NCBI GenBank assembly: GCA_964387675.1
Contig: CAYLWL010000002.1
Location: forward strand, 22,514-86,513
Reading direction: 5' to 3'
DNA from: an uncultured Candidatus Saccharibacteria bacterium
Lineage (GTDB): Bacteria; Patescibacteriota; Minisyncoccia; UBA6257; 2-01-FULL-56-20
Length of the DNA: 64,000 nt
Shown here: one piece after another, positions 1 through 64,000 of the stretch
How positions within the stretch are numbered: the stretch's first letter is position 1
How the letters are laid out: every line of letters starts with the position of its first letter
Notes under the pieces: generated by a model
What the model was told of the DNA's origin: nothing
Seen by the model: only the letters and a program-made list of their open reading frames with translations
Database searches by the model: none
Position numbers and translations under genes: made by a program

Positions 1-377
1 AGCATGCCCAAACGTTTCATTTCCGCTTGGCCGAATTCACGGTCTTCTTCCAGGCGGTCGGTGTATGAGCTTCCGCCCACGACGGCCTTCCCGGCTTTTC
101 TCAATCTGTCGGCTTCGGCTCCGAAGCCGACATCGTCGAACACGATCACATCCGCCCAGTCGATATGGGATTTCCAGTCGGGTACTTTTTCAAGAACTCC
201 GTCATAGACATCGGCGTCGGCTGTCTCCTTGATGTAGGCCCTTACCTCGTGTCCTTCTTTTTTTATCTGCCACGCCAAGTCGCCGCTCAAACTTTCCCAA
301 CTGACGAATAAAAATTTATAAATTTTCTTCTGAACTCCGTTTCCGTTTTTCCCTTTTTCATTCGGCTGCAGCGCCAT
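1..377 (-). CDS. ATP-grasp-family enzyme, N-terminal portion (PurD-like pre-ATP-grasp region); CDS continues past window start
   Basis: Hand translation of the minus strand from ATG at 377 reads MALQPNEKGK...KFLFVSWESLSGDLAWQIKKEGHEV...VVGGSSYTDRLEEDREFGQAEMKRLGM with no stops to position 1. The GSS...LEEDR.FGK..MK..G stretch resembles the N-domain/ATP-grasp junction of PurD-type ligases. Confidence 0.4.
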   Translation of the reverse strand, partial: MALQPNEKGKNGNGVQKKIYKFLFVSWESLSGDLAWQIKKEGHEVRAYIKETADADVYDGVLEKVPDWKSHIDWADVIVFDDVGFGAEADRLRKAGKAVVGGSSYTDRLEEDREFGQAEMKRLGM

Positions 378-562
378 GCTTTGTATTATGCACCCAACAC
401 AGATGGAATAGCAACCCTTTTTTCTTTTACAACCCCGTAATCTCTCTCATTCGGGCAAGCATGAGGCAAAGAAGGTTTTATCAAAAGAAAACTTTTCCCG
501 CCAAACATCTTCTGCCTCCGCAAACAAACAGTCCAATATTTTAACGGGCTCGGTAAAATCAC

Positions 563-817
563 TTACGGACTCTTCGCAGAATGCTTTTCCACCATCAGCG
601 GCTTTCCGAATATATCCTCCAATGGGACGAACTCCCTTATTTGCCTCAACGCTAAAAGCGCCTCGTATTCTTTGCGGGGCATAACAACGAGATTATCTCT
701 TTTAGCTAGGTTTTTGGGGATGGTTATCGTATTCATCGTATTTTGACGATAGCATGCAAGCTGGCACATCGCAAATTTAAAAACTCTCCGGTCTGTCTCG
801 ACGATAAGAGAATCCAA
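563..817 (-). CDS. small hypothetical protein, possibly a SpoVT/AbrB-like antitoxin-type DNA-binding protein
   Basis: 84-aa ORF; inner segment NTITIPKNLAKRDNLVVMPRKEYEALLALRQIREF resembles the swapped-hairpin (vvIPkeiR) motif of AbrB/MazE. No partner toxin seen nearby. Confidence 0.3.
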   Translation of the reverse strand: MDSLIVETDRRVFKFAMCQLACYRQNTMNTITIPKNLAKRDNLVVMPRKEYEALLALRQIREFVPLEDIFGKPLMVEKHSAKSP

Positions 818-843
818 CTCGCCGCGGTTCGAAGATTCTTTAA

Positions 844-917
844 TGGCTCGGGGACAGGGAATCGAACCCCAGTTTCCACGTTCAGAGCGTGGCGTCCTAC
901 CGCTAGACGATCCCCGA
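844..917 (-). tRNA. tRNA-Gln (anticodon CTG), CCA encoded
   Basis: Reverse complement TCGGGGATCGTCTAGCGGTAGGACGCCACGCTCTGAACGTGGAAACTGGGGTTCGATTCCCTGTCCCCGAGCCA folds as a cloverleaf: 7-bp acceptor, 3-bp D stem, anticodon loop CTCTGAA, T loop TTCGATT. Confidence 0.85.
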
Positions 918-965
918 ATAAAGTAGAGAAGCTTTATGCTTCAGGATATATGATATAATGACTTT

Positions 966-2210
966 ATGCGCGATATCAAATCTCTCAAGTCCCTTATGGA
1001 AAATCAGCTCGGACAGCCGTTCGAGAAGATTTCCGTGATCAATCTGGTGGATTTGCTTGTGGAGTACGCCTACAGCACGAAGGCCTCGGATATCCATATT
1101 CCACCCACGAGGGCTGGCTCGAGAATTCGCTTTCGCATCGACGGCCTGCTTCAGGATATTTTCGACAAGTCCAAAATTTCCAACGATCTGCATCAAGAAA
1201 TCATCGCGAGGATCAAAGTGCTGTCCGGTTTGAGGACGGACGAGCACTTTTTGCCGCAGGACGGAAGATTCAGGGTCAAAATCGAAGAGTTCGGCGATGT
1301 GGACATAAGAGTTTCCATCATGCCGACGTACTACGGCGAGAACGTGATCATGAGGGTCTTGGCGGAGAGCCAGAATTTCAAATTGGAGGACATGGGTTTT
1401 TCCCCAAACGACATTAAAAAAGTGGAAAGCGCGATCAGCAAATCCTTCGGGATGATTCTCGCGAACGGCCCCACGGGTTCGGGAAAAACCACCACGCTCT
1501 ACACGATTTTGCGGCGGCTCAACAGCCCGGAGGTCTCCATCATCACCATCGAGGACCCGATAGAGTATTCTCTTGACGGCACCACGCAGATTCAAATCAA
1601 CGAGCAGGTGGGGCTCACCTTCGCGAACGGTCTGCGATCCATTTTGCGCCAGGACCCGAACATCATCATGGTCGGCGAAATCCGCGACGAAGACACCGCG
1701 GCCATCGCCGTGAACGCTGCCCTTACGGGGCACTTGGTGCTCTCCACGCTCCACACGAACGACGCCGCCACCACATTCCCGCGGCTCCTTGATATGGGCG
1801 TGCCGCCGTTCCTCGTTGCTTCCACCGTGAACATCGCGACCGGCCAGCGGCTCGTGAGAACATTGTGCCAGGACTGCAAAACGAAGAGGGCATTGAAAGA
1901 CGAAGAAGTCAAAAGCTTATCGGAGCTTTTGCCGGAAATAGCGAAGATGGGCGAGAAAAACTTTTTCGCTCCGAATCCGAAAGGGTGCGACGCGTGCGGC
2001 CAGAGCGGATATCGGGGAAGGATCGGCATCCGTGAAGTGATCGAGGTGAACGAAGAAATCAGGCAGCTTGTGATGAATCGCGCCAACGCGACTCAGATCA
2101 AAGAAGCGGCGATTCGGAACGGGATGACGACGATGATAGAAGATGGTTTGCAAAAGGCGGCCAAAGGGCTGACTTCGATCGAAGAGATCATACGGATTAT
2201 ACATGAATAA
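966..2210 (+). CDS. pilB: type IV pilus assembly / type II secretion ATPase, PilB/GspE family (short form)
   Basis: Walker A GPTGSGKTTT, Asp box IIMVGEIRDEDTA, His box LVLSTLHTNDA, C-terminal Cys pairs CQDCK...CDACG. Overlaps pilC start by 8 nt. Confidence 0.85.
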   Translation: MRDIKSLKSLMENQLGQPFEKISVINLVDLLVEYAYSTKASDIHIPPTRAGSRIRFRIDGLLQDIFDKSKISNDLHQEIIARIKVLSGLRTDEHFLPQDGRFRVKIEEFGDVDIRVSIMPTYYGENVIMRVLAESQNFKLEDMGFSPNDIKKVESAISKSFGMILANGPTGSGKTTTLYTILRRLNSPEVSIITIEDPIEYSLDGTTQIQINEQVGLTFANGLRSILRQDPNIIMVGEIRDEDTAAIAVNAALTGHLVLSTLHTNDAATTFPRLLDMGVPPFLVASTVNIATGQRLVRTLCQDCKTKRALKDEEVKSLSELLPEIAKMGEKNFFAPNPKGCDACGQSGYRGRIGIREVIEVNEEIRQLVMNRANATQIKEAAIRNGMTTMIEDGLQKAAKGLTSIEEIIRIIHE

Positions 2211-3285
2211 GCTCAAGCGCTTTCTCATCAGCACGTTCGGGATCGGAGGAGTGCCGATCCAGGAAAAAATCAATTTTGCCCGCCACCTCTCGATCGTCAT
2301 CAAGGCCGGGCTTCCCATCCTCGAGGGCCTGCGTCTCATCAAACGACAGACCGCTTCGCGCGCCGTGGTTTCCGTTATTGATCAGGTGATTGTGGATGTG
2401 GGCAACGGGCAATTCTTGGCAACCAGCTTGTCGAGGTATCCCCATATTTTCGACGACTTTTTCATCAGCATCGTCCGGGTGGGCGAGACGAGCGGAACGC
2501 TGGCGCAGAATTTGGTGTATCTTGCCGATGAACTCAAAAAATCTCATGACTTAAGGAACAAGGTGCGCTCGGCGATGATTTACCCCGTTATCATTATGAT
2601 CGTCACGTCCGGCCTCGTTTCTTTTTTGGTGTTTTTCGCCTTTCCGAAAATTCTGCCCCTGTTCGCGAGTTTGCGGGTTGAATTGCCTGTCACGACCCGC
2701 GTCCTGATCGCTACTACGGCATTTTTCCTCGCGCACGGCGTCTCTGTCGTTGCGGGACTGGTCGCTTTCTTTGTGGCCCTTAGAATTCTACTGATACTTC
2801 GTCCCACGAAAATGATTTCCGACCGCCTACTCATCGCCACGCCCATCTTTTCCAAGATCATCATTGACGTGAACATGGCAAATTTCACGAGGGTGCTTTC
2901 GGTTCTACTGAAGGGCGGGATCAAGATCGTGGAAGCGGTGACCATCACCTCGCAAACGTTCAATAATCTTGTGTATCGCAGGGAGCTTGCCCGGGCCGCG
3001 GAAGGCATTCAAAAAGGGGATCAGTTGGCGAAGTATCTTGCCCATGATAAAAACATTTTCCCGATGTTGCTTTCGGGTCTCATCGAGATCGGAGAAAATA
3101 CGGGGAACTTGGAGGACAACCTGACATATTTGTCCGATTACTATCGCGAAGAGGCGGAACAGAGCATCAATACTTTAACCGCGCTTATCGAGCCCCTGCT
3201 TTTGCTCCTTATGGGAATGGTGGTGGGATTCGTCGCCATTTCAATCATTTCTCCCATCTATCAGATTACCCAAGGAGTGAGATGA
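2203..3285 (+). CDS. pilC: type IV pilus platform protein PilC/GspF family
   Basis: 360-aa polytopic membrane protein with two GspF-like halves (GLPILEGLRLI..., GGIKIVEAVTI...). Directly follows pilB. Confidence 0.8.
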   Translation: MNKLKRFLISTFGIGGVPIQEKINFARHLSIVIKAGLPILEGLRLIKRQTASRAVVSVIDQVIVDVGNGQFLATSLSRYPHIFDDFFISIVRVGETSGTLAQNLVYLADELKKSHDLRNKVRSAMIYPVIIMIVTSGLVSFLVFFAFPKILPLFASLRVELPVTTRVLIATTAFFLAHGVSVVAGLVAFFVALRILLILRPTKMISDRLLIATPIFSKIIIDVNMANFTRVLSVLLKGGIKIVEAVTITSQTFNNLVYRRELARAAEGIQKGDQLAKYLAHDKNIFPMLLSGLIEIGENTGNLEDNLTYLSDYYREEAEQSINTLTALIEPLLLLLMGMVVGFVAISIISPIYQITQGVR

Positions 3286-3743
3286 CGTTCGCTCGAAATA
3301 TCGAAATTTCGAAATATCGAGATGGTTTCACTTTGACGGAGGTTTTGATCGTTGTCGGGATCCTCGCGGTTGTTTTTGCCTTTGCGATCGGCGTCGGCAT
3401 CAATTTCTACGGCGGCCAAGCCGTTGTTTCGGAACGCGACACGCTCGTGAACGTGCTCCGGGCCGCGCGCGGCCGCGCCTTGAACAATTTCGACGAATCG
3501 AGCCACGGCGTTTTTATTGCCGCCGCGCAATACGTCCTTTTCGAGGGCAATTCGTACGCCAGCCGCAACCAGGATTTCGACTCCGTATTTCCGAGAGGGA
3601 AGGGGCTCACGATGAGCGGATTGTCGGAAGTCGTTTTCAACGCGCCGCAAGGCGACGCGAACGCTTCCGGCACCATAACCCTGTCGAACGACCTTGGCAA
3701 TGCTAAAATTAATATCAACAATGAAGGAAGAATTGATTGGTAA
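3282..3743 (+). CDS. prepilin-type N-terminal cleavage/methylation domain protein (pilin/pseudopilin)
   Basis: N-terminus MTFARNIEISKYRDG|FTLTEVLIVVGILAVVFAFAIG is a class III signal with G|FTLxE and a hydrophobic helix. Overlaps pilC stop by 4 nt. Confidence 0.8.
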   Translation: MTFARNIEISKYRDGFTLTEVLIVVGILAVVFAFAIGVGINFYGGQAVVSERDTLVNVLRAARGRALNNFDESSHGVFIAAAQYVLFEGNSYASRNQDFDSVFPRGKGLTMSGLSEVVFNAPQGDANASGTITLSNDLGNAKININNEGRIDW

Positions 3744-3744
3744 A

Positions 3745-3783
3745 TTATTAGAATCTAGAATCTAGAAAATAGAAAGTAGAATT
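3745..3783. repeat. TAGAA-family hairpin arm (left arm flanking four-helix-bundle gene copy 1)
   Basis: ttattagaatctagaatctagaaaatagaaagtagaatt. The inverted partner is at 4147-4188. Confidence 0.7.
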
Positions 3784-4128
3784 ATGAGTAATACAAAATC
3801 TTTTAAAGATTTAATTGTATGGCAGAAAGCGCGGAGTTTGGCGGTTGCGGTATATAAACTTTCTGAACAATTTCCTAACGTAGAGCTATATGGCCTAACA
3901 AGTCAAATGCGTCGCGCGGCCATTTCCATTTCTTCCAACATCGCCGAAAGTTACCACCGTTTTCATAGAAAAGAAAAACAGCAGTTTCTTTCTATCGCTT
4001 TTGGCTCCGGCTCGGAACTAGAAAGCCAAATAGAAATCGCCAAAGTTTTATTTCCAAAGCTGGATTATCGAGAAAGTGAAGAATTATTGTTGGAGGTTAT
4101 GAAAATACTAAATAATTTTCTACAATGA
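3784..4128 (+). CDS. four-helix-bundle protein (23S rRNA intervening-sequence protein / DGR Avd-like family), copy 1
   Basis: 114 aa. WQKARSLAVAVYKLSEQFPNVELYGLTSQMRRAAISISSNIAESYHRF matches the S23-ribosomal/IVS four-helix-bundle family. Flanked by inverted TAGAA repeats. Confidence 0.8.
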   Translation: MSNTKSFKDLIVWQKARSLAVAVYKLSEQFPNVELYGLTSQMRRAAISISSNIAESYHRFHRKEKQQFLSIAFGSGSELESQIEIAKVLFPKLDYRESEELLLEVMKILNNFLQ

Positions 4129-5558
4129 TCAAAATCGAAAAATTAAAAATAGTTCTTCTACTTTCTATTTTCTATTTTCTACCTTCTCGTAAGCGGGGGC
4201 AGTCCACGATTGAGATTTTGATCGCGGTGACGATTCTGACCGCGGTTTTGACGAGCGCCGCCGCGCTCATTTTCGGCAGCCAATCGCTCTCGGTTGATTC
4301 CGCGGAAAGTAATCAGGCATTGCGTCTCGCCGAACAGGGCTTGGAGGGCGTCAAAAATCAGGCCAGATACGACTTCCTCAACATCGTTTCGAGCACCGTG
4401 ACGCAGGGTGAGTTCACGAAAAACATCATTGTCTCGAATGTAGGCGCGAACACGAAGCAAGTGGTAAGCCGCGTTACGTGGAGCACCGATCCGCAGAGAA
4501 CCCAGCAAGTCGAACTCGTGACGCTTGTGACGGATTGGCGCGGCGTGCAGGACACCGGCGGAGACACGGGGAGCGGCGGCGGTGGCGGCGGCGCTTCTGG
4601 CGACTGGTGCAATCCCGCAACCCTCGGCACGATCGATTTGGGATCGGGTGAGTCGGCGACGGGCATCGATGTGATCGCAACAACGACCTATATGACGGCA
4701 GTCGCTTCCTCCCCGAGCAAGAAGGACTTTTTCATCGTTGATGTTTCCAATTCCAGCACTCCTTCCATTATCGGGTCCATAGACACCGGGCCGGGACTCA
4801 ATGCTCTGGACGTGACGGCAAACTACGCTTATGTCGCGAGCGACGACAGCTCCAAGCAATTCCAAGCCATCGACGTCAGCAACAAGACCAGCCCGGTTCT
4901 CGTTGCATCCACCACTCTTACGAGCAATTCCGCCGTTGGACGGAGTATTTTTTACCATAATCAAAAAGTATATATCGGCACGGACGACAATAGTGGAAAC
5001 GAATTCCAGATTATCGACGTGGCCACTCCCGCAACCCCCGTGATTTTGGGAAGAGCTTCTTTGGATGAAGATGTGAATTCCATTTACGTGAGCGGGAACA
5101 AGGCATATCTTGCAACATCCGATACGTCGAAAGACGTGCAGATTTTCGATGTGTCGACTTCATCCGCGCCCGCGCTTCTTGGCACGTATGACATTTCGGG
5201 TGCCGGAGAAACGAAATGGCTGTATGTGGTTGGCACGAAAATGTATGTGGGCAGAGAAACCGGAGGAGATGAACTTTATGTATTGGATATTACGAATGCC
5301 ACTTCGGTGTCGGTGTTGGGCCATAAGGCGATCGGCAAAACGGTGAACGCGATTACAGTGCGCGGCAATTACGCGTTCCTTGCCACCTCCGACCCGAACA
5401 ACGAGCTCAAGATATTCGACGTTTCCAATCTTTCAAATATCACTTCCTGCAGTAACTTCAACTTTCCCAACATCGCGACCGCCGTCGATTTCGACGCCAA
5501 TCTGGTGTACACCGCCGTGCGATCGAACGACGGCCTGCGCATCGTGACATCGCAATAA
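4125..5558 (+). CDS. prepilin-like N-terminus fused to an LVIVD-repeat beta-propeller domain protein
   Basis: N-terminal KRGQSTIEILIAVTILTAVLTSAAALIFG is a pilin-type G/x-T-x-E plus TM. A Gly-rich linker (GGDTGSGGGGGGASGD) is followed by at least six repeats of the pattern xxIxDVSNxSxPxxxG (FIVDVSNSSTPSIIGS, QAIDVSNKTSPVLVAS, QIIDVATPATPVILGR, QIFDVSTSSAPALLGT, YVLDITNATSVSVLGH, KIFDVSNLSNITSCS). These are typical of LVIVD repeats. True start codon uncertain. Confidence 0.65.
   Translation: MIKIEKLKIVLLLSIFYFLPSRKRGQSTIEILIAVTILTAVLTSAAALIFGSQSLSVDSAESNQALRLAEQGLEGVKNQARYDFLNIVSSTVTQGEFTKNIIVSNVGANTKQVVSRVTWSTDPQRTQQVELVTLVTDWRGVQDTGGDTGSGGGGGGASGDWCNPATLGTIDLGSGESATGIDVIATTTYMTAVASSPSKKDFFIVDVSNSSTPSIIGSIDTGPGLNALDVTANYAYVASDDSSKQFQAIDVSNKTSPVLVASTTLTSNSAVGRSIFYHNQKVYIGTDDNSGNEFQIIDVATPATPVILGRASLDEDVNSIYVSGNKAYLATSDTSKDVQIFDVSTSSAPALLGTYDISGAGETKWLYVVGTKMYVGRETGGDELYVLDITNATSVSVLGHKAIGKTVNAITVRGNYAFLATSDPNNELKIFDVSNLSNITSCSNFNFPNIATAVDFDANLVYTAVRSNDGLRIVTSQ
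4147..4188. repeat. TAGAA-family hairpin arm (right arm); also encodes N-terminus of the following pilin-like ORF
   Basis: tagttcttctactttctattttctattttctaccttctcg is the reverse-complement partner of 3745-3783. It translates in frame as VLLLSIFYFLPSR preceding KRG|QSTIE. Confidence 0.7.
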
Positions 5559-5560
5559 AA

Positions 5561-5600
5561 TTAGAATTTAGTAGCTAGTATCTAGAAACTAGAATGCGAG
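5561..5600. repeat. TAGAA-family hairpin arm
   Basis: ttagaatttagtagctagtatctagaaactagaatgcgag. Partner at 5635-5668. Confidence 0.65.
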
Positions 5601-5624
5601 AAATAACCAACGCAAACGCAATTT

Positions 5625-6155
5625 ATGAATAAAATACTAGATTCTAGATTCCAGATTCTAGATTCTCGCAGAGGGTTTACCTTGATGGAGACCTTGATTT
5701 ACATCGCTCTTTTTTCCGTCATTACGAGCTATGTCCTTGGCGTGTTCTATCAACTCCTCGGCAGCCGCAACCAAAATCGCGACAGGACGGAAGTTGACGC
5801 GGAAGCGAACTTTCTCATGCAGAAACTGCGGTGGGCAATGAGCGGCGTCCAAACCGTCAACCAGCCGGCGACAGGCGCCACTTCGACGACGCTATCGGTC
5901 ACAAAGTACAATTTCGCGCAGAACCCGATCGTATTCGACCTTGATTCCAGTACCCTCCGAATGGCAAAGGGTGGGGGAGCGGCGGTAATTTTAAACAATA
6001 GCCGCGTGGGAGTGGGCCAGCTGACATTCGAGCGCCTGGCTCCGGTGAGTAACGCTCCGGAAGGAGTTACCATAACATTGTCGGTATCGTCCCTTGATGT
6101 TGAGCGGCCGGTCGTCGCTTCCACCACTATCGTGGACACCATTTATTTAAGGTAA
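5625..6155 (+). CDS. prepilin-type N-terminal cleavage/methylation domain protein (pseudopilin)
   Basis: MNKILDSRFQILDSRRG|FTLMETLIYIALFSVITSYVLG is a canonical class III signal peptide. Confidence 0.8.
   Translation: MNKILDSRFQILDSRRGFTLMETLIYIALFSVITSYVLGVFYQLLGSRNQNRDRTEVDAEANFLMQKLRWAMSGVQTVNQPATGATSTTLSVTKYNFAQNPIVFDLDSSTLRMAKGGGAAVILNNSRVGVGQLTFERLAPVSNAPEGVTITLSVSSLDVERPVVASTTIVDTIYLR
5635..5668. repeat. TAGAA-family hairpin arm that encodes the pilin leader peptide
   Basis: tactagattctagattccagattctagattctcg translates as ILDSRFQILDSR immediately before RG|FTLMETLI. Confidence 0.65.
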
Positions 6156-6207
6156 TAAGCTAGCTTTTAGGTGTTAGCTGTTAGGTTTTAGAAAACAAAT
6201 AAATAAA

Positions 6208-6648
6208 ATGAGAGAAAAGTTCTATCATATCGGCAACCTACTAAAAGCTATAAGCTATAAGCTAAAAGCCCGGGTTGGCTACATCGGCATCGTGTCGGCG
6301 CTTATCATATCGGCCGTTGTGGTTCTGATTATGGTCGCGGTGGGGCAGATTTCGTTCTTGAACCGCATCAACATTTCCGACACCCACTTAAAAAAGAAAA
6401 GCCGGGCGCTCGCGGAGGGGTGCGTCGACACAGCGCTCTTGAAGCTCGCGTCGAACGCTTCCTACGCCGGCAACGAAACCATCACTGTTGCGAGCGATAC
6501 ATGCAAAATCGTTTCCGTGGTTTCGTCGAGTACGGGAAAGATCATTTCTGCCCAGGGCAAGTTCCTCGGCGCGGTGACGGATGTCAAGGCGACCGTTGAC
6601 ACCAACACCTTCTCGATCGTGGGCTGGGAAGAGGTGAGGAGTTTTTGA
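6208..6648 (+). CDS. hypothetical membrane protein in pilus operon (possible minor pilin/PilX-like)
   Basis: 146 aa with one N-terminal TM helix (IGIVSALIISAVVVLIMVAVG). No recognisable motif. Confidence 0.4.
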   Translation: MREKFYHIGNLLKAISYKLKARVGYIGIVSALIISAVVVLIMVAVGQISFLNRINISDTHLKKKSRALAEGCVDTALLKLASNASYAGNETITVASDTCKIVSVVSSSTGKIISAQGKFLGAVTDVKATVDTNTFSIVGWEEVRSF

Positions 6649-6691
6649 TTAGAAAGTAGAATTTAGAAAATAGAAAGTAGAATCTGGAAAA
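6649..6691. repeat. TAGAA-family hairpin arm
   Basis: ttagaaagtagaatttagaaaatagaaagtagaatctggaaaa. Partner at 6710-6747. Confidence 0.65.
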
Positions 6692-6693
6692 CT

Positions 6694-7191
6694 ATGAAAA
6701 ATTTAAAAACAACTTCTATTTTCTATTTTCTAGATTCTAGATTCTCGAATAAGGGTTTCACTTTGATAGAGGTCGTCATATCGGTGGCAATCATTACGCT
6801 CCTTACGGTTGCTGCCATTGTTATTCTCGATCCCGCTCGGCAGTTTGCCAAATCGAGAAACACACAGCGCTGGTCGGATGTGAATGTGATTTTGAATGCG
6901 GTTGGGCAAAACACCGTTGACAACCGCGGAACTTTTTCGTGCAGTTCCGGCGGGATTCCCACGACTACGACGAGGATGGCGTCCAGCAGTCCGAACTACA
7001 ATATCGCGCCGTGCCTTGTAGCGACCTATTTAAGCGCCTTGCCGTTCGATCCGGCAACGAGCGGCGCGAAGTGGACGAGCGTAACCGATTACGACACCGC
7101 TTATAACATCCTGCGAAACGCCACAACCGGCCGCGTGACGATTTCCGCTCCGGCGGCCGAACTTGGGGAGAGCGTTACGGTCACGAGGTAG
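6694..7191 (+). CDS. prepilin-type N-terminal cleavage/methylation domain protein (pilin)
   Basis: MKNLKTTSIFYFLDSRFSNKG|FTLIEVVISVAIITLLTVAAIVIL. Confidence 0.8.
   Translation: MKNLKTTSIFYFLDSRFSNKGFTLIEVVISVAIITLLTVAAIVILDPARQFAKSRNTQRWSDVNVILNAVGQNTVDNRGTFSCSSGGIPTTTTRMASSSPNYNIAPCLVATYLSALPFDPATSGAKWTSVTDYDTAYNILRNATTGRVTISAPAAELGESVTVTR
6710..6747. repeat. TAGAA-family hairpin arm encoding pilin leader
   Basis: aacttctattttctattttctagattctagattctcg translates as TSIFYFLDSRFS before NKG|FTLIEV. Confidence 0.65.
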
Positions 7192-7195
7192 GGTC

Positions 7196-7356
7196 GGTGC
7201 GCTCCGCGCCGTCCTTTCGGAAACAGCATAATTTTCTTCCAGCGAGAAAATTTGCTTCGCTCTTGGTCCGCCAGGTCCGATTGTCCGATTACAATCGGAC
7301 CACCAAGCTGGCGGACCTCCGAGATGTTCCTCAAGAACGGCGCGGAGCGCACCATG
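7196..7356. repeat. nested inverted-repeat structured element between convergent genes (likely bidirectional terminator or structured RNA)
   Basis: Outer pair ggtgcgctccgcgccg (7196-7211) / cggcgcggagcgcacc (7341-7356). Inner pairs ggtccgccag/ctggcggacc and gtccgattgt..acaatcggac. Confidence 0.6.
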
Positions 7357-7411
7357 CCTATCGCTTACATGTGGATTGATTATTGAGGTCTAACAAAAAA
7401 TGAAATGTTTC

Positions 7412-9328
7412 TTAGACCGAGGCGTATTTGTCGCTCGGTGAGACCTCTATCGCGTCCCACTTATCTTTGAGCGCTGCCACCTTGCCGGGGTTTGCCAAAG
7501 TCACCGAGAGAAGGATTTTCGTAAGGTTGCTGTCTGTTCGCGTAAACTTTGAACTAAAATCATTTATTTCCTCGCTCAGGAGATGAGCAAGTTCGTGGAG
7601 ATAGGTTTTCGCTGCTTCTAAAAACGGCCCGGCAAGCAAACTTTGATTGATGAAAATATCGCTTCCGCCGATCGCCGTAAATCCGTGGAGTCCTATTTCT
7701 CCTTCTAGGCCCTTCAGTTTCAGAACTTTTCTGGCGGATACTTTCGGGGCGACTTCCTGAAGGCGGAGGATAAACTCCTCGGCTTCAAATACGCCCATGG
7801 CCTGTTCTAAAAGTTTTGGATCGATCGTTCGGCCGTCGAGGAGATGCCATATTTCTTCGAGCACTTTTATCCGCTCTTGTTCCGGAGCGTTTAATTCCAC
7901 GTTTTCTGCCGTATCGACAAGCCCCACTATTTTTTCCCGCGCGAGCGGCATACCAAGCTGGTTCAGTTCCGGTATACATATGGTAAACCCCGCACTCTTC
8001 AGAACCTCTTCATAGCCATTCAAGCGGCTCGAGTAAGCACCTGCCGCATCACGAGCAACGCACATTCCCCAGAATTTTTCAGGAATCCTTGGGGACGAGG
8101 AAGTTGCTCGCATTCCAAATAACAGCTTCTTTACGATTTTTTTGACGAGCAGTAAGGCCGGTTTTTTCGCTTCCTCATAAGGCACATCTTCCCAGTAATC
8201 TTTGAGTTTTTCTAATACATTCCTGGCTTGTTCGTCGGTCATTTCTTTAACAAGCGGCGCCAGCACGTTTTCATCAAATTCCCCGGCTTCGCAGTAACTT
8301 CGATCCCTTCGCTTTTGCAAGGCCTTTCTGTTTGTCCAGATAGTCATTCCTTCAACTTGGTGCGACCAGCCATCGTGCTTTCCGTATTCATATCTTTGTC
8401 CCGAGATATAAAGATTGCCCTTTCCTCCTTTCGGCAAAAGCTCAAATCCGCCGAAGTCAGATTCAAACGTGGGGTTTTGGAAATCTTCGTTCGTGGAGCT
8501 GTAAAAGAAATCTTTCATTAAAGAGAAGTCCTCATCAAGTTTCAAAATTTCCAACGCTTCATCCGGGAGATCATCTTCATACCAATGCCAAAAGGAAGAC
8601 GGAATCGCGAATTTTAAGTAGTTGCCGGGGAATGGTTCTCGCGTAAATTTCGCGCGGACGTGAAGTCCCTGAACTTTATCTGGATAATCTTCTTCTGGCA
8701 GAGAATCCAGATAATAAATCATTTTCCAGTGGCCTGAGCCGAGCTCCACGTTATCGGTTAACCTGTTTTGCAAAAGCAGGAAGGCGGCTATTTTTACCCC
8801 CTCGCCGAATTCACCGGCGGCTTCGGGGTCATCAAACTTTGTTGTTCCTCCATGATGGATCAAATAGCGGTGATCGTATTCTGCCGGAGAGGTGATTACA
8901 AACTCGCGATACTCCCTGCCGTCAATTTGCGCGGTTCTTTCTTCGGACTTAACACCGTCGAGTGTCGGTCTCCCGGCATAAGCCGCCATGCCGTCATAAA
9001 AGTTTTGAAAAATATCCCGGAGCAGTTTTGTGTTTGACCACCCGATCATCTGGGTCTCAAGAGGACCGATGTATCTGCCACCCTCCAGTGCCTTGAGAAG
9101 TGCCGCGATAACTTCGGGATTGGATTTTTTCCGGGTTACAATTCCATACTCTTTTGCCAGTTGGTATGCGGCGTCTATGTCTTCTTTGGAGTAATTGCTC
9201 GGCCACTTCGGGTCGTCCAAAAACTTTCTTACCCGCTCAATTTCTTCGAGCGCCTCGCTTTCGGTTAATGGCTCCTGGTATGGCCCCTCGTCAGGTATGG
9301 TGAAAGATTCTTTCCGTGGTTTAGGCAT
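7412..9328 (-). CDS. large hypothetical protein (638 aa) with C-terminal HExxH zinc-peptidase-like motif
   Basis: No Walker or other family motifs recognised. C-terminal TYLHELAHLLSEE is an HExxH motif as in SprT/ImmA-IrrE-type metallopeptidases. Acidic, Trp-rich central region. Confidence 0.6.
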   Translation of the reverse strand: MPKPRKESFTIPDEGPYQEPLTESEALEEIERVRKFLDDPKWPSNYSKEDIDAAYQLAKEYGIVTRKKSNPEVIAALLKALEGGRYIGPLETQMIGWSNTKLLRDIFQNFYDGMAAYAGRPTLDGVKSEERTAQIDGREYREFVITSPAEYDHRYLIHHGGTTKFDDPEAAGEFGEGVKIAAFLLLQNRLTDNVELGSGHWKMIYYLDSLPEEDYPDKVQGLHVRAKFTREPFPGNYLKFAIPSSFWHWYEDDLPDEALEILKLDEDFSLMKDFFYSSTNEDFQNPTFESDFGGFELLPKGGKGNLYISGQRYEYGKHDGWSHQVEGMTIWTNRKALQKRRDRSYCEAGEFDENVLAPLVKEMTDEQARNVLEKLKDYWEDVPYEEAKKPALLLVKKIVKKLLFGMRATSSSPRIPEKFWGMCVARDAAGAYSSRLNGYEEVLKSAGFTICIPELNQLGMPLAREKIVGLVDTAENVELNAPEQERIKVLEEIWHLLDGRTIDPKLLEQAMGVFEAEEFILRLQEVAPKVSARKVLKLKGLEGEIGLHGFTAIGGSDIFINQSLLAGPFLEAAKTYLHELAHLLSEEINDFSSKFTRTDSNLTKILLSVTLANPGKVAALKDKWDAIEVSPSDKYASV

Positions 9329-9398
9329 GGTATTGAAATTATTTTATCTCTAATTCTTCCACTAAGGCAACTTCTGATGGAACTGCCCTTCGACGGGC

Positions 9399-10502
9399 TT
9401 AGGACAAGTGTTCTATTATTGCTATTTCCAGAGGTACGCTTGCGAACGGCGAGTAGCGCATTTCCGAATATGCGCGGATGAGGGATTTTATCAGGCGAAT
9501 TGCCGATTCGGTTTCGAGCGAGGCGGACAGTTTTTTTATCTTTTCGATTTCGTCCGAAGTCATTTCGCCGCCGAACGATTTTTCGAGGGCGGGGTTCAAC
9601 TTAAGCGTAAGCACCTTTCTTAGATAGTGGATCAGGTCTTTGGTGAGTTGCACTACATTGTGTCCCTCTTCGTTTAGTTCTTCGAGAAAGCCCAAGGCGC
9701 CTTGCAAATCTTTTTTCACGATGAATTCCGAAAGTCCGTGCACTTTTTTGAGGCCCACCCGGCCGGTTGTCCGCTCGACGGTTTTGAGGTCGATCGTTCC
9801 GCCCAAAGATCGCATTTGATCGAGCAGGGACTCGGCGTCGCGTAAGCTTCCTTCTCCAGCCGCCGCGATGAGTTCCAGGGCCGCCGCATCGACATCGATC
9901 TTTTCCGCCTGCGCGATCATGGCAAGTTTCTCGATGATTTTGACCTTCGGGAGTTTCTTGAAAACGAATCGTTGCGTTCGGGACGTGATCGTGGGAGGCA
10001 ACTTTTCGTATTCGGTGGTGGCAAGCACGAGAACCGCGTGCGACGGCGGTTCTTCGAGCGTTTTGAGAAGCGCGTTGAAAGCCGGGCCGGTCAACATATG
10101 CGCCTCGTCGATGATGTAGACCTTGTAGTCGGCCGACGAAGGAGACGTTTTGATGCTGTCTTTGAGGTCGCGGATTTCGTCGATGCCGCGGTTCGAGGCG
10201 GCGTCTATCTCGATCACGTCGAAAGAGTTTTGGTTGTCGATCTCGGTGCAGTGCCGGCAGGCGTTGCAGGGTTCGCCTTGGGCTCTGAACTTTTCATCGT
10301 CGCGGCGTTTTTCGCAGTTTAAGAGTTTAGCAATCAGCCGCGCGGTGGTGGTTTTTCCGGTTCCGCGAGGACCATAAAACAAATAAGCATGGCCAATGCG
10401 GTTGTTCTTGGCCGCGTTCTTCAAAATCAGCGCGTTCGTTTCTTGTCCCAAAAGCTCGTCAAGTTTTTTGGGACGGTATTTGCGGTAAAGTGCGAGGGCC
10501 AT
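9399..10502 (-). CDS. dnaX: DNA polymerase III subunit gamma/tau (short form)
   Basis: YLFYGPRGTGKTTTARLIAKLLNC Walker A, zinc module CEKRRDDEKFRAQGEPCNACRHC, DEAH-like IIDEAHML, SRT sensor TSRTQRF. Confidence 0.9.
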   Translation of the reverse strand: MALALYRKYRPKKLDELLGQETNALILKNAAKNNRIGHAYLFYGPRGTGKTTTARLIAKLLNCEKRRDDEKFRAQGEPCNACRHCTEIDNQNSFDVIEIDAASNRGIDEIRDLKDSIKTSPSSADYKVYIIDEAHMLTGPAFNALLKTLEEPPSHAVLVLATTEYEKLPPTITSRTQRFVFKKLPKVKIIEKLAMIAQAEKIDVDAAALELIAAAGEGSLRDAESLLDQMRSLGGTIDLKTVERTTGRVGLKKVHGLSEFIVKKDLQGALGFLEELNEEGHNVVQLTKDLIHYLRKVLTLKLNPALEKSFGGEMTSDEIEKIKKLSASLETESAIRLIKSLIRAYSEMRYSPFASVPLEIAIIEHLS

Positions 10503-10560
10503 ATGTCTGAATTATAGGAAAAATTCTTGATATCTGCAAAATATCCGATATAATACTGAG

Positions 10561-11871
10561 ATGAGGTTGCGGGTTATTTTGGGAATAGTTGCTCTCGGCG
10601 CCATATTTTTTTTGGTTTTTGTGCCGCGCGTGGTTATTATCGCGCCCGTTGAACTTGCGAAAGTCGCCGTGAAATCGGCCGCTTCCGTTCTCCCCGGCAT
10701 TCCGGAAGCGATCGTTCCAGAGTCGAAACAAGGCCAGTCGAAAATATCGGGAACATCGGATTTGCCCAATCAGCCGCCGCTCGCAAACCCGCCGGATGTC
10801 GCAAAGGGGATCTATGTGACCGGTTGGTCGGCGGGTTCGCAGTCGAGAATAAGCTCGCTCATCGCGCTTGTGAAGCGCACGGAAGTAAACGCGATGGTGG
10901 TGGATATCAAGGATTATTCGGGCAATGTTTCGTACAGAACGGGGCTTCCGGAAGTTGTCGCGGCGGGCGCGGAAGGAGAAATCCGCGTCGCTCAGCCGAA
11001 TGCCCTCATCAAACGGCTTCACGACGAGCATATCTACATCATCGGGCGCATCACCGTGTTCCAGGATCCCATTTTGGCGAAGGCGCATCCCGAGTGGGCG
11101 CTTCAAAACAAAGTGACCGGCAAAACATGGACAGATAGCAAAAAACTTTCCTGGATGGATGCGGCCGCCAAGCCCGTTTGGGATTATACTATTGCTATCG
11201 CCAAGGATGCTTTCGCGCGCGGCTTCGACGAAATTCAATTCGATTATGTGCGGTTCGCCTCCGACGGCGCGCTCGGAGAGATCGATTATCCGTTTTGGGA
11301 CGCGAAAACGCCGCGGCACAAAGTCATCGCCGAGTTTTTCAAGTATCTGCGGGACAGCTTGCCGGGCAAGAAGATTTCCGCCGATCTTTTCGGTCTTGCG
11401 GCAGTTGATACCTGGGATGACCTGGGAATAGGCCAGGTTATTGAAGACGCCTACAAAAACTTCGATTACGTTTCGCCGATGGTGTATCCTTCGCACTTCG
11501 CCGCGGGAACGCTTGGCTATAAAAGCCCCGCCCAGCATCCGTACGAAATCGTAAAGTATTCGATGGAGCAGGCGCTCGCGAGGTTAGCAAAGAGCAAAGA
11601 GCAAAGAGCAAATAGTTCTTCTACTATTATTATCACAACATCATCCGATCAATTCGCTATCGGCCCTTTGCCCTTCGCTGCGAAGTTACGCCCGTGGCTT
11701 CAGGACTTCAATCTCGGAGCAACCTATAACGCGGAGATGGTGCGCAAGCAGATCCAGGCGACCTATGACGTTTTCCTGAACGGCACTTCGAGCGATCCTT
11801 CCAGATTCGGCGGCTGGATACTCTGGGATCCCGCGAATACGTACACGGAAGGAGCGTTGGAGCGAGGATGA
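10561..11871 (+). CDS. secreted/membrane-anchored hypothetical protein, possibly GH-like TIM-barrel (DUF4015/GHL10-type) family
   Basis: N-terminal TM/signal (ILGIVALGAIFFLVF). Motif block GIYVTGWSAGS...VNAMVVDIKDYSGNVSY recalls the COG1306 putative glycoside hydrolase family. Contains the in-frame repeat insertion LAKSKEQRANSSSTIIITTSS (11581-11640). Confidence 0.4.
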   Translation: MRLRVILGIVALGAIFFLVFVPRVVIIAPVELAKVAVKSAASVLPGIPEAIVPESKQGQSKISGTSDLPNQPPLANPPDVAKGIYVTGWSAGSQSRISSLIALVKRTEVNAMVVDIKDYSGNVSYRTGLPEVVAAGAEGEIRVAQPNALIKRLHDEHIYIIGRITVFQDPILAKAHPEWALQNKVTGKTWTDSKKLSWMDAAAKPVWDYTIAIAKDAFARGFDEIQFDYVRFASDGALGEIDYPFWDAKTPRHKVIAEFFKYLRDSLPGKKISADLFGLAAVDTWDDLGIGQVIEDAYKNFDYVSPMVYPSHFAAGTLGYKSPAQHPYEIVKYSMEQALARLAKSKEQRANSSSTIIITTSSDQFAIGPLPFAAKLRPWLQDFNLGATYNAEMVRKQIQATYDVFLNGTSSDPSRFGGWILWDPANTYTEGALERG

Positions 11872-11875
11872 TACT

Positions 11876-12619
11876 TTGAAACACATGACACAAACATACG
11901 AACTAAAGCTCGAAAAATTCAGCGGACCGCTTGAAAAACTCCTCGAATTGATCGAAGAGAAAAAGCTTCAGATTGCCGAAATCAGCTTGGCTCAAGTTAC
12001 GGATGATTTTTTGAAGTATTTTAAGGCGCTTACCGATCTCGAGCGGGATTTGCATCTTGTGGCGGATTTTATTTCTATCGCAAGCAAGCTGATCCTTATA
12101 AAGTCAAAGTTCTTACTGCCGGATTTGACGCTTACGCCGGATGAAGAGCAGGGCATCAAAGACCTTGAGAAGCGCCTCAAAATGTATCAAGAACTCAAGC
12201 CGGTGTTGAAGATTCTCGAGAAGCTTTGGCAGGGAGCGGAACGGGAATTCGGCCGGGAATACTTTTTGAGCAAGGGCTACGTATCGGGCGGAGATGCCCA
12301 TTTTGTTTTTTACCCGGGCAAGGGGCTGTATACGCAAGCTCTCTTCGAAGCGGCAAAAAAGCTTTTCGACGCGCTCCGCGTGGAGGAGCTCGAAACGAAA
12401 ACAATCAAAGAAAAGATCATCAGTATTGAAGAAAAGATTGGGGAGGTGATCAAAAGGATTGAGAACGAATTAGAGATGAACTTTTCCAATCTGTCGAGCA
12501 AAAAATCCCGATCGGAAATCGTAGTCATCTTCCTCGCTATTTTGCACCTGGCTCGCGAGCAGCTCATATATCTTGAGCAATCGGAGCATTTCTCTGATAT
12601 AATCGTTAGAAAGAAATGA
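11876..12619 (+). CDS. scpA: segregation and condensation protein A
   Basis: LEKFSGPLEKLLELIEEKKLQIAEISLAQVTDDFLKYF matches the ScpA N-terminal signature. Followed by scpB. Confidence 0.8.
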   Translation: MKHMTQTYELKLEKFSGPLEKLLELIEEKKLQIAEISLAQVTDDFLKYFKALTDLERDLHLVADFISIASKLILIKSKFLLPDLTLTPDEEQGIKDLEKRLKMYQELKPVLKILEKLWQGAEREFGREYFLSKGYVSGGDAHFVFYPGKGLYTQALFEAAKKLFDALRVEELETKTIKEKIISIEEKIGEVIKRIENELEMNFSNLSSKKSRSEIVVIFLAILHLAREQLIYLEQSEHFSDIIVRKK

Positions 12620-12650
12620 GATATGAGATATGAGAGATGAGGTCATAAAC
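12606..12650. repeat. ATGAGA-family hairpin arm (left arm flanking four-helix-bundle gene copy 2)
   Basis: agaaagaaatgagatatgagatatgagagatgaggtc. Provides the ATG of the 4HB ORF. Confidence 0.7.
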
Positions 12651-13004
12651 GAAGAAAAGTTTATTTTCGAGGATTTAAGGGTGTATCATAGAGCGTTGCA
12701 GCTTGCCGTTGAGCTTACTAAAATTGCAACAAAACTCCCCCACAGTTACTCGAGGATACGAGACCAGTTAATCGGGGCAGTTATTTCTATCCCATTAAAT
12801 CTTGCCGAAGGATCAGGTAGGTTGGGTGAAAAGGATAAAAAGAACTTCTATAAATTTAGTCGCTCTTCGGCATTTGAACTGATTCCAATTATTGATATAA
12901 TTTACCAATTAGAGCTTATCAACAAAGAGAAAAGAAATAATATTCGCCGCGAAGTTGTAGAACTTTCGCGTATCATTTCTGCTTTAATAAAAAAATCGTC
13001 CTAA
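12630..13004 (+). CDS. four-helix-bundle protein (23S rRNA IVS protein / Avd-like), copy 2
   Basis: KFIFEDLRVYHRALQLAVELTKIATKLPHSYSRIRDQLIGAVISIPLNLAEGSGR. Paralog of the 28266-28637 copy (about 60-65% identity by eye). Confidence 0.8.
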   Translation: MRDEVINEEKFIFEDLRVYHRALQLAVELTKIATKLPHSYSRIRDQLIGAVISIPLNLAEGSGRLGEKDKKNFYKFSRSSAFELIPIIDIIYQLELINKEKRNNIRREVVELSRIISALIKKSS

Positions 13005-13040
13005 TTTCTCATTTCTCATGTCTAATTTCTCAATAGAAAA
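13000..13040. repeat. ATGAGA-family hairpin arm (right arm); overlaps scpB start
   Basis: cctaatttctcatttctcatgtctaatttctcaatag. ATG TCT AAT TTC TCA = MSNFS of ScpB. Confidence 0.7.
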
Positions 13041-13623
13041 ACTTGCGGAACTCGAAGCCCTCTTATTTATCCACGGTGAGCCGTTGGCTTTGAAGAAAAT
13101 CAGGTCTCTTTTGGATGTCAAACCCGAGGAATTGGATTCGCTCATCGCCGAATTGAAAAAGTGCCTCGAAACCGAGAATAGGGGACTCGCGCTCGTCGAG
13201 GATGGCGAGAAAATACAGCTGGTAACCAAGCCGAAGTTCGGCAAAATCCTCGAGAGTTTTATAAAAGAGGAATTATCGGAAGACCTGACGCCGGCGAGTT
13301 TGGAGGCCATGGCGCTCATCACGTATTTCGGGCCTATTTCAAGAAGCCGGCTTGATTACCTTCGCGGCGTCAACTCCACGTTTATTTTAAGAAGTTTGCT
13401 TCTGCGGGGGCTCGTGGAGCGTTTTCCCGACCCCGAGCGGCAAAACGCTTTTTTGTATCGCCCAACTTTTGATTTGTTGAGGCACTTGGGGCTTGAAAAA
13501 AAAGAGGATCTGCCGGACTTCGAAAAGTTCCAGTCGCTCATCAAGGCATTTGAGGCCCAGCAGGAGGCGCCGCCCGCAGCAGATTCTGCCATCGGCATAG
13601 TTTCCGACGAACAGAACAAATGA
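13018..13623 (+). CDS. scpB: segregation and condensation protein B
   Basis: ELEALLFIHGEPLALKKIRSLL and the tandem winged-helix pattern of ScpB. Confidence 0.8.
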   Translation: MSNFSIEKLAELEALLFIHGEPLALKKIRSLLDVKPEELDSLIAELKKCLETENRGLALVEDGEKIQLVTKPKFGKILESFIKEELSEDLTPASLEAMALITYFGPISRSRLDYLRGVNSTFILRSLLLRGLVERFPDPERQNAFLYRPTFDLLRHLGLEKKEDLPDFEKFQSLIKAFEAQQEAPPAADSAIGIVSDEQNK

Positions 13624-14144
13624 CCTTAAAATCTTATATCTCTCCCGGGGTGAAAATAAAGAGAAGCAAAATTCAAGGCCTTGGGTTGGCCGCTGTAAAA
13701 AGTTTTAGAAAAGGAGACATCGTTGGCATAAAGAATGGCCATATTTTCGACAAGAAACAGTTTAAAAAACTCGGTGGATTTCAGAGTGATCTTGGCCGCG
13801 CGTTTTTACAAATAGCCGACAACTTTTTTATTGGACCCTCGCAACCTAAAGAATTGAAAAGAAGTAATATGTTTGTAAATCATTCTTGTGATCCCAACAT
13901 TGGGTTTCTGGGAAATATTGTTTCGGTTGCTATGCGTGACATAAGAACGGGGGAAGAACTAACCAACGATTACGCTACTTGGGTGAACTATCCATCTTAC
14001 GAATTAAGATGTAATTGTGGGAGTGGGACTTGTCGCAAAGTTATTACAGGTAGAGATTGGCGTCAGCCAAAACTTCAGAAAAAATACAAAGGATTTTTTT
14101 CGGCTTATATCCAAAAAAAGATTCACACGACACATGACACTTGA
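13620..14144 (+). CDS. SET-domain protein-lysine methyltransferase
   Basis: SET signature NHSCDPN and ELTNDY, plus Cys-rich post-SET CNCGSGTCRK. The 4-nt overlap with the scpB stop suggests translational coupling. Confidence 0.8.
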   Translation: MTLKSYISPGVKIKRSKIQGLGLAAVKSFRKGDIVGIKNGHIFDKKQFKKLGGFQSDLGRAFLQIADNFFIGPSQPKELKRSNMFVNHSCDPNIGFLGNIVSVAMRDIRTGEELTNDYATWVNYPSYELRCNCGSGTCRKVITGRDWRQPKLQKKYKGFFSAYIQKKIHTTHDT

Positions 14145-14158
14145 TACTTGATACGAAC
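14125..14158. repeat. GTGTCA/TGACAC-family tandem repeat at SET gene 3' end
   Basis: cacgacacatgacacttgatacttgatacg. Encodes the C-terminal HTTHDT* of the SET protein. Confidence 0.55.
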
Positions 14159-15227
14159 CATGACCGACGACTTTCATAAATTCATTTTTCTGGGCGCGAT
14201 GATCGTTCTCGCCGTTTTCTCGAACCGCGATTCATTGTATCGGCAGAAAGCGGTGGTGGCCGACGCGAAGCAGTTTGCCCAAAATCAAACATCCCCGCTT
14301 GCGGTGAGCCGAGTCGAACCGCCCATGTTCGTTTTGAATCCTCCGAAAAAACAAGCGACCGCTCCCGCGTACCTCGGCGAACCGCGCGCGGCTGTTTCGG
14401 AAGATGCGTTTCCGCCTCTTGCGGAGGAAAAGAAATCAAGCTCCGTTCTTCAATCGTCTCCGGACGCGCCCGTCACGAGTTTCAAAAAAGTCGGGAATGA
14501 GGATCCGTCGAACGTGGGAGCCAACGTGGTTTTGGTTGCCGATCTCGCGAGCGGCGACGAATTCTTTTCGAAGGGTCCCGAAAAACGGTGGCCCATTGCC
14601 TCTATTACGAAGTTGATGTCCGCCGCAGTTGTTTCGAAAGAATTGGCTTTTCATCAATCGACGACGTTGCTGGAGGCCGATTTTCCTCTTGAGAGTCCCG
14701 GAAAAAACCTGAAAATCGAAGACAGGTATTCTGTCGCGGATTTGATGCTCGCGATGCTTCTCGAATCAAGCAACGAATCGGCGGAAGCGTTGGCCCGTAT
14801 GTATGGTCGTGAAAACTTTCTATCGGCGATGAATCAAACGGCGGCGCTCTGGGGCATTCCGGGCACGCACTTCAGCGATCCGACGGGGTTGTCTCCTTCG
14901 AATCAATCCACGAGCGCCGATTTGCGGAAGCTCGCCTTGACGATATACGGGGAATACCCGGAGATTTTCAAAATAACGAAAAAAGCATCTGCCAGAATCA
15001 CCGAACTCAATTTCGGCAAAAGGCTGTCGCTCACGAACATCAATCTTCTCGCGTCCCGCGCGGACTTTTTAGGCGGCAAAACCGGCTACATCGACGAGGC
15101 GGGGGGCAACCTGCTTTCGATCTTCTCTTATGCCCGCCGACCGATTATCATTATCGTACTGGGAAGCGACGATCGCTTCGGCGAAACGGAAAAGCTTCTC
15201 ACTTGGTTCGAGAAAAACTATCGTTAA
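14148..15227 (+). CDS. dacA: D-alanyl-D-alanine carboxypeptidase (peptidase S11, PBP5/6-like)
   Basis: N-terminal TM. SxxK (ASITKLM), SxN (LLESSNESAEALA), KTG (GGKTGYIDEAG). Confidence 0.75.
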   Translation: MIRTMTDDFHKFIFLGAMIVLAVFSNRDSLYRQKAVVADAKQFAQNQTSPLAVSRVEPPMFVLNPPKKQATAPAYLGEPRAAVSEDAFPPLAEEKKSSSVLQSSPDAPVTSFKKVGNEDPSNVGANVVLVADLASGDEFFSKGPEKRWPIASITKLMSAAVVSKELAFHQSTTLLEADFPLESPGKNLKIEDRYSVADLMLAMLLESSNESAEALARMYGRENFLSAMNQTAALWGIPGTHFSDPTGLSPSNQSTSADLRKLALTIYGEYPEIFKITKKASARITELNFGKRLSLTNINLLASRADFLGGKTGYIDEAGGNLLSIFSYARRPIIIIVLGSDDRFGETEKLLTWFEKNYR

Positions 15228-15235
15228 AGAAAAAA

Positions 15236-15332
15236 GAAATGAGATATGAGAAACGAGGAACGAAAAGGAGTTCCCGATTGCACGAAACGTTCGTAGTTCC
15301 CAATCTCTCATTTCTAATTTCTCATCTCTAGA
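15236..15332. repeat. ATGAGA-family ORF-less hairpin element
   Basis: gaaatgagatatgagaaacgaggaacg ... caatctctcatttctaatttctcatctctag inverted arms around a 38-nt loop. Confidence 0.75.
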
Positions 15333-15335
15333 CAC

Positions 15336-16382
15336 ATGCTCATCTTCCAAACTATCCGCGTGATGATTCTTACGGCCATTGCGTTCCTCGTGGCGCTCGC
15401 CGTGACGCCGCTGTGGTTCGGTTTTTTGAAGAAGCATCAGGTATCGAAGCAGATTAGAGATGGCGCTCAAGCACCCGTGTTCCACAAGTTTCACGAGAAA
15501 AAGGCGGGCACGCCCACGGCGGGAGGAGTGATTATTTGGGCAACCGTTCTCGGCCTCGCTCTTTTATTTTTCGCGGTGTCGAGGATGTCTGACGGCGTGT
15601 GGACATACCTGAACTTCGTGAACCGGGCCGAAACCTACCTGCCGCTCGCGGCGCTCGCCCTCGCGGCGCTTTTCGGGCTTCTCGACGATTGGTTTGGAAT
15701 GCGCAAAATTGGAGGCGCTCCCGGCGGCGGCCTCAAAATTCGCCACAAGTTGATTCTCTACGCCGTTCTTGCCGGAATCGGGGCGTGGTGGTTTTACTTC
15801 CGCTTGGGTTGGGACGTGTTGTACATCCCCTTTTTTGGAAACCTCGTGATCGGAGCGTGGTATATCCCGCTTTTTATTTTTATCATCGTCGCGAGCGCCT
15901 TCTCCGCGAACGAAACCGACGGTCTCGACGGGCTTTTGGGGGGAGTTTCCCTGTTCGCTTTCTTGGCCCTCACCACAGTCGCGTTCTTTTTGCATCGGTA
16001 CGATCTCGCGGCGTTCGGCGGAATGATGGTGGGGGCGCTCCTCGCGTTTTTATGGTTCAACATTTATCCGGCGAAGTTTTTTATGGGAGATACCGGTTCA
16101 ATGTCTTTGGGAATCACGATAGGCGTTATTTCGATGCTCACGAATACCACGCTTCTCCTCCCGTTCTTCGCGATTATCCTTGTTATCGAATCCCTCTCGG
16201 TGATTATTCAGCTCGCGGCAAAGAGAGTCCTGCATAAAAAGATTTTTCTTTCCACCCCCATCCACCACCACTTCGAGGCGCTTGGTTGGCCGGAATCGCA
16301 AGTGACCATGCGTTTTTGGATCATCTCGGCTGTTTTTTGCGGACTGGGACTCGTGCTCTTCTTCGCGTCGAGGTTTTTGTAA
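15336..16382 (+). CDS. mraY: phospho-N-acetylmuramoyl-pentapeptide transferase
   Basis: KAGTPTAGGVIIW (the MraY motif KxGTPTMGG), NETDGLDGL, PIHHHFEALGW. 348 aa polytopic protein. Confidence 0.8.
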   Translation: MLIFQTIRVMILTAIAFLVALAVTPLWFGFLKKHQVSKQIRDGAQAPVFHKFHEKKAGTPTAGGVIIWATVLGLALLFFAVSRMSDGVWTYLNFVNRAETYLPLAALALAALFGLLDDWFGMRKIGGAPGGGLKIRHKLILYAVLAGIGAWWFYFRLGWDVLYIPFFGNLVIGAWYIPLFIFIIVASAFSANETDGLDGLLGGVSLFAFLALTTVAFFLHRYDLAAFGGMMVGALLAFLWFNIYPAKFFMGDTGSMSLGITIGVISMLTNTTLLLPFFAIILVIESLSVIIQLAAKRVLHKKIFLSTPIHHHFEALGWPESQVTMRFWIISAVFCGLGLVLFFASRFL

Positions 16383-16402
16383 TACAGATCACCGTCCCAT
16401 AG

Positions 16403-16467
16403 GAATCATTAAATTAAAATCATTTCCGTTATAACATAATATTATGTTATAACGGAAATGATTTTGT
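16403..16467. terminator. perfect long palindrome after mraY (putative terminator/regulatory hairpin)
   Basis: aatcatttccgttataacataat|attatgttataacggaaatgatt followed by ttgtgg. Confidence 0.55.
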
Positions 16468-16565
16468 GGCCTGTTGGACGAGTACATTTGTTGTTGTTGT
16501 TTGACAGTAGATAAAGATTGCGCTACCCTGCCTATTAGTAACCTTGACGTTTTTGGAGGTGCGTA

Positions 16566-17810
16566 GTGACGCATTTGAAATGGGAACAGGAATTAGCAGA
16601 GCTTCTGAAGGATCCGGACATGTTGTTGCGGTTGGCGAAGGATGTGTCGATAACGACAACCCAGGACTTCCGTTTCGTTTCGATGAGCGGCAACGGGCCG
16701 TTCATTTGGGATGCCAACGGAAAGCGATACTTCGATTTCCACTCCGCGGTGGGGTCTATGAATTTGGGCCACGCCGTACACAAAGTGGAAGAGGCCATTT
16801 TTAGGCAGGGATTTCTGCTCGACCAGTTTTCCGATCAGGACGTCCCGAACGCGGTGAGCACGCTCCTCAAACTGCGGCTGACGCAGATCACGCCGGGGCG
16901 GTTTCCCAAGAAGGTTTTCTTGTGCAACTCCGGAACGGAAGCGATCGAAGGAGCCATCAAGATGCTTTTGGCCGCGAGGCCCGAGCGCAGGTATTTCATT
17001 TCCTTTGTCGGGGCTTTTCACGGCAGAACGTTGGGATCTTTGGCGCTTCATGGATCAAAAGACATCAACCGCGAGCGCTTCCCGCAGAGCTTGGAGGTTA
17101 TTCGCTTGCCATTCCCCGAAGTCGGTAAATACGCTGACGAGAATGACTGGTGGCGAAAGTTCTTTATCTCCATGGGGGCCGGAAACATTCTTCGTCCCTG
17201 GGTCAACGGCGTTTTCATCGAGCTTGTTCAAGGCGAGGGTGGCATCAACGTTGCAGACCCGCGCATCGTGCAGTCGTTGTGCAGGTTTTTGAAAGGGCAC
17301 GGAATCAAACTGGTCGTTGATGAGATACAGACGGGATTCTACCGGACCGGAAAGCTTTTTGCGTGCGAGCACTACGGCATCGAGCCGGACATTATCTGTT
17401 TCGGCAAGGCCGCCGGAGGCAGTTTGCCTTTCGGAGCCGTTGTGGCGAATGCCGACCTCGATTTCGACAAGCCCGGCCGTTTGTCGAACACGTTCGGCGG
17501 CAGTCAGAAGGTCGCGGCCGCCGCGCTTACGGTGATTGAACTCATGCAGTCGTTGGACATGGACTTGCTCAAGAGAAACATAGAAATTCTCACCGACTTT
17601 GCGCCGGAGGGCCTCGGTCTTATGCGGCGGTGGAGGTTCGAATCGAAAGAACTGCGCGACGCGTTCGTCATGGAAGCCGAAAACAGAGGAGTGCATCTCT
17701 TGGGCGCCGGCAGGGCGAACGTGCGGTTCATGCCGCAGGTGAATATACCAACCGAGCTCTTGGAAGAAGCGCTCGCGATTCTCCGCTCGATAGATATCCC
17801 GCATCTCTAG
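16566..17810 (+). CDS. class III pyridoxal-phosphate-dependent aminotransferase (acetylornithine/GABA aminotransferase family)
   Basis: GTG start. LVVDEIQTGFYRTGKLFACEHYGIEPDIICFGKAAGG (PLP-lysine region) and N-terminal GSMNLGH. Confidence 0.8.
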   Translation: MTHLKWEQELAELLKDPDMLLRLAKDVSITTTQDFRFVSMSGNGPFIWDANGKRYFDFHSAVGSMNLGHAVHKVEEAIFRQGFLLDQFSDQDVPNAVSTLLKLRLTQITPGRFPKKVFLCNSGTEAIEGAIKMLLAARPERRYFISFVGAFHGRTLGSLALHGSKDINRERFPQSLEVIRLPFPEVGKYADENDWWRKFFISMGAGNILRPWVNGVFIELVQGEGGINVADPRIVQSLCRFLKGHGIKLVVDEIQTGFYRTGKLFACEHYGIEPDIICFGKAAGGSLPFGAVVANADLDFDKPGRLSNTFGGSQKVAAAALTVIELMQSLDMDLLKRNIEILTDFAPEGLGLMRRWRFESKELRDAFVMEAENRGVHLLGAGRANVRFMPQVNIPTELLEEALAILRSIDIPHL

Positions 17811-17861
17811 CATCTACGAAAAAAGATTTCCCCCGACCATGTGGTCGGGGGATCATTATTT

Positions 17862-18512
17862 TCACCACCTGAGCAAATCCATCCGGACAAGGGCTTTGTA
17901 GGCGCAAGCGACAGCGCTTTCTTCCACGAAAAGCCCGGAGTCCAGGACCTCTTTCCACTCGACAAGCGGAACCTTCAGGGTTCTCATAATCTTATTGGGC
18001 CTAGATTGTTTTCCTTCTTGCACTTCTTCGAGTCCCGAGGCAAGGAAGAGATGGGCTTTGAAACCATGATCGTCCGGACTCGCGCCACGATATTTGCCGG
18101 TTTCGATCAGTATGTGACCGAGGTACACCCAAATGCCGTGTCCGTAGCCGGTTTCGGCAAGATAGACCCTTCGGGTTTGCTCGGCGATCGCTCCGATTGT
18201 CGCATCGGGCGCGATCTTGCCGACGTCACCCGGAGGAAGCTCCCAGCTTGCTTGATTTACGCCGGGTTTCCACTGGCAAAGCGTCACGACGTCCATATCG
18301 ACCGTCAGTCCAAAGCACACCGCCCGCCCCGAGTTTCTCAAAATGGCCGTGTACGGTTCGACTCCGCCGTCGGTTTCGAGATGGTAGTCGAGCGTCCTGC
18401 CGAAGGAGGGGATTTCTGCCCCGATCTGCGGCTCGCCGACCACGGGCCATCCTCTGAAACAATCCTGGGAAGCCAACGCCTTGAATGCATCCACCGCCTT
18501 CATTTTTTCCAC
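17862..18512 (-). CDS. NUDIX-like hydrolase (low confidence)
   Basis: WELPPGDVGKIAPDATIGAIAEQTRRVYLAETGY approximates the Nudix box Gx5Ex7REVxEExG. Confidence 0.4.
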   Translation of the reverse strand: MEKMKAVDAFKALASQDCFRGWPVVGEPQIGAEIPSFGRTLDYHLETDGGVEPYTAILRNSGRAVCFGLTVDMDVVTLCQWKPGVNQASWELPPGDVGKIAPDATIGAIAEQTRRVYLAETGYGHGIWVYLGHILIETGKYRGASPDDHGFKAHLFLASGLEEVQEGKQSRPNKIMRTLKVPLVEWKEVLDSGLFVEESAVACAYKALVRMDLLRW

Positions 18513-18621
18513 TTTACACCCCTCTATATTACTTTTTGCGCTGCGTGTATTCTATGTGTTTGAAAATAATTTGTCAAACGTCGCGCGGAGATGGTATTAT
18601 GTTTGAGAAAATGCCCGGGAG

Positions 18622-18685
18622 TCCTGCCTGCCGGCAGGCAAGGCCTGTCTGCCGGCAGGCAGGCCTGCCTACCGGCAGACAGGGA
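18622..18685. repeat. GC-rich palindromic repeat (GCCTGCCGGCAGGCAGG units)
   Basis: cctgcctgccggcaggcaaggcctgtctgccggcaggcaggcctgcctaccggcagacaggg. Same family at 54726-54768. Confidence 0.75.
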
Positions 18686-18811
18686 AAACTCGATTTCGCT
18701 AGGGGCATTTCAATTAAAATTTCACCATTAGGTTGTTGCTTAAAAAGCAACAAAGTCAGTAAATCAAAATTATCATCGAGTCTCTACTACTTTCTATTAC
18801 CTATTACCGGG

Positions 18812-20038
18812 ATGCTCCAGTCCAAACTTTTCACCAAAGTACAGCGCACTCCGCCCAAAGACGAAGTGGCCTTGAACGCCCAACTTCTCGAGCGGGCCGG
18901 TTTCGTTTTTAAGAATTCCGCGGGAATTTATTCGTATCTGCCGCTCGGCTGGCGGGTTCTGCGGAAGATCGTCTCTATCATCAGGGAAGAGATGGATGTC
19001 ATCGGCGGGCAGGAACTTTTGATGCCGGCTTTGGTCGAGAAGAAGTATTGGGATGCCACGGGCCGTTGGGATGTAGAAGTGGGCTTCGAAGTGCGCGGTA
19101 AAAAAGAAGAAAAAGCCAATTTTGTGCTCGGATGGTCGCACGAAGACCTCTTGACCGCGATCATCGCCCGATACGTGAGTTCTTATAAAGACCTGCCATT
19201 CGCGGCATATCAGATACAAACAAAGTTCAGAAACGAACCGCGCGCGAAATCTGGCCTTCTCCGCGGCCGGGAATTTATGATGAAGGACTTATACAGCTTC
19301 CACACCTCCGAGGAGGACTTAATGGATTACTACAAAACGGTTGCCGAGGCGTATCACAGGATTTTCCGGAAATGCGGCTTGAAAGCGATTTACACGCTTG
19401 CGGCCGGCGGGGATTTTACAATCAGCAACACGCACGAATTCCAGGTTGTGGCCGATGTGGGCGAAGATACGATTTTTGTTTGTGAGAAATGCGAGTACGC
19501 CGAAAACAACGAAATATCAAAACTAAAAAATGTCAATACATGCCCTCAATGTGGCGGTGAAGTGAAAGAAGAAAAATCCATAGAAATCGGAAACATTTTT
19601 CCCTTGGGCACAAAGTATTCCAACGCGCTCAAGCTCCAATTTACGAACGAAGACGGCGCGAAAAAGCCGGTGGTGATGGGTTCATACGGCATAGGTCTTG
19701 ACCGCTTAATGGCCACCGTCGTCGAGATTCATCATGACAAAGACGGCATTGTCTGGCCGGAATCGGTTGCGCCGTTTCGGGTGCATTTGGTGGCCTTGAA
19801 CGGAGCCGATGGCCGCGACGTTTACGAGTCATTGCAAAAAGCATCGGTCGAAGTTCTGTACGACGACAGGGATATGTCTGCCGGAGAAAAATTCGCCGAG
19901 GCGGATCTTTTGGGAATCCCGTGGCGGGTGATAGTGAGTCCCAAACTCGGCGATAAGGTGGAGGTCAAGAGAAGAGACGAAAAAGAAGCCAAGATTATGA
20001 GCAAGGACGAATTGCTTAAAATCTTAAATGGAAGATAA
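18812..20038 (+). CDS. proS: proline--tRNA ligase (short form)
   Basis: LLERAGFVFKNSAGIYSYLPLGWRVLRKIVSIIREEMDVIGGQELLMPAL (class II motif region), FRNEPRAKSGLLRGREFMMKDLYSF (motif 2), C-terminal zinc CEKCEY...CPQCGG. Start at ATG 18812 chosen over the tracked 18485 start, which reads through the GC repeat. Confidence 0.75.
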   Translation: MLQSKLFTKVQRTPPKDEVALNAQLLERAGFVFKNSAGIYSYLPLGWRVLRKIVSIIREEMDVIGGQELLMPALVEKKYWDATGRWDVEVGFEVRGKKEEKANFVLGWSHEDLLTAIIARYVSSYKDLPFAAYQIQTKFRNEPRAKSGLLRGREFMMKDLYSFHTSEEDLMDYYKTVAEAYHRIFRKCGLKAIYTLAAGGDFTISNTHEFQVVADVGEDTIFVCEKCEYAENNEISKLKNVNTCPQCGGEVKEEKSIEIGNIFPLGTKYSNALKLQFTNEDGAKKPVVMGSYGIGLDRLMATVVEIHHDKDGIVWPESVAPFRVHLVALNGADGRDVYESLQKASVEVLYDDRDMSAGEKFAEADLLGIPWRVIVSPKLGDKVEVKRRDEKEAKIMSKDELLKILNGR

Positions 20039-20471
20039 TACCAAAACCAAAACCGGGAAGATAAAGGCGCTGATAGATCAGAACAATCTGGCCGTGTTGT
20101 CCACCGTAACTTCAGAAAACACATCAGAATCAGCCGTGGTGGAGATTTCAGCACGTGAGAATCTCGAACTGATATTCGACACACTGCCGACCTTCCGGAA
20201 GTATAATAACCTCAAGAGTAACCAGAATGTCTCGGTGGTGATCGGATGGGAACCCGCAACGATACAATACGAAGGAGTTGCGATGGAATTAGGCGGCAAG
20301 GAGCTTGAGGAATATAAGCAAGTACACTTCGCGAAGTTTCCCGAGGCGGTGAAATTTGAGAAACTGGGGATTAAATTTTTCAAAATAATCCCAAAGTGGA
20401 TACGTTACACAGATGTTTTTCGGCAGCCATGGGAAGTTTTTGAAATAAGCACCCCGCAACTTAACGAATAA
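20028..20471 (+). CDS. pyridoxamine 5'-phosphate oxidase-like FMN-binding split-barrel protein
   Basis: 147 aa; LIDQNNLAVLSTV...ELIFDT...VSVVIGWEP pattern typical of the PNPOx-like family. Confidence 0.55.
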   Translation: MEDNTKTKTGKIKALIDQNNLAVLSTVTSENTSESAVVEISARENLELIFDTLPTFRKYNNLKSNQNVSVVIGWEPATIQYEGVAMELGGKELEEYKQVHFAKFPEAVKFEKLGIKFFKIIPKWIRYTDVFRQPWEVFEISTPQLNE

Positions 20472-20492
20472 GTAGCATAAGTTTTTTTGTTA

Positions 20493-20528
20493 CCACATTC
20501 TCACATCCTTAAGAATGTGAGAATGTGG
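20493..20528. terminator. hairpin after PNPOx-like gene
   Basis: ccacattctcacat ccttaaga atgtgagaatgtgg (14-bp perfect stem). Confidence 0.5.
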
Positions 20529-20620
20529 TGCGTGCAAAAAGGGTTGGGTTGGGGCCGATGACCTTGTTCGGCCCCCTTGCCCAAAACCTCCTTATCTGGT
20601 AAGGTATTGGCATCAATCCT

Positions 20621-21664
20621 ATGCGTTTTTTAGCATCTATTTTTAAAGACATCGCCGTCGATCTTGGGACGGCGAACTCTCTTGTGTACCTGAAGGGCCG
20701 CGGGCTTGTGGTGAACGAGCCGACGGTTGCGGCGGTGAACAGCAAGACCAACAAAATTCTGGCGGTGGGAGAAGAAGCCAAGAAGATGCTCGGGCGAACC
20801 CCCGCGCACATCAATGTTATCCGTCCGCTCGTGAACGGCGTGATTTCCGATTTCGAAATGACGAGGGAATTCTTGCGCGAGCTTCTCGGCCGTTTGAGAA
20901 CGAATCCAGTCGTGAGTTACAAGAAAGCGATCCTTGCCATCCCGAGTAATTTGACGGAAGTCGAGAGAAAATCCGTGGAAGACGCCGCGCTTTCGGCGGG
21001 ATGTTCTCGGGTATATCTTGCGGAATCCATTATTGCCGCCGCCCTGGGGGCGGATCTTCCCATTACGGCGCCCGTTGGGAGCTTAATCGTCGATATCGGC
21101 GGCGGAACGACGGATATCGCCGTCATATCTCTCGGCGGCACGGTTGTTTCGAAAACGCTGAAGATCGCCGGAGACAGGTTTAACGAAGATATCATAAGAT
21201 TCGTGCGGGATGAATTCCGCCTGGCAATCGGAGAACCGACAGCGGAGTACGCGAAAATCGCCGTTGGTTCCGCCGTGCCGATCGACGAGAGGATGGAGGT
21301 TTCGATACGGGGAAGGGACTTTGCAACGGGTCTTCCCCGGGAAGTAACGATCAAAAGCAATCAGGTGCGGACCGCTCTCGGCAAATCTTTGCATTCAATC
21401 ACCGAATCATTGCGGGAAGCGATCGAAGAAACGCCGGCTGAACTGGTGGGTGATATGCTGAACGAAGGGATTTACGTGTGCGGCGGCGGCGCCCTTTTGC
21501 GAGGGCTTGATCAGATGATCAGCAAGGAGGTCGGCGTTTCGGTGAAAATCGTGGATGACCCTTTGACCTGCGCCGCGAGGGGTTTGGGCCGGATGATTGA
21601 CGGTTTTGAGTCCCAGAGGCATTTTCTCGATAATCCCCCGAAGCCCTTTTCGATCAATCTCTAA
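20621..21664 (+). CDS. mreB: rod shape-determining protein MreB
   Basis: DIAVDLGTANSLVY, actin-fold phosphate motifs (DIGGGTTDIAVIS, GIYVCGGGALLRGL). Confidence 0.9.
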   Translation: MRFLASIFKDIAVDLGTANSLVYLKGRGLVVNEPTVAAVNSKTNKILAVGEEAKKMLGRTPAHINVIRPLVNGVISDFEMTREFLRELLGRLRTNPVVSYKKAILAIPSNLTEVERKSVEDAALSAGCSRVYLAESIIAAALGADLPITAPVGSLIVDIGGGTTDIAVISLGGTVVSKTLKIAGDRFNEDIIRFVRDEFRLAIGEPTAEYAKIAVGSAVPIDERMEVSIRGRDFATGLPREVTIKSNQVRTALGKSLHSITESLREAIEETPAELVGDMLNEGIYVCGGGALLRGLDQMISKEVGVSVKIVDDPLTCAARGLGRMIDGFESQRHFLDNPPKPFSINL

Positions 21665-21672
21665 ACGCGGAT

Positions 21673-22332
21673 ATGAGAAAAGATGCCGCAGTTCCGGTCG
21701 TACTCATCGCCTTTTTATTATTTCTTATTCTTTTCAAACCGTTTTACGGCTGGTGGTTGAGGAATTTTTTCGCGCCGAACCCGGGAGAGGGGGTCAATCT
21801 CGACGCGCGTTTGGAGAACGAAGCATTGAAAGCGGAAATTGCGAAGCTTAATGTGCTCTCTCAAAATCCAACAAGGCGCCCAGGGTATGTATCGGCGATC
21901 GTTTACTCGCGCTATCCCTTTAATTTTAAAAACGAAATTCTGATCAACAAAGGAAAGAACGACGGCGTTCTCGTGGGTAGCCCCGTTTTCTTTGGCGCCG
22001 TTTTACTCGGCCGAATCGAAAAAGTGTTCAATGACGACGCGTTGGTCCAAACCGTTTTCGACGACAGGTTCCAGCTTTCGGCGGGAATCGGAAATTCGGG
22101 AGTGAAGGCGCTTTTCAAAGGGGGCTCCTTGCCAAAATTATCTTTGATTCCTCTTGCTCCGCCGATTGCGGAAGGAGACATCGTGTATTCTGTTTCGCCG
22201 GATTTTCCGTATGGCGCGCCGATTGGCGAGGTGCGTAACCCCGCGTTTTCATCGGATCGCCTTTTTCGAGAGGCCTCTCTGCGTTTTTCTTATGACCTCG
22301 GCGAAGTAAAAACTGTTTTGGTGAAAAAATGA
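21673..22332 (+). CDS. mreC: rod shape-determining protein MreC
   Basis: N-terminal TM, coiled-coil (LENEALKAEIAKLNVL), then a beta-rich domain. Follows mreB. Confidence 0.7.
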   Translation: MRKDAAVPVVLIAFLLFLILFKPFYGWWLRNFFAPNPGEGVNLDARLENEALKAEIAKLNVLSQNPTRRPGYVSAIVYSRYPFNFKNEILINKGKNDGVLVGSPVFFGAVLLGRIEKVFNDDALVQTVFDDRFQLSAGIGNSGVKALFKGGSLPKLSLIPLAPPIAEGDIVYSVSPDFPYGAPIGEVRNPAFSSDRLFREASLRFSYDLGEVKTVLVKK

Positions 22333-22766
22333 TGACCTCCAGATTGTTGATTGCCATTGCTATTTTGCTCACCGCGTTGTTTTTGCAGATTGCTTTCGGG
22401 GACGTCTTGAATATATGGACTGGTCTTGTTTTGGCCGCGTTGATCGCGGGAGTATTCTTTTTGAGTATTCCCGAACTCATATGCGTCATCTTGGCGGCCG
22501 TTTTGATTTTGAACTGGCAGCCGGCATGGAGTTCGGAGATTTTTGTTTTTTCCGTTATTCCGATAACGGCATATTTCGTAAAAACCATTATCCCTTTTCA
22601 GCCGTTCTTGAGCAATCTCTTATTGATTGGTGCCGCCGTCGTATTCTTCTACGCGCTCTTTGATCCCGGCGTGATTTTGCACCGGTTTGGTTTGTTGGCG
22701 TTAGATGCCGGGGCAAGCATGATATACGGCGGAGCGGCATTCTGGATCCTAAAAATGCAAAGTTGA
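22329..22766 (+). CDS. mreD: rod shape-determining protein MreD-like membrane protein
   Basis: 145-aa polytopic membrane protein. 4-nt overlap with mreC and sits before mrdA. Confidence 0.5.
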   Translation: MMTSRLLIAIAILLTALFLQIAFGDVLNIWTGLVLAALIAGVFFLSIPELICVILAAVLILNWQPAWSSEIFVFSVIPITAYFVKTIIPFQPFLSNLLLIGAAVVFFYALFDPGVILHRFGLLALDAGASMIYGGAAFWILKMQS

Positions 22767-22862
22767 AATATCAAAATAGGAAATGACAATGTAAAATGTT
22801 CCAATTGACCTTTTTAACCCGTTCATTTTTTAACTTTGCGCTGTCATTTTGAACTTTGATTT

Positions 22863-24773
22863 TTGCATTTTGAACTTTTGATTATGTTTTCCAAAAAAGG
22901 AGAAAAAGATGTCGCTTTTGAGGACTCTTTGGGCGATGATTGGTCGAGCGACCTCGACGTGGTGGAGGTGCCGATTGATAACCGTTCGCTGTGGTATCTC
23001 GGGATCGTTCTTTTTTCGGTGGGAGCGGTGTTTCTTGGGAGGGTGTTCTATCTCAACTTTCTCCTTAGCGATGCGTATCGGACGAGGTCTGAATTCAACG
23101 CTCACGCGTATGAATTGACGGTGGCGCCGCGAGGCCTGATTTCGGACAGGAGCGGCAGAACGCTGGCCGATAACGTCGGAAGCTTCTCCTTGTTTTTGAA
23201 TGCCAAGGAATTCTTGAAGGGCGGTGCATTGCAAGAGAAAACGCTCCAGGCGCTTGAGAATGTGCTGTATCTTCCGAGAAGCGAGGTTTTGGGTTTGATA
23301 CAGGCCGCGAGTGACGAAGATTTCGTGAGGCCGGTGGTGCTCTCCGAAGACTTGACCCAAGACCAGCTTGTCGGGCTTGAAGGATTGAATCTGGCATCTC
23401 TTGCCATCGAGAGTTCCTTTAAGAGGCGATACGCGAGCGGCCCCGTTTTCGCGCCGATTCTCGGGTACGTGGGAAGAACCAACTCGAAAGATTTGAAGAG
23501 CGCCGCCAATCTGAGTAGCCGTGACGTTGTCGGCCGTTCGGGAATCGAGGAGTTTTACGACAAGGAACTGCGAGGGGAATCCGGCACGATCGTCAAGCTG
23601 AAAAATGCCAAGGGCTCGACCCTGCTCCAAAGCAAGATGAACGAGCCGCGTATCGGAAAATCTTTGCGCCTCACGATAGACGGAGAGTTCCAGGAATATT
23701 TCTATGCGCGATTGAGGGACGCTTTGCGGTCTTTGGGAAGAAACGTCGGCGTGGGTATGGCTATGAATCCGCAAAACGGAGAAATTCTCGCCATGGTCAG
23801 CTTGCCGAGTTTTGATAACAACGTTTTAAGCGTTGCCGGCCACCGGAGCGAGAAAGAGCAGGTTCTGAATTCGGAGCACAAGCCGCTCTTTAACCGGTTC
23901 GTGAGCGGCCTGTATACCCCGGGTTCGACGATAAAACCGCTCGTGGGGGTCGCGGCCCTCCATGAAAAAGTAATAGACCCGAAGAAAGAAATCTTTTCTC
24001 CCGGATACCTTGACGTGCCGAATCCGTACGACCCGGAACATCCGACGCGCTTCCTCGACTGGCGTTACCAGGGGAATGTCGATATGTCTTCCGCGATCGC
24101 GCAGTCATCGAACGTTTACTTTTACACGGTCGGCGGCGGCGCCCTCGACGTGAAGGGCTTGGGAATTTCGAAGCTCGAAGAATGGTGGCAAAGATTCGGT
24201 TTGGGCAAGATCACGGGGATCGACTTGCCAAGGGAAGAAAGCGGGTTTCTGCCCTCTCCGGACTGGAAGGAGCGGAGAACAAAAAAACCGTGGCTTTTGG
24301 GCGATACCTATAACGTTTCCATCGGACAAGGCGATCTTTTATTGACCCCTATCCAGCTTTTGAACTATATAACTGCCTTCGCGAATGGCGGGAAAATGTA
24401 TCAGCCGGTTGTCAATCTCGACGCGGCGCATCCGAACGTACTCGCGGATTTGTCCTCGCTCAAGAAAGAAATCGACGAAGTGAGGAAGGGAATGCGGGAA
24501 GCGGTCACCTCCCCTATGGGTACGGCTTACAAACTGAACGACCTCGGTTTTACGATCGGAGCAAAGACAGGAAGCGCCCAGGTGAAAAACAACGCGCAAG
24601 AGAACGCTCTCTTTGTCGGTTTCGCGCCGTTCGATCCGTCGCCTCACGGGCGGCAGATAGCGATTCTGGTTCTCATCGAAAACTCTCTGGAGGGCAGTTT
24701 GAATGCCGTTCCGGTGGCGAAAGATGTTTTAAATTGGTATTATTGGAACAGGATAAGTAGTAATCGCGAATAA
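22863..24773 (+). CDS. mrdA: penicillin-binding protein 2 (peptidoglycan D,D-transpeptidase)
   Basis: N-terminal TM. STIKPLVGVAAL (SxxK), SSN (AQSSNVYF), KTGSAQV (KTG). Confidence 0.85.
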   Translation: MHFELLIMFSKKGEKDVAFEDSLGDDWSSDLDVVEVPIDNRSLWYLGIVLFSVGAVFLGRVFYLNFLLSDAYRTRSEFNAHAYELTVAPRGLISDRSGRTLADNVGSFSLFLNAKEFLKGGALQEKTLQALENVLYLPRSEVLGLIQAASDEDFVRPVVLSEDLTQDQLVGLEGLNLASLAIESSFKRRYASGPVFAPILGYVGRTNSKDLKSAANLSSRDVVGRSGIEEFYDKELRGESGTIVKLKNAKGSTLLQSKMNEPRIGKSLRLTIDGEFQEYFYARLRDALRSLGRNVGVGMAMNPQNGEILAMVSLPSFDNNVLSVAGHRSEKEQVLNSEHKPLFNRFVSGLYTPGSTIKPLVGVAALHEKVIDPKKEIFSPGYLDVPNPYDPEHPTRFLDWRYQGNVDMSSAIAQSSNVYFYTVGGGALDVKGLGISKLEEWWQRFGLGKITGIDLPREESGFLPSPDWKERRTKKPWLLGDTYNVSIGQGDLLLTPIQLLNYITAFANGGKMYQPVVNLDAAHPNVLADLSSLKKEIDEVRKGMREAVTSPMGTAYKLNDLGFTIGAKTGSAQVKNNAQENALFVGFAPFDPSPHGRQIAILVLIENSLEGSLNAVPVAKDVLNWYYWNRISSNRE

Positions 24774-24775
24774 CG

Positions 24776-24862
24776 CGAATGAACTAACCGCTAATAACGC
24801 GAATATACAAAATTTAAATAACGCCAATCATTCGCGTTATTAATTTAAAGATTCGAGTTATT
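24776..24862. terminator. AT-rich inverted-repeat hairpin after mrdA
   Basis: taacgcgaatga...ataacgcgaatat...attcgcgttattaat...gttattcgcgaa (complementary arms). Confidence 0.5.
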
Positions 24863-24875
24863 CGCGAACACTCCC

Positions 24876-25862
24876 ATGTCTGAACTTCGTCAAGACCCGG
24901 TTTCCGGCGATTGGATTATCGTCGCGCCGGATAGAATAAAAAGGCCGCATGAACTTTTTAAGAAGAGGACTCCGCGTCGGCCGTCGTCGATACGAACGTG
25001 CCCTTTTGAAGACGCGCGCATCAGGAAGTCGAGCCAGTGGCCGCCGATGGTAAGCTCTCCGAGCGAGGAAAACTGGCGTGTTATCATTACGCAGAATAAA
25101 TATCCGGCGCTCACTCATATCGCGGGTTGCGCGTCTCTCGGAAGACTTGGCCCCCACAACTCGATGACCGGCACGGGAGAGCATGACTTGGTGATCACTC
25201 GTGATCATAAGAAAAATTTTGCCGATTTGTCTCCGGCCGGAGCGCTCGAGGTTCTTAAAATCATTCAAGAACGGTACAAAATGTTGGCGCGCGACAGGTG
25301 CAACCTCTATGCCTCGACTTTTTTCAACTGGGGAGTTGCGGCGGGGGCATCGGTGTATCATCCTCATTATCAGATTCTGACATTGCCGATCGTGCCGCCC
25401 GACGTTTCACACTCTTTGAATGGTTCAAGGCGTTATTTCCAAAAACACAAGAGATGCGTCCATTGCGTTCTGCTCGCGTTCGACCTCAAAGAGAAAAAGA
25501 GAATTGTCGATGAGGACGCATTGGCTGTTTCCGTTGCGCCTCGTGTTTCGAGAGTACCGTTCGAGATGAGGGTTTTTCCGAAAAAGCATTTGCCCTATTT
25601 CGAGCGGACGTCCGATCGCGATTTGAAAGACGTGGCCGCGGTTTTGCAAAAAACGTTGCGGCGCATCAAGAGGTACCTCAAAGACCCCGATTTGAACTTT
25701 TTCATCCACACCGCCCCCTTCGAAAGCCGCTATGATTATTATCATTGGCACATAGAGATTACTCCCAAGATTTCCATTTGGGGCGGATTTGAGCTCGGTA
25801 CGGGTATCGATATCAACGTAGTGGATCCCGCGACGGCCGCCGCGATGCTCAAAGGAAAGTAA
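24876..25862 (+). CDS. galT: galactose-1-phosphate uridylyltransferase-like (HIT superfamily, GalT family)
   Basis: CPFEDARI (zinc Cys), QNKYPAL, HPHYQI (active-site His-Pro-His), second half-barrel FPKKHLPYFE. Confidence 0.65.
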   Translation: MSELRQDPVSGDWIIVAPDRIKRPHELFKKRTPRRPSSIRTCPFEDARIRKSSQWPPMVSSPSEENWRVIITQNKYPALTHIAGCASLGRLGPHNSMTGTGEHDLVITRDHKKNFADLSPAGALEVLKIIQERYKMLARDRCNLYASTFFNWGVAAGASVYHPHYQILTLPIVPPDVSHSLNGSRRYFQKHKRCVHCVLLAFDLKEKKRIVDEDALAVSVAPRVSRVPFEMRVFPKKHLPYFERTSDRDLKDVAAVLQKTLRRIKRYLKDPDLNFFIHTAPFESRYDYYHWHIEITPKISIWGGFELGTGIDINVVDPATAAAMLKGK

Positions 25863-25874
25863 TCATCAAGAAGT

Positions 25875-26228
25875 ATGAACATGTTGAGCAAGGACGGCAT
25901 TTTGAAATTCAGGATCGTTTACTCAATGTTTCTTTTTGATTTCGCTTTGGTTCTCGGCGGTGTGCTGTGGGCTTATTTCTCTCTACGAAACGCGAGCGGG
26001 CCGGTGGTCATCCACTTTAACGACATTGCCGGCATCAACCGTATCGGAAGTTTCTGGGACGTGGTTGGAATCGGCGTAACGGGCCTTGCCATAGTCGTTC
26101 TTAACTTATTTATAGCTCTCGAGTTCGAAAAAAGAGACCGATTTTGGGGGAAGCTGGCGGCCGCTTTCACGGTCGTTGTGAGCATCTTGATTTTTATAGC
26201 GTTAGCGGCTATCATATCTGTAAACTAA
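25875..26228 (+). CDS. hypothetical small membrane protein
   Basis: 117 aa with 3 predicted TM helices. Confidence 0.4.
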   Translation: MNMLSKDGILKFRIVYSMFLFDFALVLGGVLWAYFSLRNASGPVVIHFNDIAGINRIGSFWDVVGIGVTGLAIVVLNLFIALEFEKRDRFWGKLAAAFTVVVSILIFIALAAIISVN

Positions 26229-26309
26229 GAAAGTAGAAATGAGATATGAGAAATGAGGAACGCGTGCCCCTAGCCCCTAATCTCTCATTTCTAATTTCTC
26301 GTCTCTAAA
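26226..26309. repeat. ATGAGA-family ORF-less hairpin element
   Basis: aagaaagtagaaatgagatatgagaaatgaggaacg cgtgcccctagcccc taatctctcatttctaatttctcgtctctaaac. Confidence 0.75.
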
Positions 26310-26312
26310 CCA

Positions 26313-26618
26313 ATGTTTGCCATCATCGAGACCGGAGGGAAACAATATAAAGTTTCTCCCGGCAGTAAAATTAAGGTTGAGAAATTAGCGGCCGACGCGG
26401 GTGCGAGTTTTTCGTTCGACAAGGTGCTTTTGGTGGCTGATGGGGATGCCGTGAAAATCGGCGCGCCGTACGTGAGCGGCGCGAAAGTAGAAGCCAAAGT
26501 TTTGCGCCAGGCCCGCGACAGAAAAAAAATCGTTTTCAAGTATCATTCCAAAACCCGTTATCGCAAGATGAAGGGGCATCGGCAGCCGTTCACGGAACTC
26601 GAGGTGCTTCGGTTTTAA
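26313..26618 (+). CDS. rplU: 50S ribosomal protein L21
   Basis: MFAIIETGGKQYKVSPGSKIKVEKL...RKMKGHRQPFTELEV. Start codon lies 4 nt after the hairpin. Confidence 0.9.
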   Translation: MFAIIETGGKQYKVSPGSKIKVEKLAADAGASFSFDKVLLVADGDAVKIGAPYVSGAKVEAKVLRQARDRKKIVFKYHSKTRYRKMKGHRQPFTELEVLRF

Positions 26619-26636
26619 CTAATGGAAACAATAAGA

Positions 26637-26665
26637 GGGCGCCACGGTGGCGCCCCATTTTTATT
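26637..26665 (+). terminator. rho-independent terminator after rplU
   Basis: gggcgccacggtggcgcccc followed by atttttatt. Confidence 0.75.
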
Positions 26666-27023
26666 CTCCTCGTGCCGGTTTATCGGATGTTGTTCGGCAC
26701 CTTAACGCTGAATTGATTAAGGAAACCGTAAGTCAACGTTGTGCCCCGGATCTTTGCAACGAATTTTCCTCTAGCCTCTTTGCGGGTTTTCCCGGCAGAC
26801 GAAAGCAATGTGCCGCCAACAGAGTTGTCTATCCCCGATAGTGCCCTACCACGCTTGTAAGAAATAGAGCCTTCAAAGAACGGAGAAAGTAAATCGCAAG
26901 CCCATTCCTGTTCTCTTGTGCGGTTTCTACCACGCCGCGAAATAATGCATTTCTCCCTAATCGTCTGTGTAAACACGAGGCGAAATCCATTTCTCCTGGC
27001 GAACGTCTCCAATTTTTGCGCCA

Positions 27024-27635
27024 TCATCGTCCTCCGTGCTCGTGGCGGTGGCTGAAAACGACATAGACCCTGAATGCGTTTTGTTCGGAGCGCCTGAACT
27101 GGTACGCCGCCGCGGTTGCCACCTTGAATTTCCCCAAGATTCCGAGTGGCAAACTTACGCGCGGTCCGGCGCCGAGAGAATCCAAGCCCCCTTTGTGCAC
27201 GTTTTCGGTTTCGGCACCGATATTGACCTTGCGCCAAACTCCCTCTTCGACGATGACCATATCGTACATGGCCCTTCTGTCAAGGAACGGAGCGGCCTCG
27301 ACATACAAAGACGTTCTCCCGGACTGATACTGGAAACGGTTATCGAGCAGGATCTTTTCGCCTTTGGCGCTCCATTGCCGTTGCACCATTGATTCCAGCC
27401 ACCATTTTTTGTTGTCGCTTCTGTAGCCAATTCCTCCAAAGAGGTTGATATTGTCGGTTCCGTATACTTGGGCGTTGCCAATAACCCATCCCGCGAGAAA
27501 CCAGTTTTGAGCGACATCCGCTTGTTCGTGGAGAATCGTTCGGTTTTGCCAATCCGTAATCTCTTGGGCCTCCAAGCGCGAAGTTGAAAATACAAGCACA
27601 ACTGCGAAAGGCAGTAACCGGAGAAACGATTTCAT
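27024..27635 (-). CDS. hypothetical secreted beta-rich protein with signal peptide
   Basis: MKSFLRLLPFAVVLVFSTSRLEAQE signal peptide. Alternating aromatic/polar pattern. No family motif recognised. Confidence 0.45.
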   Translation of the reverse strand: MKSFLRLLPFAVVLVFSTSRLEAQEITDWQNRTILHEQADVAQNWFLAGWVIGNAQVYGTDNINLFGGIGYRSDNKKWWLESMVQRQWSAKGEKILLDNRFQYQSGRTSLYVEAAPFLDRRAMYDMVIVEEGVWRKVNIGAETENVHKGGLDSLGAGPRVSLPLGILGKFKVATAAAYQFRRSEQNAFRVYVVFSHRHEHGGR

Positions 27636-27817
27636 GAATCACCTCTTGGTTATCAAGCGAAGCTGGGTGGATTATAGACGGTCTCAATGATTTTGTCAAC
27701 GACCAAATGAGTTGTTCTGTTTCAATTCGAGGGAATTGGTATAATAAACTAGCAAAGTGCTAAGAGCTAATAGCTGGGGGTTTATCGTCAGCGTTAAAAC
27801 GATTTGCCCTTTGCTCT

Positions 27818-28234
27818 TTGCCATTAGCCGCAACTATGGACCAACCCTCTCAATCATTTGAACATGAAGCCCTCGAGGCCGATATTAAAGCCCTTGCGCA
27901 GGAAGTCGAGAAACATCGCGAACTTCCGGAGAATAAAGGCGTGAGCGGGCAGGAGTTGTTAAAGAAAGCAATCCGTGCCTTGCCGCCGGTTTCAACCGCG
28001 ACAGAGCCCGTCTCAAAACCCTCACGGCCGAGTCCGCTCCCGCAGTACGCGCAAAGCGCCTCGCCGGAAGTCCGTCTTGAAATCGAGTACTTGATTGACT
28101 TGGCTTTCCACGCCGGTATCGGTAAGGCCTCGGCGGAAGCGAAGAAATCCCCCGATTTCGTGCAAGACGCTTTTCATGACGCCTTGGCCGGAAAACTGTA
28201 CCCGATGTTTCAGGAGAGGGGAATACTTAAATAG
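27818..28234 (+). CDS. hypothetical protein
   Basis: 138-aa ORF, acidic helical. Preceded by a ctttgctctttgcc repeat. Confidence 0.35.
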   Translation: MPLAATMDQPSQSFEHEALEADIKALAQEVEKHRELPENKGVSGQELLKKAIRALPPVSTATEPVSKPSRPSPLPQYAQSASPEVRLEIEYLIDLAFHAGIGKASAEAKKSPDFVQDAFHDALAGKLYPMFQERGILK

Positions 28235-28265
28235 AGATTAGAGATGAGAAATGAGATATTAGGAT
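28222..28265. repeat. ATGAGA-family hairpin arm (left arm flanking four-helix-bundle copy 3)
   Basis: tagagattagagatgagaaatgagatattaggatatgagc. Confidence 0.7.
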
Positions 28266-28637
28266 ATGAGCAATGAAAAATTTATTTTTGAAGATTTAAG
28301 GGTTTATCACGGGGCATTAAAACTTTCAGTGGAGCTTACTAAGCTGGCTACGAAATTTCCACACGACTATTCGAGAATACAAAATCAATTAATTGGAGCA
28401 GCTATTTCTGTTCCCTTGAATCTCGCCGAGGGTTCTGGAAGGGAAAGCGATAAGGATAAAAAGAATTTTTATAGAATTAGTAGATCATCTATTTTTGAAC
28501 TCGTGCCTCTTATTGATATAATTTACGAACTAGGACTCATAGGAAGCGACAAGCGAGATGAAATTCGTCACGAAGTTGCGGAACTTTCGCGAATTGTTTC
28601 CACCTTAATGAAAAACAAAGTTTCTCAAAAGTCCTAA
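28266..28637 (+). CDS. four-helix-bundle protein (23S rRNA IVS protein / Avd-like), copy 3
   Basis: MSNEKFIFEDLRVYHGALKLSVELTKLATKFPHDYSRIQNQLIGAAISVPLNLAEGSGR. Confidence 0.8.
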   Translation: MSNEKFIFEDLRVYHGALKLSVELTKLATKFPHDYSRIQNQLIGAAISVPLNLAEGSGRESDKDKKNFYRISRSSIFELVPLIDIIYELGLIGSDKRDEIRHEVAELSRIVSTLMKNKVSQKS

Positions 28638-28662
28638 TTTCTCATTTCTAATATCTCATCTC
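28625..28662. repeat. ATGAGA-family hairpin arm (right arm)
   Basis: cctaatttctcatttctaatatctcatctctaaat. The same right arm recurs at 59630-59665 and 36765-36780. Confidence 0.7.
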
Positions 28663-28667
28663 TAAAT

Positions 28668-31040
28668 ATGTTTATTTACTTCCTTATGGGTTTTATCGTA
28701 AGCGCCGTTTTGGGCGTGAGTATTTATTTTTTGGCACGGCACATCGTTCGAGGCAAGCTTTTCGCGTCTTTGGGAATGACGCTCTTGCTCATCAAGATTC
28801 CCCGCGAAACCTCCGCCCAAAACGCGCCGGAAAAAGATTTCAAAACGGAGATTAATCGATTCGAGCAGCTTTTGGGCGGGCTCGCTTCTTTGAAGAAGCC
28901 GGTTGTGTTTGAGGCGGCGGTGCCCCACGTCGGCGAGGAAATCCATTTTTATCTCGCGGTGCCCAAAAAAATGATGGAGGTAGCCATAAAACAAGTCCAG
29001 GGTTTGTGGAACGGAGCGAGCGTCGACATCGCCCCTGATGACTTCAATATCTTTAACGCCAATGGCGCGACCTCGGCCGCCTATATTATGCAGAAAGAAA
29101 ACTATGCCTTGCCGATTCGGAGTTACTTGGAACTTGGGCTCGATTCGTTCGCGTCCGTTATCGGCGGCTTTTCGAAGGTTGCCGAAATTGGCGAAGGCGC
29201 GGCGCTGCAAATTGTTCTGCGGCCCGGCCCGAAAGACGCCAAGAAAAAAATCCACGGTTTCATCCAATCCCTCAAAAAGGGCGAGCCGCTCAAAAAAGTG
29301 TTCGGCCACGAATTTCCGGTGAGTTTCTCGGAGATCGGCCAGGCCCTGAATCCCAAGAAAGAGGAAGAGAAGAAAGAGAAGATCGTCGACGAAGAGGCGG
29401 TGAAGGCGCTCGAAATGAAAATAACAAAGCCCTTATTTGAGGTGAACGTGAGGGTGGTATGCTCGGCGGGTTCCAAATTCCAGTCGGATGATATTTTGGA
29501 CGGTATCACCGCGGGTTTCAATCAATTCGGCAGTCCGAGGAGGAATGAGTTCAGGGTGGTAAAACCGAGAAACCCAAACACGGTGGCTCGCCAGTTCATA
29601 TTCCGGAATTTTGAGTCCTCGCAAAGAATGCTACTCTCTGCCGAGGAAATCGCGAGCTTCTATCATTTTCCGACGGCGCTCACCGAAACGCCTCGAATCA
29701 AATGGCTCAAGTCCAAAGAAGCCCCGCCGCCCGCAAACTTGCCCGCGAGCGGCATCCAGATAGGAGAGAGTTTATTCCGCGGCCAGACGAAGCCCGTATA
29801 TATAACACACGAGGATAGGCGGCGGCATGTGTATACCATCGGTCAGACGGGTACGGGAAAATCCACGCTTTTGGGCAATATGATTATCGAAGACATCAAG
29901 CAGGGGAGGGGCGTGGCAATCATCGATCCTCACGGCGATCTGGTGGGCAACGCCTTGGGTTTTATTCCGAAAGACCGGATTGACGACTTGATTTATTTCG
30001 ACCCCGCGGATCTTGAAAGGCCGCTTGGACTCAACATGCTGGATTATAATTTTGATCGTCCCGAAGAGAAGACATTCATCGTGAACGAGATGCAGAGTAT
30101 CTTTAACAAACTGTTCCCACCGGAGACGATGGGCCCGATGTTCGAGCAGTATATGAGGAACGCGCTTTTGCTTTTAATGGAAGACATGCCCAACGAACCG
30201 GCGACGCTCATTGAGGTCCCCAGGGTTTTTACGGACGCAGAGTACCGCGCGCGCAAACTCGAGCGGATTCAGAATCCCGTGGTCATCGATTTTTGGGAAA
30301 AAGAAGCGGTGAAGGCGGGAGGCGAAGCGTCTCTTGCCAATATGACGCCGTATATCACCTCTAAATTCAACAACTTCATTTCGAACGACTATATGCGGCC
30401 GATTATCGGCCAGGCGAAGTCGGCGTTCAATTTCAGAAAGGTGATGGATGAAGGAAAGATTTTACTCATCAATCTTTCCAAGGGAAGGATTGGAGACATC
30501 AACGCCGGACTTCTCGGCATGGTGTTCACCGGAAAGATTTTGATGGCCGCTTTGTCGAGAGTGGACATAGCCGAGGTTGAGAGGCGGCGTGACTTTAATC
30601 TCTACATAGACGAATTCCAAAACTTCACGACGGATTCCATCGCCACGATTCTCTCTGAGGCAAGAAAATACAAATTGAATCTGACGATGGCGCACCAGTT
30701 CATTGCCCAGCTCACGGAAAAAATCCGCGACGCGGTTTTCGGCAACGTCGGTTCGCAGATTGTGTTTCGCGTCGGCGTGCAGGATGCGGAGTTTTTGGTG
30801 AAGCAGTTCGAGCCGGTGTTTAGTCAGAACGATTTATTGAATATCGACAACTTGAACGCCTACGCGAAGATTTTAATCAACGGCGAAACGTCAAAACCCT
30901 TTAACATTAAAATTCTTACCACTTCCTGGGGAGCGGGCGACAAAGACATGGCCCAAAAGCTAAGGGAATACTCAAGGATGAAATACGGCATGGATCGGCA
31001 GGGGATCGAGGCGGAGATTTATAGGAGGTTGCGAGAGTAA
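28668..31040 (+). CDS. membrane-anchored P-loop ATPase of the VirD4/TraD/TraG type IV coupling-protein-like family
   Basis: N-terminal TM (FIYFLMGFIVSAVLGVSIYFL). HVYTIGQTGTGKSTLLGNMI (Walker A), then AIIDPHGDLVGNALGFIPKDRIDDLIYFDPAD, which parallels the TrwB/VirD4 block (vIvDPnGD...ilnP.d), and LYIDEFQNF (Walker B). Confidence 0.55.
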   Translation: MFIYFLMGFIVSAVLGVSIYFLARHIVRGKLFASLGMTLLLIKIPRETSAQNAPEKDFKTEINRFEQLLGGLASLKKPVVFEAAVPHVGEEIHFYLAVPKKMMEVAIKQVQGLWNGASVDIAPDDFNIFNANGATSAAYIMQKENYALPIRSYLELGLDSFASVIGGFSKVAEIGEGAALQIVLRPGPKDAKKKIHGFIQSLKKGEPLKKVFGHEFPVSFSEIGQALNPKKEEEKKEKIVDEEAVKALEMKITKPLFEVNVRVVCSAGSKFQSDDILDGITAGFNQFGSPRRNEFRVVKPRNPNTVARQFIFRNFESSQRMLLSAEEIASFYHFPTALTETPRIKWLKSKEAPPPANLPASGIQIGESLFRGQTKPVYITHEDRRRHVYTIGQTGTGKSTLLGNMIIEDIKQGRGVAIIDPHGDLVGNALGFIPKDRIDDLIYFDPADLERPLGLNMLDYNFDRPEEKTFIVNEMQSIFNKLFPPETMGPMFEQYMRNALLLLMEDMPNEPATLIEVPRVFTDAEYRARKLERIQNPVVIDFWEKEAVKAGGEASLANMTPYITSKFNNFISNDYMRPIIGQAKSAFNFRKVMDEGKILLINLSKGRIGDINAGLLGMVFTGKILMAALSRVDIAEVERRRDFNLYIDEFQNFTTDSIATILSEARKYKLNLTMAHQFIAQLTEKIRDAVFGNVGSQIVFRVGVQDAEFLVKQFEPVFSQNDLLNIDNLNAYAKILINGETSKPFNIKILTTSWGAGDKDMAQKLREYSRMKYGMDRQGIEAEIYRRLRE

Positions 31041-31077
31041 AATGGATAAGGGACGCTTGAGTGAGCGTCCCTTGTTG

Positions 31078-32013
31078 TTATCTGATGAGAGCAAGTAGCC
31101 GGTTTTTGGTAGCTTCCACTGCTTCCATATCTTCCTTGTGGTGGTAGAAATAGGGGAGGAGTTTCGCGGCAAAGAGCGCATGGAGCGCTTTTTCGATTTC
31201 GTCTGTTTCCGCGAGCGTGAAGTTTCCAAGACCGTGGGTTTCGAGAAACGGAGTTCGCACTTTTTCTCGGCCGCCTTTTTTCCAATACGTGAGGACGGCG
31301 TAGTCCTGAATCCAGATATGCGATTGCGCGTTGTCCCAATCCACGAGCACCAATTCGCCGTCCGGCCTCAAGACGCAATTTTCCGGCCCGGCGTCCCAAT
31401 GCACAAGCACCGGCTCGAACTTCTGAACATGCGGTTGGAGCGTGCCTTGGACGAGCTCATAAACGCTCATCCGCGCGCCGGAATCCAACAGTTTCAATTG
31501 CTCCATTGCATCAAGACAGTTTTCTATGTCTCGTAGCATATACGTTACGAAATCGGAGGAAACTTTTTTGTGTTCGCCCATGTCTCCGTATACGGGGAAC
31601 TTGATCCGGTGAACTTTCTTAAGCAGTCTTCCTAACCTCCCATAAAATTCAGCGGAGCTGATTTTTGTTCCGATGGCCTCGGAGCATGTCGTGCCCTCGA
31701 CGAATTCCGTAATCATAAAGCCGTACGGAAAATGCCGGTTGTCTCTCGTGTGGTGGAGAATTCGTGCATGGGCTATTTCGTGCTCATCAAGCATCCTCTC
31801 GACCAACGCCAGTTTTCCGTTCGGCGGCCAAAACTCTTCTCCGAAGACCCGCACCGCAACTACGGAGCCATCTTGAAGGCAAACTCGGTAAACGTGATTT
31901 ACGGAGCCGTTCATGATTTTTGCGGCATTCAAAACCGATATTTTCAGCGCTTCTTCCGCGGCTTGAATGACGGCGCCGTCGAGCTGTTTTGAGTACTTAA
32001 GCGGTTTTGACAC
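31078..32013 (-). CDS. phosphotransferase-family kinase (APH/choline-kinase-like fold)
   Basis: LVHWDAGPENCVLRPDGELVLVDWDNA is the HxDxxxxN...D catalytic/Mg motif pair of the APH family. Confidence 0.65.
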   Translation of the reverse strand: MSKPLKYSKQLDGAVIQAAEEALKISVLNAAKIMNGSVNHVYRVCLQDGSVVAVRVFGEEFWPPNGKLALVERMLDEHEIAHARILHHTRDNRHFPYGFMITEFVEGTTCSEAIGTKISSAEFYGRLGRLLKKVHRIKFPVYGDMGEHKKVSSDFVTYMLRDIENCLDAMEQLKLLDSGARMSVYELVQGTLQPHVQKFEPVLVHWDAGPENCVLRPDGELVLVDWDNAQSHIWIQDYAVLTYWKKGGREKVRTPFLETHGLGNFTLAETDEIEKALHALFAAKLLPYFYHHKEDMEAVEATKNRLLALIR

Positions 32014-32218
32014 GCTACCTCCTCTGTCTGTTGTCTGTGATTCTTCAATGCACTAAGGGATATTTTGCAATAGAGCTAACTATCTGTCAAGTTTTCCCCA
32101 ACCGGTCGTTCTGCGCAAAAATCCAGAGCTCTAACCCAAGAATGTTGACATCATAAATGACTATTCACTTATAGTGTCAACATTTGCTTTTGGGTGAAGA
32201 TCTAAAAACCCGAGGAAG

Positions 32219-33508
32219 CTAGCCCAATCTATCGTTTTGAATAAATATCCATAATCCTCGGAGCCAAATTCTTATGGCCCTCCAAAACGGCATAATCGAA
32301 AGGAGATAATTTAATTCAACAAGTCCCTTGATGACCCAGCCGTCGAAGCCGGGGATGATCCACGACCCGATTTTCGCGATCGCGTATTTTCCGCCGACTG
32401 GCACAATGTAGGGATATTCGCGCGGCGCGTAGTTCGTGATTCTTGCTTCATACTTCCTGCTTCCTGCTTCTTGTTTCTTAATCTCCTCGATTACATTGTG
32501 TGCCACCACGTCTGCCTGCACAATCGCGGCTCGGGCAACTGCTGGAGTTGGCTTGCCAGTCGCGGAATCGTAAAAGCAGACACCGTCTCCCAATCCGTAA
32601 ACCATCGAGCGCAATTTAAGATCCGGCGTTTGCGGGAGGCATTCCATTCCTCCGCCAACGACCGGTTTGCCGTGCGCTTCGGTGTGCAGGGGCAGTTTCG
32701 TAAGTACCCGAGGCGATTGTATGCCTCCTGCCCAGACAAGCACGTCAAAAGCGATTTTCTTGCCGCTTTCTAATGCCACTTCGTTTTTGCCTGCCGATAC
32801 GATCTTTTCACCGGGCATAATTTCCACACCGAGCTTCCGTAATCTTTTTTCCGCGAGTGAAATTACTTTGGGGTGCAATCCTCCGAGAATCGAGGGTTGG
32901 GCCTCTACAATTAAAATATTAAGTTGGCATTCGGTTTTGAGCTGACCCTCTAATTCTCTGCGCCAGGATTTTAACTCGCCGGCCAGCTCCACACCAGTCG
33001 GGCCGCCGCCGCCAATCACAATTTTTACCGGCCCCCCTTTGCTTTCCGCCAGATTGCGGATGGCGTCTCTCATCATGATCGCATCCCGAAATGTTTTGAG
33101 CGGCAAAGAATTCTCTTCAAGTCCCGGTATGCCGAAATAATTGGTTTCCGAGCCAAGCGCTATCACGAGAAAGTCGGCGCATAACTCCTGACCATTATTC
33201 AGGTGGATGTCTCCCTCAAGCGGATCCATCGAAAGAACTTCGGCTTGGACAAAACGAACCCCTGTATTTTTTATGAGAGATTCGATGCGGTATGTCGCAA
33301 CTTCGTGGAGGCGGCACAAATTGGCCGTTTCCTGGGACGTGGTCGCGACTTCGTAGAGGAGGGGGGTGTAGGTTTGGTGCTCATTTTTATCCACCAAGAT
33401 CACCTCGTACTTGTTGAGGAGTTTCAGGGATTTCAACTTTTTCGATATCAGAGACGCCGCTCTTAATCCGCCAAAGCCGGCGCCCAAGACGACAACTTTT
33501 TTTGTCAT
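32219..33508 (-). CDS. ndh: type II NADH dehydrogenase (NDH-2) / pyridine nucleotide-disulfide oxidoreductase
   Basis: KKVVVLGAGFGGLRAA (FAD Rossmann), a second Rossmann KIVIGGGGPTGVELAGEL, C-terminal membrane-anchor-like tail. Confidence 0.75.
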   Translation of the reverse strand: MTKKVVVLGAGFGGLRAASLISKKLKSLKLLNKYEVILVDKNEHQTYTPLLYEVATTSQETANLCRLHEVATYRIESLIKNTGVRFVQAEVLSMDPLEGDIHLNNGQELCADFLVIALGSETNYFGIPGLEENSLPLKTFRDAIMMRDAIRNLAESKGGPVKIVIGGGGPTGVELAGELKSWRRELEGQLKTECQLNILIVEAQPSILGGLHPKVISLAEKRLRKLGVEIMPGEKIVSAGKNEVALESGKKIAFDVLVWAGGIQSPRVLTKLPLHTEAHGKPVVGGGMECLPQTPDLKLRSMVYGLGDGVCFYDSATGKPTPAVARAAIVQADVVAHNVIEEIKKQEAGSRKYEARITNYAPREYPYIVPVGGKYAIAKIGSWIIPGFDGWVIKGLVELNYLLSIMPFWRAIRIWLRGLWIFIQNDRLG

Positions 33509-33552
33509 ATTTCTTCATTATACAGGAGTATTCGGTTATAATTAAAACTGCT

Positions 33553-34689
33553 ATGATCCGCTATTTGAGCAAAACCAGCCCGAGGGCGCTCAAGGGGGTT
33601 GCCCTTCTGCGCCTTGATTTCAACACCGAAGACAATTGGCGGATGAGGGCGGCAACGCCGACGATAAAGTTTCTGCTTCGTTACGCCTCAAAAATTCTCA
33701 TTGTAAGCCACAAAGGCCGCCCGCTTCACACCCTAATTCGCGCGAATGGTAGAATAGTTGGCGCAGAGAAAAAGCTTGGTTTGTTAGAAGATGCGAAAAC
33801 GCTTGAGCGGCTGCTGCGCAAGAAAGTCAATTTTATTCCGCGTTTTAATTTCAAGAGAATTGACGACGTTATTTCTCGGGCCAGAGAGAAATCTATTTTT
33901 GTTTTGGAAAATATCAGATTTTTGAAAAGTGAGTCCACGAAGAAACCGGAGCTTGCAAAACAACTCGCCCAACTTGTCGACTATTACGTGAACGACGCCT
34001 TCGCCGTATCTCACAGAAGCAGCGATTCCGTAGCCAAAATAGAAAAGTTTTTGCCAAGCTATGCTGGATTGGAACTGGAGGCAGAGCTGAAGTCCCTGAC
34101 GCATATTCTCGCAAAACCAAAACAGCCGCTGGTCTTGATTCTTGGGGGAAGCAAGGCGTCGGACAAGCTCGGCATCATTAAAAATCTGAAGGGAAAAGTT
34201 GATTTGTTCATTTTGGGGGGAGCGCCGGCAAACACCATTTTTTTTCTGAAAGGTATGGATGTGAAAAAATCGCTGAGAGACAGGGATAGAAAAGACCTGA
34301 AAAACTTGAAGGCAATTTTGAATTACCCCAATCTGTGCCTGCCCGCGGATTTTAAGTGGAAAGACGGCGCGATTCTCGACATAGGCGAAAAGACCATCAA
34401 GGTTTTTGAGGAAAAAATAAAAAATGCGAGAACCATATTTTGGAACGGGCCGATGGGCCTTATGGAAAAAAAGCCATATGACAAAGGGACGCTGGCGTTG
34501 GCACGGGCGATCGTAAAAAATCGCAAAGCATTTACCATTGCGGGCGGAGGCGAAACCGTAATGTTCCTCAAAAAACACAAACTTGATACAAAGTTCAGCT
34601 TCATTTCAACCGGCGGCGGAGCGATGCTCGATTTTCTCGCCGGAAAAAAATTGCCCGGGATCGAAGCTCTTAAATATGGCAAAAGATAA
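33553..34689 (+). CDS. pgk: phosphoglycerate kinase
   Basis: LLRLDFNTEDNWRMRAATPTIKFLL, ILGGSKASDKLGII, AGGGETV, ISTGGGAMLDFLAGKKLPGIEAL. Start moved to ATG 33553. Confidence 0.8.
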   Translation: MIRYLSKTSPRALKGVALLRLDFNTEDNWRMRAATPTIKFLLRYASKILIVSHKGRPLHTLIRANGRIVGAEKKLGLLEDAKTLERLLRKKVNFIPRFNFKRIDDVISRAREKSIFVLENIRFLKSESTKKPELAKQLAQLVDYYVNDAFAVSHRSSDSVAKIEKFLPSYAGLELEAELKSLTHILAKPKQPLVLILGGSKASDKLGIIKNLKGKVDLFILGGAPANTIFFLKGMDVKKSLRDRDRKDLKNLKAILNYPNLCLPADFKWKDGAILDIGEKTIKVFEEKIKNARTIFWNGPMGLMEKKPYDKGTLALARAIVKNRKAFTIAGGGETVMFLKKHKLDTKFSFISTGGGAMLDFLAGKKLPGIEALKYGKR

Positions 34690-35527
34690 GAAGATCGTCA
34701 TTATCTATCACGGGGGCTGTAGAGATGGATTTGGTGGCGCTTGGGCTGCATGGAAAAAGTTTGGAAATAAAGCGGTGTATCTTCCCGCGCACGATCGATT
34801 TGTGTTGCCCCGAGAGATCAAGAATAAAGAGGTCTATCTCATTGATTACACCTACGAGCCGGATTTGGTGAAAAAGTTGTTACGGGATAATAAGCGTGTT
34901 ACGGCTATAGATCATCACATTACGGCGCAAAAGGCGGCGAGGTTAACGAAAGAGTATTCTTTCTCTTTGCGCAATTCTGGCGCCGTGCTTGCGTGGAATT
35001 ATTTCCATCCTGGCAGAAAAACCCCGATGCTTTTACGATATATCGAAGACGGGGATTTGTGGAAGTGGAAAATCCCACGCTCAAGAGAGATTTTAACTTC
35101 CACCATTGACTTAACCGACTTCGATTTTATGGAGTGGAGTCGTCTTGCGAGAGAATTGGAAACACCCGCGAAAAGTAAAAAATACGCCGAATATGGAAAG
35201 TTGATTTTGAGATACGAACGCTCGATTATCGAAGAGTTGCTACCGGGCGCCGAACTTGTGAAATTTGCGAATCACAAGGTGTTCGCGGTGAATGCTCCTC
35301 ATCGGTTTGCTTCTGATCTGGGACATATTCTAGCCAGAAAATCACACTCGTTGGCGATCGTTTGGAGAAAAGAAAGCGGAAAAATCAAAGTATCTTTGCG
35401 TTCGAATGGCAGTATTAATGTCGGCGCTATTGCCAAAAAATATGGCGGAGGCGGCGGACATAAGGCCGCGGCGGGGTTCGAGTGGTCATCAAACGTTTCG
35501 CTTCCTTGGAAGCCGATAAAAAAATGA
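34676..35527 (+). CDS. nrnA: DHH-family phosphoesterase (NrnA-like oligoribonuclease/pAp phosphatase)
   Basis: VTAIDHHITAQ (DHH motif), GGGGHKAAAGF (DHHA1 GGGH). Start at ATG 34676 (MAKDKKIVIIYHGGCRDGFGGAW). Confidence 0.7.
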   Translation: MAKDKKIVIIYHGGCRDGFGGAWAAWKKFGNKAVYLPAHDRFVLPREIKNKEVYLIDYTYEPDLVKKLLRDNKRVTAIDHHITAQKAARLTKEYSFSLRNSGAVLAWNYFHPGRKTPMLLRYIEDGDLWKWKIPRSREILTSTIDLTDFDFMEWSRLARELETPAKSKKYAEYGKLILRYERSIIEELLPGAELVKFANHKVFAVNAPHRFASDLGHILARKSHSLAIVWRKESGKIKVSLRSNGSINVGAIAKKYGGGGGHKAAAGFEWSSNVSLPWKPIKK

Positions 35528-35952
35528 CAAAGAAAAACTTGTTTGCGGCCGGGAAAGTAGTCGTTTATACCGACGGCGGCGCAAGGGGAAACCCCGGGCC
35601 GGCGGCGATCGGCGTGGTGATAAATGGACGCGAGTATGGTGAGTATCTTGGAGAGCGCACCAACAATCAGGCGGAGTACGAGGCGCTGATTTTCGCGTTG
35701 AAAAAAGTAAAACAGCTTGTCGGAAAAGCGAAATCAAAGGAAGCGGAGATAGAGGCGCGGATGGACTCCGAACTCGTGGCGAAACAGCTCAACGGGAAAT
35801 ATAAAATTCTGGAGCCGGAACTTCAGCCGCTTTTCGTAAAAGTTTGGAATCTAAAACTCGATTTCAAGAAAGTTTCGTTTGTTCACGTGCCGCGCGAAGA
35901 AAACAAGAAAGCGGACAGGATGGTGAATAAGGTTTTGGACGAGCACGCTTGA
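35524..35952 (+). CDS. rnhA: ribonuclease HI
   Basis: VYTDGGARGNPGPAAIG, NNQAEYEALI, C-terminal VPREENKKAD. Confidence 0.85.
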   Translation: MTKKNLFAAGKVVVYTDGGARGNPGPAAIGVVINGREYGEYLGERTNNQAEYEALIFALKKVKQLVGKAKSKEAEIEARMDSELVAKQLNGKYKILEPELQPLFVKVWNLKLDFKKVSFVHVPREENKKADRMVNKVLDEHA

Positions 35953-35999
35953 AAATTAAGCCGCCACGTTATGAGACGTGGCGGGCGACGTGGCCGACT

Positions 36000-36602
36000 C
36001 TACGCGGCTTGGCGGAACCGCGCTTTCCTCGATTGTGTCGAGAGGACTGCGATACTGCCGTGCGCGATGATGAGCACGATGGGTGTGACGAGCGCGATGA
36101 GCTTGTCGTCTCGCAGAACGACGTTCGTCGTCGTAACGAGGAGTGCTAGTGTCCAGAGCGCCCACGACCGAGGCGTCTCCTTGAATGGGTCTCGCCATAC
36201 TCCCTCGAAAGTTGGAATGAACGAGATGAGAAAGGCGACGAGAACGATCATGTTGGCTCCGGTTGCGCTCCGGAATTTCCACCACACCAGCGTTGCGAGT
36301 AGGCCAAGGGCGAACAGTCCCCACTCCTTCGGCTTCAACTTCGAGAACTTCCCGATGGTGAGCACGTAGAGGAATGTGAGAATGCACGCAACCGAGCCGG
36401 TGAAGAACTGGAGCGCCACCACCATGTCGCCGCTCATCTCACGATATGAGAGAGCATTGAGAGTGGCGAGAAACGCCCAGACACTCCAACTCGCAGCGTT
36501 GGGGCTGGATTTCCCCATTTTGGTCTGCACGTTGTACAGAACGTAAGCGACGCCGTGCAAGAGCGCCGCCGTTAGACCGAGAGCAATGGTTAGCTCTTGC
36601 AT
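36000..36602 (-). CDS. hypothetical polytopic membrane protein
   Basis: About 200 aa, 6 predicted TM helices. GGAGG RBS 7 nt before ATG 36602. Confidence 0.45.
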   Translation of the reverse strand: MQELTIALGLTAALLHGVAYVLYNVQTKMGKSSPNAASWSVWAFLATLNALSYREMSGDMVVALQFFTGSVACILTFLYVLTIGKFSKLKPKEWGLFALGLLATLVWWKFRSATGANMIVLVAFLISFIPTFEGVWRDPFKETPRSWALWTLALLVTTTNVVLRDDKLIALVTPIVLIIAHGSIAVLSTQSRKARFRQAA

Positions 36603-36680
36603 GACGCACCTCCGTATTGTTGATACTATTGAAAGTATAACAAAATTCCAAACACTTGTCAAGCTCAAAACAATAGTTTA

Positions 36681-37305
36681 TAATACAAACAGTTGGTAAT
36701 TCAGGCGATCGCTCTTGCGTGCGTAGCACGCAGAAAATGAGGTATGAGATATGAGAAATTAGGAACGACCTAATATCTCAAGGGAGAAGCCCGTTCTCAT
36801 TTCTTGTTTCTTGCGCGCTGCGCGCGCAGGGGAGGAAAGTCCGGACACCGGCGTGCGTGGCACGCAGCACGGGGCAAAGGGCAAATCGCAAAGGGCAGTC
36901 GGTTTAACCGAACTCTTTGCTCTTGGCTCTAAGCTATTTGCTGCGCGCTGCGCGCGCAAGCGTAGCGGCTAACAGCCGTCGTCCGCAAGGATAGAGGTGC
37001 GAGCAGAGACGCCGCGTGGCGAAAGCTTTACGCGGGGACCCAATCCTAAGCTCGTTGGTCTAGTCCTGCCATAGGGATAAAAAAGCAGGAGTGAAACGGC
37101 TAAATCCTTACAGGGTGTAAGGCCGTACTCCGATGTTACGCATCGGTTTGTGCCGCATTGAGCCAAAGAGTAATCGATGGCCCAGATAAATGATCGTCAG
37201 AGTGTTCCCGAATCCCGAATTACTTACGAATATACGAATTCGTATATTCGTGTAGATTCGTAATTAGCGAATACTCCACAGAATCCGGCTTACGAATTGC
37301 CAACG
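36681..37305 (+). ncRNA. rnpB: RNase P RNA (bacterial type), unusually long because of inserted repeat hairpins
   Basis: P4 5' strand GGAGGAAAGTCCGGAC at 36831-36846. P4 3' strand ACAGAATCCGGCTTA at 37278-37292. P1 pairing gttggtaattc (36681-36691) with gaattgccaac (37295-37305). Terminator immediately 3'. Confidence 0.75.
36733..36811. repeat. ATGAGA-family hairpin located inside rnpB at the P3 position
   Basis: gaaaatgaggtatgagatatgagaaattaggaacgacctaat...gttctcatttcttgtttc lies between the P1/P2 5' strands and the P4 5' strand. Confidence 0.65.
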
Positions 37306-37308
37306 AAT

Positions 37309-37345
37309 GAAAAATCCCTCCGACTGCGGTCGGAGGGATTTTCTT
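37309..37345. terminator. bidirectional rho-independent terminator (rnpB on +, mgtC on -)
   Basis: aaaaatccctccgac tgcg gtcggagggattttctt, with T/A runs on both sides. Confidence 0.75.
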
Positions 37346-37826
37346 AGTCAACATGATTGTCATCTCCAGATTCCACTTTCTTGCCGGGCCGGATTATTTC
37401 ATATAACCCGACTTTCCTTAAGAAATAGAGCAATCCTGTTATGATTAACGCCGTAGTGAAGGCAAATTTGATAAGACCAAGACCAACGAGCGTACCTATG
37501 GCCGCTGTGGCCCACACAACCGCAGCCGTTGTAAGGCCGCGTACGTGTTCGCCGGACTTAAGGATAATGCCGCCGCCGAGAAATCCAACACCGACCACGA
37601 TGTTGGAAACAACCCTGTCCGAGATAGTATTCAGGTTTTCGGGGTCTAAATTGAACACCTCCGGCATAACCAGAGAGATCATTGCGAACAAGCCGGCGCC
37701 GCCGGAAACAAGCATGGACGTTCTTATGCCGGCATCTTTGCCCAAAAGCTCTCTTTCAAGGCCTATTAACGCGCCCAAAGCAAGAGAGACCACCAGCCGC
37801 AAAACCATTTGTTCGAATGAAAGCAT
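37344..37826 (-). CDS. mgtC: MgtC/SapB family membrane protein
   Basis: LVVSLALGALIGLERELLGKDAGIRTSMLVSGGAGLFAMIS matches the MgtC signature. Confidence 0.75.
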   Translation of the reverse strand: MLSFEQMVLRLVVSLALGALIGLERELLGKDAGIRTSMLVSGGAGLFAMISLVMPEVFNLDPENLNTISDRVVSNIVVGVGFLGGGIILKSGEHVRGLTTAAVVWATAAIGTLVGLGLIKFAFTTALIITGLLYFLRKVGLYEIIRPGKKVESGDDNHVD

Positions 37827-37915
37827 TGGTTTATAATGTTGATTATAGCATAATCAACAATTTCCAATTTTACAACTCGAAATTTTCAATGATTTATTGA
37901 GAGTTTCAACAAAAT

Positions 37916-39229
37916 ATGGACAGAACTTATATCGGCAAAATCAAAGAAAAAATTGGAGAGAAAATAACGATCGAGGGTTTTGTGCAGACCGTCCGTGACC
38001 AGGGGAGTATTAAGTTTTTCATCGTGCGCGACGTGTCCGGCACCGTTCAGGTGGTGATCACGAAAAACAGCGCGGAGGCAATGAATGTCGCGAAGTTCGT
38101 AAGTTTGGAATCTGTTGTCAAAATTGAGGGGTTAGCTAAAGAAGAGGCTCAAGCTCCAGGCGGGTTCGAAGTTGCTGCAGAAAGCGTAGAAATTTTATCT
38201 CGCGCGAACCCCGAATTGCCGATCCCTGTTGTCGAAAAAGGAGCCGAAGAAACCGATCAACAGATCCGTTTGGATTGGAGGTGGATTGATTTGCGAAAAC
38301 CGGAGAAAGCCTTGATTTTCAAAGTGTGGACGACAATGGAGCAGGCGTTTAGAAACTTTTTTATTGAAAACGGATTTATCGAAATTCATTCGCCAAAATT
38401 GACGGCAACCGCCACGGAGTCCGGTGCTGAATTATTCGAGGTTAAATATTTTGATCGCAAGGCGCATCTTGCCCAATCGCCGCAGTTATACAAGCAAATG
38501 GCCATGGCGGCGGGGTTCGAAAAAGTTTTCGAGGTTGGGCCGGTTTTCCGGGCGAATCCTTCATTTACATCCCGGCATGATACGGAGTTCACTATGTACG
38601 ATATCGAAATGTCTTTTGTTTCTTCGCATCATGACCTGATGGACGTTGAAGAAAAAATGGTTGTCGCGATGCTTGCGGCGGTAAAAGAAAAGTACGGCGA
38701 CGAAATACAAAAAGCATATAACCGCGAAGTTATCGTGCCCAAAACCCCATTCCCTCGATTAACCATAAAAGAGGCAAAAGAAATTCTAGGGCGTTTGGGC
38801 ACTCCGAGCGAGCGTGGCGGCGACATGAGCCCGGAAGAAGAACGAGCTATCTCGGAACATGTGCGAAAAGAAACCGGAAACGAGTTTTTATTCCTTCACG
38901 AATTTCCGACTAAGGTCCGCGCCTTTTACAGTATGAGAAAAGATGATGACCCGACCGTAACCAAGAGTTTTGACCTGCTCTGGAACGGCATGGAAATTAC
39001 GAGTGGCGCCCAGAGAGAGCACAGGGTTGAACAATTGGAGAAGCAAATTAAGGAGCAGGGACTCAATCCGGCATCGTTCGAAACATATCTTAACTTTTTC
39101 CGATACGGGTGTCCTCCTCACGGCGGTTTTGCGCCCGGCCCTACGCGGATGCTGATGAAACTCTTTGATATAGCAAATGTCCGCGAGGTCACGTATCTCT
39201 ATCGTGGAGTAAAGAGATTAGAGCCATAA
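37916..39229 (+). CDS. aspS: aspartate--tRNA ligase, class IIb archaeal/eukaryotic-type (AspRS/AsnRS family)
   Basis: N-terminal OB fold, QSPQLYKQMAMAAGFEKVFEVGPVFRANPSFTSRHDTEFTMYD (motif 2), C-terminal GGFAPGPTRMLM (motif 3). Asp versus Asn specificity not resolvable by eye. Confidence 0.65.
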   Translation: MDRTYIGKIKEKIGEKITIEGFVQTVRDQGSIKFFIVRDVSGTVQVVITKNSAEAMNVAKFVSLESVVKIEGLAKEEAQAPGGFEVAAESVEILSRANPELPIPVVEKGAEETDQQIRLDWRWIDLRKPEKALIFKVWTTMEQAFRNFFIENGFIEIHSPKLTATATESGAELFEVKYFDRKAHLAQSPQLYKQMAMAAGFEKVFEVGPVFRANPSFTSRHDTEFTMYDIEMSFVSSHHDLMDVEEKMVVAMLAAVKEKYGDEIQKAYNREVIVPKTPFPRLTIKEAKEILGRLGTPSERGGDMSPEEERAISEHVRKETGNEFLFLHEFPTKVRAFYSMRKDDDPTVTKSFDLLWNGMEITSGAQREHRVEQLEKQIKEQGLNPASFETYLNFFRYGCPPHGGFAPGPTRMLMKLFDIANVREVTYLYRGVKRLEP

Positions 39230-39233
39230 TACC

Positions 39234-40307
39234 ATGCAAGGAATTGATTTCCCTCTGTCAAAAACTAAACAAGAATCAGGCCGCAAGTTCAACTTAAACG
39301 ATCCTCGCGATCGGCAGAGGTATTTTTCGTCGAAAGTTGGAGCGGAGATCGAAAAGCTCAAAAAGTATCTTGCGAGCGGAAAAACGTTTGTCGGCTATCT
39401 TTTGGGTAAAAAGAATTCGGGGAAAGGGACGTATTCGAAACTTTTTATGGAAGCGTTAGGAACGGATCGCGTGGGCCACGTCGCGGTGGGGGATATTGTG
39501 CGCGACGTGCACTCCGGCCTTGCCGACCCCGCGACGAAAAAAGAACTCTCTGATTTTTTGAGCAAGAACTATCGGGGGTTCCACAGTTTGGAAGAAATTG
39601 AGCAGGTTATCGAAGGGCGGAGCCAGTCGACCCTAGTCCCCACGGAGCTTATCCTTGCTCTCTTAAAGTTTGAAATCAGCAAACGCCCCCGACAAGCGCT
39701 TTTTATCGACGGCTTTCCTCGCGGCCTCGATCAGATCGGTTATTCGCTCTATTTGAAAGAGCTTTTGGGATACCGCGATGACCCGGACTTTTTCGTTTTT
39801 ATCAGTTTGCCGAATACCGTCCTCGACGAGAGGATCAAGTACCGCGTGATCTGCCCGATCTGCAAAACTCCGAGGAGCACCAAGCTGTTGGCGACGAGCG
39901 GAGCCGGCTACGACGAGGCGGCAAGAAAGTTCTATCTGATATGCGATAATCCGCCCTGCAACAAAGCGCGTATGGTTCCCAAAGAAGGAGACGAGCTGGG
40001 GATCGAGCCCATCCGCGCCCGGCTTGAAACCGACGACCAGATTTTCCGAAAGTTGCTCGAGCTCCAAGGCGTGCCGAAGGTGTATCTCCGCAACGCGGTG
40101 CCCTCCGCCGAAGCAAAAGAATACGTGGATGATTACGAACTTACTCCGGCGTACGGCTACGAGCTTGACCAAGCAACGAAGAACGTAAAGATTCTCGAGT
40201 CCCCGTGGGTCGTTGAGGATGACGACGGCATCCCGTCATACAGTTTATTACCGCCGGCGGTTGTGGTGTCGTTAATCCGGCAAGTAGTCCACGTGCTCAA
40301 ACTTTAG
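39234..40307 (+). CDS. divergent adenylate-kinase-family protein with N- and C-terminal extensions
   Basis: GYLLGKKNSGKGTYSKLF (P-loop like Adk GxPGxGKGT), FIDGFPRGLDQ (Adk NMP-binding motif), zinc LID ICPICKT...CDNPPC. 357 aa versus about 215 for canonical Adk. Confidence 0.55.
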   Translation: MQGIDFPLSKTKQESGRKFNLNDPRDRQRYFSSKVGAEIEKLKKYLASGKTFVGYLLGKKNSGKGTYSKLFMEALGTDRVGHVAVGDIVRDVHSGLADPATKKELSDFLSKNYRGFHSLEEIEQVIEGRSQSTLVPTELILALLKFEISKRPRQALFIDGFPRGLDQIGYSLYLKELLGYRDDPDFFVFISLPNTVLDERIKYRVICPICKTPRSTKLLATSGAGYDEAARKFYLICDNPPCNKARMVPKEGDELGIEPIRARLETDDQIFRKLLELQGVPKVYLRNAVPSAEAKEYVDDYELTPAYGYELDQATKNVKILESPWVVEDDDGIPSYSLLPPAVVVSLIRQVVHVLKL

Positions 40308-40315
40308 TTTTTATT

Positions 40316-40897
40316 ATGGCCGATCTTGACCCGCGTTTACATTTCGTAGTGCCGACCGCGATCGTCGTGAAAAACGGGAAATTTTTGATCGCCAAACGTG
40401 CCGCCCACGAAAAGGCGTTTCCGGATAAATGGACGGTGCCCGGAGGCAAGCTGGTGCTCCATGAATATGAGCACCTGCCACGGGGTTTTCGTGGTCGTCA
40501 TGATGACGACCACGGCGAAGGAGGGGTCGGGAGGAAAGTACAAGGTTCCTCCCGTGTAGGAGATTATTCAGAACTGAGGGTTCTGAAGGAGGAGCGAAGC
40601 GACGACCCGCAATGGTACAACGTCGTGGAGTGGGTGCTTCGAAAAGAAGTTCGCGAAGAAGTCGATTTGGAGATCGAGAAGCCGCGGTATCTTTGCGATC
40701 TGGTTTTCGTGCGGCCGGACGGCTATCCGGTGGTAACACTCTCGTACTGGGCTTTCTACAAAAGCGGAGAAGTGAAACTTTGCAAGGACTTGACCGATTA
40801 CGCCTGGGTGACGGTTGAAGAGGCGAAGCAATACGATCTCATCGACGGCATCTGGGACGAAATCAAAGAAGTGGCAGATATCGTAAAAAAAGTATAA
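40316..40897 (+). CDS. NUDIX hydrolase with about 50-aa insertion inside the Nudix box
   Basis: WTVPGGKLV...[insert]...LRKEVREEVDL. The Nudix box GGx5E...REVxEE is split by a palindrome-rich insert at 40470-40625. Confidence 0.65.
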   Translation: MADLDPRLHFVVPTAIVVKNGKFLIAKRAAHEKAFPDKWTVPGGKLVLHEYEHLPRGFRGRHDDDHGEGGVGRKVQGSSRVGDYSELRVLKEERSDDPQWYNVVEWVLRKEVREEVDLEIEKPRYLCDLVFVRPDGYPVVTLSYWAFYKSGEVKLCKDLTDYAWVTVEEAKQYDLIDGIWDEIKEVADIVKKV

Positions 40898-40911
40898 GGA
40901 ACAGCTAAGAG

Positions 40912-41628
40912 TTATTCTTTGAATGCTTTGATTATCGGATCGAGGTCGCCATCCAAGATTCGTACTATATTATGAAACTTTTTCCCAAGGCGGTGATCGG
41001 TGATCCGGTCGTCGGGGAAGTTGTAGGTTCTGATTTTTTCCGAGCGGTCGCCGGTGCCCACCTGTTCCCTGCGCGTTGCGCCGAGTTTTCGAGCATCCGT
41101 TTCTTTTTGGAGGTCGTAGAGTTTCGCTCGTAACACCGCCATCGCCCGCTCGCGGTTCGCGTGCTGGGCTCGTTCCACGCGCGAGGAAACGACGATGCCG
41201 GTCGGTTTGTGGAGAATTCGCACCGCGCTCTCTATCTTGTTGACGTTTTGCCCGCCGGGGCCTCCGGCGCGCGAAAAAGTTACCTCAAGGTCATTCGGGT
41301 TTATAGTTACTTCTTTCGGTTCGACTTCCGGGATAATGGCAACGGTTGCGGTTGAGGTGTGAACCCGGCCGGACTTCTCGGTGTCCGGTATCCTCTGGAT
41401 TCGGTGAACGCCGGACTCATGCCGAAGCGCCTCCAATATTCCGGCGCCGCCAACCTCGGCCACAAAAGTTTTGTACCCGTTGAGCGACGTTTGATTCGAG
41501 TCGAGAACCGCGAACGACCAGCCCCGCTTCGCGGCGTAGCGCTGGTACATTCTCGCGAGATCGCCGGCGAAGATCGCGGCTTCATCGCCGCCGACCCCTG
41601 CTCTAATTTCTAAGATAATTTTTTCCAT
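40912..41628 (-). CDS. prfA: class I peptide chain release factor, RF1-like (PDT motif), lacking N-terminal domain 1
   Basis: [26 protein letters not shown] (PxT codon-recognition motif), [22 protein letters not shown] (GGQ). Only 239 aa from MEKIIL. The 250 nt upstream is non-coding. Confidence 0.7.
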
Positions 41629-41924
41629 AATGTAGAGTATGTACGGAAATTCGCTGTTTGTCCAAATGAATAACCGCACCGCAGAGCGGTGCGGTGTCAC
41701 CGCTTAAGGATTGCGGTTATTCACCCATCCCCATTTGCTGTAAAATCTATGCATATGTACTATTTGAAGACGAAGTCGCCTTGCGGCTCTGATTGTGTAA
41801 TAGCTCAATCTCTGCCACAAATGGGGAGGGGTTTATTATTCACGCGTCGCAATTCATCCCGCCCGGGCTTCGACTGAACTCAGCCGAATGTCCAAGCGGG
41901 CGGGTATTCTTGCGAGTGAATAAT

Positions 41925-41958
41925 AAAAAATCCCCGTTTCCGGGCGGAAAGGGGGATT
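41925..41958 (-). terminator. rho-independent terminator for the membrane-protein gene at 41957-42469
   Basis: Minus strand reads aatcccccttt ccgcccgg aaacggggatttttt. Confidence 0.65.
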
Positions 41959-42469
41959 ACTTTGCGAGTTGAATCAGCTCCTGGAGTCCCAGTGCGACCA
42001 GGTACATCTTGAGGGCGCTGCCGGCGACCATCAGCACGATACACAAAATTCTATTGAGTTTGAGCGCCTTGCTTGATGCCGGTCCGAGCCACAGGAGATA
42101 CGGCACAAATCCGAAGAGCGGCATGGCGTAGTAGGGGATTTTCTTGATATAAGGGAAGTACCACTTTTCTTCCAGTTCCGATACTTCTTCTTCGTCGCGT
42201 TTTGAGGGCCAAAATCGCGTGAGGACGGGGAGGGATTTATCGGTAATCCAAAACCATAAGTAGATGTGCATGCAGTCGCAAGCGATCGCTATGCAGATCG
42301 CGGTGAACACGGGAACTTCAAGAATCAGCCACAATCCTATGCCGGTTTCTCCCTGAATCATGGTCCACACGAGCGCGCCGGCATATGCCTTGTTAAAGTA
42401 TCCGACTGCGAGCGGAAGAAGAAGCAAGAACGAAAAAAAGGCGACCCAAGCCCTTAGTTGTTTTAACAA
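41957..42469 (-). CDS. hypothetical membrane protein
   Basis: 170 aa, 4-5 TM helices. Confidence 0.4.
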   Translation of the reverse strand: MLKQLRAWVAFFSFLLLLPLAVGYFNKAYAGALVWTMIQGETGIGLWLILEVPVFTAICIAIACDCMHIYLWFWITDKSLPVLTRFWPSKRDEEEVSELEEKWYFPYIKKIPYYAMPLFGFVPYLLWLGPASSKALKLNRILCIVLMVAGSALKMYLVALGLQELIQLAK

Positions 42470-42528
42470 GCACTCCTCCTATTCGGACACGGAGAACTCC
42501 CTCTAGTATGCCTCAAGTACCGCAAAAA

Positions 42529-43101
42529 TCAAGCGTGTTTATCGATTCTTTCAACATAATCCCCGGTTTCGGTGTTGATTCGTATGACATCCCCTTGATT
42601 TATGAAAAGGGGAGCCGAGACCTTCGCGCCGCCCTCGAGCGTAACCACTTTCGTTCCGCCCTGGGCGGTGTTGCCGCGTATCGCCGGCGGCGCTTCGGCA
42701 ACTTCAAAATCCATTTTGATCGGAAGTTTGACGTTGATTATTTTTTCACCGAACATCAGCAACTCCACTTTTGTGTTCGGTTTCAGAAATTGTCTCGGTT
42801 CGCCCAATGTCTCTGCGGGTATGGAAAATCTGTTTTTGGGATTATGTTCTTCGGTAAACCAATATTGGTCGCGATGGGCGTAGATGAATATGGCCGGCTT
42901 TTTTTCTGTCTCCGTTTCTTCAAAATAATCGCTCTGCTGGAAGTTGCGGTCCAACACTTTTCCGGTGACGAGATTTCGGATCTTCGTTTGCACCACCGCT
43001 TTGCGCTGTTGCATCCGCAAAAAATGGGACTCCAAGACCTCGTACGGGTCGCCGTCCATGACGAACATTATTCCTTTGGTGAGGTCGGTGTAGGAAAGCA
43101 T
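42529..43101 (-). CDS. efp: elongation factor P
   Basis: MLSYTDLTKGIMFVMDGDPYEVLESHFLRMQQRKAVVQTKIRNLVTGKV... matches EF-P domain I-III architecture. Confidence 0.85.
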   Translation of the reverse strand: MLSYTDLTKGIMFVMDGDPYEVLESHFLRMQQRKAVVQTKIRNLVTGKVLDRNFQQSDYFEETETEKKPAIFIYAHRDQYWFTEEHNPKNRFSIPAETLGEPRQFLKPNTKVELLMFGEKIINVKLPIKMDFEVAEAPPAIRGNTAQGGTKVVTLEGGAKVSAPLFINQGDVIRINTETGDYVERIDKHA

Positions 43102-43110
43102 TGTTTAATA

Positions 43111-43140
43111 AGTGTCAGGTGTCAGGTGTCAGGTGTCAAG
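43111..43140. repeat. GTGTCAG tandem heptamer repeat
   Basis: gtgtcaggtgtcaggtgtcaggtgtcaag directly upstream of the efp start. Confidence 0.8.
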
Positions 43141-43252
43141 CACGACCCCTCCCAAAAAGCTGTTGCAATCAAAAACCGCGCCGATTTCTCGGAGCGGTTT
43201 TTGCGGCGAATGTCGGCTGCTAAAAGCTAATAGCTAAAACCTATCACCTCGT

Positions 43253-43555
43253 TTAGTACTCTTCCCTGCGGGGCGGTCGTTCGCCTCGGGTGCTTCCTTC
43301 CGGCTCTTCAATCTTGAGATTGACGCGGGCATTGTTCTTAATGCCTACGATCCTCAAAAGAGAACGGATGGACTTGGCGGTGGCTCCTTGTCTTCCGACA
43401 ACTTGCCCCATATCCATCGGATGTACTTTTAAGGAAAGCAGCACTCCCATCTCATCGACTTTCCGGTCGACTTTCACGTCATCCGGATGATCAACGAGGG
43501 ATTTAATCAGGTATTCAAGAAATTCCTGATCCGTCGCTGTTGCTTTGCTGGACAT
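43253..43555 (-). CDS. KH-domain RNA-binding protein (YlqC/UPF0109-like)
   Basis: GVLLSLKVHPMDMGQVVGRQGATAKSIRSLLRIVG matches the KH GxxG loop. Gene order rpsP-KH is conserved. Confidence 0.65.
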   Translation of the reverse strand: MSSKATATDQEFLEYLIKSLVDHPDDVKVDRKVDEMGVLLSLKVHPMDMGQVVGRQGATAKSIRSLLRIVGIKNNARVNLKIEEPEGSTRGERPPRREEY

Positions 43556-43572
43556 AATCTTTTTCTGATTCA

Positions 43573-43934
43573 GACCCCATCTCAAAAATAATCATCATAG
43601 TGCTTCAAGTGCTTATTTTTGAGATAGGGTCTCCCTTCGACCTTTCTTTTCTTTCGGTCCATTGACTTCGTTGAGGAGGCGATGCCGAGAATGAATCTAG
43701 GCATCGCCTGAAGTGAGTGGGGGATGGGAGGACTAACCTCCATTGCCGGGTGTTGCCGATCGAAGTTCTGCCAGAGTTTCCGGATTAAGAGTCCGGGCTT
43801 GTGACAGCACCGCCGTTCACCCAAGCACCGCAACCGTGGCCTTTGGTCACGGGGGACGCGCGATTTTTATCAAGGACAGCGCTTATTGTCCCTCACACCC
43901 CACACATTATGAGGATTTCTCCTCAACGAAGTCA
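43573..43934. other. non-coding structured element between rpsP and KH gene: local hairpin plus a 273-bp unit bounded by 17-bp inverted repeats
   Basis: Hairpin accccatctcaaaaata...tatttttgagatagggt (43573-43632). Terminal inverted repeat ttgacttcgttgaggag (43662-43678) / ctcctcaacgaagtcaa (43918-43934). Several internal hairpins. Confidence 0.5.
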
Positions 43935-43997
43935 ACGAGCTTCCTTCTGGATTATTACCGAGTAATTATAATCCCATTTCAAAACCTTGTCAAGCGA

Positions 43998-44387
43998 TTA
44001 CTCGGTTGCTGGTTTTTCGGTTGGCGCGGCTGTTTCCGTGGTCGGGGTCCCCGAAACTTCGGCTGTCGGAGCAACCGTTTCGGGAGTCGCTGCGGTTGCG
44101 GCAGGCGCTTCAACCTTTTCCGGTTTATTTATTTTGATCGCGATTTTCGGGCCGCTCACGGCGCCCGCTTTTACCAAGAGATTCCACACCGTTGGCGTGG
44201 GCTTGGCTCCCGATTTTATCCAGTACGCGACTCTCTCTTTCTCCGCGCTCACGGCTTTCGTGAAGGGGTTGTAGGAGCCCACGTCCTCAACCGGCGGCGC
44301 GATAAGCCGGGACCGTTTTTCGGCCACCACGATTCGGAAATGCGGCTGGTGTTTTTTGCCTATCCTTTGCAGTTTGATAGCAAGCAT
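43998..44387 (-). CDS. rpsP: 30S ribosomal protein S16 with Pro/Ala/Thr-rich C-terminal extension
   Basis: MLAIKLQRIGKKHQPHFRIVVAEKRSRLIAPPVEDVGSYNP. Confidence 0.85.
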   Translation of the reverse strand: MLAIKLQRIGKKHQPHFRIVVAEKRSRLIAPPVEDVGSYNPFTKAVSAEKERVAYWIKSGAKPTPTVWNLLVKAGAVSGPKIAIKINKPEKVEAPAATAATPETVAPTAEVSGTPTTETAAPTEKPATE

Positions 44388-44434
44388 TTTTGTAATAGTT
44401 TAGGGGATAAGGGGCTTTTCGTCAAATGGGGATT

Positions 44435-44980
44435 TTAGAACGAAACGAAAGCGAAAAAGACGAGCGCGAATATCACCATAAACATCTCCGCGTAAGACGT
44501 CTTGGTTTTCGCGTACGCCTTTGTCATATTCCAATAGAACCCGACAAGCGACCCGTCTTGGGGAAAGTCCAACACCAGCCCCGGTTCGAGCGCGTAGAGT
44601 TTTTTGCCGAAGGGCCAGCGCCACATGATTCCGTACTCGATGGAATCCAATAGCATATGGCTCATCGAACCAAGAAGCATAACAAACGTGAAGGTGTGGC
44701 CGTATGGTGAGTTCGCGAAAAGATACGCGATGCCGCAGAGCGCAAGCCACACGAGCGGCGCGTGAGACGGGCTCCGGCGATGGTTGAATTTGTTCACGCG
44801 GAGCCGGAGCGATTTGCCCACAACGAGTGTGATGACCTGATCCCAATCTACGATGACGGCCCAAAATATTCCCCAAAAAATCAGCGAGGTAATCTGCTGA
44901 TCCGGAAGCGGCTTGTTTGCGATTTCGAGCGCGGCATAGGTTACTGCGTATCCTGCCGCGGCATGTCCGATGGGGGTCAT
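44435..44980 (-). CDS. membrane-bound metal-dependent hydrolase-like protein (YdjM/DUF457-type)
   Basis: MTPIGHAAAGYAV N-terminus, His-rich polytopic membrane protein. Confidence 0.4.
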   Translation of the reverse strand: MTPIGHAAAGYAVTYAALEIANKPLPDQQITSLIFWGIFWAVIVDWDQVITLVVGKSLRLRVNKFNHRRSPSHAPLVWLALCGIAYLFANSPYGHTFTFVMLLGSMSHMLLDSIEYGIMWRWPFGKKLYALEPGLVLDFPQDGSLVGFYWNMTKAYAKTKTSYAEMFMVIFALVFFAFVSF

Positions 44981-44983
44981 ACA

Positions 44984-45022
44984 TTAGAATCCAGAATCTA
45001 GTGGCTAGAATCTAGAATTTTA
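44984..45022. repeat. TAGAA-family repeat
   Basis: cattagaatccagaatctagtggctagaatctagaattt. Confidence 0.65.
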
Positions 45023-45147
45023 GTGTAAAGAATATGGGGCGCCTTTGTGGGATTTTAGTGAACTTCGGGTCCTACGGCAAATTCCTTTTCACCGCGCCAC
45101 AAGCCATTTAGGCCCGCTTCGCCGGAGCTTCAGCGAGGCGAATGTTT

Positions 45148-45459
45148 TTATCTTCGCTTTTCGAGAAGCAAAACTCTCCGTTCCAAAGCCGCGAACTCAT
45201 CCACGTCAACTTTTCTCTTGAAACCGGCTTTGATAAATTCAATATCCTCTTTGACTATTTCCACGTCAATGGTCAACTTGCCCATCATTTCAGTATGAGT
45301 GTTCAAGGTTTCAGTATGGGCGCTCAAAGTCTTTTTTATGTCGCCGTACTGCTCGGCGACTAAGGAAACTTTATCGTCGACGTGTTCAATCATCACGCCG
45401 AGGTGGCGTAATTCCTGATGCAAGTTGGGCTGCCTTTTCGATTTTTTATGTTTAGCCAT
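45148..45459 (-). CDS. hypothetical coiled-coil protein
   Basis: 103 aa, heptad-like repeats (LNTHTEMMGKLTIDVEIVKEDIEFIK). Confidence 0.35.
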   Translation of the reverse strand: MAKHKKSKRQPNLHQELRHLGVMIEHVDDKVSLVAEQYGDIKKTLSAHTETLNTHTEMMGKLTIDVEIVKEDIEFIKAGFKRKVDVDEFAALERRVLLLEKRR

Positions 45460-45504
45460 TTATATGTTTATATGTAGGATATCTTTTCACGTAGAAACGT
45501 CAAG

Positions 45505-45585
45505 TGCCCGGGGAGAGAGTCGAACTCTCATGAGTTTCCTCACACGATTTTGAGTCGTGCGCGTCTGCCATTCCGCCACCCGGGC
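45505..45585 (-). tRNA. tRNA-Leu (anticodon CAA), no encoded CCA
   Basis: Reverse complement GCCCGGGTGGCGGAATGGCAGACGCGCACGACTCAAAATCGTGTGAGGAAACTCATGAGAGTTCGACTCTCTCCCCGGGCA. Long variable arm, T loop TTCGACT. Confidence 0.85.
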
Positions 45586-45637
45586 CATCTTTCTTATATT
45601 GGTTGATTATATATGGGTTTTTGCTAAAATCAATTCG

Positions 45638-46465
45638 ATGGCAAGAGTAATCGCAATTTGTAATGCCAAAGGCGGAGTCGGGAAAACCACGACCGCAGTG
45701 AACCTCGGCGCTTATCTCGCCTATATGGGCAGGCGCGCGCTGCTTTTGGATTTCGATCCGCAGGCGAACGCGAGTTCCGCTTTGGGCCACGATCATAAGG
45801 CCGGGCACCCGACGGTTTACCACGGAATTATGGGCCAGGTCGATCCGGAGCACGCAGTGCGGCCCACCGCGATTTATAACTTCAGTTACGTTCCGGCGGC
45901 GCCGCATTTGGCCGGGGCCCTCATCGAACTCGTGAACGTCATCGGCCGGGAATATTTCCTCCGCAAGTTTTTGAACAACATCCGCCACACGTACGATTAT
46001 ATTCTCATCGACTTGCCGCCGAGTTTGAGCTTGCTCACGGTGAATGGTCTTATCGCGAGCGACGAAGTGCTGATTCCGGTGCAGGCGGAATATTACAGCT
46101 TAGAGGGCCTGGGGCAGCTGCTCGAGACCATCAATCTTGTGAGGAATAACCTGAAGCATCCGCTCAAGGTTGCAGGCGCGGTGGTCACCATGCACGATAA
46201 GAGAGAGCACTTGAGCCGGGAAATCGCTAAAAACGTACGCAGGCATTTCCCTTATCATGTTTTTGAAACGGAAATTCCCAGAAGTATCGCGTTGGCCGAG
46301 GCGCCCAGTTTTTCCAAACCCGTCATACTTTACCGGCCGGATTCTCCGGGAGCGCTCGCGTATCAGCGTCTTGCGGACGAAGTTATCAGACAAGAAAAAG
46401 AACCGCAGACGCCGCAGGCGACAGTTGCGAGCGCCGACTTCGGGGATTTTAATATAAACCTTTAG
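45638..46465 (+). CDS. parA: chromosome partitioning ATPase ParA/Soj
   Basis: MARVIAICNAKGGVGKTTTAVNLGAYLA deviant Walker A. Confidence 0.9.
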   Translation: MARVIAICNAKGGVGKTTTAVNLGAYLAYMGRRALLLDFDPQANASSALGHDHKAGHPTVYHGIMGQVDPEHAVRPTAIYNFSYVPAAPHLAGALIELVNVIGREYFLRKFLNNIRHTYDYILIDLPPSLSLLTVNGLIASDEVLIPVQAEYYSLEGLGQLLETINLVRNNLKHPLKVAGAVVTMHDKREHLSREIAKNVRRHFPYHVFETEIPRSIALAEAPSFSKPVILYRPDSPGALAYQRLADEVIRQEKEPQTPQATVASADFGDFNINL

Positions 46466-46572
46466 TAAGCGAAATACTAATATACTAATTCGTGCGAATG
46501 ATACTAATGGATACTAATTCGTATTATTTGTATCATTAGCATGCATTCGTATATTGGTATCACACTTTATTC

Positions 46573-47577
46573 ATGTTAGGCAAAGGCCTCGAGTCATTAA
46601 TACCTCCGTCGCAAGGAGATGACGGCGTCGGGCAACCCGCGGCGCCAAGGACAATACCGGAGGACGCTGTAAAAAGTAATGCGGATGATCTCAAACCGCA
46701 CGATTTTGTTTTTCATATCGAGGTCGCTAAAATTTCACCGAATCCGAATCAGCCTCGCCGAAACTTCGATGAAGCCGGAATACGGGAACTCGCGAATTCT
46801 ATCCGCGAATTCGGCTTTTTACAGCCGCTTGTGATTACGCGCCGCGAAAAAGAGACGCCGAACGGCGTTGAGGTGAGCTACGAACTGATTGCCGGAGAGC
46901 GCCGGCTGATGGCCGCGAAGATGCTGGGACTCGAAGTGGTGCCGGCGATCATCAAGGGAGTCGATCGGGAGCGCGAAAAACTCGAACTCGCGATCGTAGA
47001 AAACATCCAGCGCGAGAACTTGAATCCGATCGAATCAGCCCGCGCCTTCCAGCAACTCCAAGAAGAATTCAGGTTAACGCAAAGAGAAATCGCCTCAAAG
47101 CTTGGGAAAAGCAGAGAATCGGTGGCGAATACGATGCGACTTCTCGATCTCCCGCCTTACGTTCAAGAAGCGCTTGAGAAAGGATACATTACGGAAAGCC
47201 ATGGCAGGTTTTTGCTGTCGGTTGCGAACCCCGGGAATCAGAGAAGGTTGTTCGATGAAATTATGATGAAGGGGCTGACCACGAGAGAGGTGAAAGAGAG
47301 AATACGCAGCGAAAACGCCGCCTCCGGGACGCCGGCCGCGGCCGAGTCGCCCAAAGAGACACATATTGGTTCGGCGCCGCTCACCACAAGAGAACTTCCT
47401 CCCGAGTTCAAAATGGCGGAAGAAAAATTGAGTTCCGAACTCGGCACGCCGGTGAAAATCGAGAAAAAAGGAGATCCGCCGGCTGGCGGAGGAAAGATTA
47501 CCATTACGTTCTACTCGGAAGAAGAACTGGAGAGTATTTTACGCAAAATCGGCGGCGGCGATCAAACAAGCTTATAG
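46573..47577 (+). CDS. parB: chromosome partitioning protein ParB/Spo0J
   Basis: GFLQPLVITRRE...YELIAGERRLMAAKMLGL, HTH block, C-terminal dimerisation region. Confidence 0.85.
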   Translation: MLGKGLESLIPPSQGDDGVGQPAAPRTIPEDAVKSNADDLKPHDFVFHIEVAKISPNPNQPRRNFDEAGIRELANSIREFGFLQPLVITRREKETPNGVEVSYELIAGERRLMAAKMLGLEVVPAIIKGVDREREKLELAIVENIQRENLNPIESARAFQQLQEEFRLTQREIASKLGKSRESVANTMRLLDLPPYVQEALEKGYITESHGRFLLSVANPGNQRRLFDEIMMKGLTTREVKERIRSENAASGTPAAAESPKETHIGSAPLTTRELPPEFKMAEEKLSSELGTPVKIEKKGDPPAGGGKITITFYSEEELESILRKIGGGDQTSL

Positions 47578-49262
47578 CTCACCTCCCGCACGCCTTTTAC
47601 TTTTTTTAGTTTGACAATGAGTTTTTGCAGGGTCTTCTTATCGGTAGTATCAACCTCCACTTTGTTTATCAAAAATTTCCCGGGCTGATGGGGGGCATGG
47701 AAGCTTAGAATTTTTATGTGCGATTGGGCAATAGCGGCTGATATGTCTTTGATCAAACCGACGCGGTCCTCGACGGTGATCTTCAGTTCGGTTTTGGTTG
47801 GCAGGTTGGCGCGCCTCGCGAAATCTCCCCGATTGCGCAACGCGTTTTTGATGTGATCCCGCGCGAGCGCGGTTTTCACGAATTTCAGCCAGTCCTCGGC
47901 CGGCTTTTTATTTTTTTGCGTGATGATTTCGACGAGTTCGCCGGAATGAAGCTCGTGATCCAGGGGGACGAGGGTGTTGTTCACTTTGGCGCCGACACAC
48001 GAGTCGCCGACTTCGCTGTGGATTTGGTACGCAAAATCGACCGGCGTCGATCCGACCGGCAAGTCAATGACGTCTCCCTTCGGGGTGATCGCGAAAATCC
48101 TGTCCTTGAAAAAATCAATTTTCATCGCTTGCATGAATTCATCGGGTTCGTAATCCTTGCTCCGGAACTTTTCCTGCCAGTTTTTGAGCTGTTGCACCCA
48201 GCGCAGTTCTTCGGCCATCTTTTTTGCCGCGCCGCCGGCCGCGACGCCCTTTTTCGATTGTTCATATATCCAATGAGCCGCGACGCCATGCTCGTTTTCC
48301 TCGTGCATCGATTTGGTCCGTATCTGGAACTCGACCATCTTGCCTTCGGGGCCGATGACCGTGGTGTGCAAACTTCGGTAATTATTCGGCTTGGGCATGG
48401 CAATGTAGTCCTTGATGCGTCCCGGGAGCGGCGGCCACTTTTCGTGAATGATGCCGAGCACGGCGTAGCACTCGGGAATCGTTTCCACAATAATCCTCAT
48501 GGCCACGATGTCGTATATCTTTTCCATATCCATATTGTGCCGCAGAAGTTTGTGGTATAAGCTCGACCGGCGTTTGGCCCGGAAGTCTATCTGAATCGGT
48601 TTCAATTTGTGCTGATGCAGGGTTTCTTCGAGCGCGGGTTTTATGTGCTCCAGATATCGGTACCTGTTTTCGTAGAGTTCCACGGCGATTTTTTCGAGCC
48701 ATTTGTCTTCTTTGTGATAGAGATAAGGGAAGGCGAGGTCGTGCAGTTCTCCGCTCAAATTTTGCATACCCAGGCGATAGGCGAGCGGGGCGTAAATTTC
48801 GTCGGTTTCGAGCGCGATCCTTTTCTGCTTGACGGGCGGGAGCGCCGCGAGCGTTTTCATGTTATGGAGCCGGTCGGCGAGTTTGATGAAAACCACCCGC
48901 AGATCGTGGCTTAGGGCGAGTATCATTTTTCTCATGTTCTCGACTTTGCTTTCCACGCCGCGATATTTTATCCTGCCGAGCTTGGTGACCCCATCCACCA
49001 AAAACGCCACTTCCTCGCCGAATTGTTCTTTAATCTGCGCGATCGGCACGCCCGTATCCTCCACGATGTCGTGGAGCAGGCCGGCCGCGATAGTATCTTC
49101 ATCCAGGTGCCACTCATTCAAAATTTCCGCGGTGGCGAGGACATGCTTGAAGTACGGCTCGCCGTTTTCTCTCTTCTGGCCGGCGTGCGCTTTCTCCGCG
49201 AAAGCGAATGCTCTTCCGGTGACGCTATTCGGTTTTATTTTGACGAATTCCGCTATGGTCAT
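47562..49262 (-). CDS. rsh: bifunctional (p)ppGpp synthetase/hydrolase RelA/SpoT homolog (short)
   Basis: HD domain (HLDEDTIAAGLLHDIVEDT), synthetase (RSLHTTVIGPEGKMVEFQIRT), TGS and ACT-like C-terminus. Confidence 0.85.
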   Translation of the reverse strand: MTIAEFVKIKPNSVTGRAFAFAEKAHAGQKRENGEPYFKHVLATAEILNEWHLDEDTIAAGLLHDIVEDTGVPIAQIKEQFGEEVAFLVDGVTKLGRIKYRGVESKVENMRKMILALSHDLRVVFIKLADRLHNMKTLAALPPVKQKRIALETDEIYAPLAYRLGMQNLSGELHDLAFPYLYHKEDKWLEKIAVELYENRYRYLEHIKPALEETLHQHKLKPIQIDFRAKRRSSLYHKLLRHNMDMEKIYDIVAMRIIVETIPECYAVLGIIHEKWPPLPGRIKDYIAMPKPNNYRSLHTTVIGPEGKMVEFQIRTKSMHEENEHGVAAHWIYEQSKKGVAAGGAAKKMAEELRWVQQLKNWQEKFRSKDYEPDEFMQAMKIDFFKDRIFAITPKGDVIDLPVGSTPVDFAYQIHSEVGDSCVGAKVNNTLVPLDHELHSGELVEIITQKNKKPAEDWLKFVKTALARDHIKNALRNRGDFARRANLPTKTELKITVEDRVGLIKDISAAIAQSHIKILSFHAPHQPGKFLINKVEVDTTDKKTLQKLIVKLKKVKGVREVSYKLV

Positions 49263-49269
49263 CCATTTA

Positions 49270-49299
49270 AGTGTCAGGTGTCAAGTGTCAGGTGTCAAG
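49270..49299. repeat. GTGTCAG tandem heptamer repeat
   Basis: gtgtcaggtgtcaagtgtcaggtgtcaag directly upstream of the rsh start. Confidence 0.8.
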
Positions 49300-49420
49300 A
49301 AAAACGAAGAGAAAACGAAATAACCGTCCGGAAAACCCGAATGGCTATCATCGCTAAATCTCCCGCTTCGCCAACGAAGCGAGGCGAGTCGGCGAAGCGA
49401 GTGATAATTTAAAGTTTTTC

Positions 49421-50002
49421 TTAACTTTTTCTTGCAACGACAACGGCAACCATAGTAAGGATGCTGACGAAAAGAGGAAACCAAACTTGTGAAAACCATG
49501 GAACCGGAATCAAGAAAAGGACGTCGGGGGTAAGGAGCGATGAAGGCCAACGAACCGTTGCCCACAAGCCGACGTAGTAAAAAATGTCCCACGCGGCGAA
49601 CGTCCAGAGAAATATCGCCCACCGCTCCCGTAAAGACGCAGTCGCGAGAAGAGCAACGACAAGTAGCATAATCATCGTGGCGGCTTCCCGAAAGAATTCC
49701 AGCACCAGCAAGCTCCTGGGCAGTTCGCCGAGAATTTGGGATTGCTGGTAGATGCCGGCAGAAAGCCGGGCCACATCGGAAAGCGTGCCGCCGTATCCGG
49801 GAAGGAGTCCTACCGCCGCGCGGAGATATACCACAACCGATGCTTCCACGAATCCGAAAGCGATTCCGAACAAACCGGCAAAGGTGAGCGTCCATATTGA
49901 TATGCCGAGTCCTTCCTTTCGCCATAAAGCGTACGCGACAAAGGGAACGGCAAAAAGGAGATTTACCCACCACGGTTTGGCGAAAAGTACGAGTTCGTTC
50001 AT
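49421..50002 (-). CDS. hypothetical polytopic membrane protein
   Basis: About 190 aa from MNELVLF, 6 TM helices. Abuts the topA stop. Confidence 0.4.
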   Translation of the reverse strand: MNELVLFAKPWWVNLLFAVPFVAYALWRKEGLGISIWTLTFAGLFGIAFGFVEASVVVYLRAAVGLLPGYGGTLSDVARLSAGIYQQSQILGELPRSLLVLEFFREAATMIMLLVVALLATASLRERWAIFLWTFAAWDIFYYVGLWATVRWPSSLLTPDVLFLIPVPWFSQVWFPLFVSILTMVAVVVARKS

Positions 50003-52383
50003 CTTTTTGGTTTCGGGGGATTCTCCCCGGCACCAGAAGACTTTTTGTCTTCGGTGCGGCCCGCTTCGCTGGAGCTTAAGCGAGGCGAGGGCTTCGCTCT
50101 CCATTCTTTATATGCGGCGTTGAGTTCATCCTCATTCTCGGGCCGCTTGTTCATCACGAAGGCGCAGTCCGGGAATCTGGTGCAGGCCCAGAACGGCTTG
50201 CCCCGCCCGCGGGATTTTTTCTCGACGATGTCGCCGATTAACTGCTTATCGCTTATCGCTAACTGCTTATCGTCTTTTGCATCGGGCTCTTTGCTCTTTG
50301 CTCTTTGCTCTTTGCAGTTAGGACACTTGAAGCCGGTTTTGTTCCAGATTCTCGAAACGCCTTTGCATTTCGGGTAATCGCTGCATCCCAAAAAGAATCC
50401 AAATCGTCCTCGTTTCACATCCATCGGTTTTCCACACAGCGGGCATCGTTCATCTTTTGTTTTTTCCTGAAGTTCTTTGATTTTTGCCGCTTCTTCGGGC
50501 ATCGGCAGTGTTACTTTGCTTTCGGGATCGGGACAGACCAAAAACTTCCCCATCCGGCCAAACTTCATGATCATCGGCTTGCCGCAATGGGGGCAGGGAG
50601 TGTCGGAAACTTCAGTGTGTTTCAACACACTTTCTTCTTTTTCGGCAAGATGTTTTTTGAACGGAGTGTAAAATTCGCGCATCACCTCCGTCCACTTTAT
50701 TTTTCCTTCGGCTATCGAATCGAACTCTTCTTCGACGTGAGAAGTGAACTTGATGTCCACGATTTCGGGGAAGTGCTCTACCAGGAGATCGTTTACCACC
50801 ATGCCGATTTCTGTGGGGTGATACTTTTTTTCAATCTTCTCAACGTATTCCCGCGCTTGGATAGTGGAGAGTGTCGGGGCATAGGTCGAAGGGCGGCCGA
50901 TGCCTTCCGCCTCGAGTACTTTAATGAGCGTCGCGTCCGTGTATCTCGGCAGGGGCTCCGTGAAGTGTCGGAGAGGATCGATTTTTTTTATCGTGAGCGC
51001 GTCTCCCTCGGCAAGCTTAGGGAGAGATGCTTGGTAGTCCTCGTCGGCTCCGCCAGCCGGCTGATCGTCGCGGCCTTCGGTGTACACTCTTATAAAGCCA
51101 TCGAAGACAACTCTTTGGCCGTTCGCCCGAAACGTTCCGCTCTTGTCGTCGGCGATGACGTCGACCGCCGTCTGTTCCATCTCCGCGGATCGCATCTGCG
51201 AGGCGAGCGTCCGTTTCCAGATGAGGCCATAAAGTCGATTTTGTCCACGGTCTTGAAAAAGGTCACCGCGGCGCGAAAGGTCCGTCGGTCGGATGGCTTC
51301 GTGCGCTTCCTGCGCGCCTTTGGATTTGGCGGTATAGACGCGAGGAACGTCGAGCGCGTATTGCGCGCCGAATTCGTCCGCGATGACGCTTTTTGCTTGG
51401 GCGAGCGCGGACGAGGCGAGGGAAACGCTGTCTGTTCTCATATACGTTATGTGGCCGTTTTCATAAAGTTGTTGCGCGATCACCATGGTCTGCTTCGCCG
51501 AGAATCCTAATTTTCTCGCCGCTTCCTGCTGGAGAGTAGAGGTGGTGAACGGCGGCGCCGGGTTGCGAAGTACGTCTTTGACAGTGACCGATTGGACGGC
51601 ATATTTTTTGTTTTTGAGACGGGATACGATCTTGTCGGCCGAGTCGCCGTCTTTGATATCCATTTTGCCGAGAGATTTTCCGTCGAGCGCCACGAGCCGC
51701 GTCCGGAACGGATTACCTTTCACTCCTTTCGCAAAGTCCGCTTCGACGGACCAATATTCTTCACTCTTGAACTTTTGGATTTCCCGCTCGCGTTCTACGA
51801 TGAGCCGCACGGCAACGGACTGAACGCGGCCGGCAGATAATCCATAGCGAATTTTTCTCCACAAGAAAGGAGAGAGCTCGTAACCCACCATTCTGTCGAG
51901 CACTCTTCGCGCTTGTTGGGCATCAACAAGGTTCATGTCGATCTCCCGCGGGTTTTTAAGGGCCTCCTCGATAGCGGGTTTTGTGATTTCATGGAAGGCG
52001 ATGCGCTCAATCGGCAAAGGGCCGATAGCCGATGGCAAAGGGGCGGACCTTTTGCTCTTTGCTCTTTGCTCTTTGCCGTTCAAGCCAAGGGCTTGAACAA
52101 GGTGCCAGGCGATTGCTTCTCCTTCCCGGTCCTCATCGGTTGCGAGGATAACCCCCTCGGCCTTCTCCATTCTGTTTTGCAAGTTCTTGATGACGTCCTT
52201 CGCCTTCACGGGAATCGTATACGTCGGCGCAAAATCGTGTTCGACATCTATGCCGAACTTGCTTTTTGGCAGGTCGCGAACGTGGCCGTAAGACGATTCG
52301 ACTTCAAAGTTTTTTCCAAGGAACTTGCCGATTGTCTTGGCCTTGGTGGGGGATTCTACGATTACTAATTTCATTTCTTTGCT
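49999..52383 (-). CDS. topA: DNA topoisomerase I with C-terminal zinc ribbons and in-frame repeat-derived insertions
   Basis: MKLVIVESPTKAKTIGKFLG (TOPRIM), YMRTDS active-site Tyr, Cys4 ribbons (CPHCGK...CPLCGK...CPNCKE). Inserts KEQRAKSKRSAP (52048-52075) and KEQRAKSKEPDAKDDKQLAISDKQL (50236-50315). Confidence 0.85.
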   Translation of the reverse strand, partial: SKEMKLVIVESPTKAKTIGKFLGKNFEVESSYGHVRDLPKSKFGIDVEHDFAPTYTIPVKAKDVIKNLQNRMEKAEGVILATDEDREGEAIAWHLVQALGLNGKEQRAKSKRSAPLPSAIGPLPIERIAFHEITKPAIEEALKNPREIDMNLVDAQQARRVLDRMVGYELSPFLWRKIRYGLSAGRVQSVAVRLIVEREREIQKFKSEEYWSVEADFAKGVKGNPFRTRLVALDGKSLGKMDIKDGDSADKIVSRLKNKKYAVQSVTVKDVLRNPAPPFTTSTLQQEAARKLGFSAKQTMVIAQQLYENGHITYMRTDSVSLASSALAQAKSVIADEFGAQYALDVPRVYTAKSKGAQEAHEAIRPTDLSRRGDLFQDRGQNRLYGLIWKRTLASQMRSAEMEQTAVDVIADDKSGTFRANGQRVVFDGFIRVYTEGRDDQPAGGADEDYQASLPKLAEGDALTIKKIDPLRHFTEPLPRYTDATLIKVLEAEGIGRPSTYAPTLSTIQAREYVEKIEKKYHPTEIGMVVNDLLVEHFPEIVDIKFTSHVEEEFDSIAEGKIKWTEVMREFYTPFKKHLAEKEESVLKHTEVSDTPCPHCGKPMIMKFGRMGKFLVCPDPESKVTLPMPEEAAKIKELQEKTKDERCPLCGKPMDVKRGRFGFFLGCSDYPKCKGVSRIWNKTGFKCPNCKEQRAKSKEPDAKDDKQLAISDKQLIGDIVEKKSRGRGKPFWACTRFPDCAFVMNKRPENEDELNAAYKEWRAKPSPRLSSSEAGRTEDKKSSGAGENPPKPKR

Positions 52384-52814
52384 ATTTTTAAGTATTTTTG
52401 GACCCCTTCGAGCCAACCGCCCGAAAAGTACTTTTCCGGTTTGAAGTTTTTCACGGAAATCCACAAATACCGAGAGTGTCTTTTGGAAAGCCGGATAGTG
52501 CCGCCAATATATTTTGCCCGATAGCCGACGGCAAAAATTCTCGCCTTTTTGCGTCCGCCTGGCATTCTTTCCTTTCTTTCGTGCCTCATAAAAACCACGG
52601 GTTTTCCAAGGTCGTATTTAATACGAGAACCGAGTTCCTCCTTTACTTTTCTTTGCAAGATTTTCTCTAATGGAGTATTAAATTCGTTGGGTAAGATTCT
52701 CCCGCCCGGTATGTCCCAATGTTTAAAACTATCTTCAAAAATAAAGAGTTTGCCCCCTTTTCTTAAGAAAACTTTGACCGCGACATAATAAACATCTTTC
52801 GCGTTATTTTTCAT
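52371..52814 (-). CDS. NUDIX hydrolase
   Basis: WDIPGGRILPNEFNTPLEKILQRKVKEELG is a canonical Nudix box. Confidence 0.75.
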   Translation of the reverse strand: MKNNAKDVYYVAVKVFLRKGGKLFIFEDSFKHWDIPGGRILPNEFNTPLEKILQRKVKEELGSRIKYDLGKPVVFMRHERKERMPGGRKKARIFAVGYRAKYIGGTIRLSKRHSRYLWISVKNFKPEKYFSGGWLEGVQKYLKIAKK

Positions 52815-53887
52815 ACTGATTGCGCATTGGTTGCGTAGCCCTGGGCCGTTTCTCTCACGACATCTTTCATTATAAGGAATGTGAGGGCCTTGTTTATGTC
52901 CGAAGTATTGAGATTAGTCAATTCCGTGAGTTTGTCAACATCGGCCGGCGCGCCGATCTTCGCGAGCGCCGCAAAAACCCGCTTTTCTTCTTCGGTTTCG
53001 AGGTGCGCCAAACTGCCTTTCGTCGAAGCGGTTTCGATGCCGAATGCCTGCAGGATTTCTTCTGATTTGGTGACAAGCTCGGCGCCGGCGCGGATAAGCT
53101 GGTTCGAGCCGTAGAAATTCGGATGGTTGACCGGCCCGGGGACGACGAACACTTCCCGATTTTGTTCCAGCGCCAGACGGGCGGTGACGAGCGATCCGGA
53201 ATGTTTAGGCGCTTCAATGACGAGCGTGCCGCGCGAGAGGCCGCTCACAATTCTGTTGCGTTCCAGGAATCGATATTGGAATACTTCCGAGCCGAGCGGA
53301 TATTCAGAAATCACCGCGCCGCCCGACTCGATGATTTTTTTAGCCAATCGCTCATTTGTTCTGGGGCAAATTTGGTCGAGTCCGTTTGCGAGAACGGCGA
53401 CCGCTTTTCCTCCACCATTGAGGCATCCTTCGTGCGCCGCGGCATCAAGGCCCAAAGCCAAACCGCTTACGATCGCAAAACCGTTTCTTGCGAGTTCCGA
53501 GGCGAACTGTTTTGCCAGGGCCTTGCCGTCATACGTCGCTTTTCTCGTGCCGACGATCGCTACCGGCGGCAAGGAATCATCCGGTATGGTTCCGAGGACA
53601 TATATTCCGAACGGTGATTGAGGTATTTCTCGAAGCAGTTTTGGATACGCCGCATCTTCTTGGATCAGTAATCGTACTCCTCCTTTTTCGAGTTTTTTCC
53701 ATTCCCGCTCAACTTCAATGCCCGTGCCGCCACCGAGGGCGTTCCATGCTTTTTCCCAATCCCCGAACCGATCTTTGATTTTCGCGTTTTTTCGGTAATC
53801 TCCCTGATTGAGCAGGTTGATGGCGTTGTAAAATACTACTCCAGGATTCATTTTGTAAGAATAGCCCATACCGGGATTATGATACAA
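52811..53887 (-). CDS. dprA: DNA processing protein DprA (Smf)
   Basis: VAIVGTRKATYDGKALAKQFASELARNGFAIVSGLALGLDAAAHEGCL, C-terminal winged helix. Confidence 0.8.
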   Translation of the reverse strand: MYHNPGMGYSYKMNPGVVFYNAINLLNQGDYRKNAKIKDRFGDWEKAWNALGGGTGIEVEREWKKLEKGGVRLLIQEDAAYPKLLREIPQSPFGIYVLGTIPDDSLPPVAIVGTRKATYDGKALAKQFASELARNGFAIVSGLALGLDAAAHEGCLNGGGKAVAVLANGLDQICPRTNERLAKKIIESGGAVISEYPLGSEVFQYRFLERNRIVSGLSRGTLVIEAPKHSGSLVTARLALEQNREVFVVPGPVNHPNFYGSNQLIRAGAELVTKSEEILQAFGIETASTKGSLAHLETEEEKRVFAALAKIGAPADVDKLTELTNLNTSDINKALTFLIMKDVVRETAQGYATNAQSV

Positions 53888-53891
53888 ATGG

Positions 53892-54449
53892 GTGTTATTT
53901 GCTACAATAGTAAAGATGGGACCAGATTATTTTAGGCGAGAACTGACCGTCAATTTTTCGATTATCATCGGGAGCATGGTTGTGTTCGCGGGGATATTGT
54001 ATTTCTTTTCACAGGAGCTGTCTTCCGAAGCGGAAAAAATCGTTGCTCGTCGGCTGCTGATCAACCAGCGCGTCAGCGCCATCGGGACGCTCGCCGCGTT
54101 GAAAAAAGACGCGCCGCAAGCTGATGCGTATCTCCATGCGATGAATTGGCTTCTTGTTGCTCAAGATCAGCTCCTCGAGTTCCCGCGCTGGCTTGACGGG
54201 CTTGCGCGAGTAAGACAAACAGGGATCAAGTTTTCTTTTCACGGCAACCAGGTTGCTCCGCGGGAAAATTCGCCGGGATATATTCCATTCTCGCTTGATC
54301 TGCAAGGGGGGTTGCAAAACCTCACGGATTTTTTGAAAGATGTGGAGTTTCAGTCGCCGCGATTTCTCGCGGAGATAGATAATTTCGATATTACGAAGAA
54401 CGAGTCCGGATACCGGCTTTCGGCAAACGGCAGAGTATTCTTCCAATAA
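53892..54449 (+). CDS. hypothetical single-pass membrane protein (PilO/PilN-like topology)
   Basis: 185 aa, N-terminal TM then coiled coil. No diagnostic motif. Confidence 0.3.
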   Translation: MLFATIVKMGPDYFRRELTVNFSIIIGSMVVFAGILYFFSQELSSEAEKIVARRLLINQRVSAIGTLAALKKDAPQADAYLHAMNWLLVAQDQLLEFPRWLDGLARVRQTGIKFSFHGNQVAPRENSPGYIPFSLDLQGGLQNLTDFLKDVEFQSPRFLAEIDNFDITKNESGYRLSANGRVFFQ

Positions 54450-54452
54450 AAA

Positions 54453-54668
54453 ATGAAAGACCTTTTTAAAAAACGCCCCGAATTTGTTTTTGCCGGCATT
54501 ACGATCTTGTTTCTGACAATCTTGATCGGGTATTTCGCGTGGGGGATGCGAATGATTATGACAAATCTCGGTACCGCGATCGGATCCGGGACCAGAAATG
54601 GCCAAGCAGGCGCGGGATTTGATTTGGAAGGAGCGAAGAGGTTAGACTTGAAAGGATTGATTCAATAG
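54453..54668 (+). CDS. hypothetical small membrane protein
   Basis: 71 aa, one TM (FVFAGITILFLTILIGYFAWG). Confidence 0.3.
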   Translation: MKDLFKKRPEFVFAGITILFLTILIGYFAWGMRMIMTNLGTAIGSGTRNGQAGAGFDLEGAKRLDLKGLIQ

Positions 54669-54703
54669 GTTCGCAACCGATAATGCTTTATCTGCCGGGG
54701 GAA

Positions 54704-54725
54704 GTGAGTGAATGCGCGATTAGCT
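54704..54725 (+). pseudogene. tRNA 5'-half-like fragment (acceptor plus D arm)
   Basis: GCGCGATTAGCTCAGTGGCAGA, immediately followed by a GC palindromic repeat. Matching 3' half at 54961-54985. Confidence 0.4.
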
Positions 54726-54768
54726 CAGTGGCAGACCTGCCTGCCGGCAGGCAGGTCTGCCTGCCGGC
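54726..54768. repeat. GC-rich palindromic repeat (same family as 18622-18685)
   Basis: cctgcctgccggcaggcaggtctgcctgccggcaggcagggcg. Confidence 0.75.
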
Positions 54769-54828
54769 AGGCAGGGCGCTTGTTGACCCCGCACCTTCGG
54801 AGGCGTATTATTTTAGGAATCGATGCAA

Positions 54829-54901
54829 GCGCGTGTAGCTCAGTGGTTAGAGCGCGTCGTTGACATCGACGAGGCCCGTGGTCCGATTCCACGCACGCGC
54901 A
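54829..54901 (+). tRNA. tRNA-Val (anticodon GAC)
   Basis: GCGCGTG TA GCTC AGTGGTTA GAGC G CGTCG TTGACAT CGACG AGGCC CGTGG TCCGATT CCACG CACGCGC A. All stems Watson-Crick. Confidence 0.85.
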
Positions 54902-54960
54902 CGGTTTTTAATTGGAACATACACGCCTCCAAAGTTGACGGGGCAAGCACGCAAGAGGCC

Positions 54961-54985
54961 GCAGGTCCGATCCCTGCATCGCGCA
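54961..54985 (+). pseudogene. tRNA 3'-half-like fragment (T arm plus acceptor 3' strand)
   Basis: GCAGG TCCGATC CCTGC ATCGCGC A. The acceptor strand is complementary to GCGCGAT at 54704-54710. Confidence 0.4.
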
Positions 54986-55106
54986 CAAAACTTATGAGGA
55001 GAGAATTGATAAATTAGGGAGTTGCTTTTTCTCGGTTTTTTGGTATTATCTTTTTAGCCAAAGACGCCTTGCAAGCGCGCTTTTTTCTCAACAAAAGAGG
55101 TGGCGA

Positions 55107-55751
55107 ATGATCCAGGGTCTTCCTGCGCCACGGGTGATTATCTGCGATATGGGGAATGTTCTCGTGAACGTAACTCCTCCGGATCAAACCGCTTTTTTTG
55201 CCAAGTGCGCCGTTTCGGCCGAAGAGATCAAAAGGTTTTTTACCGCCGATGAAGAGTTTTTCGAGTACGAGCGAGGGCATACTCCAAGGGAGAGATTTTT
55301 CGAGATCGTTCAAGAGAAACTCGGATACCGCGGGGATTTTCGGCAATGGGTCGATGATTTCTGCGACATCTTCAGCTTGAACCGAGAAGTGTACGACTTG
55401 CTTTTGGGAGACGTGAAAATCAATAACCAAGTGGAGATTTGGCTATTGTCGAACCTGAACGAGCTTCACTACGAGTTCCTGTTAAAGCGCTGGCCAGGAG
55501 TTTTCTCGAGTTGTCGAAGGGTTTTTCTTTCTTTCGAGCTTGGGATGAGAAAGCCGGAACCGGCGATTTGGGAATTGATTTTGCGAACCGAGGGCGCCAA
55601 GAGAGAGCGGTGTCTGCTGATAGATGACCTGGAAGCGAACTGCCGCGGCGCGTTCGATGCCGGCATGTCAAGCGTCATGTTCCTCGGCATCCTCAAATTG
55701 CGCGAACAGCTTGAGAAATTCGGACTCAATCTTGAAAACCGCGAGGAATAG
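55107..55751 (+). CDS. HAD-superfamily hydrolase-like protein (variant motif I)
   Basis: VIICDMGNVLV (DxG variant of DxD motif I), LIDDLEANCRGAFDAGMSSVMF (motifs III/IV). Confidence 0.5.
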   Translation: MIQGLPAPRVIICDMGNVLVNVTPPDQTAFFAKCAVSAEEIKRFFTADEEFFEYERGHTPRERFFEIVQEKLGYRGDFRQWVDDFCDIFSLNREVYDLLLGDVKINNQVEIWLLSNLNELHYEFLLKRWPGVFSSCRRVFLSFELGMRKPEPAIWELILRTEGAKRERCLLIDDLEANCRGAFDAGMSSVMFLGILKLREQLEKFGLNLENREE

Positions 55752-55765
55752 AAAGGGCAACTGCT

Positions 55766-55797
55766 CCGGGCTTTCGACCCGGAGCTTTCTTTTTTCA
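55766..55797 (+). terminator. rho-independent terminator after HAD-like gene
   Basis: ccgggctttcgacccgg followed by agctttcttttttc. Confidence 0.65.
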
Positions 55798-55806
55798 ATC
55801 AATTTA

Positions 55807-56082
55807 TTCTAGAACCCATCTCAAAATACCGCGAGCCGCGATAGAGGCCAATGTCCGCGAGGCCGCGGAGCGAGGACGAAGGTGTACCTTGTGGTACTCC
55901 GAGTCCGAAGCGACAATGGCCTAGTGGAAATTGGTCCTATCCCGAAGGGTTTTCGCTATTTTCTCCGCCCGCTGCGTTACGGCTCGGTCGCGGTGCATAA
56001 AGCACGGCTCTCTCGCCAAGCCTTGCGGATCGGAGAAAATAGCTGAAAACGCGACTTCGTGGTATTTTGAGATGGGTTCTAG
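55807..56082. mobile_element. 276-bp non-coding MITE-like element with 22-bp perfect terminal inverted repeats, next to tRNA-Ile
   Basis: tctagaacccatctcaaaatacc (55808-55830) / ggtattttgagatgggttctag (56061-56082). Nested IR cgctattttctcc/ggagaaaatagc inside. No ORF. Confidence 0.55.
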
Positions 56083-56105
56083 TAAGGAACGGAAGCAAAG
56101 TTTTT

Positions 56106-56177
56106 GGGTGTGTAGTTCAGTGGTAGAACGCTGTCCTGATAAGACAGAGGTCGATGGTTCGATTCCATCCACACCCA
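56106..56177 (+). tRNA. tRNA-Ile (anticodon GAT)
   Basis: GGGTGTG TA GTTC AGTGGTA GAAC G CTGTC CTGATAA GACAG AGGTC GATGG TTCGATT CCATC CACACCC A. Confidence 0.85.
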
Positions 56178-56224
56178 CAAAATCAAACCCAAATTTTACT
56201 GCGGGGCGCAATAATAACGAGGAG

Positions 56225-56698
56225 ATGAAAAAATACATAAATTGGTTTTGGAGATGGTACGAAGGCAACTTGCGTCTCAATATCGGGATTGCCGCCGGTA
56301 TTTTTGTGTGGCAGTTGATACATTTGTTCTGGCTCACTCTCGACGTCGTCACCGCGCGATTATTTTCAGTCGCGCTTTTCCACATAACGGGAGTATTGCA
56401 ATACGCGATTATTGCCGTTGATTATGCGGAGATGCCGGCAATCATTACCGTGTCGCTGGTGTATATAAACGAACTGCGGAAAGGTAAAGACGTAAAAAGA
56501 AATATATTATTTCTCGTTCTTCTCAATTCCCAGTGGCTTCACTTGTTTTGGATAACAGACGAGTTTGTGCTGGAGATTTTGAGGGGCGGCGGAGCTGTTT
56601 TGCCGTTGTGGCTGGCGTGGATCGCGATACTGATAGATTACCTTGAACTGCCGGTGATTTACGACACGATAAGGAAGCTTCTTAAGTCCCGCGGTTAA
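56225..56698 (+). CDS. hypothetical polytopic membrane protein
   Basis: 157 aa from MKKYINWFWRWY, Trp-rich, 4 TM helices. The upstream part of the tracked ORF overlaps tRNA-Ile and is rejected. Confidence 0.4.
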   Translation: MKKYINWFWRWYEGNLRLNIGIAAGIFVWQLIHLFWLTLDVVTARLFSVALFHITGVLQYAIIAVDYAEMPAIITVSLVYINELRKGKDVKRNILFLVLLNSQWLHLFWITDEFVLEILRGGGAVLPLWLAWIAILIDYLELPVIYDTIRKLLKSRG

Positions 56699-56772
56699 GT
56701 TTTACGTTTGCGTAATTTGAGAGAGGGTTTATACTATAAAGTAGCTATCTTAAGTATTCAACGGGGGGTTGT

Positions 56773-57732
56773 ATGAGGGGATTGATCCTGCTTGTCGCCT
56801 TGTTTCTATCCGCGTTCTTTCCAGGCCCGATCCTGGCGCAGCAGCCCTTCAAATCTAGTGTCGATTTGGTGGTTTTAAACGTAACCGTGATAGACGGCAG
56901 CGCGAGAGGAGACAAGCCGCGTTTTGTGCGGGGACTCGCCGAGAAAGATTTTGTTGTCTACGAAAACGGCATCGGACAAGACATTGCGTTTTTCACGCAA
57001 AGCGACGTGCCGATCGAAATCGCGCTTATCATAGATACGAGCGCGAGCATGACAGATAAAATGCAGATGGCGAAAGAGGCCGCCATCGGCTTCATTCGCA
57101 ATTTACGACCGCAGGACTCCGCCGAAATTTTGGGATGTGACGCGAGAATCAGAATATTCCAAACATTTACGAACGACAAAGACAAACTCGAAAAGTCCAT
57201 CGAGCTGATTTCTGCCGGAGGATCGACTTCTTTATATAACGCCATCTACGTCGCGGTGAATGAGTTCAAGAAAAATCGGGGGTCTTCGAACGATATTCGC
57301 CGCCAGGCCATTGTTGTTTTGTCCGACGGAGAAGACACCTCGAGTCTCATTACGTTTGATGAGTCCCTCCAAACGGCGCAAAAAGCGAATATCGCGATAT
57401 ACGCGATTTCGTTGAAATCTGGGCCCATTACTACCACCAGCCGCCGTTATTTCAATCAATCGGATTTTGTGATGACCCGATTCGCGAGCGAAACCGGCGG
57501 ACGCTCGATTTCCGCGATCCGCCCGGAAGACCTGCGTGATATTTACAGCAACATCCTCGACGAGATCATGAGCCAGTACACGATCGGTTACGAATCCAGC
57601 AACAAAATTGCCGACGGTAAATGGCGCGCGGTCATTGTCCAGGCCCTGAAGCCGAACGTAACCGTTCGCACGAGAAAAGGGTACGAAGGGCCGACACCGT
57701 CCGGTGTTCGCGACAAAGAGAAAAGTAAATAA
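56773..57732 (+). CDS. secreted von Willebrand factor type A domain protein (VWFA-related, TIGR03436-like N-terminus)
   Basis: Signal peptide. VDLVVLNVTVIDGSARGDKPRFVRGLAEKDFVVYENGIGQDIAFF. MIDAS DTSASM...S...T, VVLSDGEDTSS. Confidence 0.7.
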   Translation: MRGLILLVALFLSAFFPGPILAQQPFKSSVDLVVLNVTVIDGSARGDKPRFVRGLAEKDFVVYENGIGQDIAFFTQSDVPIEIALIIDTSASMTDKMQMAKEAAIGFIRNLRPQDSAEILGCDARIRIFQTFTNDKDKLEKSIELISAGGSTSLYNAIYVAVNEFKKNRGSSNDIRRQAIVVLSDGEDTSSLITFDESLQTAQKANIAIYAISLKSGPITTTSRRYFNQSDFVMTRFASETGGRSISAIRPEDLRDIYSNILDEIMSQYTIGYESSNKIADGKWRAVIVQALKPNVTVRTRKGYEGPTPSGVRDKEKSK

Positions 57733-58158
57733 CAATTGGGCAGAGTATAGCGCCTCTATACACCGCCCAGTTTTTTTGAGCCAATTTAATAACCGAATAA
57801 CCGACACGCAACACGTGAACAACCTGTGCATATCTCGCAGGCCTTTTTTATTTTTATGCTGAAAAATCAATGCTTTCCGGGCCGCAAAAAGCCAAAACTC
57901 CGGCTTTTTGACGGCATAATGCGGTGGTGTAGTATTAAATGTAAGTGGTGGGTTGTGGATAACTATGGGGATAAACCACTGTTTCTGGGGATAACTCGCT
58001 CGCACCTTTACTTTTAGGAACCGGCGTCCAATTTGCTCCAGCGGCAAATTGTCGCCTGCATCTCGCTCTTGCGGCTCCGACCGCGGTCGGAGACCAAGCC
58101 CGCAAGAGCTCCGATAGCTTCCTAAAAGCAAAGCTGCTCGCTTTAGAGAAAACAAACA

Positions 58159-58590
58159 ATGCTATTGGGCGAATATCAACACAATTTAGACAACAAAGGT
58201 CGAGTGGCGATCCCGGCGAAGTTCAAAGATCGGCTCGCACCGGGGGCTATTATCACGCGCGGTTTAGACAACTGCCTTTTCGTTTTTGCGAGCAAGGAGT
58301 GGGAGGCGTTGGCCCAAAAATTGGTGGCATTGCCCCTCGCTCAGGCCAATTCGCGCGCCTTCGTGCGTTTGATGCTTGCCGGAGCGTGCGACGTCAATCT
58401 CGACAATCAATCGAGGATTCTGATTCCCGATTATTTGAGACAATACGCCGGACTCGAGAAGTCGCTCACCATCGCCGGCTTGTATAATCGGGTGGAAATT
58501 TGGGATTCGTTCCGCTGGGCCGAGTACAAGAAAAAAACGGAAGGAGCATCGGAGGAAATAGCGGAGAAGCTCGGCGAACTCGGAATTTAG
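58159..58590 (+). CDS. mraZ: transcriptional regulator MraZ
   Basis: MLLGEYQHNLDNKGRVAIPAKFKDRL; duplicated DXXXR MraZ halves. Confidence 0.85.
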   Translation: MLLGEYQHNLDNKGRVAIPAKFKDRLAPGAIITRGLDNCLFVFASKEWEALAQKLVALPLAQANSRAFVRLMLAGACDVNLDNQSRILIPDYLRQYAGLEKSLTIAGLYNRVEIWDSFRWAEYKKKTEGASEEIAEKLGELGI

Positions 58591-58668
58591 TATCAAGTGT
58601 CAAGTATCACGTATCAAGCGGTAAAAAATCTTGACACATGACACCTGATACATGACACATCAACCCGT
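58591..58668. repeat. GTGTCA/TGACAC-family inverted-repeat hairpin between mraZ and rsmH
   Basis: tatcaagtgtcaagtatcacgtatcaag...cttgacacatgacacctgatacatgacacatca. The right arm encodes MTHQ of RsmH. Confidence 0.7.
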
Positions 58669-59566
58669 TCTCTTAAAAGAAGTCATAGAAGTTTTACATC
58701 CTCGTCCGGGTTCGTTTGTGATCGATGGCACGATAGACGGCGGAGGGCACGCGGCCGCAATCCTTGAAAGAATTGTGCCGGGCGGCAGATTCTTGGGAGT
58801 AGATTGGGATGGTGAAGCCGTGAAAGAAACCAAAAGAAGAATTGCGGCAATTCCTAATCACCAATTTCTAATTTCTAAACCTCTTTTGGTTCATGGAAAT
58901 TACGCCGACCTCCCCGCGATTTTGAAAAAGAAGGGGATGGGAAAGGCCGACGGTTTGCTTCTTGATCTCGGTTTCTCTTCGGAACAGCTGGAGTCCGCCG
59001 GTGGCCGGATGGGGAAGGGATTCAGCTTCGCGAAAAAAGACGAGCCGTTGCTCATGACATACGACGCGGAACGCAAGCCGGTGAAAAAGCTCCTTCGGGA
59101 ACTGAGCGTTCGGGAGCTCGCGCGCATCATTCACGACTTGAGCGGAGAAAGATTTGCCATGCGCGTTGCCGAAGCGATCAAGGAGAAGATGAAGGCAAAA
59201 CCGATCGAAACCACCCGAGATCTCCGAGACATCGTGCACGCCGCTGTTCCAAGAAATTACGAGCACGGACGAATCGACCCGGCCACCCGTACGTTCCAGG
59301 CCTTGAGAATCTACGCGAACGATGAGCTTGGAAATCTCAGAAAACTTATTGACCGTCTTCCCGAGATACTGAAGCCCGGCGGACGCGCGGCAATCATAAG
59401 TTTCCACTCTCTGGAAGATAAGATCGTGAAGGACTTATTTCGGGATTTTGCCAAGAGGGGAATCGTGGAGATTTTGACCAAAAAGCCAATCGTCCCGTCG
59501 CGAGAAGAGATTTACTCCAATCGCCGGAGCCGGTCGGCCAAATTGAGAGCGGCGCAGTTAGTTTAG
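58652..59566 (+). CDS. rsmH: 16S rRNA (cytosine1402-N4)-methyltransferase
   Basis: HQPVLLKEVIEVL, VIDGTIDGGGHAAAIL, SAM-MTase motifs. Confidence 0.85.
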   Translation: MTHQPVLLKEVIEVLHPRPGSFVIDGTIDGGGHAAAILERIVPGGRFLGVDWDGEAVKETKRRIAAIPNHQFLISKPLLVHGNYADLPAILKKKGMGKADGLLLDLGFSSEQLESAGGRMGKGFSFAKKDEPLLMTYDAERKPVKKLLRELSVRELARIIHDLSGERFAMRVAEAIKEKMKAKPIETTRDLRDIVHAAVPRNYEHGRIDPATRTFQALRIYANDELGNLRKLIDRLPEILKPGGRAAIISFHSLEDKIVKDLFRDFAKRGIVEILTKKPIVPSREEIYSNRRSRSAKLRAAQLV

Positions 59567-59665
59567 TTAGAAATGAGAAATGAGACATGAGACATGAGGA
59601 GCAAGAAACGAGACGTTGGCGATGCTGAACGACCTAATTTCTCATTTCTAATATCTCATCTCTAT
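59567..59665. repeat. ATGAGA-family ORF-less hairpin element between rsmH and ftsL
   Basis: ttagaaatgagaaatgagacatgagacatgagg...gaacgacctaatttctcatttctaatatctcatctcta. Confidence 0.75.
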
Positions 59666-59670
59666 TTATT

Positions 59671-59982
59671 ATGACTTTTATCCAACCCAACAAAAATAGC
59701 AATATCATCAATATCACGGTCTTGTTTTTTCTTTCGGCATTGCTCATTGCGGGCGCCATTCTTTTGGTTATTCTTTATAATAGATTCGTGAATTTCGAAC
59801 ACGGAGTTTCAGGCATCAAACTTCAACTGAAAGAAATTCAAGCTCAAAATGTGGAAATTGAAGATAAGATTTTCACGCTGATTGACTCGTCGAAATCGGA
59901 AAGTGTGTCGCTCGGAAAACTGATCCCCGATAAAAACCCTAAATACTTCGAAGCAAAATGGTCATACGCCTCTCAATACTGA
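59671..59982 (+). CDS. ftsL: cell division protein FtsL-like
   Basis: 103 aa, single TM (ITVLFFLSALLIAGAILLVIL) then coiled coil. Sits between rsmH and ftsI. Confidence 0.5.
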   Translation: MTFIQPNKNSNIINITVLFFLSALLIAGAILLVILYNRFVNFEHGVSGIKLQLKEIQAQNVEIEDKIFTLIDSSKSESVSLGKLIPDKNPKYFEAKWSYASQY

Positions 59983-61607
59983 CGATTTGTCTCGCGCTGG
60001 CATATTCGTTTTTGCTTTTTCATTTATACGATCTGCAAATCGTAAAAGGCGGTTACTATTTGGCTCGATCCGGCGCGGAATACCTTGCCCAGGAGTATCT
60101 CGACGCGAACCGCGGAGCGATATATTTTACCGGCAGGAACGGAAGTTTTTTGCCCGCCGTTTTGAACAAGGACTTCCCGATCGTCTACGCCGTTCCGAAA
60201 GAGATCGAGGATGTTTCGGAGGCGGCTCACGCGCTTGCTCCCATTCTTGAAAGGCCCGCGGAGGAATTAAAAACCCTTTTTTCGAAAAAGAACGATCTGT
60301 ACGAAATGCTGGTGAAAAAAGCCGACCCGGCTCTTGCGAGCCAAATTGCCGACTTAAAAATAAAAGGCATCTCCGTTGACAAGCAAGCAGGCCGTTTTTA
60401 TCCGCTTGGCTCCTTGGCCTCCCATGCTCTCGGTTTTGTCGGACCCACGGCTCAAAGCGCGGCAGATGCCGGGCACTATGGACTCGAGGAGTTTTATAAT
60501 AAAGACCTGAGTGGCGAAAGAGGCTCGGTGTCGGGATCGAAAATCAAGAAAACTGTTCCGGGAAAAGACGTGGTGACCACGCTCGATCCCAATATTCAAA
60601 TCGAGGCAGAGAGGATTTTGGAAAATCTTGTAAAAACCTATAAGGCGCGGGGCGGGAGCGTGATCGTGGAAGATCCGCGCACGGGAAGAATTTTGGCGAT
60701 GGGGTCATATCCCGATTTCGATCCGAATCAGTACGGCGAGTTCCCGATTGCTTCTTTTTTAAACCCGAACGTCCAGCAAGTCTACGAACCCGGTTCCGTT
60801 TTTAAGGCGATCACCATGGCCACGGGCATCGATTCGGGAAAGATCACGCCCGACACCACGTATTACGATACGGGCACGCTCACCATAAACGGCCGAACGA
60901 TTTCGAACTACGATCTCAAAAAACACGGACCCTACGGAAAGGCGACGATGACCAACGTGATTGAGCATTCGATCAACACCGGCGCCGTTTTTGCCGAGCG
61001 GCAAATCGGCAGAGAAATTTTCACCGCGTACCTCAAGGATTTCGGATTTTCGGAAAAAACGGGGATTGATTTGCCCGGCGAACTCAAAGGAGACCTGCGG
61101 CGGCTGAATCCCAAAGAACGGGACGTGGCTTTTGCTACGGCTTCGTATGGGCAGGGAGTTGCCGTTACCCCCATAGAGCTCATCACCGCCATGGCGGCGC
61201 TTGCGAATGGCGGGAACTTGATGAGGCCGTATCTTAACGCCGAGCTTGAGCCGCGGATTATACGGAGGGTGGTGAGCGAAGAAACGGCGAGGCAAGTGAC
61301 CAATATGATGATTTCAGCGGTGGATAACGCGGAAATAGCGAAGATCAACGGCTTCACGATCGCCGGCAAAACCGGCACTGCCTATGTTCCGGATTTCAAA
61401 AAAGGAGGGTACACTGATAACGTGATCAATACCTACGTCGGTTTCGGCCCCGCGAGCGACCCGAAGTTTATTGCTTTGATCAAACTGAATGAGCCGCAAG
61501 GAGCCCCCGTCGCGGGACTTTCCGTCGTGCCCGCCTTCCGCGACCTCGCTCAATTTATTTTGAATTATTACCGTGTATCACCCGACAGATTGGAAACTAG
61601 AAACTAA
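59958..61607 (+). CDS. ftsI: peptidoglycan D,D-transpeptidase FtsI (PBP3-like)
   Basis: SVFKAITMATGI (SxxK), HSINTGAVF (SxN), GKTGTAYV (KTG). Confidence 0.8.
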   Translation: MVIRLSILTICLALAYSFLLFHLYDLQIVKGGYYLARSGAEYLAQEYLDANRGAIYFTGRNGSFLPAVLNKDFPIVYAVPKEIEDVSEAAHALAPILERPAEELKTLFSKKNDLYEMLVKKADPALASQIADLKIKGISVDKQAGRFYPLGSLASHALGFVGPTAQSAADAGHYGLEEFYNKDLSGERGSVSGSKIKKTVPGKDVVTTLDPNIQIEAERILENLVKTYKARGGSVIVEDPRTGRILAMGSYPDFDPNQYGEFPIASFLNPNVQQVYEPGSVFKAITMATGIDSGKITPDTTYYDTGTLTINGRTISNYDLKKHGPYGKATMTNVIEHSINTGAVFAERQIGREIFTAYLKDFGFSEKTGIDLPGELKGDLRRLNPKERDVAFATASYGQGVAVTPIELITAMAALANGGNLMRPYLNAELEPRIIRRVVSEETARQVTNMMISAVDNAEIAKINGFTIAGKTGTAYVPDFKKGGYTDNVINTYVGFGPASDPKFIALIKLNEPQGAPVAGLSVVPAFRDLAQFILNYYRVSPDRLETRN

Positions 61608-61609
61608 GG

Positions 61610-61646
61610 ATCAGTAATCAGTCATTAGTCATCAGTAATCAGTATA
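61610..61646. repeat. CAGTAATCAGT-type tandem repeat
   Basis: tcagtaatcagtcattagtcatcagtaatcagtat, immediately upstream of murF. Confidence 0.6.
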
Positions 61647-62945
61647 ATGAACTTTTTTACAAAAACTTTGCGGTGGATGGTCAAGCGCTTGGCCCAGCTT
61701 GCGGTCTGGCGCTATCGGCCGGGAATCATCGGCATCACCGGAAGCGTGGGGAAGACCTCCACAAAGCTCGCCGTGCAGGCGGTGCTCGGCGGAGAGCGGA
61801 GAGTCAGGGCTTCGGCCGGGAACCTGAACAGCGACCTGGGCCTCCCGCTCACTATTTTGGGTGACTGGAGCGAAAAAGAGCTTGCGCTCGTGAGTCGCGA
61901 TCAACCGCCGCACACGGCGAGGATCAGGAAGCTGTTCTTTTGGGCAAAAGTGATACTCTCTTCTTTCTGGAGAGTTCTCTTTGCCGCGAGATCGAGCTAC
62001 CCTGATATTCTGGTGTTGGAATACGGCGCGGATAGACCGGGGGATTTGAAGTACTTGCTCGGCATCGCGCGGCCCAATATAAGCGTCATTACCGCGATAG
62101 GCGACATACCGGTTCATGTGGAGTTTTTCGCCGGACCGGACGACGTGGCTCGCGAGAAGGCGCGACTTATCGAATATCTGCCGTCGGCGGGCTTCGCGGT
62201 CTTAAACCGCGACGATGATTCGGTGATGAACCTGAAAGACAGGACGCGGGCGCACGTGATCACGTTCGGTTTCGCCTCCGATGCCGACGTGCGCATTTCA
62301 CGGTTTGAGAATCGCACAGAAGGAGACGTGCCGGCGGGAATTTCTTTTAAGCTGGAATACGGAGGGAGTTTGGTGCCGGTGCGGCTTGACGGTGTCTTCG
62401 GCAAGGCCCAAAGTTACGCGTCCGCCGCGGCCGCGGCGATCGGTTTGGTGTTTGGGTTAAATCTGGTGAAAATTTCGGAGGCATTGAAGAAATACGTGCC
62501 GGCGGATTCGAGAATGAAACTTGTGCCCGGCATCAAGCACACCCATCTCATTGATGATTCGTACAACGCGAGCCCCTTATCGATGCACGCGGCGCTCGAT
62601 ACGCTCAAAAGTTTGCCTGCCAAGCGCAAAATGGCCGTGTTGGGAGATATGCTTGAGATAGGAAAGTACGCGATTGAAGCCCATGAACGCGCGGGCCGCC
62701 TGGCCGGAAAATTCTTGGATGTTCTGATTACGGTCGGGCCCCGGGCGAAGTTTATCGCGGAGGAAGCGCGCAAATCCGGCATGAGGAGAAACAAAATCTA
62801 TTCGTTCGACACCGCGGATGCCGCCAAACGAGAAGTGCAAAACTTGATGAAAAAAGGCGATCTTGTTTTAATCAAGGGGTCGCACGCGATGGAACTCAAT
62901 AAGGTGGTGGAGGAAGTAAAACAGTATCTAGTATCTAGTATCTAG
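61647..62945 (+). CDS. murF: UDP-N-acetylmuramoyl-tripeptide--D-alanyl-D-alanine ligase
   Basis: IIGITGSVGKTSTK, NLNSDLGLPLTIL (MurF signature). murE is not present between ftsI and murF. Confidence 0.8.
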   Translation: MNFFTKTLRWMVKRLAQLAVWRYRPGIIGITGSVGKTSTKLAVQAVLGGERRVRASAGNLNSDLGLPLTILGDWSEKELALVSRDQPPHTARIRKLFFWAKVILSSFWRVLFAARSSYPDILVLEYGADRPGDLKYLLGIARPNISVITAIGDIPVHVEFFAGPDDVAREKARLIEYLPSAGFAVLNRDDDSVMNLKDRTRAHVITFGFASDADVRISRFENRTEGDVPAGISFKLEYGGSLVPVRLDGVFGKAQSYASAAAAAIGLVFGLNLVKISEALKKYVPADSRMKLVPGIKHTHLIDDSYNASPLSMHAALDTLKSLPAKRKMAVLGDMLEIGKYAIEAHERAGRLAGKFLDVLITVGPRAKFIAEEARKSGMRRNKIYSFDTADAAKREVQNLMKKGDLVLIKGSHAMELNKVVEEVKQYLVSSI

Positions 62946-63003
62946 TATCTAGAAACTAGAATCTAGAATTTCGGTCATTTTAACTACTAAATTCTAGATT
63001 CTG
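62924..63003. repeat. TAGAA/CTAGTAT-family repeat cluster; first units encode MurF C-terminus
   Basis: cagtatctagtatctagtatctagtatctagaaactagaatctagaatttcgg...aaattctagattctg. Translates to ...KQYLVSSI*. Confidence 0.7.
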
Positions 63004-63044
63004 CGATGATGGCCTATCGTTCCCGATTTATACAAAAATTTGTT

Positions 63045-63122
63045 GCCCCTATCGTCTAGCCTGGTCTAGGACACATGGTTCTCAGCCATGGAACTGGGGT
63101 TCGAATCCCCATGGGGGCACCA
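63045..63122 (+). tRNA. tRNA-Glu (anticodon CTC), CCA encoded
   Basis: GCCCCTATCGTCTAGCCTGGTCTAGGACACATGGTTCTCAGCCATGGAACTGGGGTTCGAATCCCCATGGGGGCACCA. Confidence 0.8.
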
Positions 63123-63182
63123 AATTTTTGTAAATAAATCGAGGATCCTCGATTTTGTACAGTGTTTCACGCTAACAAAATC

Positions 63183-63236
63183 GGGAGACGTATGGTTCTT
63201 ATCCATGTAACTCGGGTTCAAATCCCAACGAGAGCA
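63183..63236 (+). pseudogene. degenerate partial copy of the 3' two-thirds of tRNA-Glu (tRNA pseudogene fragment)
   Basis: GGGAGACGTATGGTTCTTATCCATGTAACTCGGGTTCAAATCCCAACGAGAGCA aligns to the tRNA-Glu anticodon and T arms. No complementary 5' acceptor strand. Confidence 0.45.
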
Positions 63237-63324
63237 ACAATTTTTATACGGGGTCAACGCCGGAACAGGGATTCTCGACAAATCAACTTTAAAAGTCGAT
63301 AACTATGATACAATAAAGAATACA

Positions 63325-63555
63325 ATGCACGAGAATTTGAGGAAATACGAACACGGGCAGGTTTCGTTTTTGCCGGAAGATGAAAAAAGGGTTCGCGACA
63401 AGGCCCTTGCGGAGGGCAAAAATCCCGATGAAGCGGTAAAGGTGGAAAGAGAGAAAATGGCTCGCGCCACCGAGCGAATTCAAGAAGCCCACAAAGAGGC
63501 CCAGCCGCGAAAGGCGAGAGTTTTACTGGGGAATTTCGAGCAGAAAGAGAAATAA
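63325..63555 (+). CDS. hypothetical small charged protein
   Basis: 76-aa Lys/Glu-rich ORF. Confidence 0.3.
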   Translation: MHENLRKYEHGQVSFLPEDEKRVRDKALAEGKNPDEAVKVEREKMARATERIQEAHKEAQPRKARVLLGNFEQKEK

Positions 63556-63765
63556 GGGGAAGCCACGGGTGTGCATAACCTCGACGCCCCGGAGTATTCT
63601 CCGCGATACCATGCCTCGTTGGCGGTGTTTTTTGTCAATGAAATCATTGTTTCACGGCTGGAATCGGATTCGTCGAAGGACAATCAGGACGCGTAGTTGA
63701 CGGCTAATCCTCGAGTTTTATCATTAAGAGTAGACACGTTTTTACATACGAATAAGGAGATGCAA

Positions 63766-64000
63766 TGAAAGCGAAAGCGAAGAAGAGTATGCTTCTTGCC
63801 CTTGTTGCTTTGTTCGCGCTCAGCACCCCTGTTTTTGCCCAGCCCGTAAAAGAATTGCCGTGGTACTTCCCGCACGGGATTACTCCCCAGCCGGGAGACC
63901 CGTTCCAGATGAAGAATTACCTGAGGTATCTTGCCTCGGAGTGGAACTGTTTCCAGGGCAATGCGCATGGATTAACTTGGTTGATTCCGGGGAACGACAG
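63766..64000 (+). CDS. hypothetical secreted protein (partial; continues past window end)
   Basis: AAGGAG RBS at 63753-63758. MKAKAKKSMLLALVALFALSTPVFAQP signal peptide. Confidence 0.5.

What the first reader, a model, noticed from the sequence alone, without database searches (positions are those of the whole stretch)
50236..50315. In-frame CTTTGCT/GCAAAGA microsatellite-derived insertions inside topA, recurring in other genes and in rnpB
topA carries ctttgctctttgctctttgctctttgc twice (50280-50315 and 52048-52075; protein KEQRAKSKE / KEQRAKSKRSAP) and the adjacent gcttatcgcttatcgctaactgcttatcg (protein DKQLAISDKQL). The same 7-mer tandem motif occurs in frame in the 10561-11871 ORF (11585-11612, AKSKEQRAN), in non-coding DNA at 27790-27830, and inside rnpB at 36875-36930. 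A smaller in-frame heptamer duplication (cttcctgcttcctg, 32448-32486) sits in ndh. Essential genes are therefore colonised by a short tandem motif without loss of reading frame.
Basis: seen in the sequence. Interest (0 to 1): 0.5.

Follow-up and report, generated by a model that had tools for sequence, protein, structure and literature searches.

The report
Heptamer-repeat hairpins inside essential CPR genes
A tiny-genome groundwater bacterium (Candidatus Liptonbacteria) is riddled with about 30-base arrays of 7-base repeats, often paired into hairpins, and some copies sit in frame inside loops of essential genes such as topoisomerase I and inside the RNase P RNA; this repeat type is known from cyanobacteria but I found no report of it in this group.

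Summary
CTTTGCT/GCAAAGA arrays lie in frame at two sites in topA (49999-52374, minus strand), in a DUF4015 gene, at 27803-27822, and in a divergent 613-nt rnpB. The 14-mer gives 11 hits against 0.03 expected.

It is one family within a genome-wide pattern. There are 43 period-7 arrays against 0-3 in shuffles. Most have about 4 copies, 34 of 43 fall into five unit families, and 27 of 40 lie outside coding sequence.

Arrays often pair as inverted arms of imperfect hairpins. TopA site 1 and the DUF4015 site share both arms, including an identical 17-mer, so they are copies of one dispersed palindromic element. rnpB carries a third, inverted copy.

Both TopA sites are length-hypervariable, low-pLDDT loops. 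Related genomes carry arrays of different units at these sites, while the DUF4015 array is conserved in three genomes. In confirmed genes, coding copies are stop-free and nearly always read in the hydrophilic frame set.

The closest known things are cyanobacterial STRR heptamers (also found in rnpB), the general heptamer SSR excess in bacteria, TAACTGA repeats, and in-frame Rickettsia palindromic elements.

Verdict: a new variant of a known kind. How the arrays arise and spread is inferred, not shown.

The parts
49999..52374 (-). topA (type IA DNA topoisomerase I), the host gene
   Evidence: Pfam finds Toprim, Topoisom_bac and three Zn_ribbon_Top1 domains. It is 100% identical to Ca. Liptonbacteria MBI4087456.1.
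50286..50315 (-). topA site 2, array 1. (GCAAAGA)x4.3 on the coding strand, read as KEQRAKSKE, in the loop of the last-but-one Zn ribbon.
   Evidence: The closest orthologues have a short loop here. pLDDT is below 50 for residues 696-710.
50244..50272 (-). topA site 2, array 2. GATAAGC/AGTTAGC-type heptamers read as DKQLAISDKQL.
   Evidence: TRF reports period 7, 4.1 copies, 72% matches. It does not pair with array 1 apart from the outer AACUGC/GCAGUU.
52012..52080 (-). topA site 1, an in-frame imperfect hairpin element. The left arm is (GCAAAGA)x3.7 at 52051-52076. The right arm includes GCTATCGGCCCTTTGCC at 52013-52029. It is read as GKEQRAKSKRSAPLPSAIGPLP.
   Evidence: The antisense strand folds at -36.9 kcal/mol (z -4.3) and the sense strand at -26.8. 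The 17-mer is shared with the DUF4015 site. pLDDT is below 50 for residues 101-118.
11586..11672 (+). In-frame copy of the same element in the DUF4015 gene (10561-11871). The left arm is (GCAAAGA)x3.9 at 11586-11612 and the right arm is GCTATCGGCCCTTTGCC at 11656-11672.
   Evidence: The antisense strand folds at -40.1 kcal/mol (z -4.95) and the sense strand at -22.9. The same unit family is present at the same site in L090 and L091.
27803..27822 (+). Short TTTGCCC/CTTTGCT array of the same unit family, in a divergent intergenic region at the 5' edge of an unconfirmed ORF.
36692..37304 (+). rnpB (RNase P RNA, bacterial type A). It is about 613 nt long and has three hairpin inserts.
   Evidence: RF00010 E = 3e-9 but only 34 bits. 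CR-I, CR-V and the P1 pairing can be read directly from the sequence.
36850..36960 (+). rnpB insert 2. The hairpin has a 5' arm (GGGCAAA)x3.7 and a 3' arm of CTTTGCT-type units. It belongs to the same element family as the coding copies but lies in the opposite orientation relative to transcription. It sits after CR-I/P5 and before P8.
   Evidence: It folds at -63.2 kcal/mol with 6 G.U pairs on the RNA strand, against -52.8 on the antisense strand.
36714..36826 (+). rnpB insert 1. This is an extended P3 hairpin with ATGAGAT/CATTTCT-type heptamer arms. It is bracketed by the same GCGTGCGTrGCACGCAG and TGCGCGCTGCGCGCGCA blocks as insert 2.
   Evidence: cmscan places a 103-nt insertion in the P3 loop. 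It folds at -53.4 kcal/mol.
37203..37275 (+). rnpB insert 3. A CGAAT-rich hairpin between the P2 3' strand and CR-V.
   Evidence: TRF finds TCCCGAA x2.1.
32440..32470 (-). (GCAGGAA)x4.4 in a variable loop of the NDH-2-like oxidoreductase gene, read as EAGSRKYEAR. Net change is +2 aa and there is no hairpin.
15228..15335 (.). Example of a gene-less heptamer hairpin (AGAAATG / CATTTCT family) that fills a whole intergenic spacer. Sister copies lie at 26229-26312 and 59567-59670. Other families lie at 5563-5666, 6161-6269, 6650-6745, 58589-58660 and 62923-63003.
3745..4192 (+). PF05635 (23S rRNA IVS protein-like) gene between inverted heptamer arms. Similar cassettes lie at 12612-13032 and 28225-28671.
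   Evidence: (pairs I1 and I4).

Best explanation
The topA arrays belong to a genome-wide population of short heptanucleotide tandem arrays. A typical array has about 4 copies (26-35 nt). There are a handful of unit families per genome, and arrays are frequently paired as inverted arms of imperfect hairpins. They resemble cyanobacterial STRR repeats.

The arrays mainly occupy intergenic spacers and peripheral positions of RNase P RNA.

Inferred origin: arrays arise and are kept homogeneous by slipped-strand replication, which is known to favour 7-nt units in bacteria. They are also copied between loci as composite palindromic elements, either by gene conversion or by an unidentified transposition-like process.

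Inferred filter: when a copy lands or expands inside a gene, selection keeps only those that meet four conditions:
1. They preserve the reading frame.
2. They have no stop codon in any of the three phases that a heptamer array passes through.
3. They are read in the hydrophilic orientation (GCAAAGA reads as KEQRAKS, not SLLFALC).
4. They lie in surface loops that tolerate length variation.

In mRNA contexts the copy is oriented so that the transcript carries the weakly folding strand. In rnpB the strongly folding, G.U-rich strand is the RNA.

The peptides themselves probably have no specific function.
For: **Period-7 excess**
- 38 perfect period-7 runs of at least 14 nt, against about 4 in shuffles. 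Other periods are not enriched.
- 43 TRF period-7 rows against 0-3 in 10 shuffles. The copy-number mode is 4, and 34 of 43 arrays fall into 5 unit families.
- 27 of 40 arrays are non-coding, at a gene edge or in rnpB, although only about 18% of the window is non-coding (p = 8e-12).

**Hairpin architecture**
- Shown: **Dispersal rather than local slippage alone**
- The exact 17-mer GCTATCGGCCCTTTGCC lies next to a (GCAAAGA)n array in both topA and DUF4015, with a 3-mismatch copy in rnpB. Expected matches by chance: 0.19.
- The same unit recurs within other genomes: AGAGCGG three times in the topA of L007, and AACAAGG in both topA and parB of L006.
- The same TopA loops carry unrelated units in different genomes: GCAAAGA, AGTTAAA, AAATCCC, GGACTTA, ACAAGGA and AGCGGAG.

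**Permissive loops**
- Both TopA sites vary greatly in length among 59 orthologues and have pLDDT below 50.
- Site-2 inserts are scattered on an NJ tree.
- The DUF4015 and ndh sites are also variable loops.

**Selection filter**
- In confirmed genes, arrays are read in the hydrophilic orientation, with one neutral exception in L006.
- Internal coding arrays are stop-free on the coding strand. None of the 14 intergenic arrays is stop-free on both strands.
- A TAG-to-CAG change rescues the frame in the prepilin leader at 5637-5666.

**Strand polarity**
-.

**Literature**
- Heptamers are the most abundant long SSR class in most bacterial genomes, and polymerase slippage has been proposed as the cause (Mrazek 2007, as summarised in PMC4679880 and PMC4692102).
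- STRR heptamers occur within rnpB of heterocystous cyanobacteria (Vioque 1997, title cited in PMC2858038).
Against: - No mobilising enzyme, target-site duplication or transposition intermediate was found. Inspection of the flanks of the two exact element copies shows no direct repeats.
- No copy-number polymorphism was seen among the four records, so ongoing slippage is not demonstrated.
- The peaked copy-number distribution (mode 4) is not what simple slippage predicts.
- The L007 AGAGCGG arrays have no hairpin partner and no shared flanks, so not every array is part of a composite element.
- topA site 2 of the window does not form a hairpin.
- The strand-polarity pattern rests on about 12 elements.
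- Gene calls outside 40-62 kb are my own greedy ORFs.
Confidence: 0.7

Rival explanations
1. Pure local microsatellite origin. Each array grew in place by slippage from a chance heptamer duplication in that gene. Nothing is copied between loci, and the similarity between sites is coincidence or convergence under selection for Lys/Glu-rich stop-free units.
For: - Heptamer SSRs are over-represented in many bacteria and are attributed to polymerase slippage (PMC4679880, PMC4692102).
- The GCAAAGA array is common in unrelated metagenome contigs with GC content from 35% to 65%, so the unit is easily generated or tolerated.
- The L007 arrays lack shared flanks.
Against: - An identical 17-mer lies beyond the array in topA and DUF4015.
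- Five loci in 64 kb share one unit family, and 34 of 43 arrays fall into five families.
- Different genomes use different units at the same TopA loop, so selection does not force one unit.
- Copy number peaks at 4 rather than decaying from 2.
Confidence: 0.15
2. A dedicated mobile element. The heptamer hairpins are non-autonomous derivatives of IVS-like cassettes (inverted repeat arms plus a PF05635/Avd-like gene). They move through a single-stranded hairpin intermediate, and insertion into genes and RNAs is an active process.
For: - Three of three PF05635 genes in the window, and one in L090, lie between inverted tandem-repeat arms.
- The cassette is present or absent at different syntenic positions in the window and L090.
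- Gene-less hairpins share the arm family of the cassettes.
- The hairpins have an intrinsic strand polarity with G.U pairs.
Against: - The GCAAAGA family has no PF05635 gene nearby.
- Array-rich loci of other genomes (L007, L022, L057, L068) have no PF05635 gene within 22 kb.
- No transposase, reverse transcriptase or target-site duplication was identified.
- PF05635 has no known mobility activity.
Confidence: 0.1
3. Functional linkers or regulatory RNA structures. The arrays are maintained because the Lys/Glu-rich peptide (for example, for DNA binding in TopA) or the hairpin (for translation control, processing or termination) is useful, and the repetitiveness is secondary.
For: - Hairpins sit exactly in intergenic spacers and around start codons of pilin-like genes, in the window and in L007. 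This resembles TAACTGA repeats upstream of start codons (PMC4679880).
- The DUF4015 array is conserved in three genomes.
- A basic insert in a DNA-binding enzyme is plausible.
Against: - The closest TopA orthologues lack the site-2 insert, or carry chemically different peptides at site 1 such as VKSKKLKVKS and RNSKSQIPNSK.
- The same element encodes the same peptide in an unrelated glycoside-hydrolase-like protein.
- Both sites are predicted to be disordered.
Confidence: 0.05

Closest known systems
Cyanobacterial STRR (short tandemly repeated repetitive) heptanucleotide sequences, including STRRs inside rnpB of heterocyst-forming cyanobacteria (Mazel 1990; Vioque 1997, cited in PMC2858038 and PMC4692102)
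   Same: - 7-nt units in short tandem arrays.
- Several unit families per genome, dispersed at many loci and mostly intergenic.
- Present inside the RNase P RNA gene as an extended helix.
   Different: - The host is a Patescibacteria (CPR) genome, not a large cyanobacterial one.
- The units are unrelated in sequence.
- The rnpB positions are a P3 extension, a site after P5 and J2/4. From my own recollection, not checked here, the cyanobacterial case is in P12.
- Several copies are in frame inside essential protein genes.
General excess of heptanucleotide long SSRs in bacteria (Mrazek et al. 2007, as summarised in PMC4679880 and PMC4692102), and GGGAATC repeats of Xanthomonas/Nostoc (PMC4692102)
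   Same: - A specific over-representation of period 7.
- Intergenic bias.
- Occasional inverted pairs.
- Length and sequence variation between close relatives.
   Different: - The literature as summarised in PMC4679880 names large-genome taxa (Burkholderia, Cyanobacteria, Actinobacteria, Xanthomonas) among the richest. Here the host is a CPR bacterium, a group with streamlined genomes.
- Copy number is tightly centred on about 4.
- Composite elements share non-repeat sequence.
TAACTGA direct repeats of marine Beggiatoaceae, Cyanobacteria and Bacteroidetes (MacGregor 2015, PMC4679880)
   Same: - Heptamer arrays of 2-6 copies.
[quoted passage not shown]
- A minority lie inside ORFs at permissive positions, with orientation dictated by stop codons.
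   Different: - That system has one dominant unit. Here there are many genome-specific units.
- Here the arrays are paired into hairpins and sit in internal loops of essential enzymes.
Rickettsia palindromic elements (RPE) (reviewed in PMC10969869)
   Same: - Palindromic dispersed elements inserted in frame into unrelated housekeeping genes.
- They encode the same peptide in different proteins, at positions compatible with the fold.
   Different: - RPEs are about 150 bp and are not built from tandem heptamers.
- No sequence relationship was tested or is expected.
- The elements here are 70-110 bp with heptamer-array arms.
23S rRNA intervening sequences carrying a PF05635 ORF
   Same: - A long inverted-repeat stem with a PF05635 gene in the loop.
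- Insertion into a structural RNA helix, here in rnpB but without the gene.
   Different: - The cassettes here lie between protein genes, not in the 23S rRNA. The rRNA is not in the window.
- Excision by RNase III was not tested.
Borg tandem repeats that create intrinsically disordered regions (PMC9879509)
   Same: In-frame tandem nucleotide repeats add disordered, hydrophilic segments to proteins, as well as forming intergenic arrays.
   Different: From my own recollection of that work, not re-read here, Borg in-gene repeat units are multiples of three and longer. Here the unit is 7 nt, so the frame is kept only per 3 units and all three phases are read.

Membership tests
STRR-type heptanucleotide repeats | Unit of 7 nt repeated in tandem | tested here: met
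   43 TRF period-7 arrays, and period 7 alone is enriched.
STRR-type heptanucleotide repeats | Dispersed at many loci, a few unit families per genome, mainly intergenic | tested here: met
   Five families hold 34 of 43 arrays. 27 of 40 arrays are non-coding, at a gene edge or in rnpB.
STRR-type heptanucleotide repeats | Described in filamentous, heterocyst-forming cyanobacteria with specific units (from my own knowledge: CCCCAGT, TTGGTCA, CAACAGT) | tested here: not met
   The host is Ca. Liptonbacteria and the units are different. This is therefore an analogue, not a member in the strict taxonomic sense.
STRR-type heptanucleotide repeats | Presence inside rnpB as a dispensable helix extension | tested here: inconclusive
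   Heptamer hairpins lie inside rnpB at three peripheral positions. Whether they are dispensable or processed cannot be tested with sequence tools.
Long SSR / contingency locus (phase variation) | Copy number varies between cells or strains and switches expression or reading frame | tested here: not met
   TopA is identical in four records. A change of one unit would frameshift an essential gene. The sample is small.
MITE | Terminal inverted repeats | tested here: met
   Inverted arms of 23-45 nt with 71-88% complementarity.
MITE | Target-site duplications and a cognate autonomous transposase | tested here: not met
   No direct repeats flank the two exact element copies (sequences). No transposase was found next to any copy. 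PF05635 is not a known transposase. The check was by inspection only.
Rickettsia palindromic elements | Palindromic element inserted in frame in unrelated genes, encoding a conserved peptide | tested here: met
   topA site 1 and DUF4015 share both arms, and the peptide segments AKSKEQR or KEQRAKSK ... AIGPLP.
Rickettsia palindromic elements | Sequence membership in one of the RPE families of Rickettsia | not tested
No relationship is expected.
Bacterial RNase P RNA type A (RF00010), for the rnpB claim | Score at or above the Rfam gathering threshold | tested here: not met
   34.4-34.6 bits against a gathering score of 100.
Bacterial RNase P RNA type A (RF00010), for the rnpB claim | Universally conserved CR-I and CR-V sequences (P4), a P1 closing helix, and P8/P9-type hairpins | tested here: met
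   - CR-I GAGGAAAGUCCGG at 36832-36844.
- CR-V ACAGAAUCCGGCUUAC at 37278-37293.
- P1 pairing GUUGGUAAUUC / GAAUUGCCAAC.
- GCGGCUAACAGCCGU aligned to P8.
- E = 3e-9.

The most novel reading that the evidence does not exclude
Heptamer-array hairpins could be a previously unrecognised class of small mobile palindromic elements in Patescibacteria, and perhaps in some Bacteroidota. On this reading each genome maintains its own unit families. Copies spread through a single-stranded G.U-paired hairpin intermediate, possibly helped by the PF05635/Avd-like genes that sit inside the largest copies. They insert into intergenic spacers, structural RNAs (rnpB, like rRNA intervening sequences) and protein loops. 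In this way they would repeatedly rewrite the same permissive loops of essential enzymes such as TopA.
Probability: 0.15. Interest if true: 0.75.

Novelty: new variant of a known kind. Interest (0 to 1): 0.5.

Why it matters
- **Reach of heptamer repeats.** The heptamer-repeat phenomenon known from large cyanobacterial, Xanthomonas and Beggiatoa genomes also operates in a CPR bacterium, a group with streamlined genomes. It reaches into essential genes and the RNase P ribozyme.
- **Annotation.** rnpB falls far below the Rfam threshold because of the inserts, and protein loops encoded by arrays could be mistaken for lineage-specific functional linkers.
- **Protein evolution.** Arrays are a ready source of disordered segments, and a 7-nt unit forces all three phases to be read.
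- **A natural experiment.** The same TopA loop is occupied by different arrays in sister genomes, which offers a way to study how such repeats arise, spread and are filtered.
- **A testable link.** The link to PF05635 cassettes is a concrete lead on the unexplained biology of 23S rRNA IVS proteins.

Tried and rejected
- **Assembly artefact.** Rejected. TopA is identical in four records from different samples and assemblers, and orthologues from other studies carry arrays.
- **Copy-number variant in the 90% cluster.** P0121 is 14 aa longer, but only because of an upstream start codon.
- **Cyanobacterial origin of the window.** This was my first guess from the STRR-like repeats. It was rejected by the protein matches to Ca. 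Liptonbacteria.
- **Link between array density and a nearby PF05635 gene.** Among 88 loci there was only one extra PF05635 hit, and it lies in an array-free locus.
- **topA site 2 of the window as a hairpin.** Only the outer 6 bp pair. The analogous L006 site does form one on the antisense strand.
- **ndh array as a hairpin.** No; z is about 0.
- **Metagenome hits of the GCAAAGA array as TopA or DUF4015 orthologues.** No BLASTP match to any window protein. The hosts are other genes.
- **Literature.** Searches for heptamer repeats or SSRs in Patescibacteria/CPR found nothing relevant. Vioque 1997 itself is not held in the library.
- **Gene calls.** The + strand ORF 42508-43230, which seemed to contain a GTGTCAG array, is spurious. 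efp is on the minus strand there, so that array is intergenic.
Full report
**1. The observation**

The sequence is as described.
- On the + strand, 50286-50315 is (GCTCTTT)x4.3, a perfect array, and 50244-50272 is a GCTTATC-type array.
- 52051-52076 is (TTTGCTC)x3.7 and 11586-11612 is (AGCAAAG)x3.9.
- Related arrays lie at 27803-27822 and 36872-36930, and TTCCTGC x4.4 lies at 32440-32470.
- CTTTGCTCTTTGCT with up to one mismatch occurs 11 times against 0.03 expected.

- 49999-52374 (minus strand) has Toprim, Topoisom_bac and three Zn-ribbon domains.
- 10561-11871 is DUF4015.
- 32219-33508 is a Pyr_redox_2 (NDH-2-like) protein.

The window comes from a Candidatus Liptonbacteria MAG (GCA_016204365.1, contig JACQKV010000013.1). 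The identical TopA was assembled independently from two further sequencing runs, and a fourth record differs only in its start codon. The arrays are therefore not assembly artefacts. No copy-number variation is visible in this small sample.

**2. rnpB**

Rfam finds no RNase P RNA at gathering threshold. A permissive scan gives RF00010 at 34 bits, E = 1e-8 to 3e-9. Reading the sequence shows:
- CR-I GAGGAAAGUCCGG at 36832-36844.
- CR-V ACAGAAUCCGGCUUAC at 37278-37293.
- A P1 pairing between 36692-36702 and 37294-37304.
- A terminator just downstream.

The gene is about 613 nt because of three hairpin inserts:
- A 103-nt extension of P3 (36714-36826).
- A 110-nt hairpin after CR-I/P5 (36850-36960).
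- A 70-nt hairpin between the P2 3' strand and CR-V (37203-37275).

The first two inserts are bracketed by the same GC-rich blocks and have heptamer-repeat arms. The second has (GGGCAAA)n paired through G.U wobble with CTTTGCT-type units.

**3. The wider pattern**

Period 7 is singled out.
- There are 38 perfect runs of at least 14 nt against about 4 in shuffles, while periods 5, 6 and 8-15 are at background.
- TRF gives 43 period-7 rows against 0-3 in ten Markov shuffles.
- Copy number peaks at 4 (19 arrays) and lengths cluster at 26-35 nt.
- 34 of 43 arrays fall into five unit families. The GCAAAGA family, with five loci, is one of them.
- 27 of 40 merged arrays are intergenic, at gene edges or in rnpB, although only about 18% of the window is non-coding (p = 8e-12). 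Gene calls for 40-62 kb were corrected with the NCBI annotation.

Arrays commonly come as inverted pairs that fold into long imperfect hairpins.
- These fill entire spacers at 15228-15335, 26229-26312, 58591-58651 and 59567-59670.
- They enclose the start codons of pilin-like genes at 5625, 6208 and 6694.

**4. What the coding copies are**

topA site 1 is itself a hairpin. Its left arm is (GCAAAGA)x3.7 and its right arm is CCTTTGCCATCGGCTATCGGCCCTTTGCC. The antisense strand folds at -36.9 kcal/mol (z -4.3) and the sense strand at -26.8.

The DUF4015 site has the same left arm and, 43 nt downstream, the same right arm.
- The 17-mer GCTATCGGCCCTTTGCC occurs exactly twice in the window, at these two sites and on the coding strand of both. 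A 3-mismatch copy lies in rnpB on the opposite strand. Expected matches by chance: 0.19.
- An alignment of the copies shows both arms conserved.
- Both proteins consequently contain AKSKEQR or KEQRAKSK followed by AIGPLP.

These are therefore copies of one dispersed palindromic element, not independent local duplications. topA site 2 has the same left array followed by a second array of GATAAGC-type units. It does not form a hairpin.

**5. Comparison with orthologues**

*TopA.* Among 59 TopA orthologues both sites are the most length-variable segments. AlphaFold gives pLDDT below 50 for residues 101-118 and 696-710, flanked by confident elements.

At site 2 the three closest relatives have a 10-residue loop, C-LASxERxEKP-GD, so the window's 26 residues are a derived insert. 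Longer inserts occur in scattered branches of an NJ tree, which implies several gains.

At the DNA level, the same loops in other genomes hold arrays of about 30 nt with unrelated units:
- Site 1: AGTTAAA x4.3 (L088), AAATCCC x4.4 (L089), and an in-frame GGACTTA/AAGTCCT hairpin (L007).
- Site 2: ACAAGGA plus CCCATGT, which are wobble-complementary on the antisense strand at -38.9 kcal/mol (L006), and AGCGGAG (L007).

Within those genomes the unit recurs elsewhere. AGAGCGG occurs three times in the topA of L007, and AACAAGG occurs in both topA and parB of L006.

*DUF4015.* This site behaves differently. Two other Liptonbacteria-like genomes (65% and 73% protein identity) have the same unit family, GCAAAGA/GCAAATA, at the same place. 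L090 also has the complementary arm. There is no net length change. This copy is old and conserved.

*ndh.* The array occupies a variable loop with a net gain of 2 residues and forms no hairpin.

**6. Signs of selection**

A heptamer array is read in all three phases, so it must be stop-free in each.
- Internal coding arrays are stop-free on the coding strand. None of the 14 intergenic arrays is stop-free on both strands.
- In the prepilin leader at 5637-5666 the third unit reads ATTCCAG instead of ATTCTAG. This removes the TAG that a perfect array would put in frame.
- In confirmed genes the arrays are read in the hydrophilic orientation, with one neutral exception: KEQRAKS rather than SLLFALC, AESGERR, TRNKEQG.
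- In metagenome contigs the same GCAAAGA array lies in frame, hydrophilic side, in an aminotransferase, a DNA methylase, a Mur ligase, a GHMP kinase, a Memo-like protein and a 5'-3' exonuclease. The hydrophobic reading LCSLLFA appears at signal-peptide-like N-terminal positions.

**7. Strand polarity**

The hairpins contain G.U pairs on one strand only.
- In rnpB the strongly folding strand is the RNA: -53 against -44 kcal/mol for insert 1, and -63 against -53 for insert 2.
- In mRNA contexts the strongly folding strand is antisense. Examples are topA site 1, DUF4015, L090, L006, L007 and the spacers at 15228, 26228 and 58589.

I read this as selection against stable structure in mRNA, combined with protein-level choice of orientation. 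An intrinsic single-strand intermediate cannot be excluded.

**8. Distribution**

Near topA in 80 GTDB species representatives, perfect period-7 runs of at least 17 nt are absent from most loci. They are frequent in several Patescibacteria (L022, L024, L026, and L057 from Woesebacteria). Unexpectedly, they are also frequent in a Prevotella MAG and a Bacteroidaceae MAG. One close relative (L005) has almost none. The trait is patchy.

**9. Mechanism**

*Shown:*
- The period-7 excess.
- The hairpin pairing.
- The shared composite element.
- The location of coding copies in variable, low-confidence loops.
- The stop-free and orientation filters.

*Inferred:*
- Arrays arise and stay homogeneous by slipped-strand replication. 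This is the published explanation for the general heptamer excess (Mrazek 2007, via PMC4679880 and PMC4692102).
- Composite copies spread by gene conversion or an unknown transposition-like process.
- Coding copies are survivors of selection rather than functional modules.

*Not explained:*
- The constant size of about 4 copies.
- The replacement of unit families at one TopA loop among sister genomes.
- The way arrays appear to overwrite a loop without changing its length.

**10. Relation to known systems**

The closest analogues are:
- Cyanobacterial STRR heptamers, which also occur in rnpB (Vioque 1997, cited in PMC2858038).
- The TAACTGA repeats of Beggiatoaceae, Cyanobacteria and Bacteroidetes. 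These lie upstream of start codons, and a few lie in ORFs at permissive positions (PMC4679880).
- The in-frame Rickettsia palindromic elements (PMC10969869).

This case combines features of all three in a phylum where I found no report. It fails the strict definitions of each: the taxon and units of STRR, the target-site duplication and transposase of MITEs, and the sequence families of RPE. I therefore rate it a new variant of a known kind, with moderate interest.

Noticed in passing
window 3745-4192, 12612-13032, 28225-28671; L090 11402-11995: Every PF05635 (23S rRNA IVS protein / Avd-like four-helix-bundle) gene seen lies between inverted tandem-repeat arms of 35-40 nt. Gene-less hairpins with the same arm family fill other spacers. 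In the syntenic contig L090 the cassette sits at a different position, where the window has only a 4-nt spacer. It therefore behaves as an insertion/deletion unit, like an rRNA intervening sequence placed between protein genes.
   Followed up: partly
window 5563-5666, 6161-6269, 6650-6745; L007 1357-1443, 3399-3486, 4174-4264: Start codons of pilin-like (N_methyl) and neighbouring genes lie in the loops of heptamer hairpins. The 3' arm is translated as part of the prepilin leader (ILDSRFQILDSR). No Shine-Dalgarno-like sequence is obvious in these spacers. This may reflect translational control or simply tolerated colonisation.
   Followed up: partly
window 36692-37304: rnpB is about 613 nt and scores only 34 bits on RF00010 (gathering score 100). 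Standard annotation pipelines would miss it.
   Followed up: yes
window 18617-18683 and 54730-54775: A different GC-rich palindromic repeat, CTGCCTGCCGGCAGGCAGG (period 20 in TRF), occurs at two distant sites.
   Followed up: no
window 43572-43632 and 55809-56082: Inverted repeats share a CCCATCTCAAAA core. One pair has a 15-nt loop. The other has 222 nt between its arms and lies just upstream of tRNA-Ile. This is possibly another small palindromic element family.
   Followed up: no
L068 (Prevotella sp. MAG) 3240-9567; L073 (Bacteroidaceae MAG) 12262-15518: Dense heptamer arrays of up to 8-9 copies (AAATGAG, GAATTGA, TGAAGAA, AAGGTCT) lie near topA in two Bacteroidales MAGs. The period-7 phenomenon is therefore not confined to Patescibacteria.
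   Followed up: partly
window 14124-14154 and L090 16194-16221: An array at the boundary of two orthologous genes is conserved in sequence between the two Liptonbacteria genomes (CATGACACTTGATACTTGA). Most orthologous spacers instead have hairpins with different units.
   Followed up: no
L104, L106, L132, L158 (metagenome contigs): The GCAAAGA array read on its other strand (LCSLLFALCSLLFA) occurs 17-44 residues from the N-terminus of long ORFs, where a signal peptide or membrane anchor would be. One host is a CarboxypepD_reg/DUF5686 protein.
   Followed up: partly
L007 19271-21880: The ParA/CbiA-like gene next to parB in this relative carries an intein with a LAGLIDADG domain.
   Followed up: no

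What the first reader, a model, noticed from the sequence alone, without database searches (positions are those of the whole stretch)
54704..54985. Split tRNA-like halves bracketing a GC-palindromic repeat and an intact tRNA-Val
GCGCGATTAGCTCAGTGGCAGA (acceptor plus D arm) at 54704-54725 and GCAGGTCCGATCCCTGCATCGCGCA (T arm plus complementary acceptor) at 54961-54985 would form a 7-bp acceptor stem with each other. They are separated by about 235 nt containing the GCCTGCCGGCAGGCAGG repeat and a complete tRNA-Val(GAC). Possible explanations: a tRNA gene disrupted by insertion, a split or permuted tRNA, or an intron-containing tRNA.
Basis: seen in the sequence. Interest (0 to 1): 0.6.

Follow-up and report, generated by a model that had tools for sequence, protein, structure and literature searches.

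The report
Broken tRNA-Val gene hosting its replacement
The two tRNA-like halves are the remains of an older valine-tRNA gene in a tiny-genome (CPR) bacterium, split when a short inverted-repeat-flanked DNA segment carrying a complete replacement valine-tRNA gene landed in its anticodon arm; the same pattern recurs at other tRNA genes in related bacteria.

Summary
Together they give a 7-bp acceptor stem, a D arm and a T arm. They belong to one tRNA-Val gene: 29/29 and 33/37 nt identical to an intact tRNA-Val found in metagenomes, and in the genomic slot where relatives carry a single tRNA-Val(GAC).

The gene is interrupted twice. Two copies of a 20-nt perfect palindrome sit inside the D-stem (54736-54775). 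About 165 nt sit in the anticodon arm: a 24-nt imperfect inverted repeat bracketing a complete, different tRNA-Val(GAC) (54829-54901) with its own promoter-like site.

No single excision restores a canonical anticodon arm (0 of 108). No group I intron is present, and the organism is a bacterium (Ca. Liptonbacteria). I conclude the outer gene is a relic and the inner gene is the working copy.

Nested or stacked relics recur in 4 of 9 related genomes at this slot, and at tRNA-Ile and tRNA-Glu loci. How the insertion happened is unresolved.

The palindrome also occurs, as the identical 20-mer, in unrelated contigs of 38-68% G+C, several times inside tRNA genes. That is unexplained.

The parts
54657..54684 (+). 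Promoter-like site (TTGATT-16-GATAAT) about 30 nt upstream of the outer 5' half; probably the original promoter of the resident tRNA-Val gene
   Evidence: consensus scan only
54714..54735 (+). Outer tRNA-Val, 5' piece 1: acceptor 5' strand GCGCGAT, TA, D-stem GCTC, D-loop AGTGGCA, first two nt (GA) of the D-stem 3' strand
   Evidence: 22/22 identical to an intact tRNA-Val
54736..54775 (.). Two tandem copies of the 20-nt palindrome CCTGCCTGCCGGCAGGCAGG (the second starts with T), inserted between A23 and G24 of the outer D-stem; removing exactly 40 nt restores GAGC
   Evidence: I1: 19-nt arms, 100% complementary; homologous relic in L016 lacks it
54776..54787 (+). Outer tRNA-Val, 5' piece 2: GC (rest of the D-stem), G26, anticodon-stem 5' strand CTTG (C31 missing), then TTGAC (remnant of anticodon loop U32-C36, anticodon GAC; also serves as a -35 box)
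54783..54806 (+). Left arm of the imperfect inverted repeat bracketing the inner gene (TTGACCCCGCACCTTCGGAGGCGT)
   Evidence: I2: 24 nt, 79%; leader/trailer duplex -45.9 kcal/mol, z -3.7; helix in the predicted fold
54783..54811 (+). Promoter-like site TTGACC-N17-TATTAT (10 of 12 positions), 17 nt upstream of the inner tRNA; it spans the outer anticodon remnant and the left repeat arm
   Evidence: 3 sites found against 0.4 expected in shuffles
54829..54901 (+). Inner, complete tRNA-Val(GAC): GCGCGTG..CACGCGC A; T-loop TCCGATT (C at position 55)
   Evidence: (67.7 bits)
54923..54946 (+). Right arm of the inverted repeat (ACGCCTCCAAAGTTGACGGGGCAA); it contains a second GTTGAC (54934-39) and a first GCAAG (54943-47)
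54948..54985 (+). Outer tRNA-Val, 3' piece: (C)AC = end of the anticodon loop, GCAAG anticodon-stem 3' strand, AGGCC variable loop, T arm GCAGG TCCGATC CCTGC, acceptor 3' strand ATCGCGC, discriminator A
   Evidence: 54948-54978, 94% of 31 nt to a relative's tRNA-Val; 33/37 to the intact tRNA-Val

Best explanation
The two halves are the relic of the resident tRNA-Val gene of this locus in a Candidatus Liptonbacteria (CPR/Patescibacteria) genome. At the DNA level, a segment of about 165 bp was inserted into its anticodon arm. This segment consists of a complete, different tRNA-Val(GAC) gene bracketed by a 24-nt imperfect inverted repeat. Later, two copies of a 20-bp palindromic repeat were inserted into the D-stem of the outer gene.

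The inner gene is the working tRNA-Val(GAC). It is probably transcribed from a promoter assembled at the left junction (TTGACC-N17-TATTAT) and/or from the old upstream promoter. It would then be released by the ordinary 5' and 3' tRNA-processing enzymes, possibly helped by cleavage of the long leader/trailer helix. The outer halves are transcribed passengers that cannot be rejoined into a usable tRNA.

Shown: the anatomy, the identity of the halves, the impossibility of a canonical repair, and the recurrence in relatives. Inferred: that the event was a DNA insertion, the order of events, the promoter use, the processing, and the non-function of the outer gene.
For: 1. Identity of the halves. 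With the palindrome removed, the 5' 29 nt are 29/29 identical, and the 3' 37 nt 33/37 identical, to an intact tRNA-Val in metagenome contigs. That tRNA has the same acceptor, anticodon and T stems. Against the tRNA-Val(GAC) genes of relatives the halves score 24-27/29 and 26-32/37.

2. Position. In syntenic relatives (DprA, a 176-aa gene, a 70-aa gene, then the slot) there is a single intact tRNA-Val(GAC) in L008, L014, L018 and L065.

3. The outer and inner genes are different genes. They differ by compensatory changes in the acceptor and T stems.

4. The outer gene is not repairable. C31 is missing. None of 108 junction combinations gives a 5-bp stem with U33 and a purine at position 37. ARAGORN intron mode finds nothing. 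The permissive repair scan gives hundreds of solutions with many different anticodons.

5. There is no ribozyme. No group I intron or other Rfam family matches at E<=10.

6. The host is bacterial.

7. Homologous and analogous nests in relatives show decay of the outer copies: L016, L017 and L019 for Val; L019, L008 and L018 for Ile; and the window's own tRNA-Glu.

8. The inner gene is a high-scoring tRNA (67.7 bits) with a promoter-like site.

9. The predicted fold gives the outer acceptor stem, the palindrome hairpin, the long repeat helix and the inner cloverleaf, with z = -7.05.

10. L016 has the same left junction but no palindrome, so the palindrome arrived later.
Against: - The outer halves are suspiciously pristine (7/7 acceptor, 4/4 D and 5/5 T pairs). 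The homologous relic in L016, which shares the same junction and the same missing C31, has decayed. A long-dead pseudogene should look worse, so one of these must apply: a recent event with a site-specific element, gene conversion from a paralogue, or some constraint.
- No transposase or integrase gene and no clean target-site duplication are present in the window.
- The repeat arm is single-copy in the 64 kb.
- There are no expression data.
- Only 64 kb of the genome could be examined, so I do not know whether other tRNA-Val genes exist.
- The stretch 54760-54843 is supported only by the MAG assembly within this species.
Confidence: 0.78

Rival explanations
1. Mechanism variant A: the insert is a small non-autonomous mobile cassette (inverted repeat, tRNA, inverted repeat) that targets its own cognate tRNA gene. 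It is tolerated because it brings a working copy, and repeated invasions give Russian-doll nests.
For: - The same architecture recurs with different insertion points: the anticodon loop in the window and L017, the D-loop in L019 Val and Ile and in the window's tRNA-Glu.
- In L019, stacked 5' tRNA-Ile pieces are each followed by the same leader CCCCGTAG(Y)AAAATTT, and the complementary trailer follows the intact gene.
- The L017 cassette has terminal repeats CCCCCACACCAA/TTGGTGTGGG and a 5-6 nt direct repeat (G)ACACG. A related repeat pair bounds a cargo-less insert in the T-loop of the L019 Ile relic.
- Leader/trailer complementarity is strong for nested cassettes (z -2 to -3.7) and absent for the plain tRNA-Gln and tRNA-Leu.
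- Single-gene slots in L014, L018 and L065 imply independent gains.
Against: - No copy of any cassette was found at a non-tRNA site or at a second locus.
- The window's repeat arm is unique in the window, and its matches in viral contigs are coincidental.
- No transposase was identified.
- The window's junction lacks a clean target-site duplication.
- The repeats could simply be native leader/trailer processing stems.
Confidence: 0.35
2. Mechanism variant B: the nest is the shrunken remnant of a larger integrative element (phage or island, for example one with a serine integrase that cuts cleanly inside its target). The element carried its own tRNA-Val and was later mostly deleted.
For: - tRNA genes are classic integration sites, and integration leaves tRNA fragments (PMC9897764).
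- A large serine recombinase gene lies about 140 nt downstream of the tRNA-Val in the sister genome L014, next to a T-arm relic.
- L017 has 3' tRNA-Val fragments that begin in the anticodon loop downstream of the intact gene. One of them is 30/30 identical to the window's inner 3' half, as expected for displaced att sites.
- A clean split without duplication fits serine recombinases (general knowledge, not tested here).
Against: - No integrase gene and no element body lie between the halves (225 nt in total).
- It does not explain the inverted repeats hugging the inner gene.
Confidence: 0.25
3. The outer tRNA is still functional. Both interruptions are removed from the RNA (intron-like or split-tRNA maturation), so the locus yields two tRNAs from one transcript.
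For: - All outer stems are intact.
- The predicted transcript fold brings the halves together through the acceptor stem and a helix of about 22 bp.
- The outer halves are better preserved than in L016.
- Patescibacteria are known to carry introns in tRNA genes (PMC13011429).
Against: - No canonical anticodon arm can be regenerated (0 of 108), and C31 is missing.
- One interruption lies inside the D-stem.
- No group I intron signature is present.
- The inserts form perfect hairpins with no bulge-helix-bulge.
- The host is a bacterium.
- The same anticodon is already supplied by the inner gene.
- Outer copies in the relatives are decayed, and several relatives have 5' pieces without 3' partners.
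Confidence: 0.04
4. Assembly chimera: repeated tRNA k-mers made the assembler nest two separate tRNA-Val genes.
For: One read-graph contig (L002) is indeed chimeric at the shared D-arm k-mer. The stretch 54760-54843 is covered only by the MAG contig.
Against: - Independent assemblies from several other runs reproduce both flanks.
- The same left junction, including the missing C31, occurs in another species from another project (L016).
- Analogous nests occur in JGI, ENA and NCBI contigs.
Confidence: 0.03
5. The halves are a partial duplication of the neighbouring (inner) tRNA-Val.
For: Shared universal D-arm sequence, the same AGGCC variable loop, and the unusual TCCGAT T-loop (D1/D2).
Against: - The acceptor stems differ by compensatory pairs (GCGCGAT/ATCGCGC against GCGCGTG/CACGCGC).
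- The T stems differ at three pairs.
- The anticodon stems differ.
- Identity is 25/29 and 28/37, against 29/29 and 33/37 to another tRNA-Val.
Confidence: 0.03

Closest known systems
tRNA gene fragments left by integration of phages and genomic islands into tRNA genes (att-site duplications)
   Same: Orphan tRNA pieces lie next to an intact tRNA gene at a hot spot. A recombinase gene sits at the same slot in a sister genome (L014). In L017, 3' pieces starting in the anticodon loop lie downstream of the intact gene.
   Different: [quoted passage not shown] Here two complementary, non-overlapping halves of one gene enclose a complete second gene within 225 nt, and there is no element body and no integrase.
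Disrupted tRNA genes of Archaea and red algae (multiple or non-canonical introns, split and permuted tRNAs; the Caldiarchaeum model of disruption by a mobile element)
   Same: Interruptions occur at several positions (D arm, anticodon arm, variable loop, T loop). Complementary flanks bring the pieces together. A mobile-element origin has been proposed (PMC3293823, PMC4390854).
   Different: Those genes are functional and are repaired by a bulge-helix-bulge endonuclease plus a ligase. Here the host is a bacterium, there is no bulge-helix-bulge, the exons cannot form a canonical tRNA, and a complete tRNA of the same anticodon sits inside.
Group I introns in tRNA genes of Patescibacteria and other bacteria
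   Same: The same phylum, with interrupted tRNA genes that standard tools miss (PMC13011429).
   Different: No group I intron model matches. The insert is about 165 nt, of which 73 nt are a tRNA. The exons do not rejoin into a canonical tRNA.
Intervening sequences of bacterial rRNA genes (inverted-repeat-bounded inserts cut out by RNase III without religation). Recalled, not tested.
   Same: An insert in a structural RNA gene is bounded by a long helix that would be an RNase III-type substrate. This is a plausible way for the inner pre-tRNA to be released.
   Different: Fragmented rRNA still works. A tRNA cut in its anticodon arm would not decode. No RNase III cleavage data exist here.
Small GC-rich palindromic repeats: REP/BIME elements, Rickettsia palindromic elements, mitochondrial GC clusters, and the PstI palindromes flanking tRNA genes in Neurospora mitochondria. 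Recalled; PMC4478555 only listed.
   Same: Short GC-rich hairpin-forming repeats that are dispersed, sometimes tandem, and inserted in or beside RNA genes.
   Different: Those families are lineage-specific and usually longer or imperfect. This one is the identical 20-mer in contigs of 38-68% G+C and is inserted to the nucleotide inside tRNA D arms and variable loops.

Membership tests
Self-splicing (group I) intron-containing bacterial tRNA | The intervening sequence folds as a group I ribozyme | tested here: not met
   Rfam scan of 54500-55200 at E<=10 lists no intron family; none in the relatives either
Self-splicing (group I) intron-containing bacterial tRNA | The exons rejoin into a canonical cloverleaf | tested here: not met
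   0 of 108 junction combinations give a 5-bp stem with U33 and R37; ARAGORN intron mode negative
Archaeal-type intron-containing, split or permuted tRNA | Bulge-helix-bulge motif at the exon/intron boundaries | tested here: not met
   The palindrome forms a perfect 19-bp hairpin. The second insert is closed by an imperfect long helix without the 3-4-3 motif
Archaeal-type intron-containing, split or permuted tRNA | The host encodes a tRNA splicing endonuclease and ligase | not testable with these tools
   Only 64 kb of the genome is available. The neighbours are bacterial TopA, DprA and MraZ, and the source is named Ca. Liptonbacteria
att-site tRNA fragment from integrase-mediated integration | The partial copy duplicates part of the complete copy, as a direct repeat at the two ends of an element | tested here: not met
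   The halves are complementary parts of one gene and differ from the inner gene. Only 225 nt lie between them
att-site tRNA fragment from integrase-mediated integration | An integrase or recombinase gene within the element | tested here: not met
   No such gene between or beside the halves. A serine recombinase is present at the same slot in L014 only
MITE-like non-autonomous transposable element | Terminal inverted repeats | tested here: met
   Arms of 24 nt, 79% complementary, at 54783-54806 and 54923-54946; duplex z -3.7
MITE-like non-autonomous transposable element | Target-site duplication directly abutting the repeats | tested here: inconclusive
   GTTGAC occurs at 54782-87 and 54934-39, and GCAAG at 54943-47 and 54951-55, but neither pair abuts the repeat ends cleanly. 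The L017 cassette has (G)ACACG on both sides
MITE-like non-autonomous transposable element | Multiple copies in the genome | tested here: not met
   The arm is unique in the 64-kb window at up to 3 mismatches. Viral-contig matches are coincidental coding sequence.
Dispersed palindromic repeat family (REP-like), for the 20-nt palindrome | Many dispersed, hairpin-forming copies, sometimes in tandem | tested here: met
   Two arrays in the window; copies in L008 and L019; 41 distinct sites in viral contigs, 39 with the full 20-mer
Dispersed palindromic repeat family (REP-like), for the 20-nt palindrome | An associated REP-type (RAYT) or other transposase | not tested
   No protein search was made around the copies

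The most novel reading that the evidence does not exclude
CPR bacteria of this clade harbour small inverted-repeat-bracketed tRNA gene cassettes that home into their own cognate tRNA genes. The cassettes are neutral because they bring a working copy, and each new copy becomes the next target, producing Russian-doll nests (Val, Ile, Glu). Separately, an identical 20-bp palindrome moves across very different genomes and inserts to the nucleotide into tRNA D arms and variable loops by an unknown, possibly templated, mechanism.
Probability: 0.3. Interest if true: 0.75.

Novelty: new variant of a known kind. Interest (0 to 1): 0.5.

Why it matters
Disrupted tRNA genes have mostly been discussed for Archaea, where they are repaired at the RNA level. 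In bacteria, tRNA fragments are read as scars of phage or island integration. Here a bacterial tRNA gene is replaced from the inside by a compact cassette carrying the same tRNA, and this has happened repeatedly at several tRNA genes of a CPR clade.

If the cassettes are mobile, this would be a new way for a selfish element to invade an essential single-copy gene without cost. It would also be a new route of tRNA gene turnover in minimal genomes.

In practice, such nests confuse tRNA annotation and read-graph assembly: contigs break or become chimeric at these sites. The cross-phylum 20-bp palindrome that lands precisely in tRNA genes is an independent puzzle worth a dedicated survey.

Tried and rejected
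- **ARAGORN intron mode**, on the native sequence and with the palindrome removed: no outer tRNA.
- **Exhaustive deletion scan with ARAGORN**: too permissive to identify a junction, giving 1132 of 5184 constructs with many different anticodons. I replaced it with a strict rule-based test.
- **Rfam at permissive threshold**: only spurious microRNA-type hairpin hits on the palindrome. No group I intron in the relatives' inserts.
- **Phage database BLAST of the locus**: only generic tRNA similarity.
- **Species-representative genome scan with the upstream protein**: returned only the already known relative.
- **Inner tRNA 3' half in viral contigs**: no match.
- **Repeat-arm 17-mer in viral contigs**: 106 stretches matched. 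In the 80 returned as loci, 64 share one conserved coding context of a single phage family and 0 of 80 lie near a tRNA. Rejected as coincidence.
- **L002** as evidence for a population variant: rejected, because its first 46 nt are another tRNA joined through a shared k-mer.
- **The idea that leader/trailer inverted repeats are a general feature of tRNA genes here**: rejected, because tRNA-Gln and tRNA-Leu lack them.
- **Resolving the anticodon-arm junction to the nucleotide**: not possible, because the duplicated GTTGAC and GCAAG motifs allow several readings.
- **Literature search for the palindrome sequence**: nothing relevant.

Full report
**1. Observation**

The 5' string lies at 54714-54735, 10 nt downstream of the stated position. 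The 3' string lies at 54961-54985.

- GCGCGAT (54714-20) and ATCGCGC (54978-84) form a perfect 7-bp acceptor stem (I11).
- ARAGORN and Rfam find one complete tRNA-Val(GAC) between them, at 54829-54901/2 (67.7 bits).
- The GC palindrome is two tandem 20-nt units, CCTGCCTGCCGGCAGGCAGG, at 54736-54775. A second array of three diverged units lies at 18623-18683.

**2. Organism and assembly support**

The neighbouring genes are bacterial: TopA, DprA, NUDIX, HAD and VWA, with MraZ further on. The window is 100% identical to contig JACQKV010000013.1 of GCA_016204365.1, a Candidatus Liptonbacteria MAG (CPR/Patescibacteria).

Independent read assemblies from other runs support most of the arrangement:

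- L011 and L012 reproduce the upstream genes, the 5' half and the first palindrome.
- L003-L007 reproduce 54844 to 56131, including the 3' half.
- Contigs break inside the palindrome and inside the shared D-arm sequence, and one (L002) is chimeric there.
- The stretch 54760-54843 is seen only in the MAG, but its junction is reproduced in another species (section 6).

**3. What the halves are**

Read as a tRNA, the outer pieces give:

GCGCGAT TA GCTC AGTGGCA GA | 40-nt palindrome | GC G CTTG TTGAC ... (C)AC GCAAG AGGCC GCAGG TCCGATC CCTGC ATCGCGC A

- Removing exactly 40 nt restores the D-stem strand GAGC.
- A metagenome scan for the 5' 29 nt without the palindrome found intact tRNAs with the same acceptor, anticodon-stem and T-stem sequences: GCGCGAT TA GCTC AGTGGCA GAGC G CTTGC TTCACAC GCAAG AAGTC GCAGG TTCGAAC CCTGC ATCGCGC A. 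Identity is 29/29 and 33/37.
- Relatives of the window's organism carry tRNA-Val(GAC) with the same anticodon stem, CTTGC ATGACAC GCAAG (L017, L065).
- Against these templates the outer gene lacks C31. Its loop is broken after TTGAC and resumes at (C)AC.
- The outer and inner genes differ by compensatory changes in the acceptor and T stems (25/29 and 28/37). The halves are therefore not a partial copy of the inner gene.

**4. The insert in the anticodon arm**

The inner tRNA is bracketed by an imperfect inverted repeat, 54783-54806 and 54923-54946 (24 nt, 79%).

- The leader/trailer duplex is -45.9 kcal/mol, with z -3.7 against shuffles.
- The whole 272-nt unit folds into the outer acceptor stem, the palindrome hairpin, the long repeat helix, the inner cloverleaf and the outer T arm (-140 kcal/mol, z -7.05).
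- A promoter-like site, TTGACC-N17-TATTAT (54783-54811), spans the outer anticodon remnant and the left arm, 17 nt upstream of the inner tRNA. A second promoter-like site lies upstream of the outer 5' half.
- GTTGAC occurs at both sides (54782-87 and 54934-39) and GCAAG occurs twice (54943-47 and 54951-55). CGGGGCAAGC (54939-48) is the reverse complement of the left junction without its TTGA. Because of these repeats the junction cannot be fixed to the nucleotide.

**5. Can the outer tRNA be repaired?**

- ARAGORN in intron mode finds nothing, with or without the palindrome.
- A permissive deletion scan accepts the scaffold at 1132 of 5184 junctions with many different anticodons. This shows that the acceptor, D and T arms are tRNA-grade but that no particular anticodon arm exists.
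- A strict test (5-bp stem, 7-nt loop, U33, purine 37) fails for all 108 combinations.
- No group I intron or other RNA family matches the inserts.
- One interruption lies inside a stem, and the host is a bacterium.

I therefore regard RNA-level repair as very unlikely.

**6. Comparison with relatives**

The upstream 177-aa gene has 16 homologues. I read the slot downstream of the 70-aa gene in eight further genomes.

- **Single intact tRNA-Val(GAC):** L008, L014 (followed about 140 nt downstream by a large serine recombinase gene and a T-arm relic), L018, L065, and L021 (contig ends inside the gene).
- **L016 (nested):** a decayed outer 5' piece, an inner tRNA 69/74 identical to the window's inner gene, and a decayed outer 3' piece.
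- **L017 (nested):** an outer 5' half, a 190-nt insert in the anticodon stem, then the rest of the loop. Next comes a cassette, CCCCCACACCAAAAT - intact Val - CAGAGAATTGGTGTGGG, flanked by (G)ACACG on both sides. After it lie a decayed outer 3' piece and a further 3' fragment 30/30 identical to the window's inner 3' half.
- **L019 (nested):** a 5' piece, a cassette with an intact Val, then a decayed remainder.

A BLAST map confirms these orphan pieces objectively.

The alignment of the window with L016 shows the same left junction, CAGTGGCAGAG[C/T]GCTTGTTG[A/G]CC[C/T]CGCA, including the missing C31 but without the palindrome. The nest is therefore shared by descent, or made by a strictly site-specific element, and the palindrome arrived later.

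**7. The pattern is not limited to tRNA-Val**

- **L019:** three stacked 5' tRNA-Ile pieces are each followed by CCCCGTAG(Y)AAAATTT. Then come the intact Ile, the complementary trailer, and the rest of an outer Ile. That outer Ile is interrupted in the anticodon stem, in the variable loop (by the same 20-nt palindrome) and in the T loop.
- **L008:** truncated 5' tRNA-Ile copies lie upstream of the intact gene. One carries the palindrome in its D-stem.
- **L018:** a 5' Ile piece has a GC hairpin insert.
- **Window tRNA-Glu:** the gene is hugged by a 22-nt inverted repeat (91%) and followed by a decayed 3' tRNA fragment.
- **Control:** plain tRNA-Gln and tRNA-Leu have no such repeats.

**8. Explanation**

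The best-supported reading has three parts:

- The resident tRNA-Val gene was split at the DNA level by a compact, inverted-repeat-bracketed segment that carries a complete tRNA-Val(GAC).
- The inner gene now supplies the function.
- The outer halves are relics, and the palindrome colonised the relic afterwards.

How the segment got there is open. The candidates are a small self-targeting cassette, the shrunken remnant of an integrative element (a recombinase sits at this slot in L014, and displaced 3' fragments occur in L017), or repair synthesis.

The main unexplained point is that the window's outer halves are intact in every stem, whereas the homologous relic in L016 has decayed. Gene conversion from a paralogue, a recent event, or some constraint could explain this. 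The rest of the genome could not be reached to test it.

**9. Comparison with what is known**

- Disrupted tRNA genes are known in Archaea (PMC3293823, PMC4390854).
- Patescibacteria carry group I introns in tRNA genes (PMC13011429).

None of these describes a complete tRNA gene nested between the two complementary halves of another, or stacked nests. Searches of the paper library found no such description.

**10. The palindrome**

- The 18-nt core occurs in 37 stretches of viral contigs with 38-68% G+C. Of 41 distinct sites, 39 carry the full 20-mer.
- It lies in the variable loop of a tRNA-Met (L046; L023 also has a T-arm deletion) and between the D-loop and D-stem of a truncated tRNA (L055). 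These are the same kinds of position as in the window, L008 and L019. In each case, removing exactly 20 or 40 nt restores the tRNA sequence.
- Six of 41 sites have flanking direct repeats of 6 nt or more, against 1.5% in controls.
- No paper in the library contains the sequence. What mobilises it is unknown.

**11. Verdict**

This is a real and anatomically striking feature: a disrupted, almost certainly non-functional tRNA-Val gene hosting its own replacement. The recurrence in a CPR clade, and the cross-phylum palindrome, give it moderate interest beyond an ordinary pseudogene.

Noticed in passing
window 54736-54775 and 18623-18683; L008 2895-2913; L019 2533-2552; L046 about 2284-2303; L023 about 8616-8635; L055 about 515-534: The identical 20-nt perfect palindrome CCTGCCTGCCGGCAGGCAGG occurs in contigs of 38-68% G+C (41 distinct sites, 39 with the full 20-mer). 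It is inserted to the nucleotide in tRNA D arms and variable loops. Some non-tRNA sites have flanking direct repeats of 6-14 nt. No literature hit; the mobilising mechanism is unknown.
   Followed up: partly
window 18572-18760: The second palindrome array (three diverged units) lies between a promoter-like TTGTCA-N17-TATTAT and a terminator-like hairpin GTTGTTGCTT..AAGCAACAA. Its flanks ATGCCC and GGGGCAT are complementary. It may be a small RNA carrying the palindromes. There are no meaningful Rfam matches.
   Followed up: partly
window 63010-63245: tRNA-Glu(CTC) at 63045-63122 is bracketed by a 22-nt inverted repeat (63031-52 and 63111-32, 91%). A short 5' relic (GGCCTATCGT) precedes it. A decayed 3' tRNA fragment follows it (63192-63226, 86% of 35 nt, anticodon loop TTCTTAT). 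This is a second, older nest in the same window.
   Followed up: partly
window 55809-56082: A 274-nt element with 26-nt terminal inverted repeats (96%: CTAGAACCCATCTCAAAATACCGCGA / TCGTGGTATTTTGAGATGGGTTCTAG) lies between the HAD gene and tRNA-Ile. It has an inner 18-nt inverted repeat and a T-arm-like motif at 55933. It looks like a MITE or a structured RNA.
   Followed up: partly
window 56179-56212: The trailer of tRNA-Ile (..ACCCAAATTTTACTGCGGGG) is homologous to the right repeat arm of the L019 tRNA-Ile cassette (CCCAAATTTGCTACGGGG). No matching left arm survives upstream. This is possibly half of an old cassette.
   Followed up: no
window 54880-54890 and 54964-54974; L014, L017, L019 tRNA-Val; L018 tRNA-Ile: The T-loops read TCCGAT(T/C), with C at position 55 where U (pseudouridine 55) is almost universal. 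Other tRNAs of the same genomes keep TTCGA.
   Followed up: no
L014 3524-4864 (minus strand): A large serine recombinase gene (Resolvase, Recombinase and Zn_ribbon_recom domains) starts about 140 nt downstream of the tRNA-Val of a sister genome, beside a T-arm relic (AGTCCGATCCC at 3514). This slot is an integration site.
   Followed up: no
L059, L061, L062, L063 (about 45 nt downstream of their tRNA-Val(CAC)): In unrelated contigs of about 55% G+C, the tRNA-Val(CAC) is followed by a tRNA-like sequence with the same acceptor stem and T arm. This sequence lacks most of the D arm and has a GTCGC-CGCG-GCGAC hairpin in place of the anticodon arm. It is conserved in four contigs and absent in L060.
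   Followed up: no
L002 1-46: This read-graph contig joins the 3' end of another tRNA and a foreign tRNA-Val 5' end to the window's inner tRNA through a shared k-mer. It shows how these loci produce chimeric contigs.
   Followed up: yes
L065 1518-1660: An element of about 130 nt with inverted ends (AGAAAGAGAAGTTGTTTTCAGAACCC ... GGGTTCCGAAAATAACTTCTCTTTCT) lies just upstream of the intact tRNA-Val of another relative. Small inverted-repeat elements cluster around tRNA genes in this clade.
   Followed up: no

What the first reader, a model, noticed from the sequence alone, without database searches (positions are those of the whole stretch)
55807..56082. MITE-like 276-bp element with 22-bp perfect TIRs inserted beside tRNA-Ile
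tctagaacccatctcaaaatacc / ggtattttgagatgggttctag perfect inverted termini, nested internal IRs, and no coding capacity. It ends 24 nt before tRNA-Ile. tRNA-proximal insertion is typical of mobile elements. The terminal tctaga also ties it to the TAGAA family.
Basis: seen in the sequence. Interest (0 to 1): 0.5.

Follow-up and report, generated by a model that had tools for sequence, protein, structure and literature searches.

The report
IS5-family MITE beside tRNA-Ile
The flagged 272-bp hairpin-forming sequence is a small non-coding "hitch-hiker" transposon (a MITE) whose ends match those of an abundant IS5-family insertion sequence, so it is a real but ordinary piece of selfish DNA in a Candidatus Liptonbacteria genome.

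Summary
Window 55809-55834 and 56057-56082 form a 26-nt inverted repeat, of which 22 nt are perfect. The interior folds into two long hairpins (z = -10.9), and nothing matches Rfam.

The MITE interpretation is supported and can now be made specific. The element is 268 bp (55812-56079), flanked by a TA duplication at 55810-11 and 56080-81.

- **Parent element.** The same 16-18 bp termini (GAACCCATCTCAAAAT) bound 832-833-bp elements in soil metagenomes. These encode a 257-aa DDE transposase (NCBIfam "IS5 family transposase", 227 bits). An annotated Leptospira weilii IS5-family element has nearly the same ends. Size, GA ends and the 2-bp repeat fit the IS427 group.
- **Spread.** The metagenome scan stopped at its 120-locus limit. 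66 unique complete copies were recovered, and 48 have TA on both sides. The target consensus is TNAY|TA|RTNA.
- **Empty sites.** In two other genomes, removing the element plus one TA restores the start of a gene exactly (trpS, ATP synthase alpha/beta family). Syntenic relatives (HAD protein 45% identical) lack the element upstream of tRNA-Ile.
- **Autonomy.** No transposase lies in the 64-kb window. The copy looks like a single relic mobilised in trans.

The proposed links to the "TAGAA" repeats and to tRNA targeting are not supported. Verdict: a new member of a known kind, of low to moderate interest.

The parts
55810..55811 (.). Left copy of the TA target-site duplication
   Evidence: TA directly outside both termini. 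48 of 66 unique complete family members have TA on both sides.
55812..55830 (.). Left terminal inverted repeat. The family core is GAACCCATCTCAAAAT (55812-55827). Perfect complementarity runs to 55830, and with one mismatch to 55834.
   Evidence: The same core ends 832-833-bp transposase-bearing elements L079, L114, L132 and L148 and the Leptospira weilii IS5-family element L164.
55840..55941 (.). Internal hairpin A (about 100 nt)
   Evidence: Minimum-free-energy fold. Homologous arms with compensatory changes in L119, L087, L021 and L032.
55942..55948 (.). Small central hairpin or junction (CCGAAGG) between the two arms
   Evidence: An equivalent short GC hairpin sits at the same place in L021, L119 and L087.
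55949..56050 (.). Internal hairpin B (about 100 nt)
56061..56079 (.). Right terminal inverted repeat (GGTATTTTGAGATGGGTTC). It contains TGA (56068-56070), which in the autonomous IS is the transposase stop codon, and an outward-facing ATG (56072-56074).
   Evidence: In L114, L079 and L148 the transposase ORF ends at this TGA.
56080..56081 (.). Right copy of the TA target-site duplication. The inferred pre-insertion site is TTATTC-TA-GTAAGG (a CTAG site).
43572..43632 (.). Possible degenerate mini-relative. It is a 61-nt hairpin whose arms (GACCCCATCTCAAAAATAA / TTATTTTTGAGATAGGGTC) differ from the family core by 2-3 bases, with no intact TA flanks.
   Evidence: Minimal two-repeat members of 44-62 bp exist elsewhere in the family.

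Best explanation
Window 55810-56081 is a non-autonomous DNA transposon (MITE) derived from an insertion sequence of the IS5 family, most like the IS427 group.

It keeps only the roughly 16-22 bp terminal inverted repeats that the DDE transposase recognises. The interior is a 230-bp palindromic filler that folds into two long hairpins.

A transposase supplied in trans inserted it at a TA inside a CTAG site, in the short spacer between the terminator of a HAD-hydrolase gene and tRNA-Ile. The insertion duplicated the TA.

Shown here: the shared termini with transposase-bearing elements, the TA duplication, the target consensus, empty sites in other genomes, dispersed homologous copies, and the absence of a transposase in the window.

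Inferred: mobilisation in trans, the present immobility of this copy, and the absence of any host function beyond putting a very stable hairpin into any transcript that reads from the HAD gene towards tRNA-Ile.
For: 1. **Anatomy.** A 26-nt inverted repeat (22 nt perfect), TA on both sides, no coding capacity and no Rfam family.

2. **Autonomous partner.** Four independent 832-833-bp elements (L079, L114, L132, L148), each in different flanks and each TA-flanked, carry the same termini. They encode a 257-aa protein with Pfam DUF4096 + DDE_Tnp_1 and NCBIfam NF033580 'IS5 family transposase' at 226.8 bits against a cut-off of 110. An annotated IS5-family element on a Leptospira weilii plasmid has the ends TAGAACCCATCTCAAAAAC ... 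GGTATTTTTGAGATGGGTTATA. IS427-group elements are 832-865 bp with 2-bp direct repeats in all but one case (PMC3281130, Table 2).

3. **Dispersal.** An 18-mer scan of 185,579 species genomes gave 21 loci. Seven extend to ...CTA, against a 1/64 chance per locus. The metagenome scan stopped at its 120-locus limit.

4. **Family census.** There are 66 unique complete elements. Sizes run from 44 to 432 bp, plus the 832-833-bp elements and one 1,003-bp span between paired repeats. 48 have TA on both sides. The target consensus is the palindrome T-N-A-Y|TA|R-T-N-A.

5. **Exact empty-site reconstructions.**
 - In L021, removing the element plus one TA gives ATG ACT AAA CCG CGC = MTKPRILLTG of a class-I W/Y tRNA synthetase.
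 - In L019, it gives ATG GTT AAT AAG = MVNKHF of an ATP synthase alpha/beta family protein.

6. **The window's own locus.** Relatives with the same tRNA-Val / HAD / tRNA-Ile order lack the element.

7. **Homologous full-length copies elsewhere.** L119 is 72% identical, L087 69%, L021 63%. The Paceibacterota MAG SMAG_U13966 has three copies on two contigs (L032 twice, L020). L010 holds relics.

8. **No transposase in the 64-kb window** (tblastn, best E = 0.46).
Against: - Only one full copy, plus one degenerate hairpin, is visible in the 64 kb available.
- Short-read contigs from six samples run straight through the element (five of them on into tRNA-Ile). This argues that this sequence variant is single-copy in those communities.
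- The rest of the source assembly could not be searched, so multi-copy status in the host genome is untested.
- The syntenic genomes lacking the element are distant (HAD protein 45% identical). No precise empty site exists for this exact locus.
- The internal helices are conserved through compensatory changes (37 of 97 pairs). Pure junk DNA would not obviously require this, although palindromes can also be homogenised by repair.
- One of the two TA flanks was part of the metagenome search pattern, which inflates the TA/TA count somewhat.
Confidence: 0.9

Rival explanations
1. It is a structured non-coding RNA gene, or a processed 5' leader of tRNA-Ile. On this view the long terminal stem is an RNase III-type processing stem and the two internal hairpins are functional domains.
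For: - Very strong predicted structure, somewhat better on the tRNA strand: -154.5 against -143 kcal/mol.
- It has the same orientation as tRNA-Ile and lies immediately upstream of it. No promoter-like site lies between the element and the tRNA.
- The architecture is conserved with compensatory changes among five homologues.
Against: - No Rfam family matches, even at E <= 10.
- The conserved part is the terminal 16-18 bp, identical to the ends of a transposase-bearing IS.
- Copies sit in unrelated contexts, including inside the second codon of genes.
- TA duplications flank the copies.
- The element is absent from syntenic relatives.
- The apparent excess of G.U-compatible changes in the 5' arm is explained by the parent IS, whose left end naturally has T where the right end has C.
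Confidence: 0.04
2. It is a MITE of the IS630/Tc1-mariner type, the classical family that duplicates TA and prefers CTAG, rather than of the IS5 family.
For: TA duplication and a CTAG pre-insertion site in the window. Known bacterial MITEs such as RUP are attributed to IS630-type elements on the same kind of evidence (PMC2229807).
Against: The only transposase found between these termini is IS5-family: DUF4096 + DDE_Tnp_1 and NF033580. Among the NCBIfam hits at E <= 0.001, all are transposase families related to IS5/IS4 and none is an IS630 model. The 832-833-bp size with a 2-bp repeat is the IS427-group pattern.
Confidence: 0.03
3. It is a MITE by origin that the host has co-opted. Possible roles are a transcriptional insulator or terminator between the HAD gene and tRNA-Ile, an RNase III entry site, or a provider of expression signals for the tRNA.
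For: - The hairpin structure is preserved by compensatory change across diverged copies.
- The copy is fixed in six sampled communities with no sequence variation.
- Neisseria Correia elements set a precedent for RNase III processing of MITE hairpins (PMC2229807).
Against: - No expression data exist.
- Relatives manage with a 63-nt spacer.
- A rho-independent terminator already precedes the element at 55763-55795.
- No promoter-like site was found in or after the right end.
Confidence: 0.1

Closest known systems
IS427 group of the IS5 family (e.g. IS1248, ISPaes1, ISPha1 of Paracoccus; PMC3281130). This is the parent type, not the element itself.
   Same: The autonomous elements with the window's termini are 832-833 bp with roughly 16-18 bp imperfect inverted repeats that begin GA. 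They make a 2-bp direct repeat and encode a DDE transposase with a DUF4096 N-terminal part. The Leptospira relative matches the query in two pieces and has an A-run at the junction, as expected for the group's frameshifted two-ORF layout.
   Different: The metagenomic elements L079, L114 and L148 carry one uninterrupted 257-aa ORF, as reported for ISPha1. In L132 that frame is cut short by an early stop. The closest named relative found, ISDds9 of Deinococcus deserti, is only 49% identical, and its sequence shows no obvious match to these ends. The window element has no transposase at all.
Bacterial MITEs with TA-flanked inverted repeats and long stem-loops (Correia/NEMIS, RUP, ERIC; review PMC2229807)
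   Same: Small, non-coding, with terminal inverted repeats and 5'-TA-3' at the termini. Transcripts would fold into long stem-loops. Copies occur in intergenic sites and occasionally fused to open reading frames.
   Different: The terminal sequence and parent IS family are different. At 268 bp the window copy is larger than the classical examples of under 200 bp. The family is spread across many metagenomes and MAGs labelled with different phyla, rather than confined to one genus.
IS5-family-derived MITEs (Porphyromonas gingivalis BrickBuilt, MITE293/700; Neisseria ATR from ISNme1; PMC4596501)
   Same: Non-autonomous elements assigned to a parent IS by identical or near-identical terminal repeats, with no remnant of the transposase inside.
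   Different: Their termini (GAGACCTTTGCA...) are unrelated to GAACCCATCTCAAAAT, and their duplications are variable.
Rickettsia palindromic elements (RPE)
   Same: Palindromic elements tolerated inside protein-coding genes. Here, copies sit in codon 2 of a trpS-type gene and of an ATP synthase alpha/beta family gene in other genomes.
   Different: Here the gene appears to be rescued by a start codon carried in the right terminal repeat, not by in-frame translation of the element into the mature protein. The window copy is intergenic.

Membership tests
MITE (non-autonomous bacterial DNA transposon) | Terminal inverted repeats | tested here: met
   26 nt at 96%, with 22 nt perfect. 0 matches expected by chance.
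MITE (non-autonomous bacterial DNA transposon) | Small size and no transposase gene | tested here: met
   268 bp. Only short chance ORFs. tblastn of the cognate transposase against the whole window gives a best E of 0.46.
MITE (non-autonomous bacterial DNA transposon) | Target-site duplication | tested here: met
   TA at 55810-11 and 56080-81. 48 of 66 unique complete relatives are TA/TA, and most of the others differ by one base. One TA of each metagenome hit was imposed by the search pattern.
MITE (non-autonomous bacterial DNA transposon) | Termini shared with an autonomous insertion sequence | tested here: met
   L079, L114, L132 and L148 (832-833 bp) and Leptospira L164 carry the same core termini around an IS5-family transposase.
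MITE (non-autonomous bacterial DNA transposon) | Filled and empty sites | tested here: met
   Exact gene-start reconstruction in L021 and L019. For the window's locus, syntenic L011 and L012 have a 63-nt spacer without the element, but these are distant relatives.
MITE (non-autonomous bacterial DNA transposon) | Multiple dispersed copies in the host genome | not testable with these tools
   Only 64 kb of the source MAG (GCA_016204365.1) is available, and the assembly is not in the genome collection scanned. The window holds one copy plus one degenerate hairpin. Short-read contigs argue for a single copy of this variant. At family level the feature is met: at least 120 metagenome loci, and three copies in one Paceibacterota MAG.
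IS5 family, IS427 group (parent element) | DDE transposase of the IS5 type | tested here: met
   NF033580 at 226.8 bits (cut-off 110). Pfam DUF4096 83 bits and DDE_Tnp_1 61 bits.
IS5 family, IS427 group (parent element) | Length about 800-1000 bp and a 2-bp direct repeat | tested here: met
   832-833 bp with TA/TA in four independent insertions. Compare Table 2 of PMC3281130.
IS5 family, IS427 group (parent element) | Two overlapping ORFs joined by programmed frameshifting | tested here: inconclusive
   A single 257-aa ORF in L079, L114 and L148, as in ISPha1. The Leptospira and Deinococcus relatives match in two pieces with an A-run at the junction.
IS630/Tc1-mariner-derived MITE | Termini matching an IS630-family transposase-bearing element | tested here: not met
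   The transposase found between these termini is IS5-family. The TA duplication alone does not discriminate.
Any described structured RNA family (Rfam 15) | Covariance-model match | tested here: not met
   No hit in 55807-56082 at gathering score or at E <= 10.

The most novel reading that the evidence does not exclude
The right terminal repeat of this IS/MITE family may act as a built-in translational restart cassette (…UUU UGA G AUG GGU UC|UA). The target preference TGAY|TA sometimes places the element two bases after a start codon (ATGNN|TA). In that position the original reading frame can run through the whole element, stop at the repeat's UGA (the transposase's own stop codon) and re-initiate at the AUG one base later. 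The protein is then rebuilt with a single extra residue. This would let the element survive inside the 5' end of essential genes. It is seen for a trpS-type gene (L021) and an ATP synthase alpha/beta family gene (L019), where the frame is open through all 87 and about 57 codons respectively.
Probability: 0.2. Interest if true: 0.5.

Novelty: new member of a known kind. Interest (0 to 1): 0.25.

Why it matters
The result explains a conspicuous, highly structured intergenic sequence without invoking a new RNA or a new mechanism, so it closes the lead.

It has some modest wider value. An abundant IS427-type IS/MITE family with the termini GAACCCATCTCAAAAT occurs in Candidate Phyla Radiation genomes (Liptonbacteria, Paceibacterota, Saccharibacteria). 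These organisms have very small genomes and few recognised mobile elements.

The same termini also occur in MAGs labelled as proteobacterial and Chloroflexi, and in cultured Leptospira. The termini are a simple marker for annotating these elements. They also help avoid false gene calls, such as the 208-aa ORF called from the element's ATG through tRNA-Ile.

Tried and rejected
1. **Known RNA families.** Rfam at gathering score and at E <= 10 gave nothing in the element.

2. **RNA-level selection on the terminal stem.** In the first genome hits the 3' arm was always the exact one, and 5'-arm changes were C>T or A>G (G.U-compatible). I took this as RNA-level selection. I dropped the argument once the autonomous elements showed that the left end naturally reads GAACCTATC... 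and the right end GAACCCATC....

3. **IS630/Tc1-mariner parentage.** TA plus CTAG first suggested it. I rejected it when the transposase proved to be IS5-family.

4. **A general preference for gene starts or for in-frame fusion.** 14 of 107 ATG-bearing ends have an in-frame outward ORF of at least 100 codons, against 19 and 5 in the control frames, so there is no enrichment. The recurrent ATGNN|TA register is explained by the TGAY|TA target preference.

5. **tRNA targeting.** Of 9 related loci scanned for tRNAs, only L032 carries one.

6. **Closer relatives of the window locus.** Homologues of the downstream membrane protein (70% identical) sit in a different gene order, so they gave no empty site.

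7. **Viral contigs.** 10 hits to the 16-mer, none extending into the family consensus.

8. **Literature.** Full-text searches for the terminal sequence found no paper.

Full report
**Observation**

The window carries a 26-nt inverted repeat with arms at 55809-55834 and 56057-56082. It is 96% complementary and the arms are 222 nt apart. The perfect 22-mer CTAGAACCCATCTCAAAATACC occurs exactly twice in 64 kb, once per strand, with none expected in shuffles.

The region folds into a terminal stem, two roughly 100-nt hairpins (55840-55941 and 55949-56050) and a small central hairpin. The energy is -154.5 kcal/mol on the + strand (z = -10.9) and -143 on the - strand (z = -9.9). No Rfam family matches, even at E <= 10.

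**Context**

All of these lie on the + strand:

| Feature | Coordinates |
|---|---|
| tRNA-Val | 54829-54902 |
| HAD-family hydrolase gene | 55107-55751 |
| Terminator | 55763-55795 |
| The element | 55810-56081 |
| tRNA-Ile(GAT) | 56106-56178 |
| 157-aa membrane-protein gene | 56225-56698 |

The source is contig JACQKV010000013.1 of a Candidatus Liptonbacteria MAG, GCA_016204365.1.

**Is it conserved with the tRNA?**

The HAD protein has few relatives in the database. The closest are 45% identical and keep the tRNA-Val / HAD / tRNA-Ile order.
- L011 and L012 have only 63 nt (terminator plus an AT-rich spacer) between HAD and tRNA-Ile.
- L010 has a different 355-nt spacer.

Without the element and one TA, the window's spacer would be 84 nt.

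Short-read contigs from six samples are identical to the window. Five run unbroken from the HAD gene through the element into tRNA-Ile, and the sixth ends inside the element. This variant is therefore fixed and probably single-copy in those communities.

**Family**

*Genome scan.* An 18-mer from the repeat was scanned over one genome per species and hit 21 loci, against about 17 expected from my own back-of-envelope estimate of chance. Seven of them extend by the further bases CTA (1/64 expected each), and several have a matching opposite arm 80-430 nt away. They come from MAGs labelled Paceibacterota, Saccharibacteria, Patescibacteria, Gamma- and Betaproteobacteria and Chloroflexi.

*Census.* Pairing repeat-like sites (up to 3 mismatches to GAACCCATCTCAAAAT) gave 66 unique complete elements.
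- Non-autonomous sizes run from 44 to 432 bp, most commonly 140-190 bp.
- Four elements are 832-833 bp. One further 1,003-bp span was also paired.
- 48 of the 66 have TA on both sides, and most others differ by one base. One TA of each metagenome hit was part of the search pattern.
- The pre-insertion sites give the palindromic consensus T-N-A-Y|TA|R-T-N-A.
- The window's site is TTATTC|TA|GTAAGG, a CTAG.

**The autonomous partner**

The 832-833-bp elements (L079, L114, L132, L148) sit in four different flanks, each with TA on both sides. They encode a 257-aa protein that matches:
- Pfam DUF4096 and DDE_Tnp_1;
- NCBIfam NF033580 'IS5 family transposase', 226.8 bits against a cut-off of 110.

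The transposase stop codon is the TGA inside the right repeat (TTT TGA GATGGGTTC). The left repeat differs by one base (GAACCTATC...).

An annotated IS5-family element on a Leptospira weilii plasmid is about 51% identical in protein. Its ends are TAGAACCCATCTCAAAAAC ... GGTATTTTTGAGATGGGTTATA.

Size, GA ends and the 2-bp repeat are those reported for the IS427 group of the IS5 family: 832-865 bp with a direct repeat of 2 bp in all but one element (PMC3281130, Table 2). The ISfinder summary of that group is from my own memory.

The transposase family is very abundant. There are 3,113 clusters at E <= 1e-20, mostly on roughly 1-kb contigs, as expected for a repeat that breaks assemblies. No trace of it lies in the window.

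**Proof of insertion elsewhere**

- **L021.** The flanks read AAATGAC|TA|[element]|TA|AACCGCGC. Removing the element and one TA gives ATG ACT AAA CCG CGC..., MTKPRILLTG. This is the N-terminus of a class-I W/Y tRNA synthetase, with the Pfam match starting at residue 5.
- **L019.** The same operation gives ATG GTT AAT AAG..., the start of an ATP synthase alpha/beta family protein.
- **L017.** A gamma-glutamyltranspeptidase gene shows the same register with TC flanks.

With the element in place, the ATG of the right repeat supplies a new in-frame start (MGS...). In L021 and L019 the frame from the original start stays open through the whole element to the repeat's TGA, one base before that ATG.

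This is suggestive of termination-reinitiation, but it is not a family-wide property. In-frame outward ORFs are not enriched (14 against 19 and 5 in the control frames). The recurring register follows from the TGAY|TA target preference.

**The window's subfamily**

The whole 272 bp aligns with several other copies:

| Locus | Source or note | Identity to window |
|---|---|---|
| L119 | Contig named Hain-H14 | 72% |
| L087 | | 69% |
| L021 | | 63% |
| L032 (two copies) and L020 | Both contigs from Paceibacterota MAG SMAG_U13966 | part-length |
| L076, L029 | Partial | |
| L010 | Two relics | |

The consensus fold is shared, and 37 of 97 pairs show compensatory change. This may reflect selection on a hairpin, as DNA or as RNA, or homogenisation of palindrome arms. 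I cannot tell which.

tRNA adjacency is not general. Of 9 related loci scanned, only L032 has a tRNA, and it lies next to that contig's second copy.

**Mechanism (best estimate, confidence 0.9)**

The element is a MITE of an IS427-type IS5-family element. A DDE transposase acting in trans mobilised it by binding the 16-18-bp termini, and it inserted at a TA in a CTAG site with a 2-bp duplication.

The window copy has perfect termini, no resident transposase within 64 kb and no second intact copy. It is probably a stranded relic.

Any effect on tRNA-Ile expression is unproven. Possible effects are a barrier hairpin, an RNase III substrate (as for Neisseria Correia elements, PMC2229807), or read-through from upstream.

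**Comparison and novelty**

This is the familiar kind of bacterial MITE: terminal repeats, TA termini and long stem-loops (PMC2229807). MITEs of IS5-family parentage are already described in Porphyromonas and Neisseria, with different termini (PMC4596501).

I found no paper containing this terminal sequence, so it is a new member of a known kind.

The 'TAGAA family' link fails. The shared letters are only the TA duplication plus GAA, and the base outside the TA varies among copies.

Noticed in passing
window 43572-43632: A 61-nt hairpin in a divergent intergenic region. Its arms (GACCCCATCTCAAAAATAA / TTATTTTTGAGATAGGGTC) are 2-3 mismatches from the MITE core repeat, and it has no intact TA flanks. 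It is probably a decayed two-repeat mini-element of the same or a sister IS.
   Followed up: partly
window 54714-54985: The intact tRNA-Val (54829-54902) sits inside what looks like a disrupted second tRNA-Val copy. The 5' part is GCGCGATTAGCTCAGTGGCAGA at 54714-54735. The 3' part, about 54931-54985, carries a TTGAC anticodon-loop remnant, a T-arm and the acceptor ATCGCGCA, which pairs with the 5' part. Two copies of a 20-bp palindrome follow the 5' fragment. ARAGORN does not call the outer copy.
   Followed up: partly
window 18617-18704 and 54730-54777; L010 2896-2915; L087 about 1080-1110; L010 about 800-830: A 20-bp perfect palindrome, CCTGCCTGCCGGCAGGCAGG (and variants), recurs in tandem in the window. 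It is inserted in a tRNA-Ile 5'-half pseudo-copy in the related genome L010, between GGTAGAA and CGCTGTCCTG. It is also nested at the tip of a hairpin in two MITE copies. It behaves like a very small mobile palindrome, and no mechanism is known to me.
   Followed up: no
L010 2690-2975: In the relative that shares the HAD / tRNA-Ile synteny, the 355-nt spacer holds two partial 5'-half copies of tRNA-Ile upstream of the intact gene. This suggests repeated insertion or duplication events at this tRNA.
   Followed up: no
window 3745-4192, 6651-6745, 15228-15322, 26228-26299, 28225-28671, 59569-59656: Arrays of 7-nt repeats (TAGAATC, GAGAAAT/GAGATAT and others) occur as inverted pairs that bracket short segments, about 370 nt in two cases, all over the window. 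They share only TAGAA with the MITE end and appear unrelated to it. Their function is unknown.
   Followed up: no
window 56072-56698: The ATG in the MITE's right repeat opens a 208-codon frame. It runs without a stop through the spacer and the tRNA-Ile gene into the 157-aa membrane-protein gene. A 208-aa protein with exactly this sequence is on record from another NCBI contig (P0127). This is most likely a chance open frame (about 51 stop-free codons, roughly 7% by my estimate) and an annotation artefact.
   Followed up: partly
L021 1134-1403; L019 6000-6167; L017 about 156-590: Family members are inserted two bases after the start codon of a class-I W/Y tRNA synthetase gene, an ATP synthase alpha/beta family gene and a gamma-glutamyltranspeptidase gene. 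The right repeat supplies a replacement in-frame ATG. In the first two, the original frame stays open through the element to a TGA one base before that ATG.
   Followed up: partly
L142 5399-6365: A 53-bp mini-element and a 179-bp MITE of the family flank a roughly 700-bp segment that carries a 243-codon minus-strand ORF. This is a composite-transposon-like arrangement.
   Followed up: no
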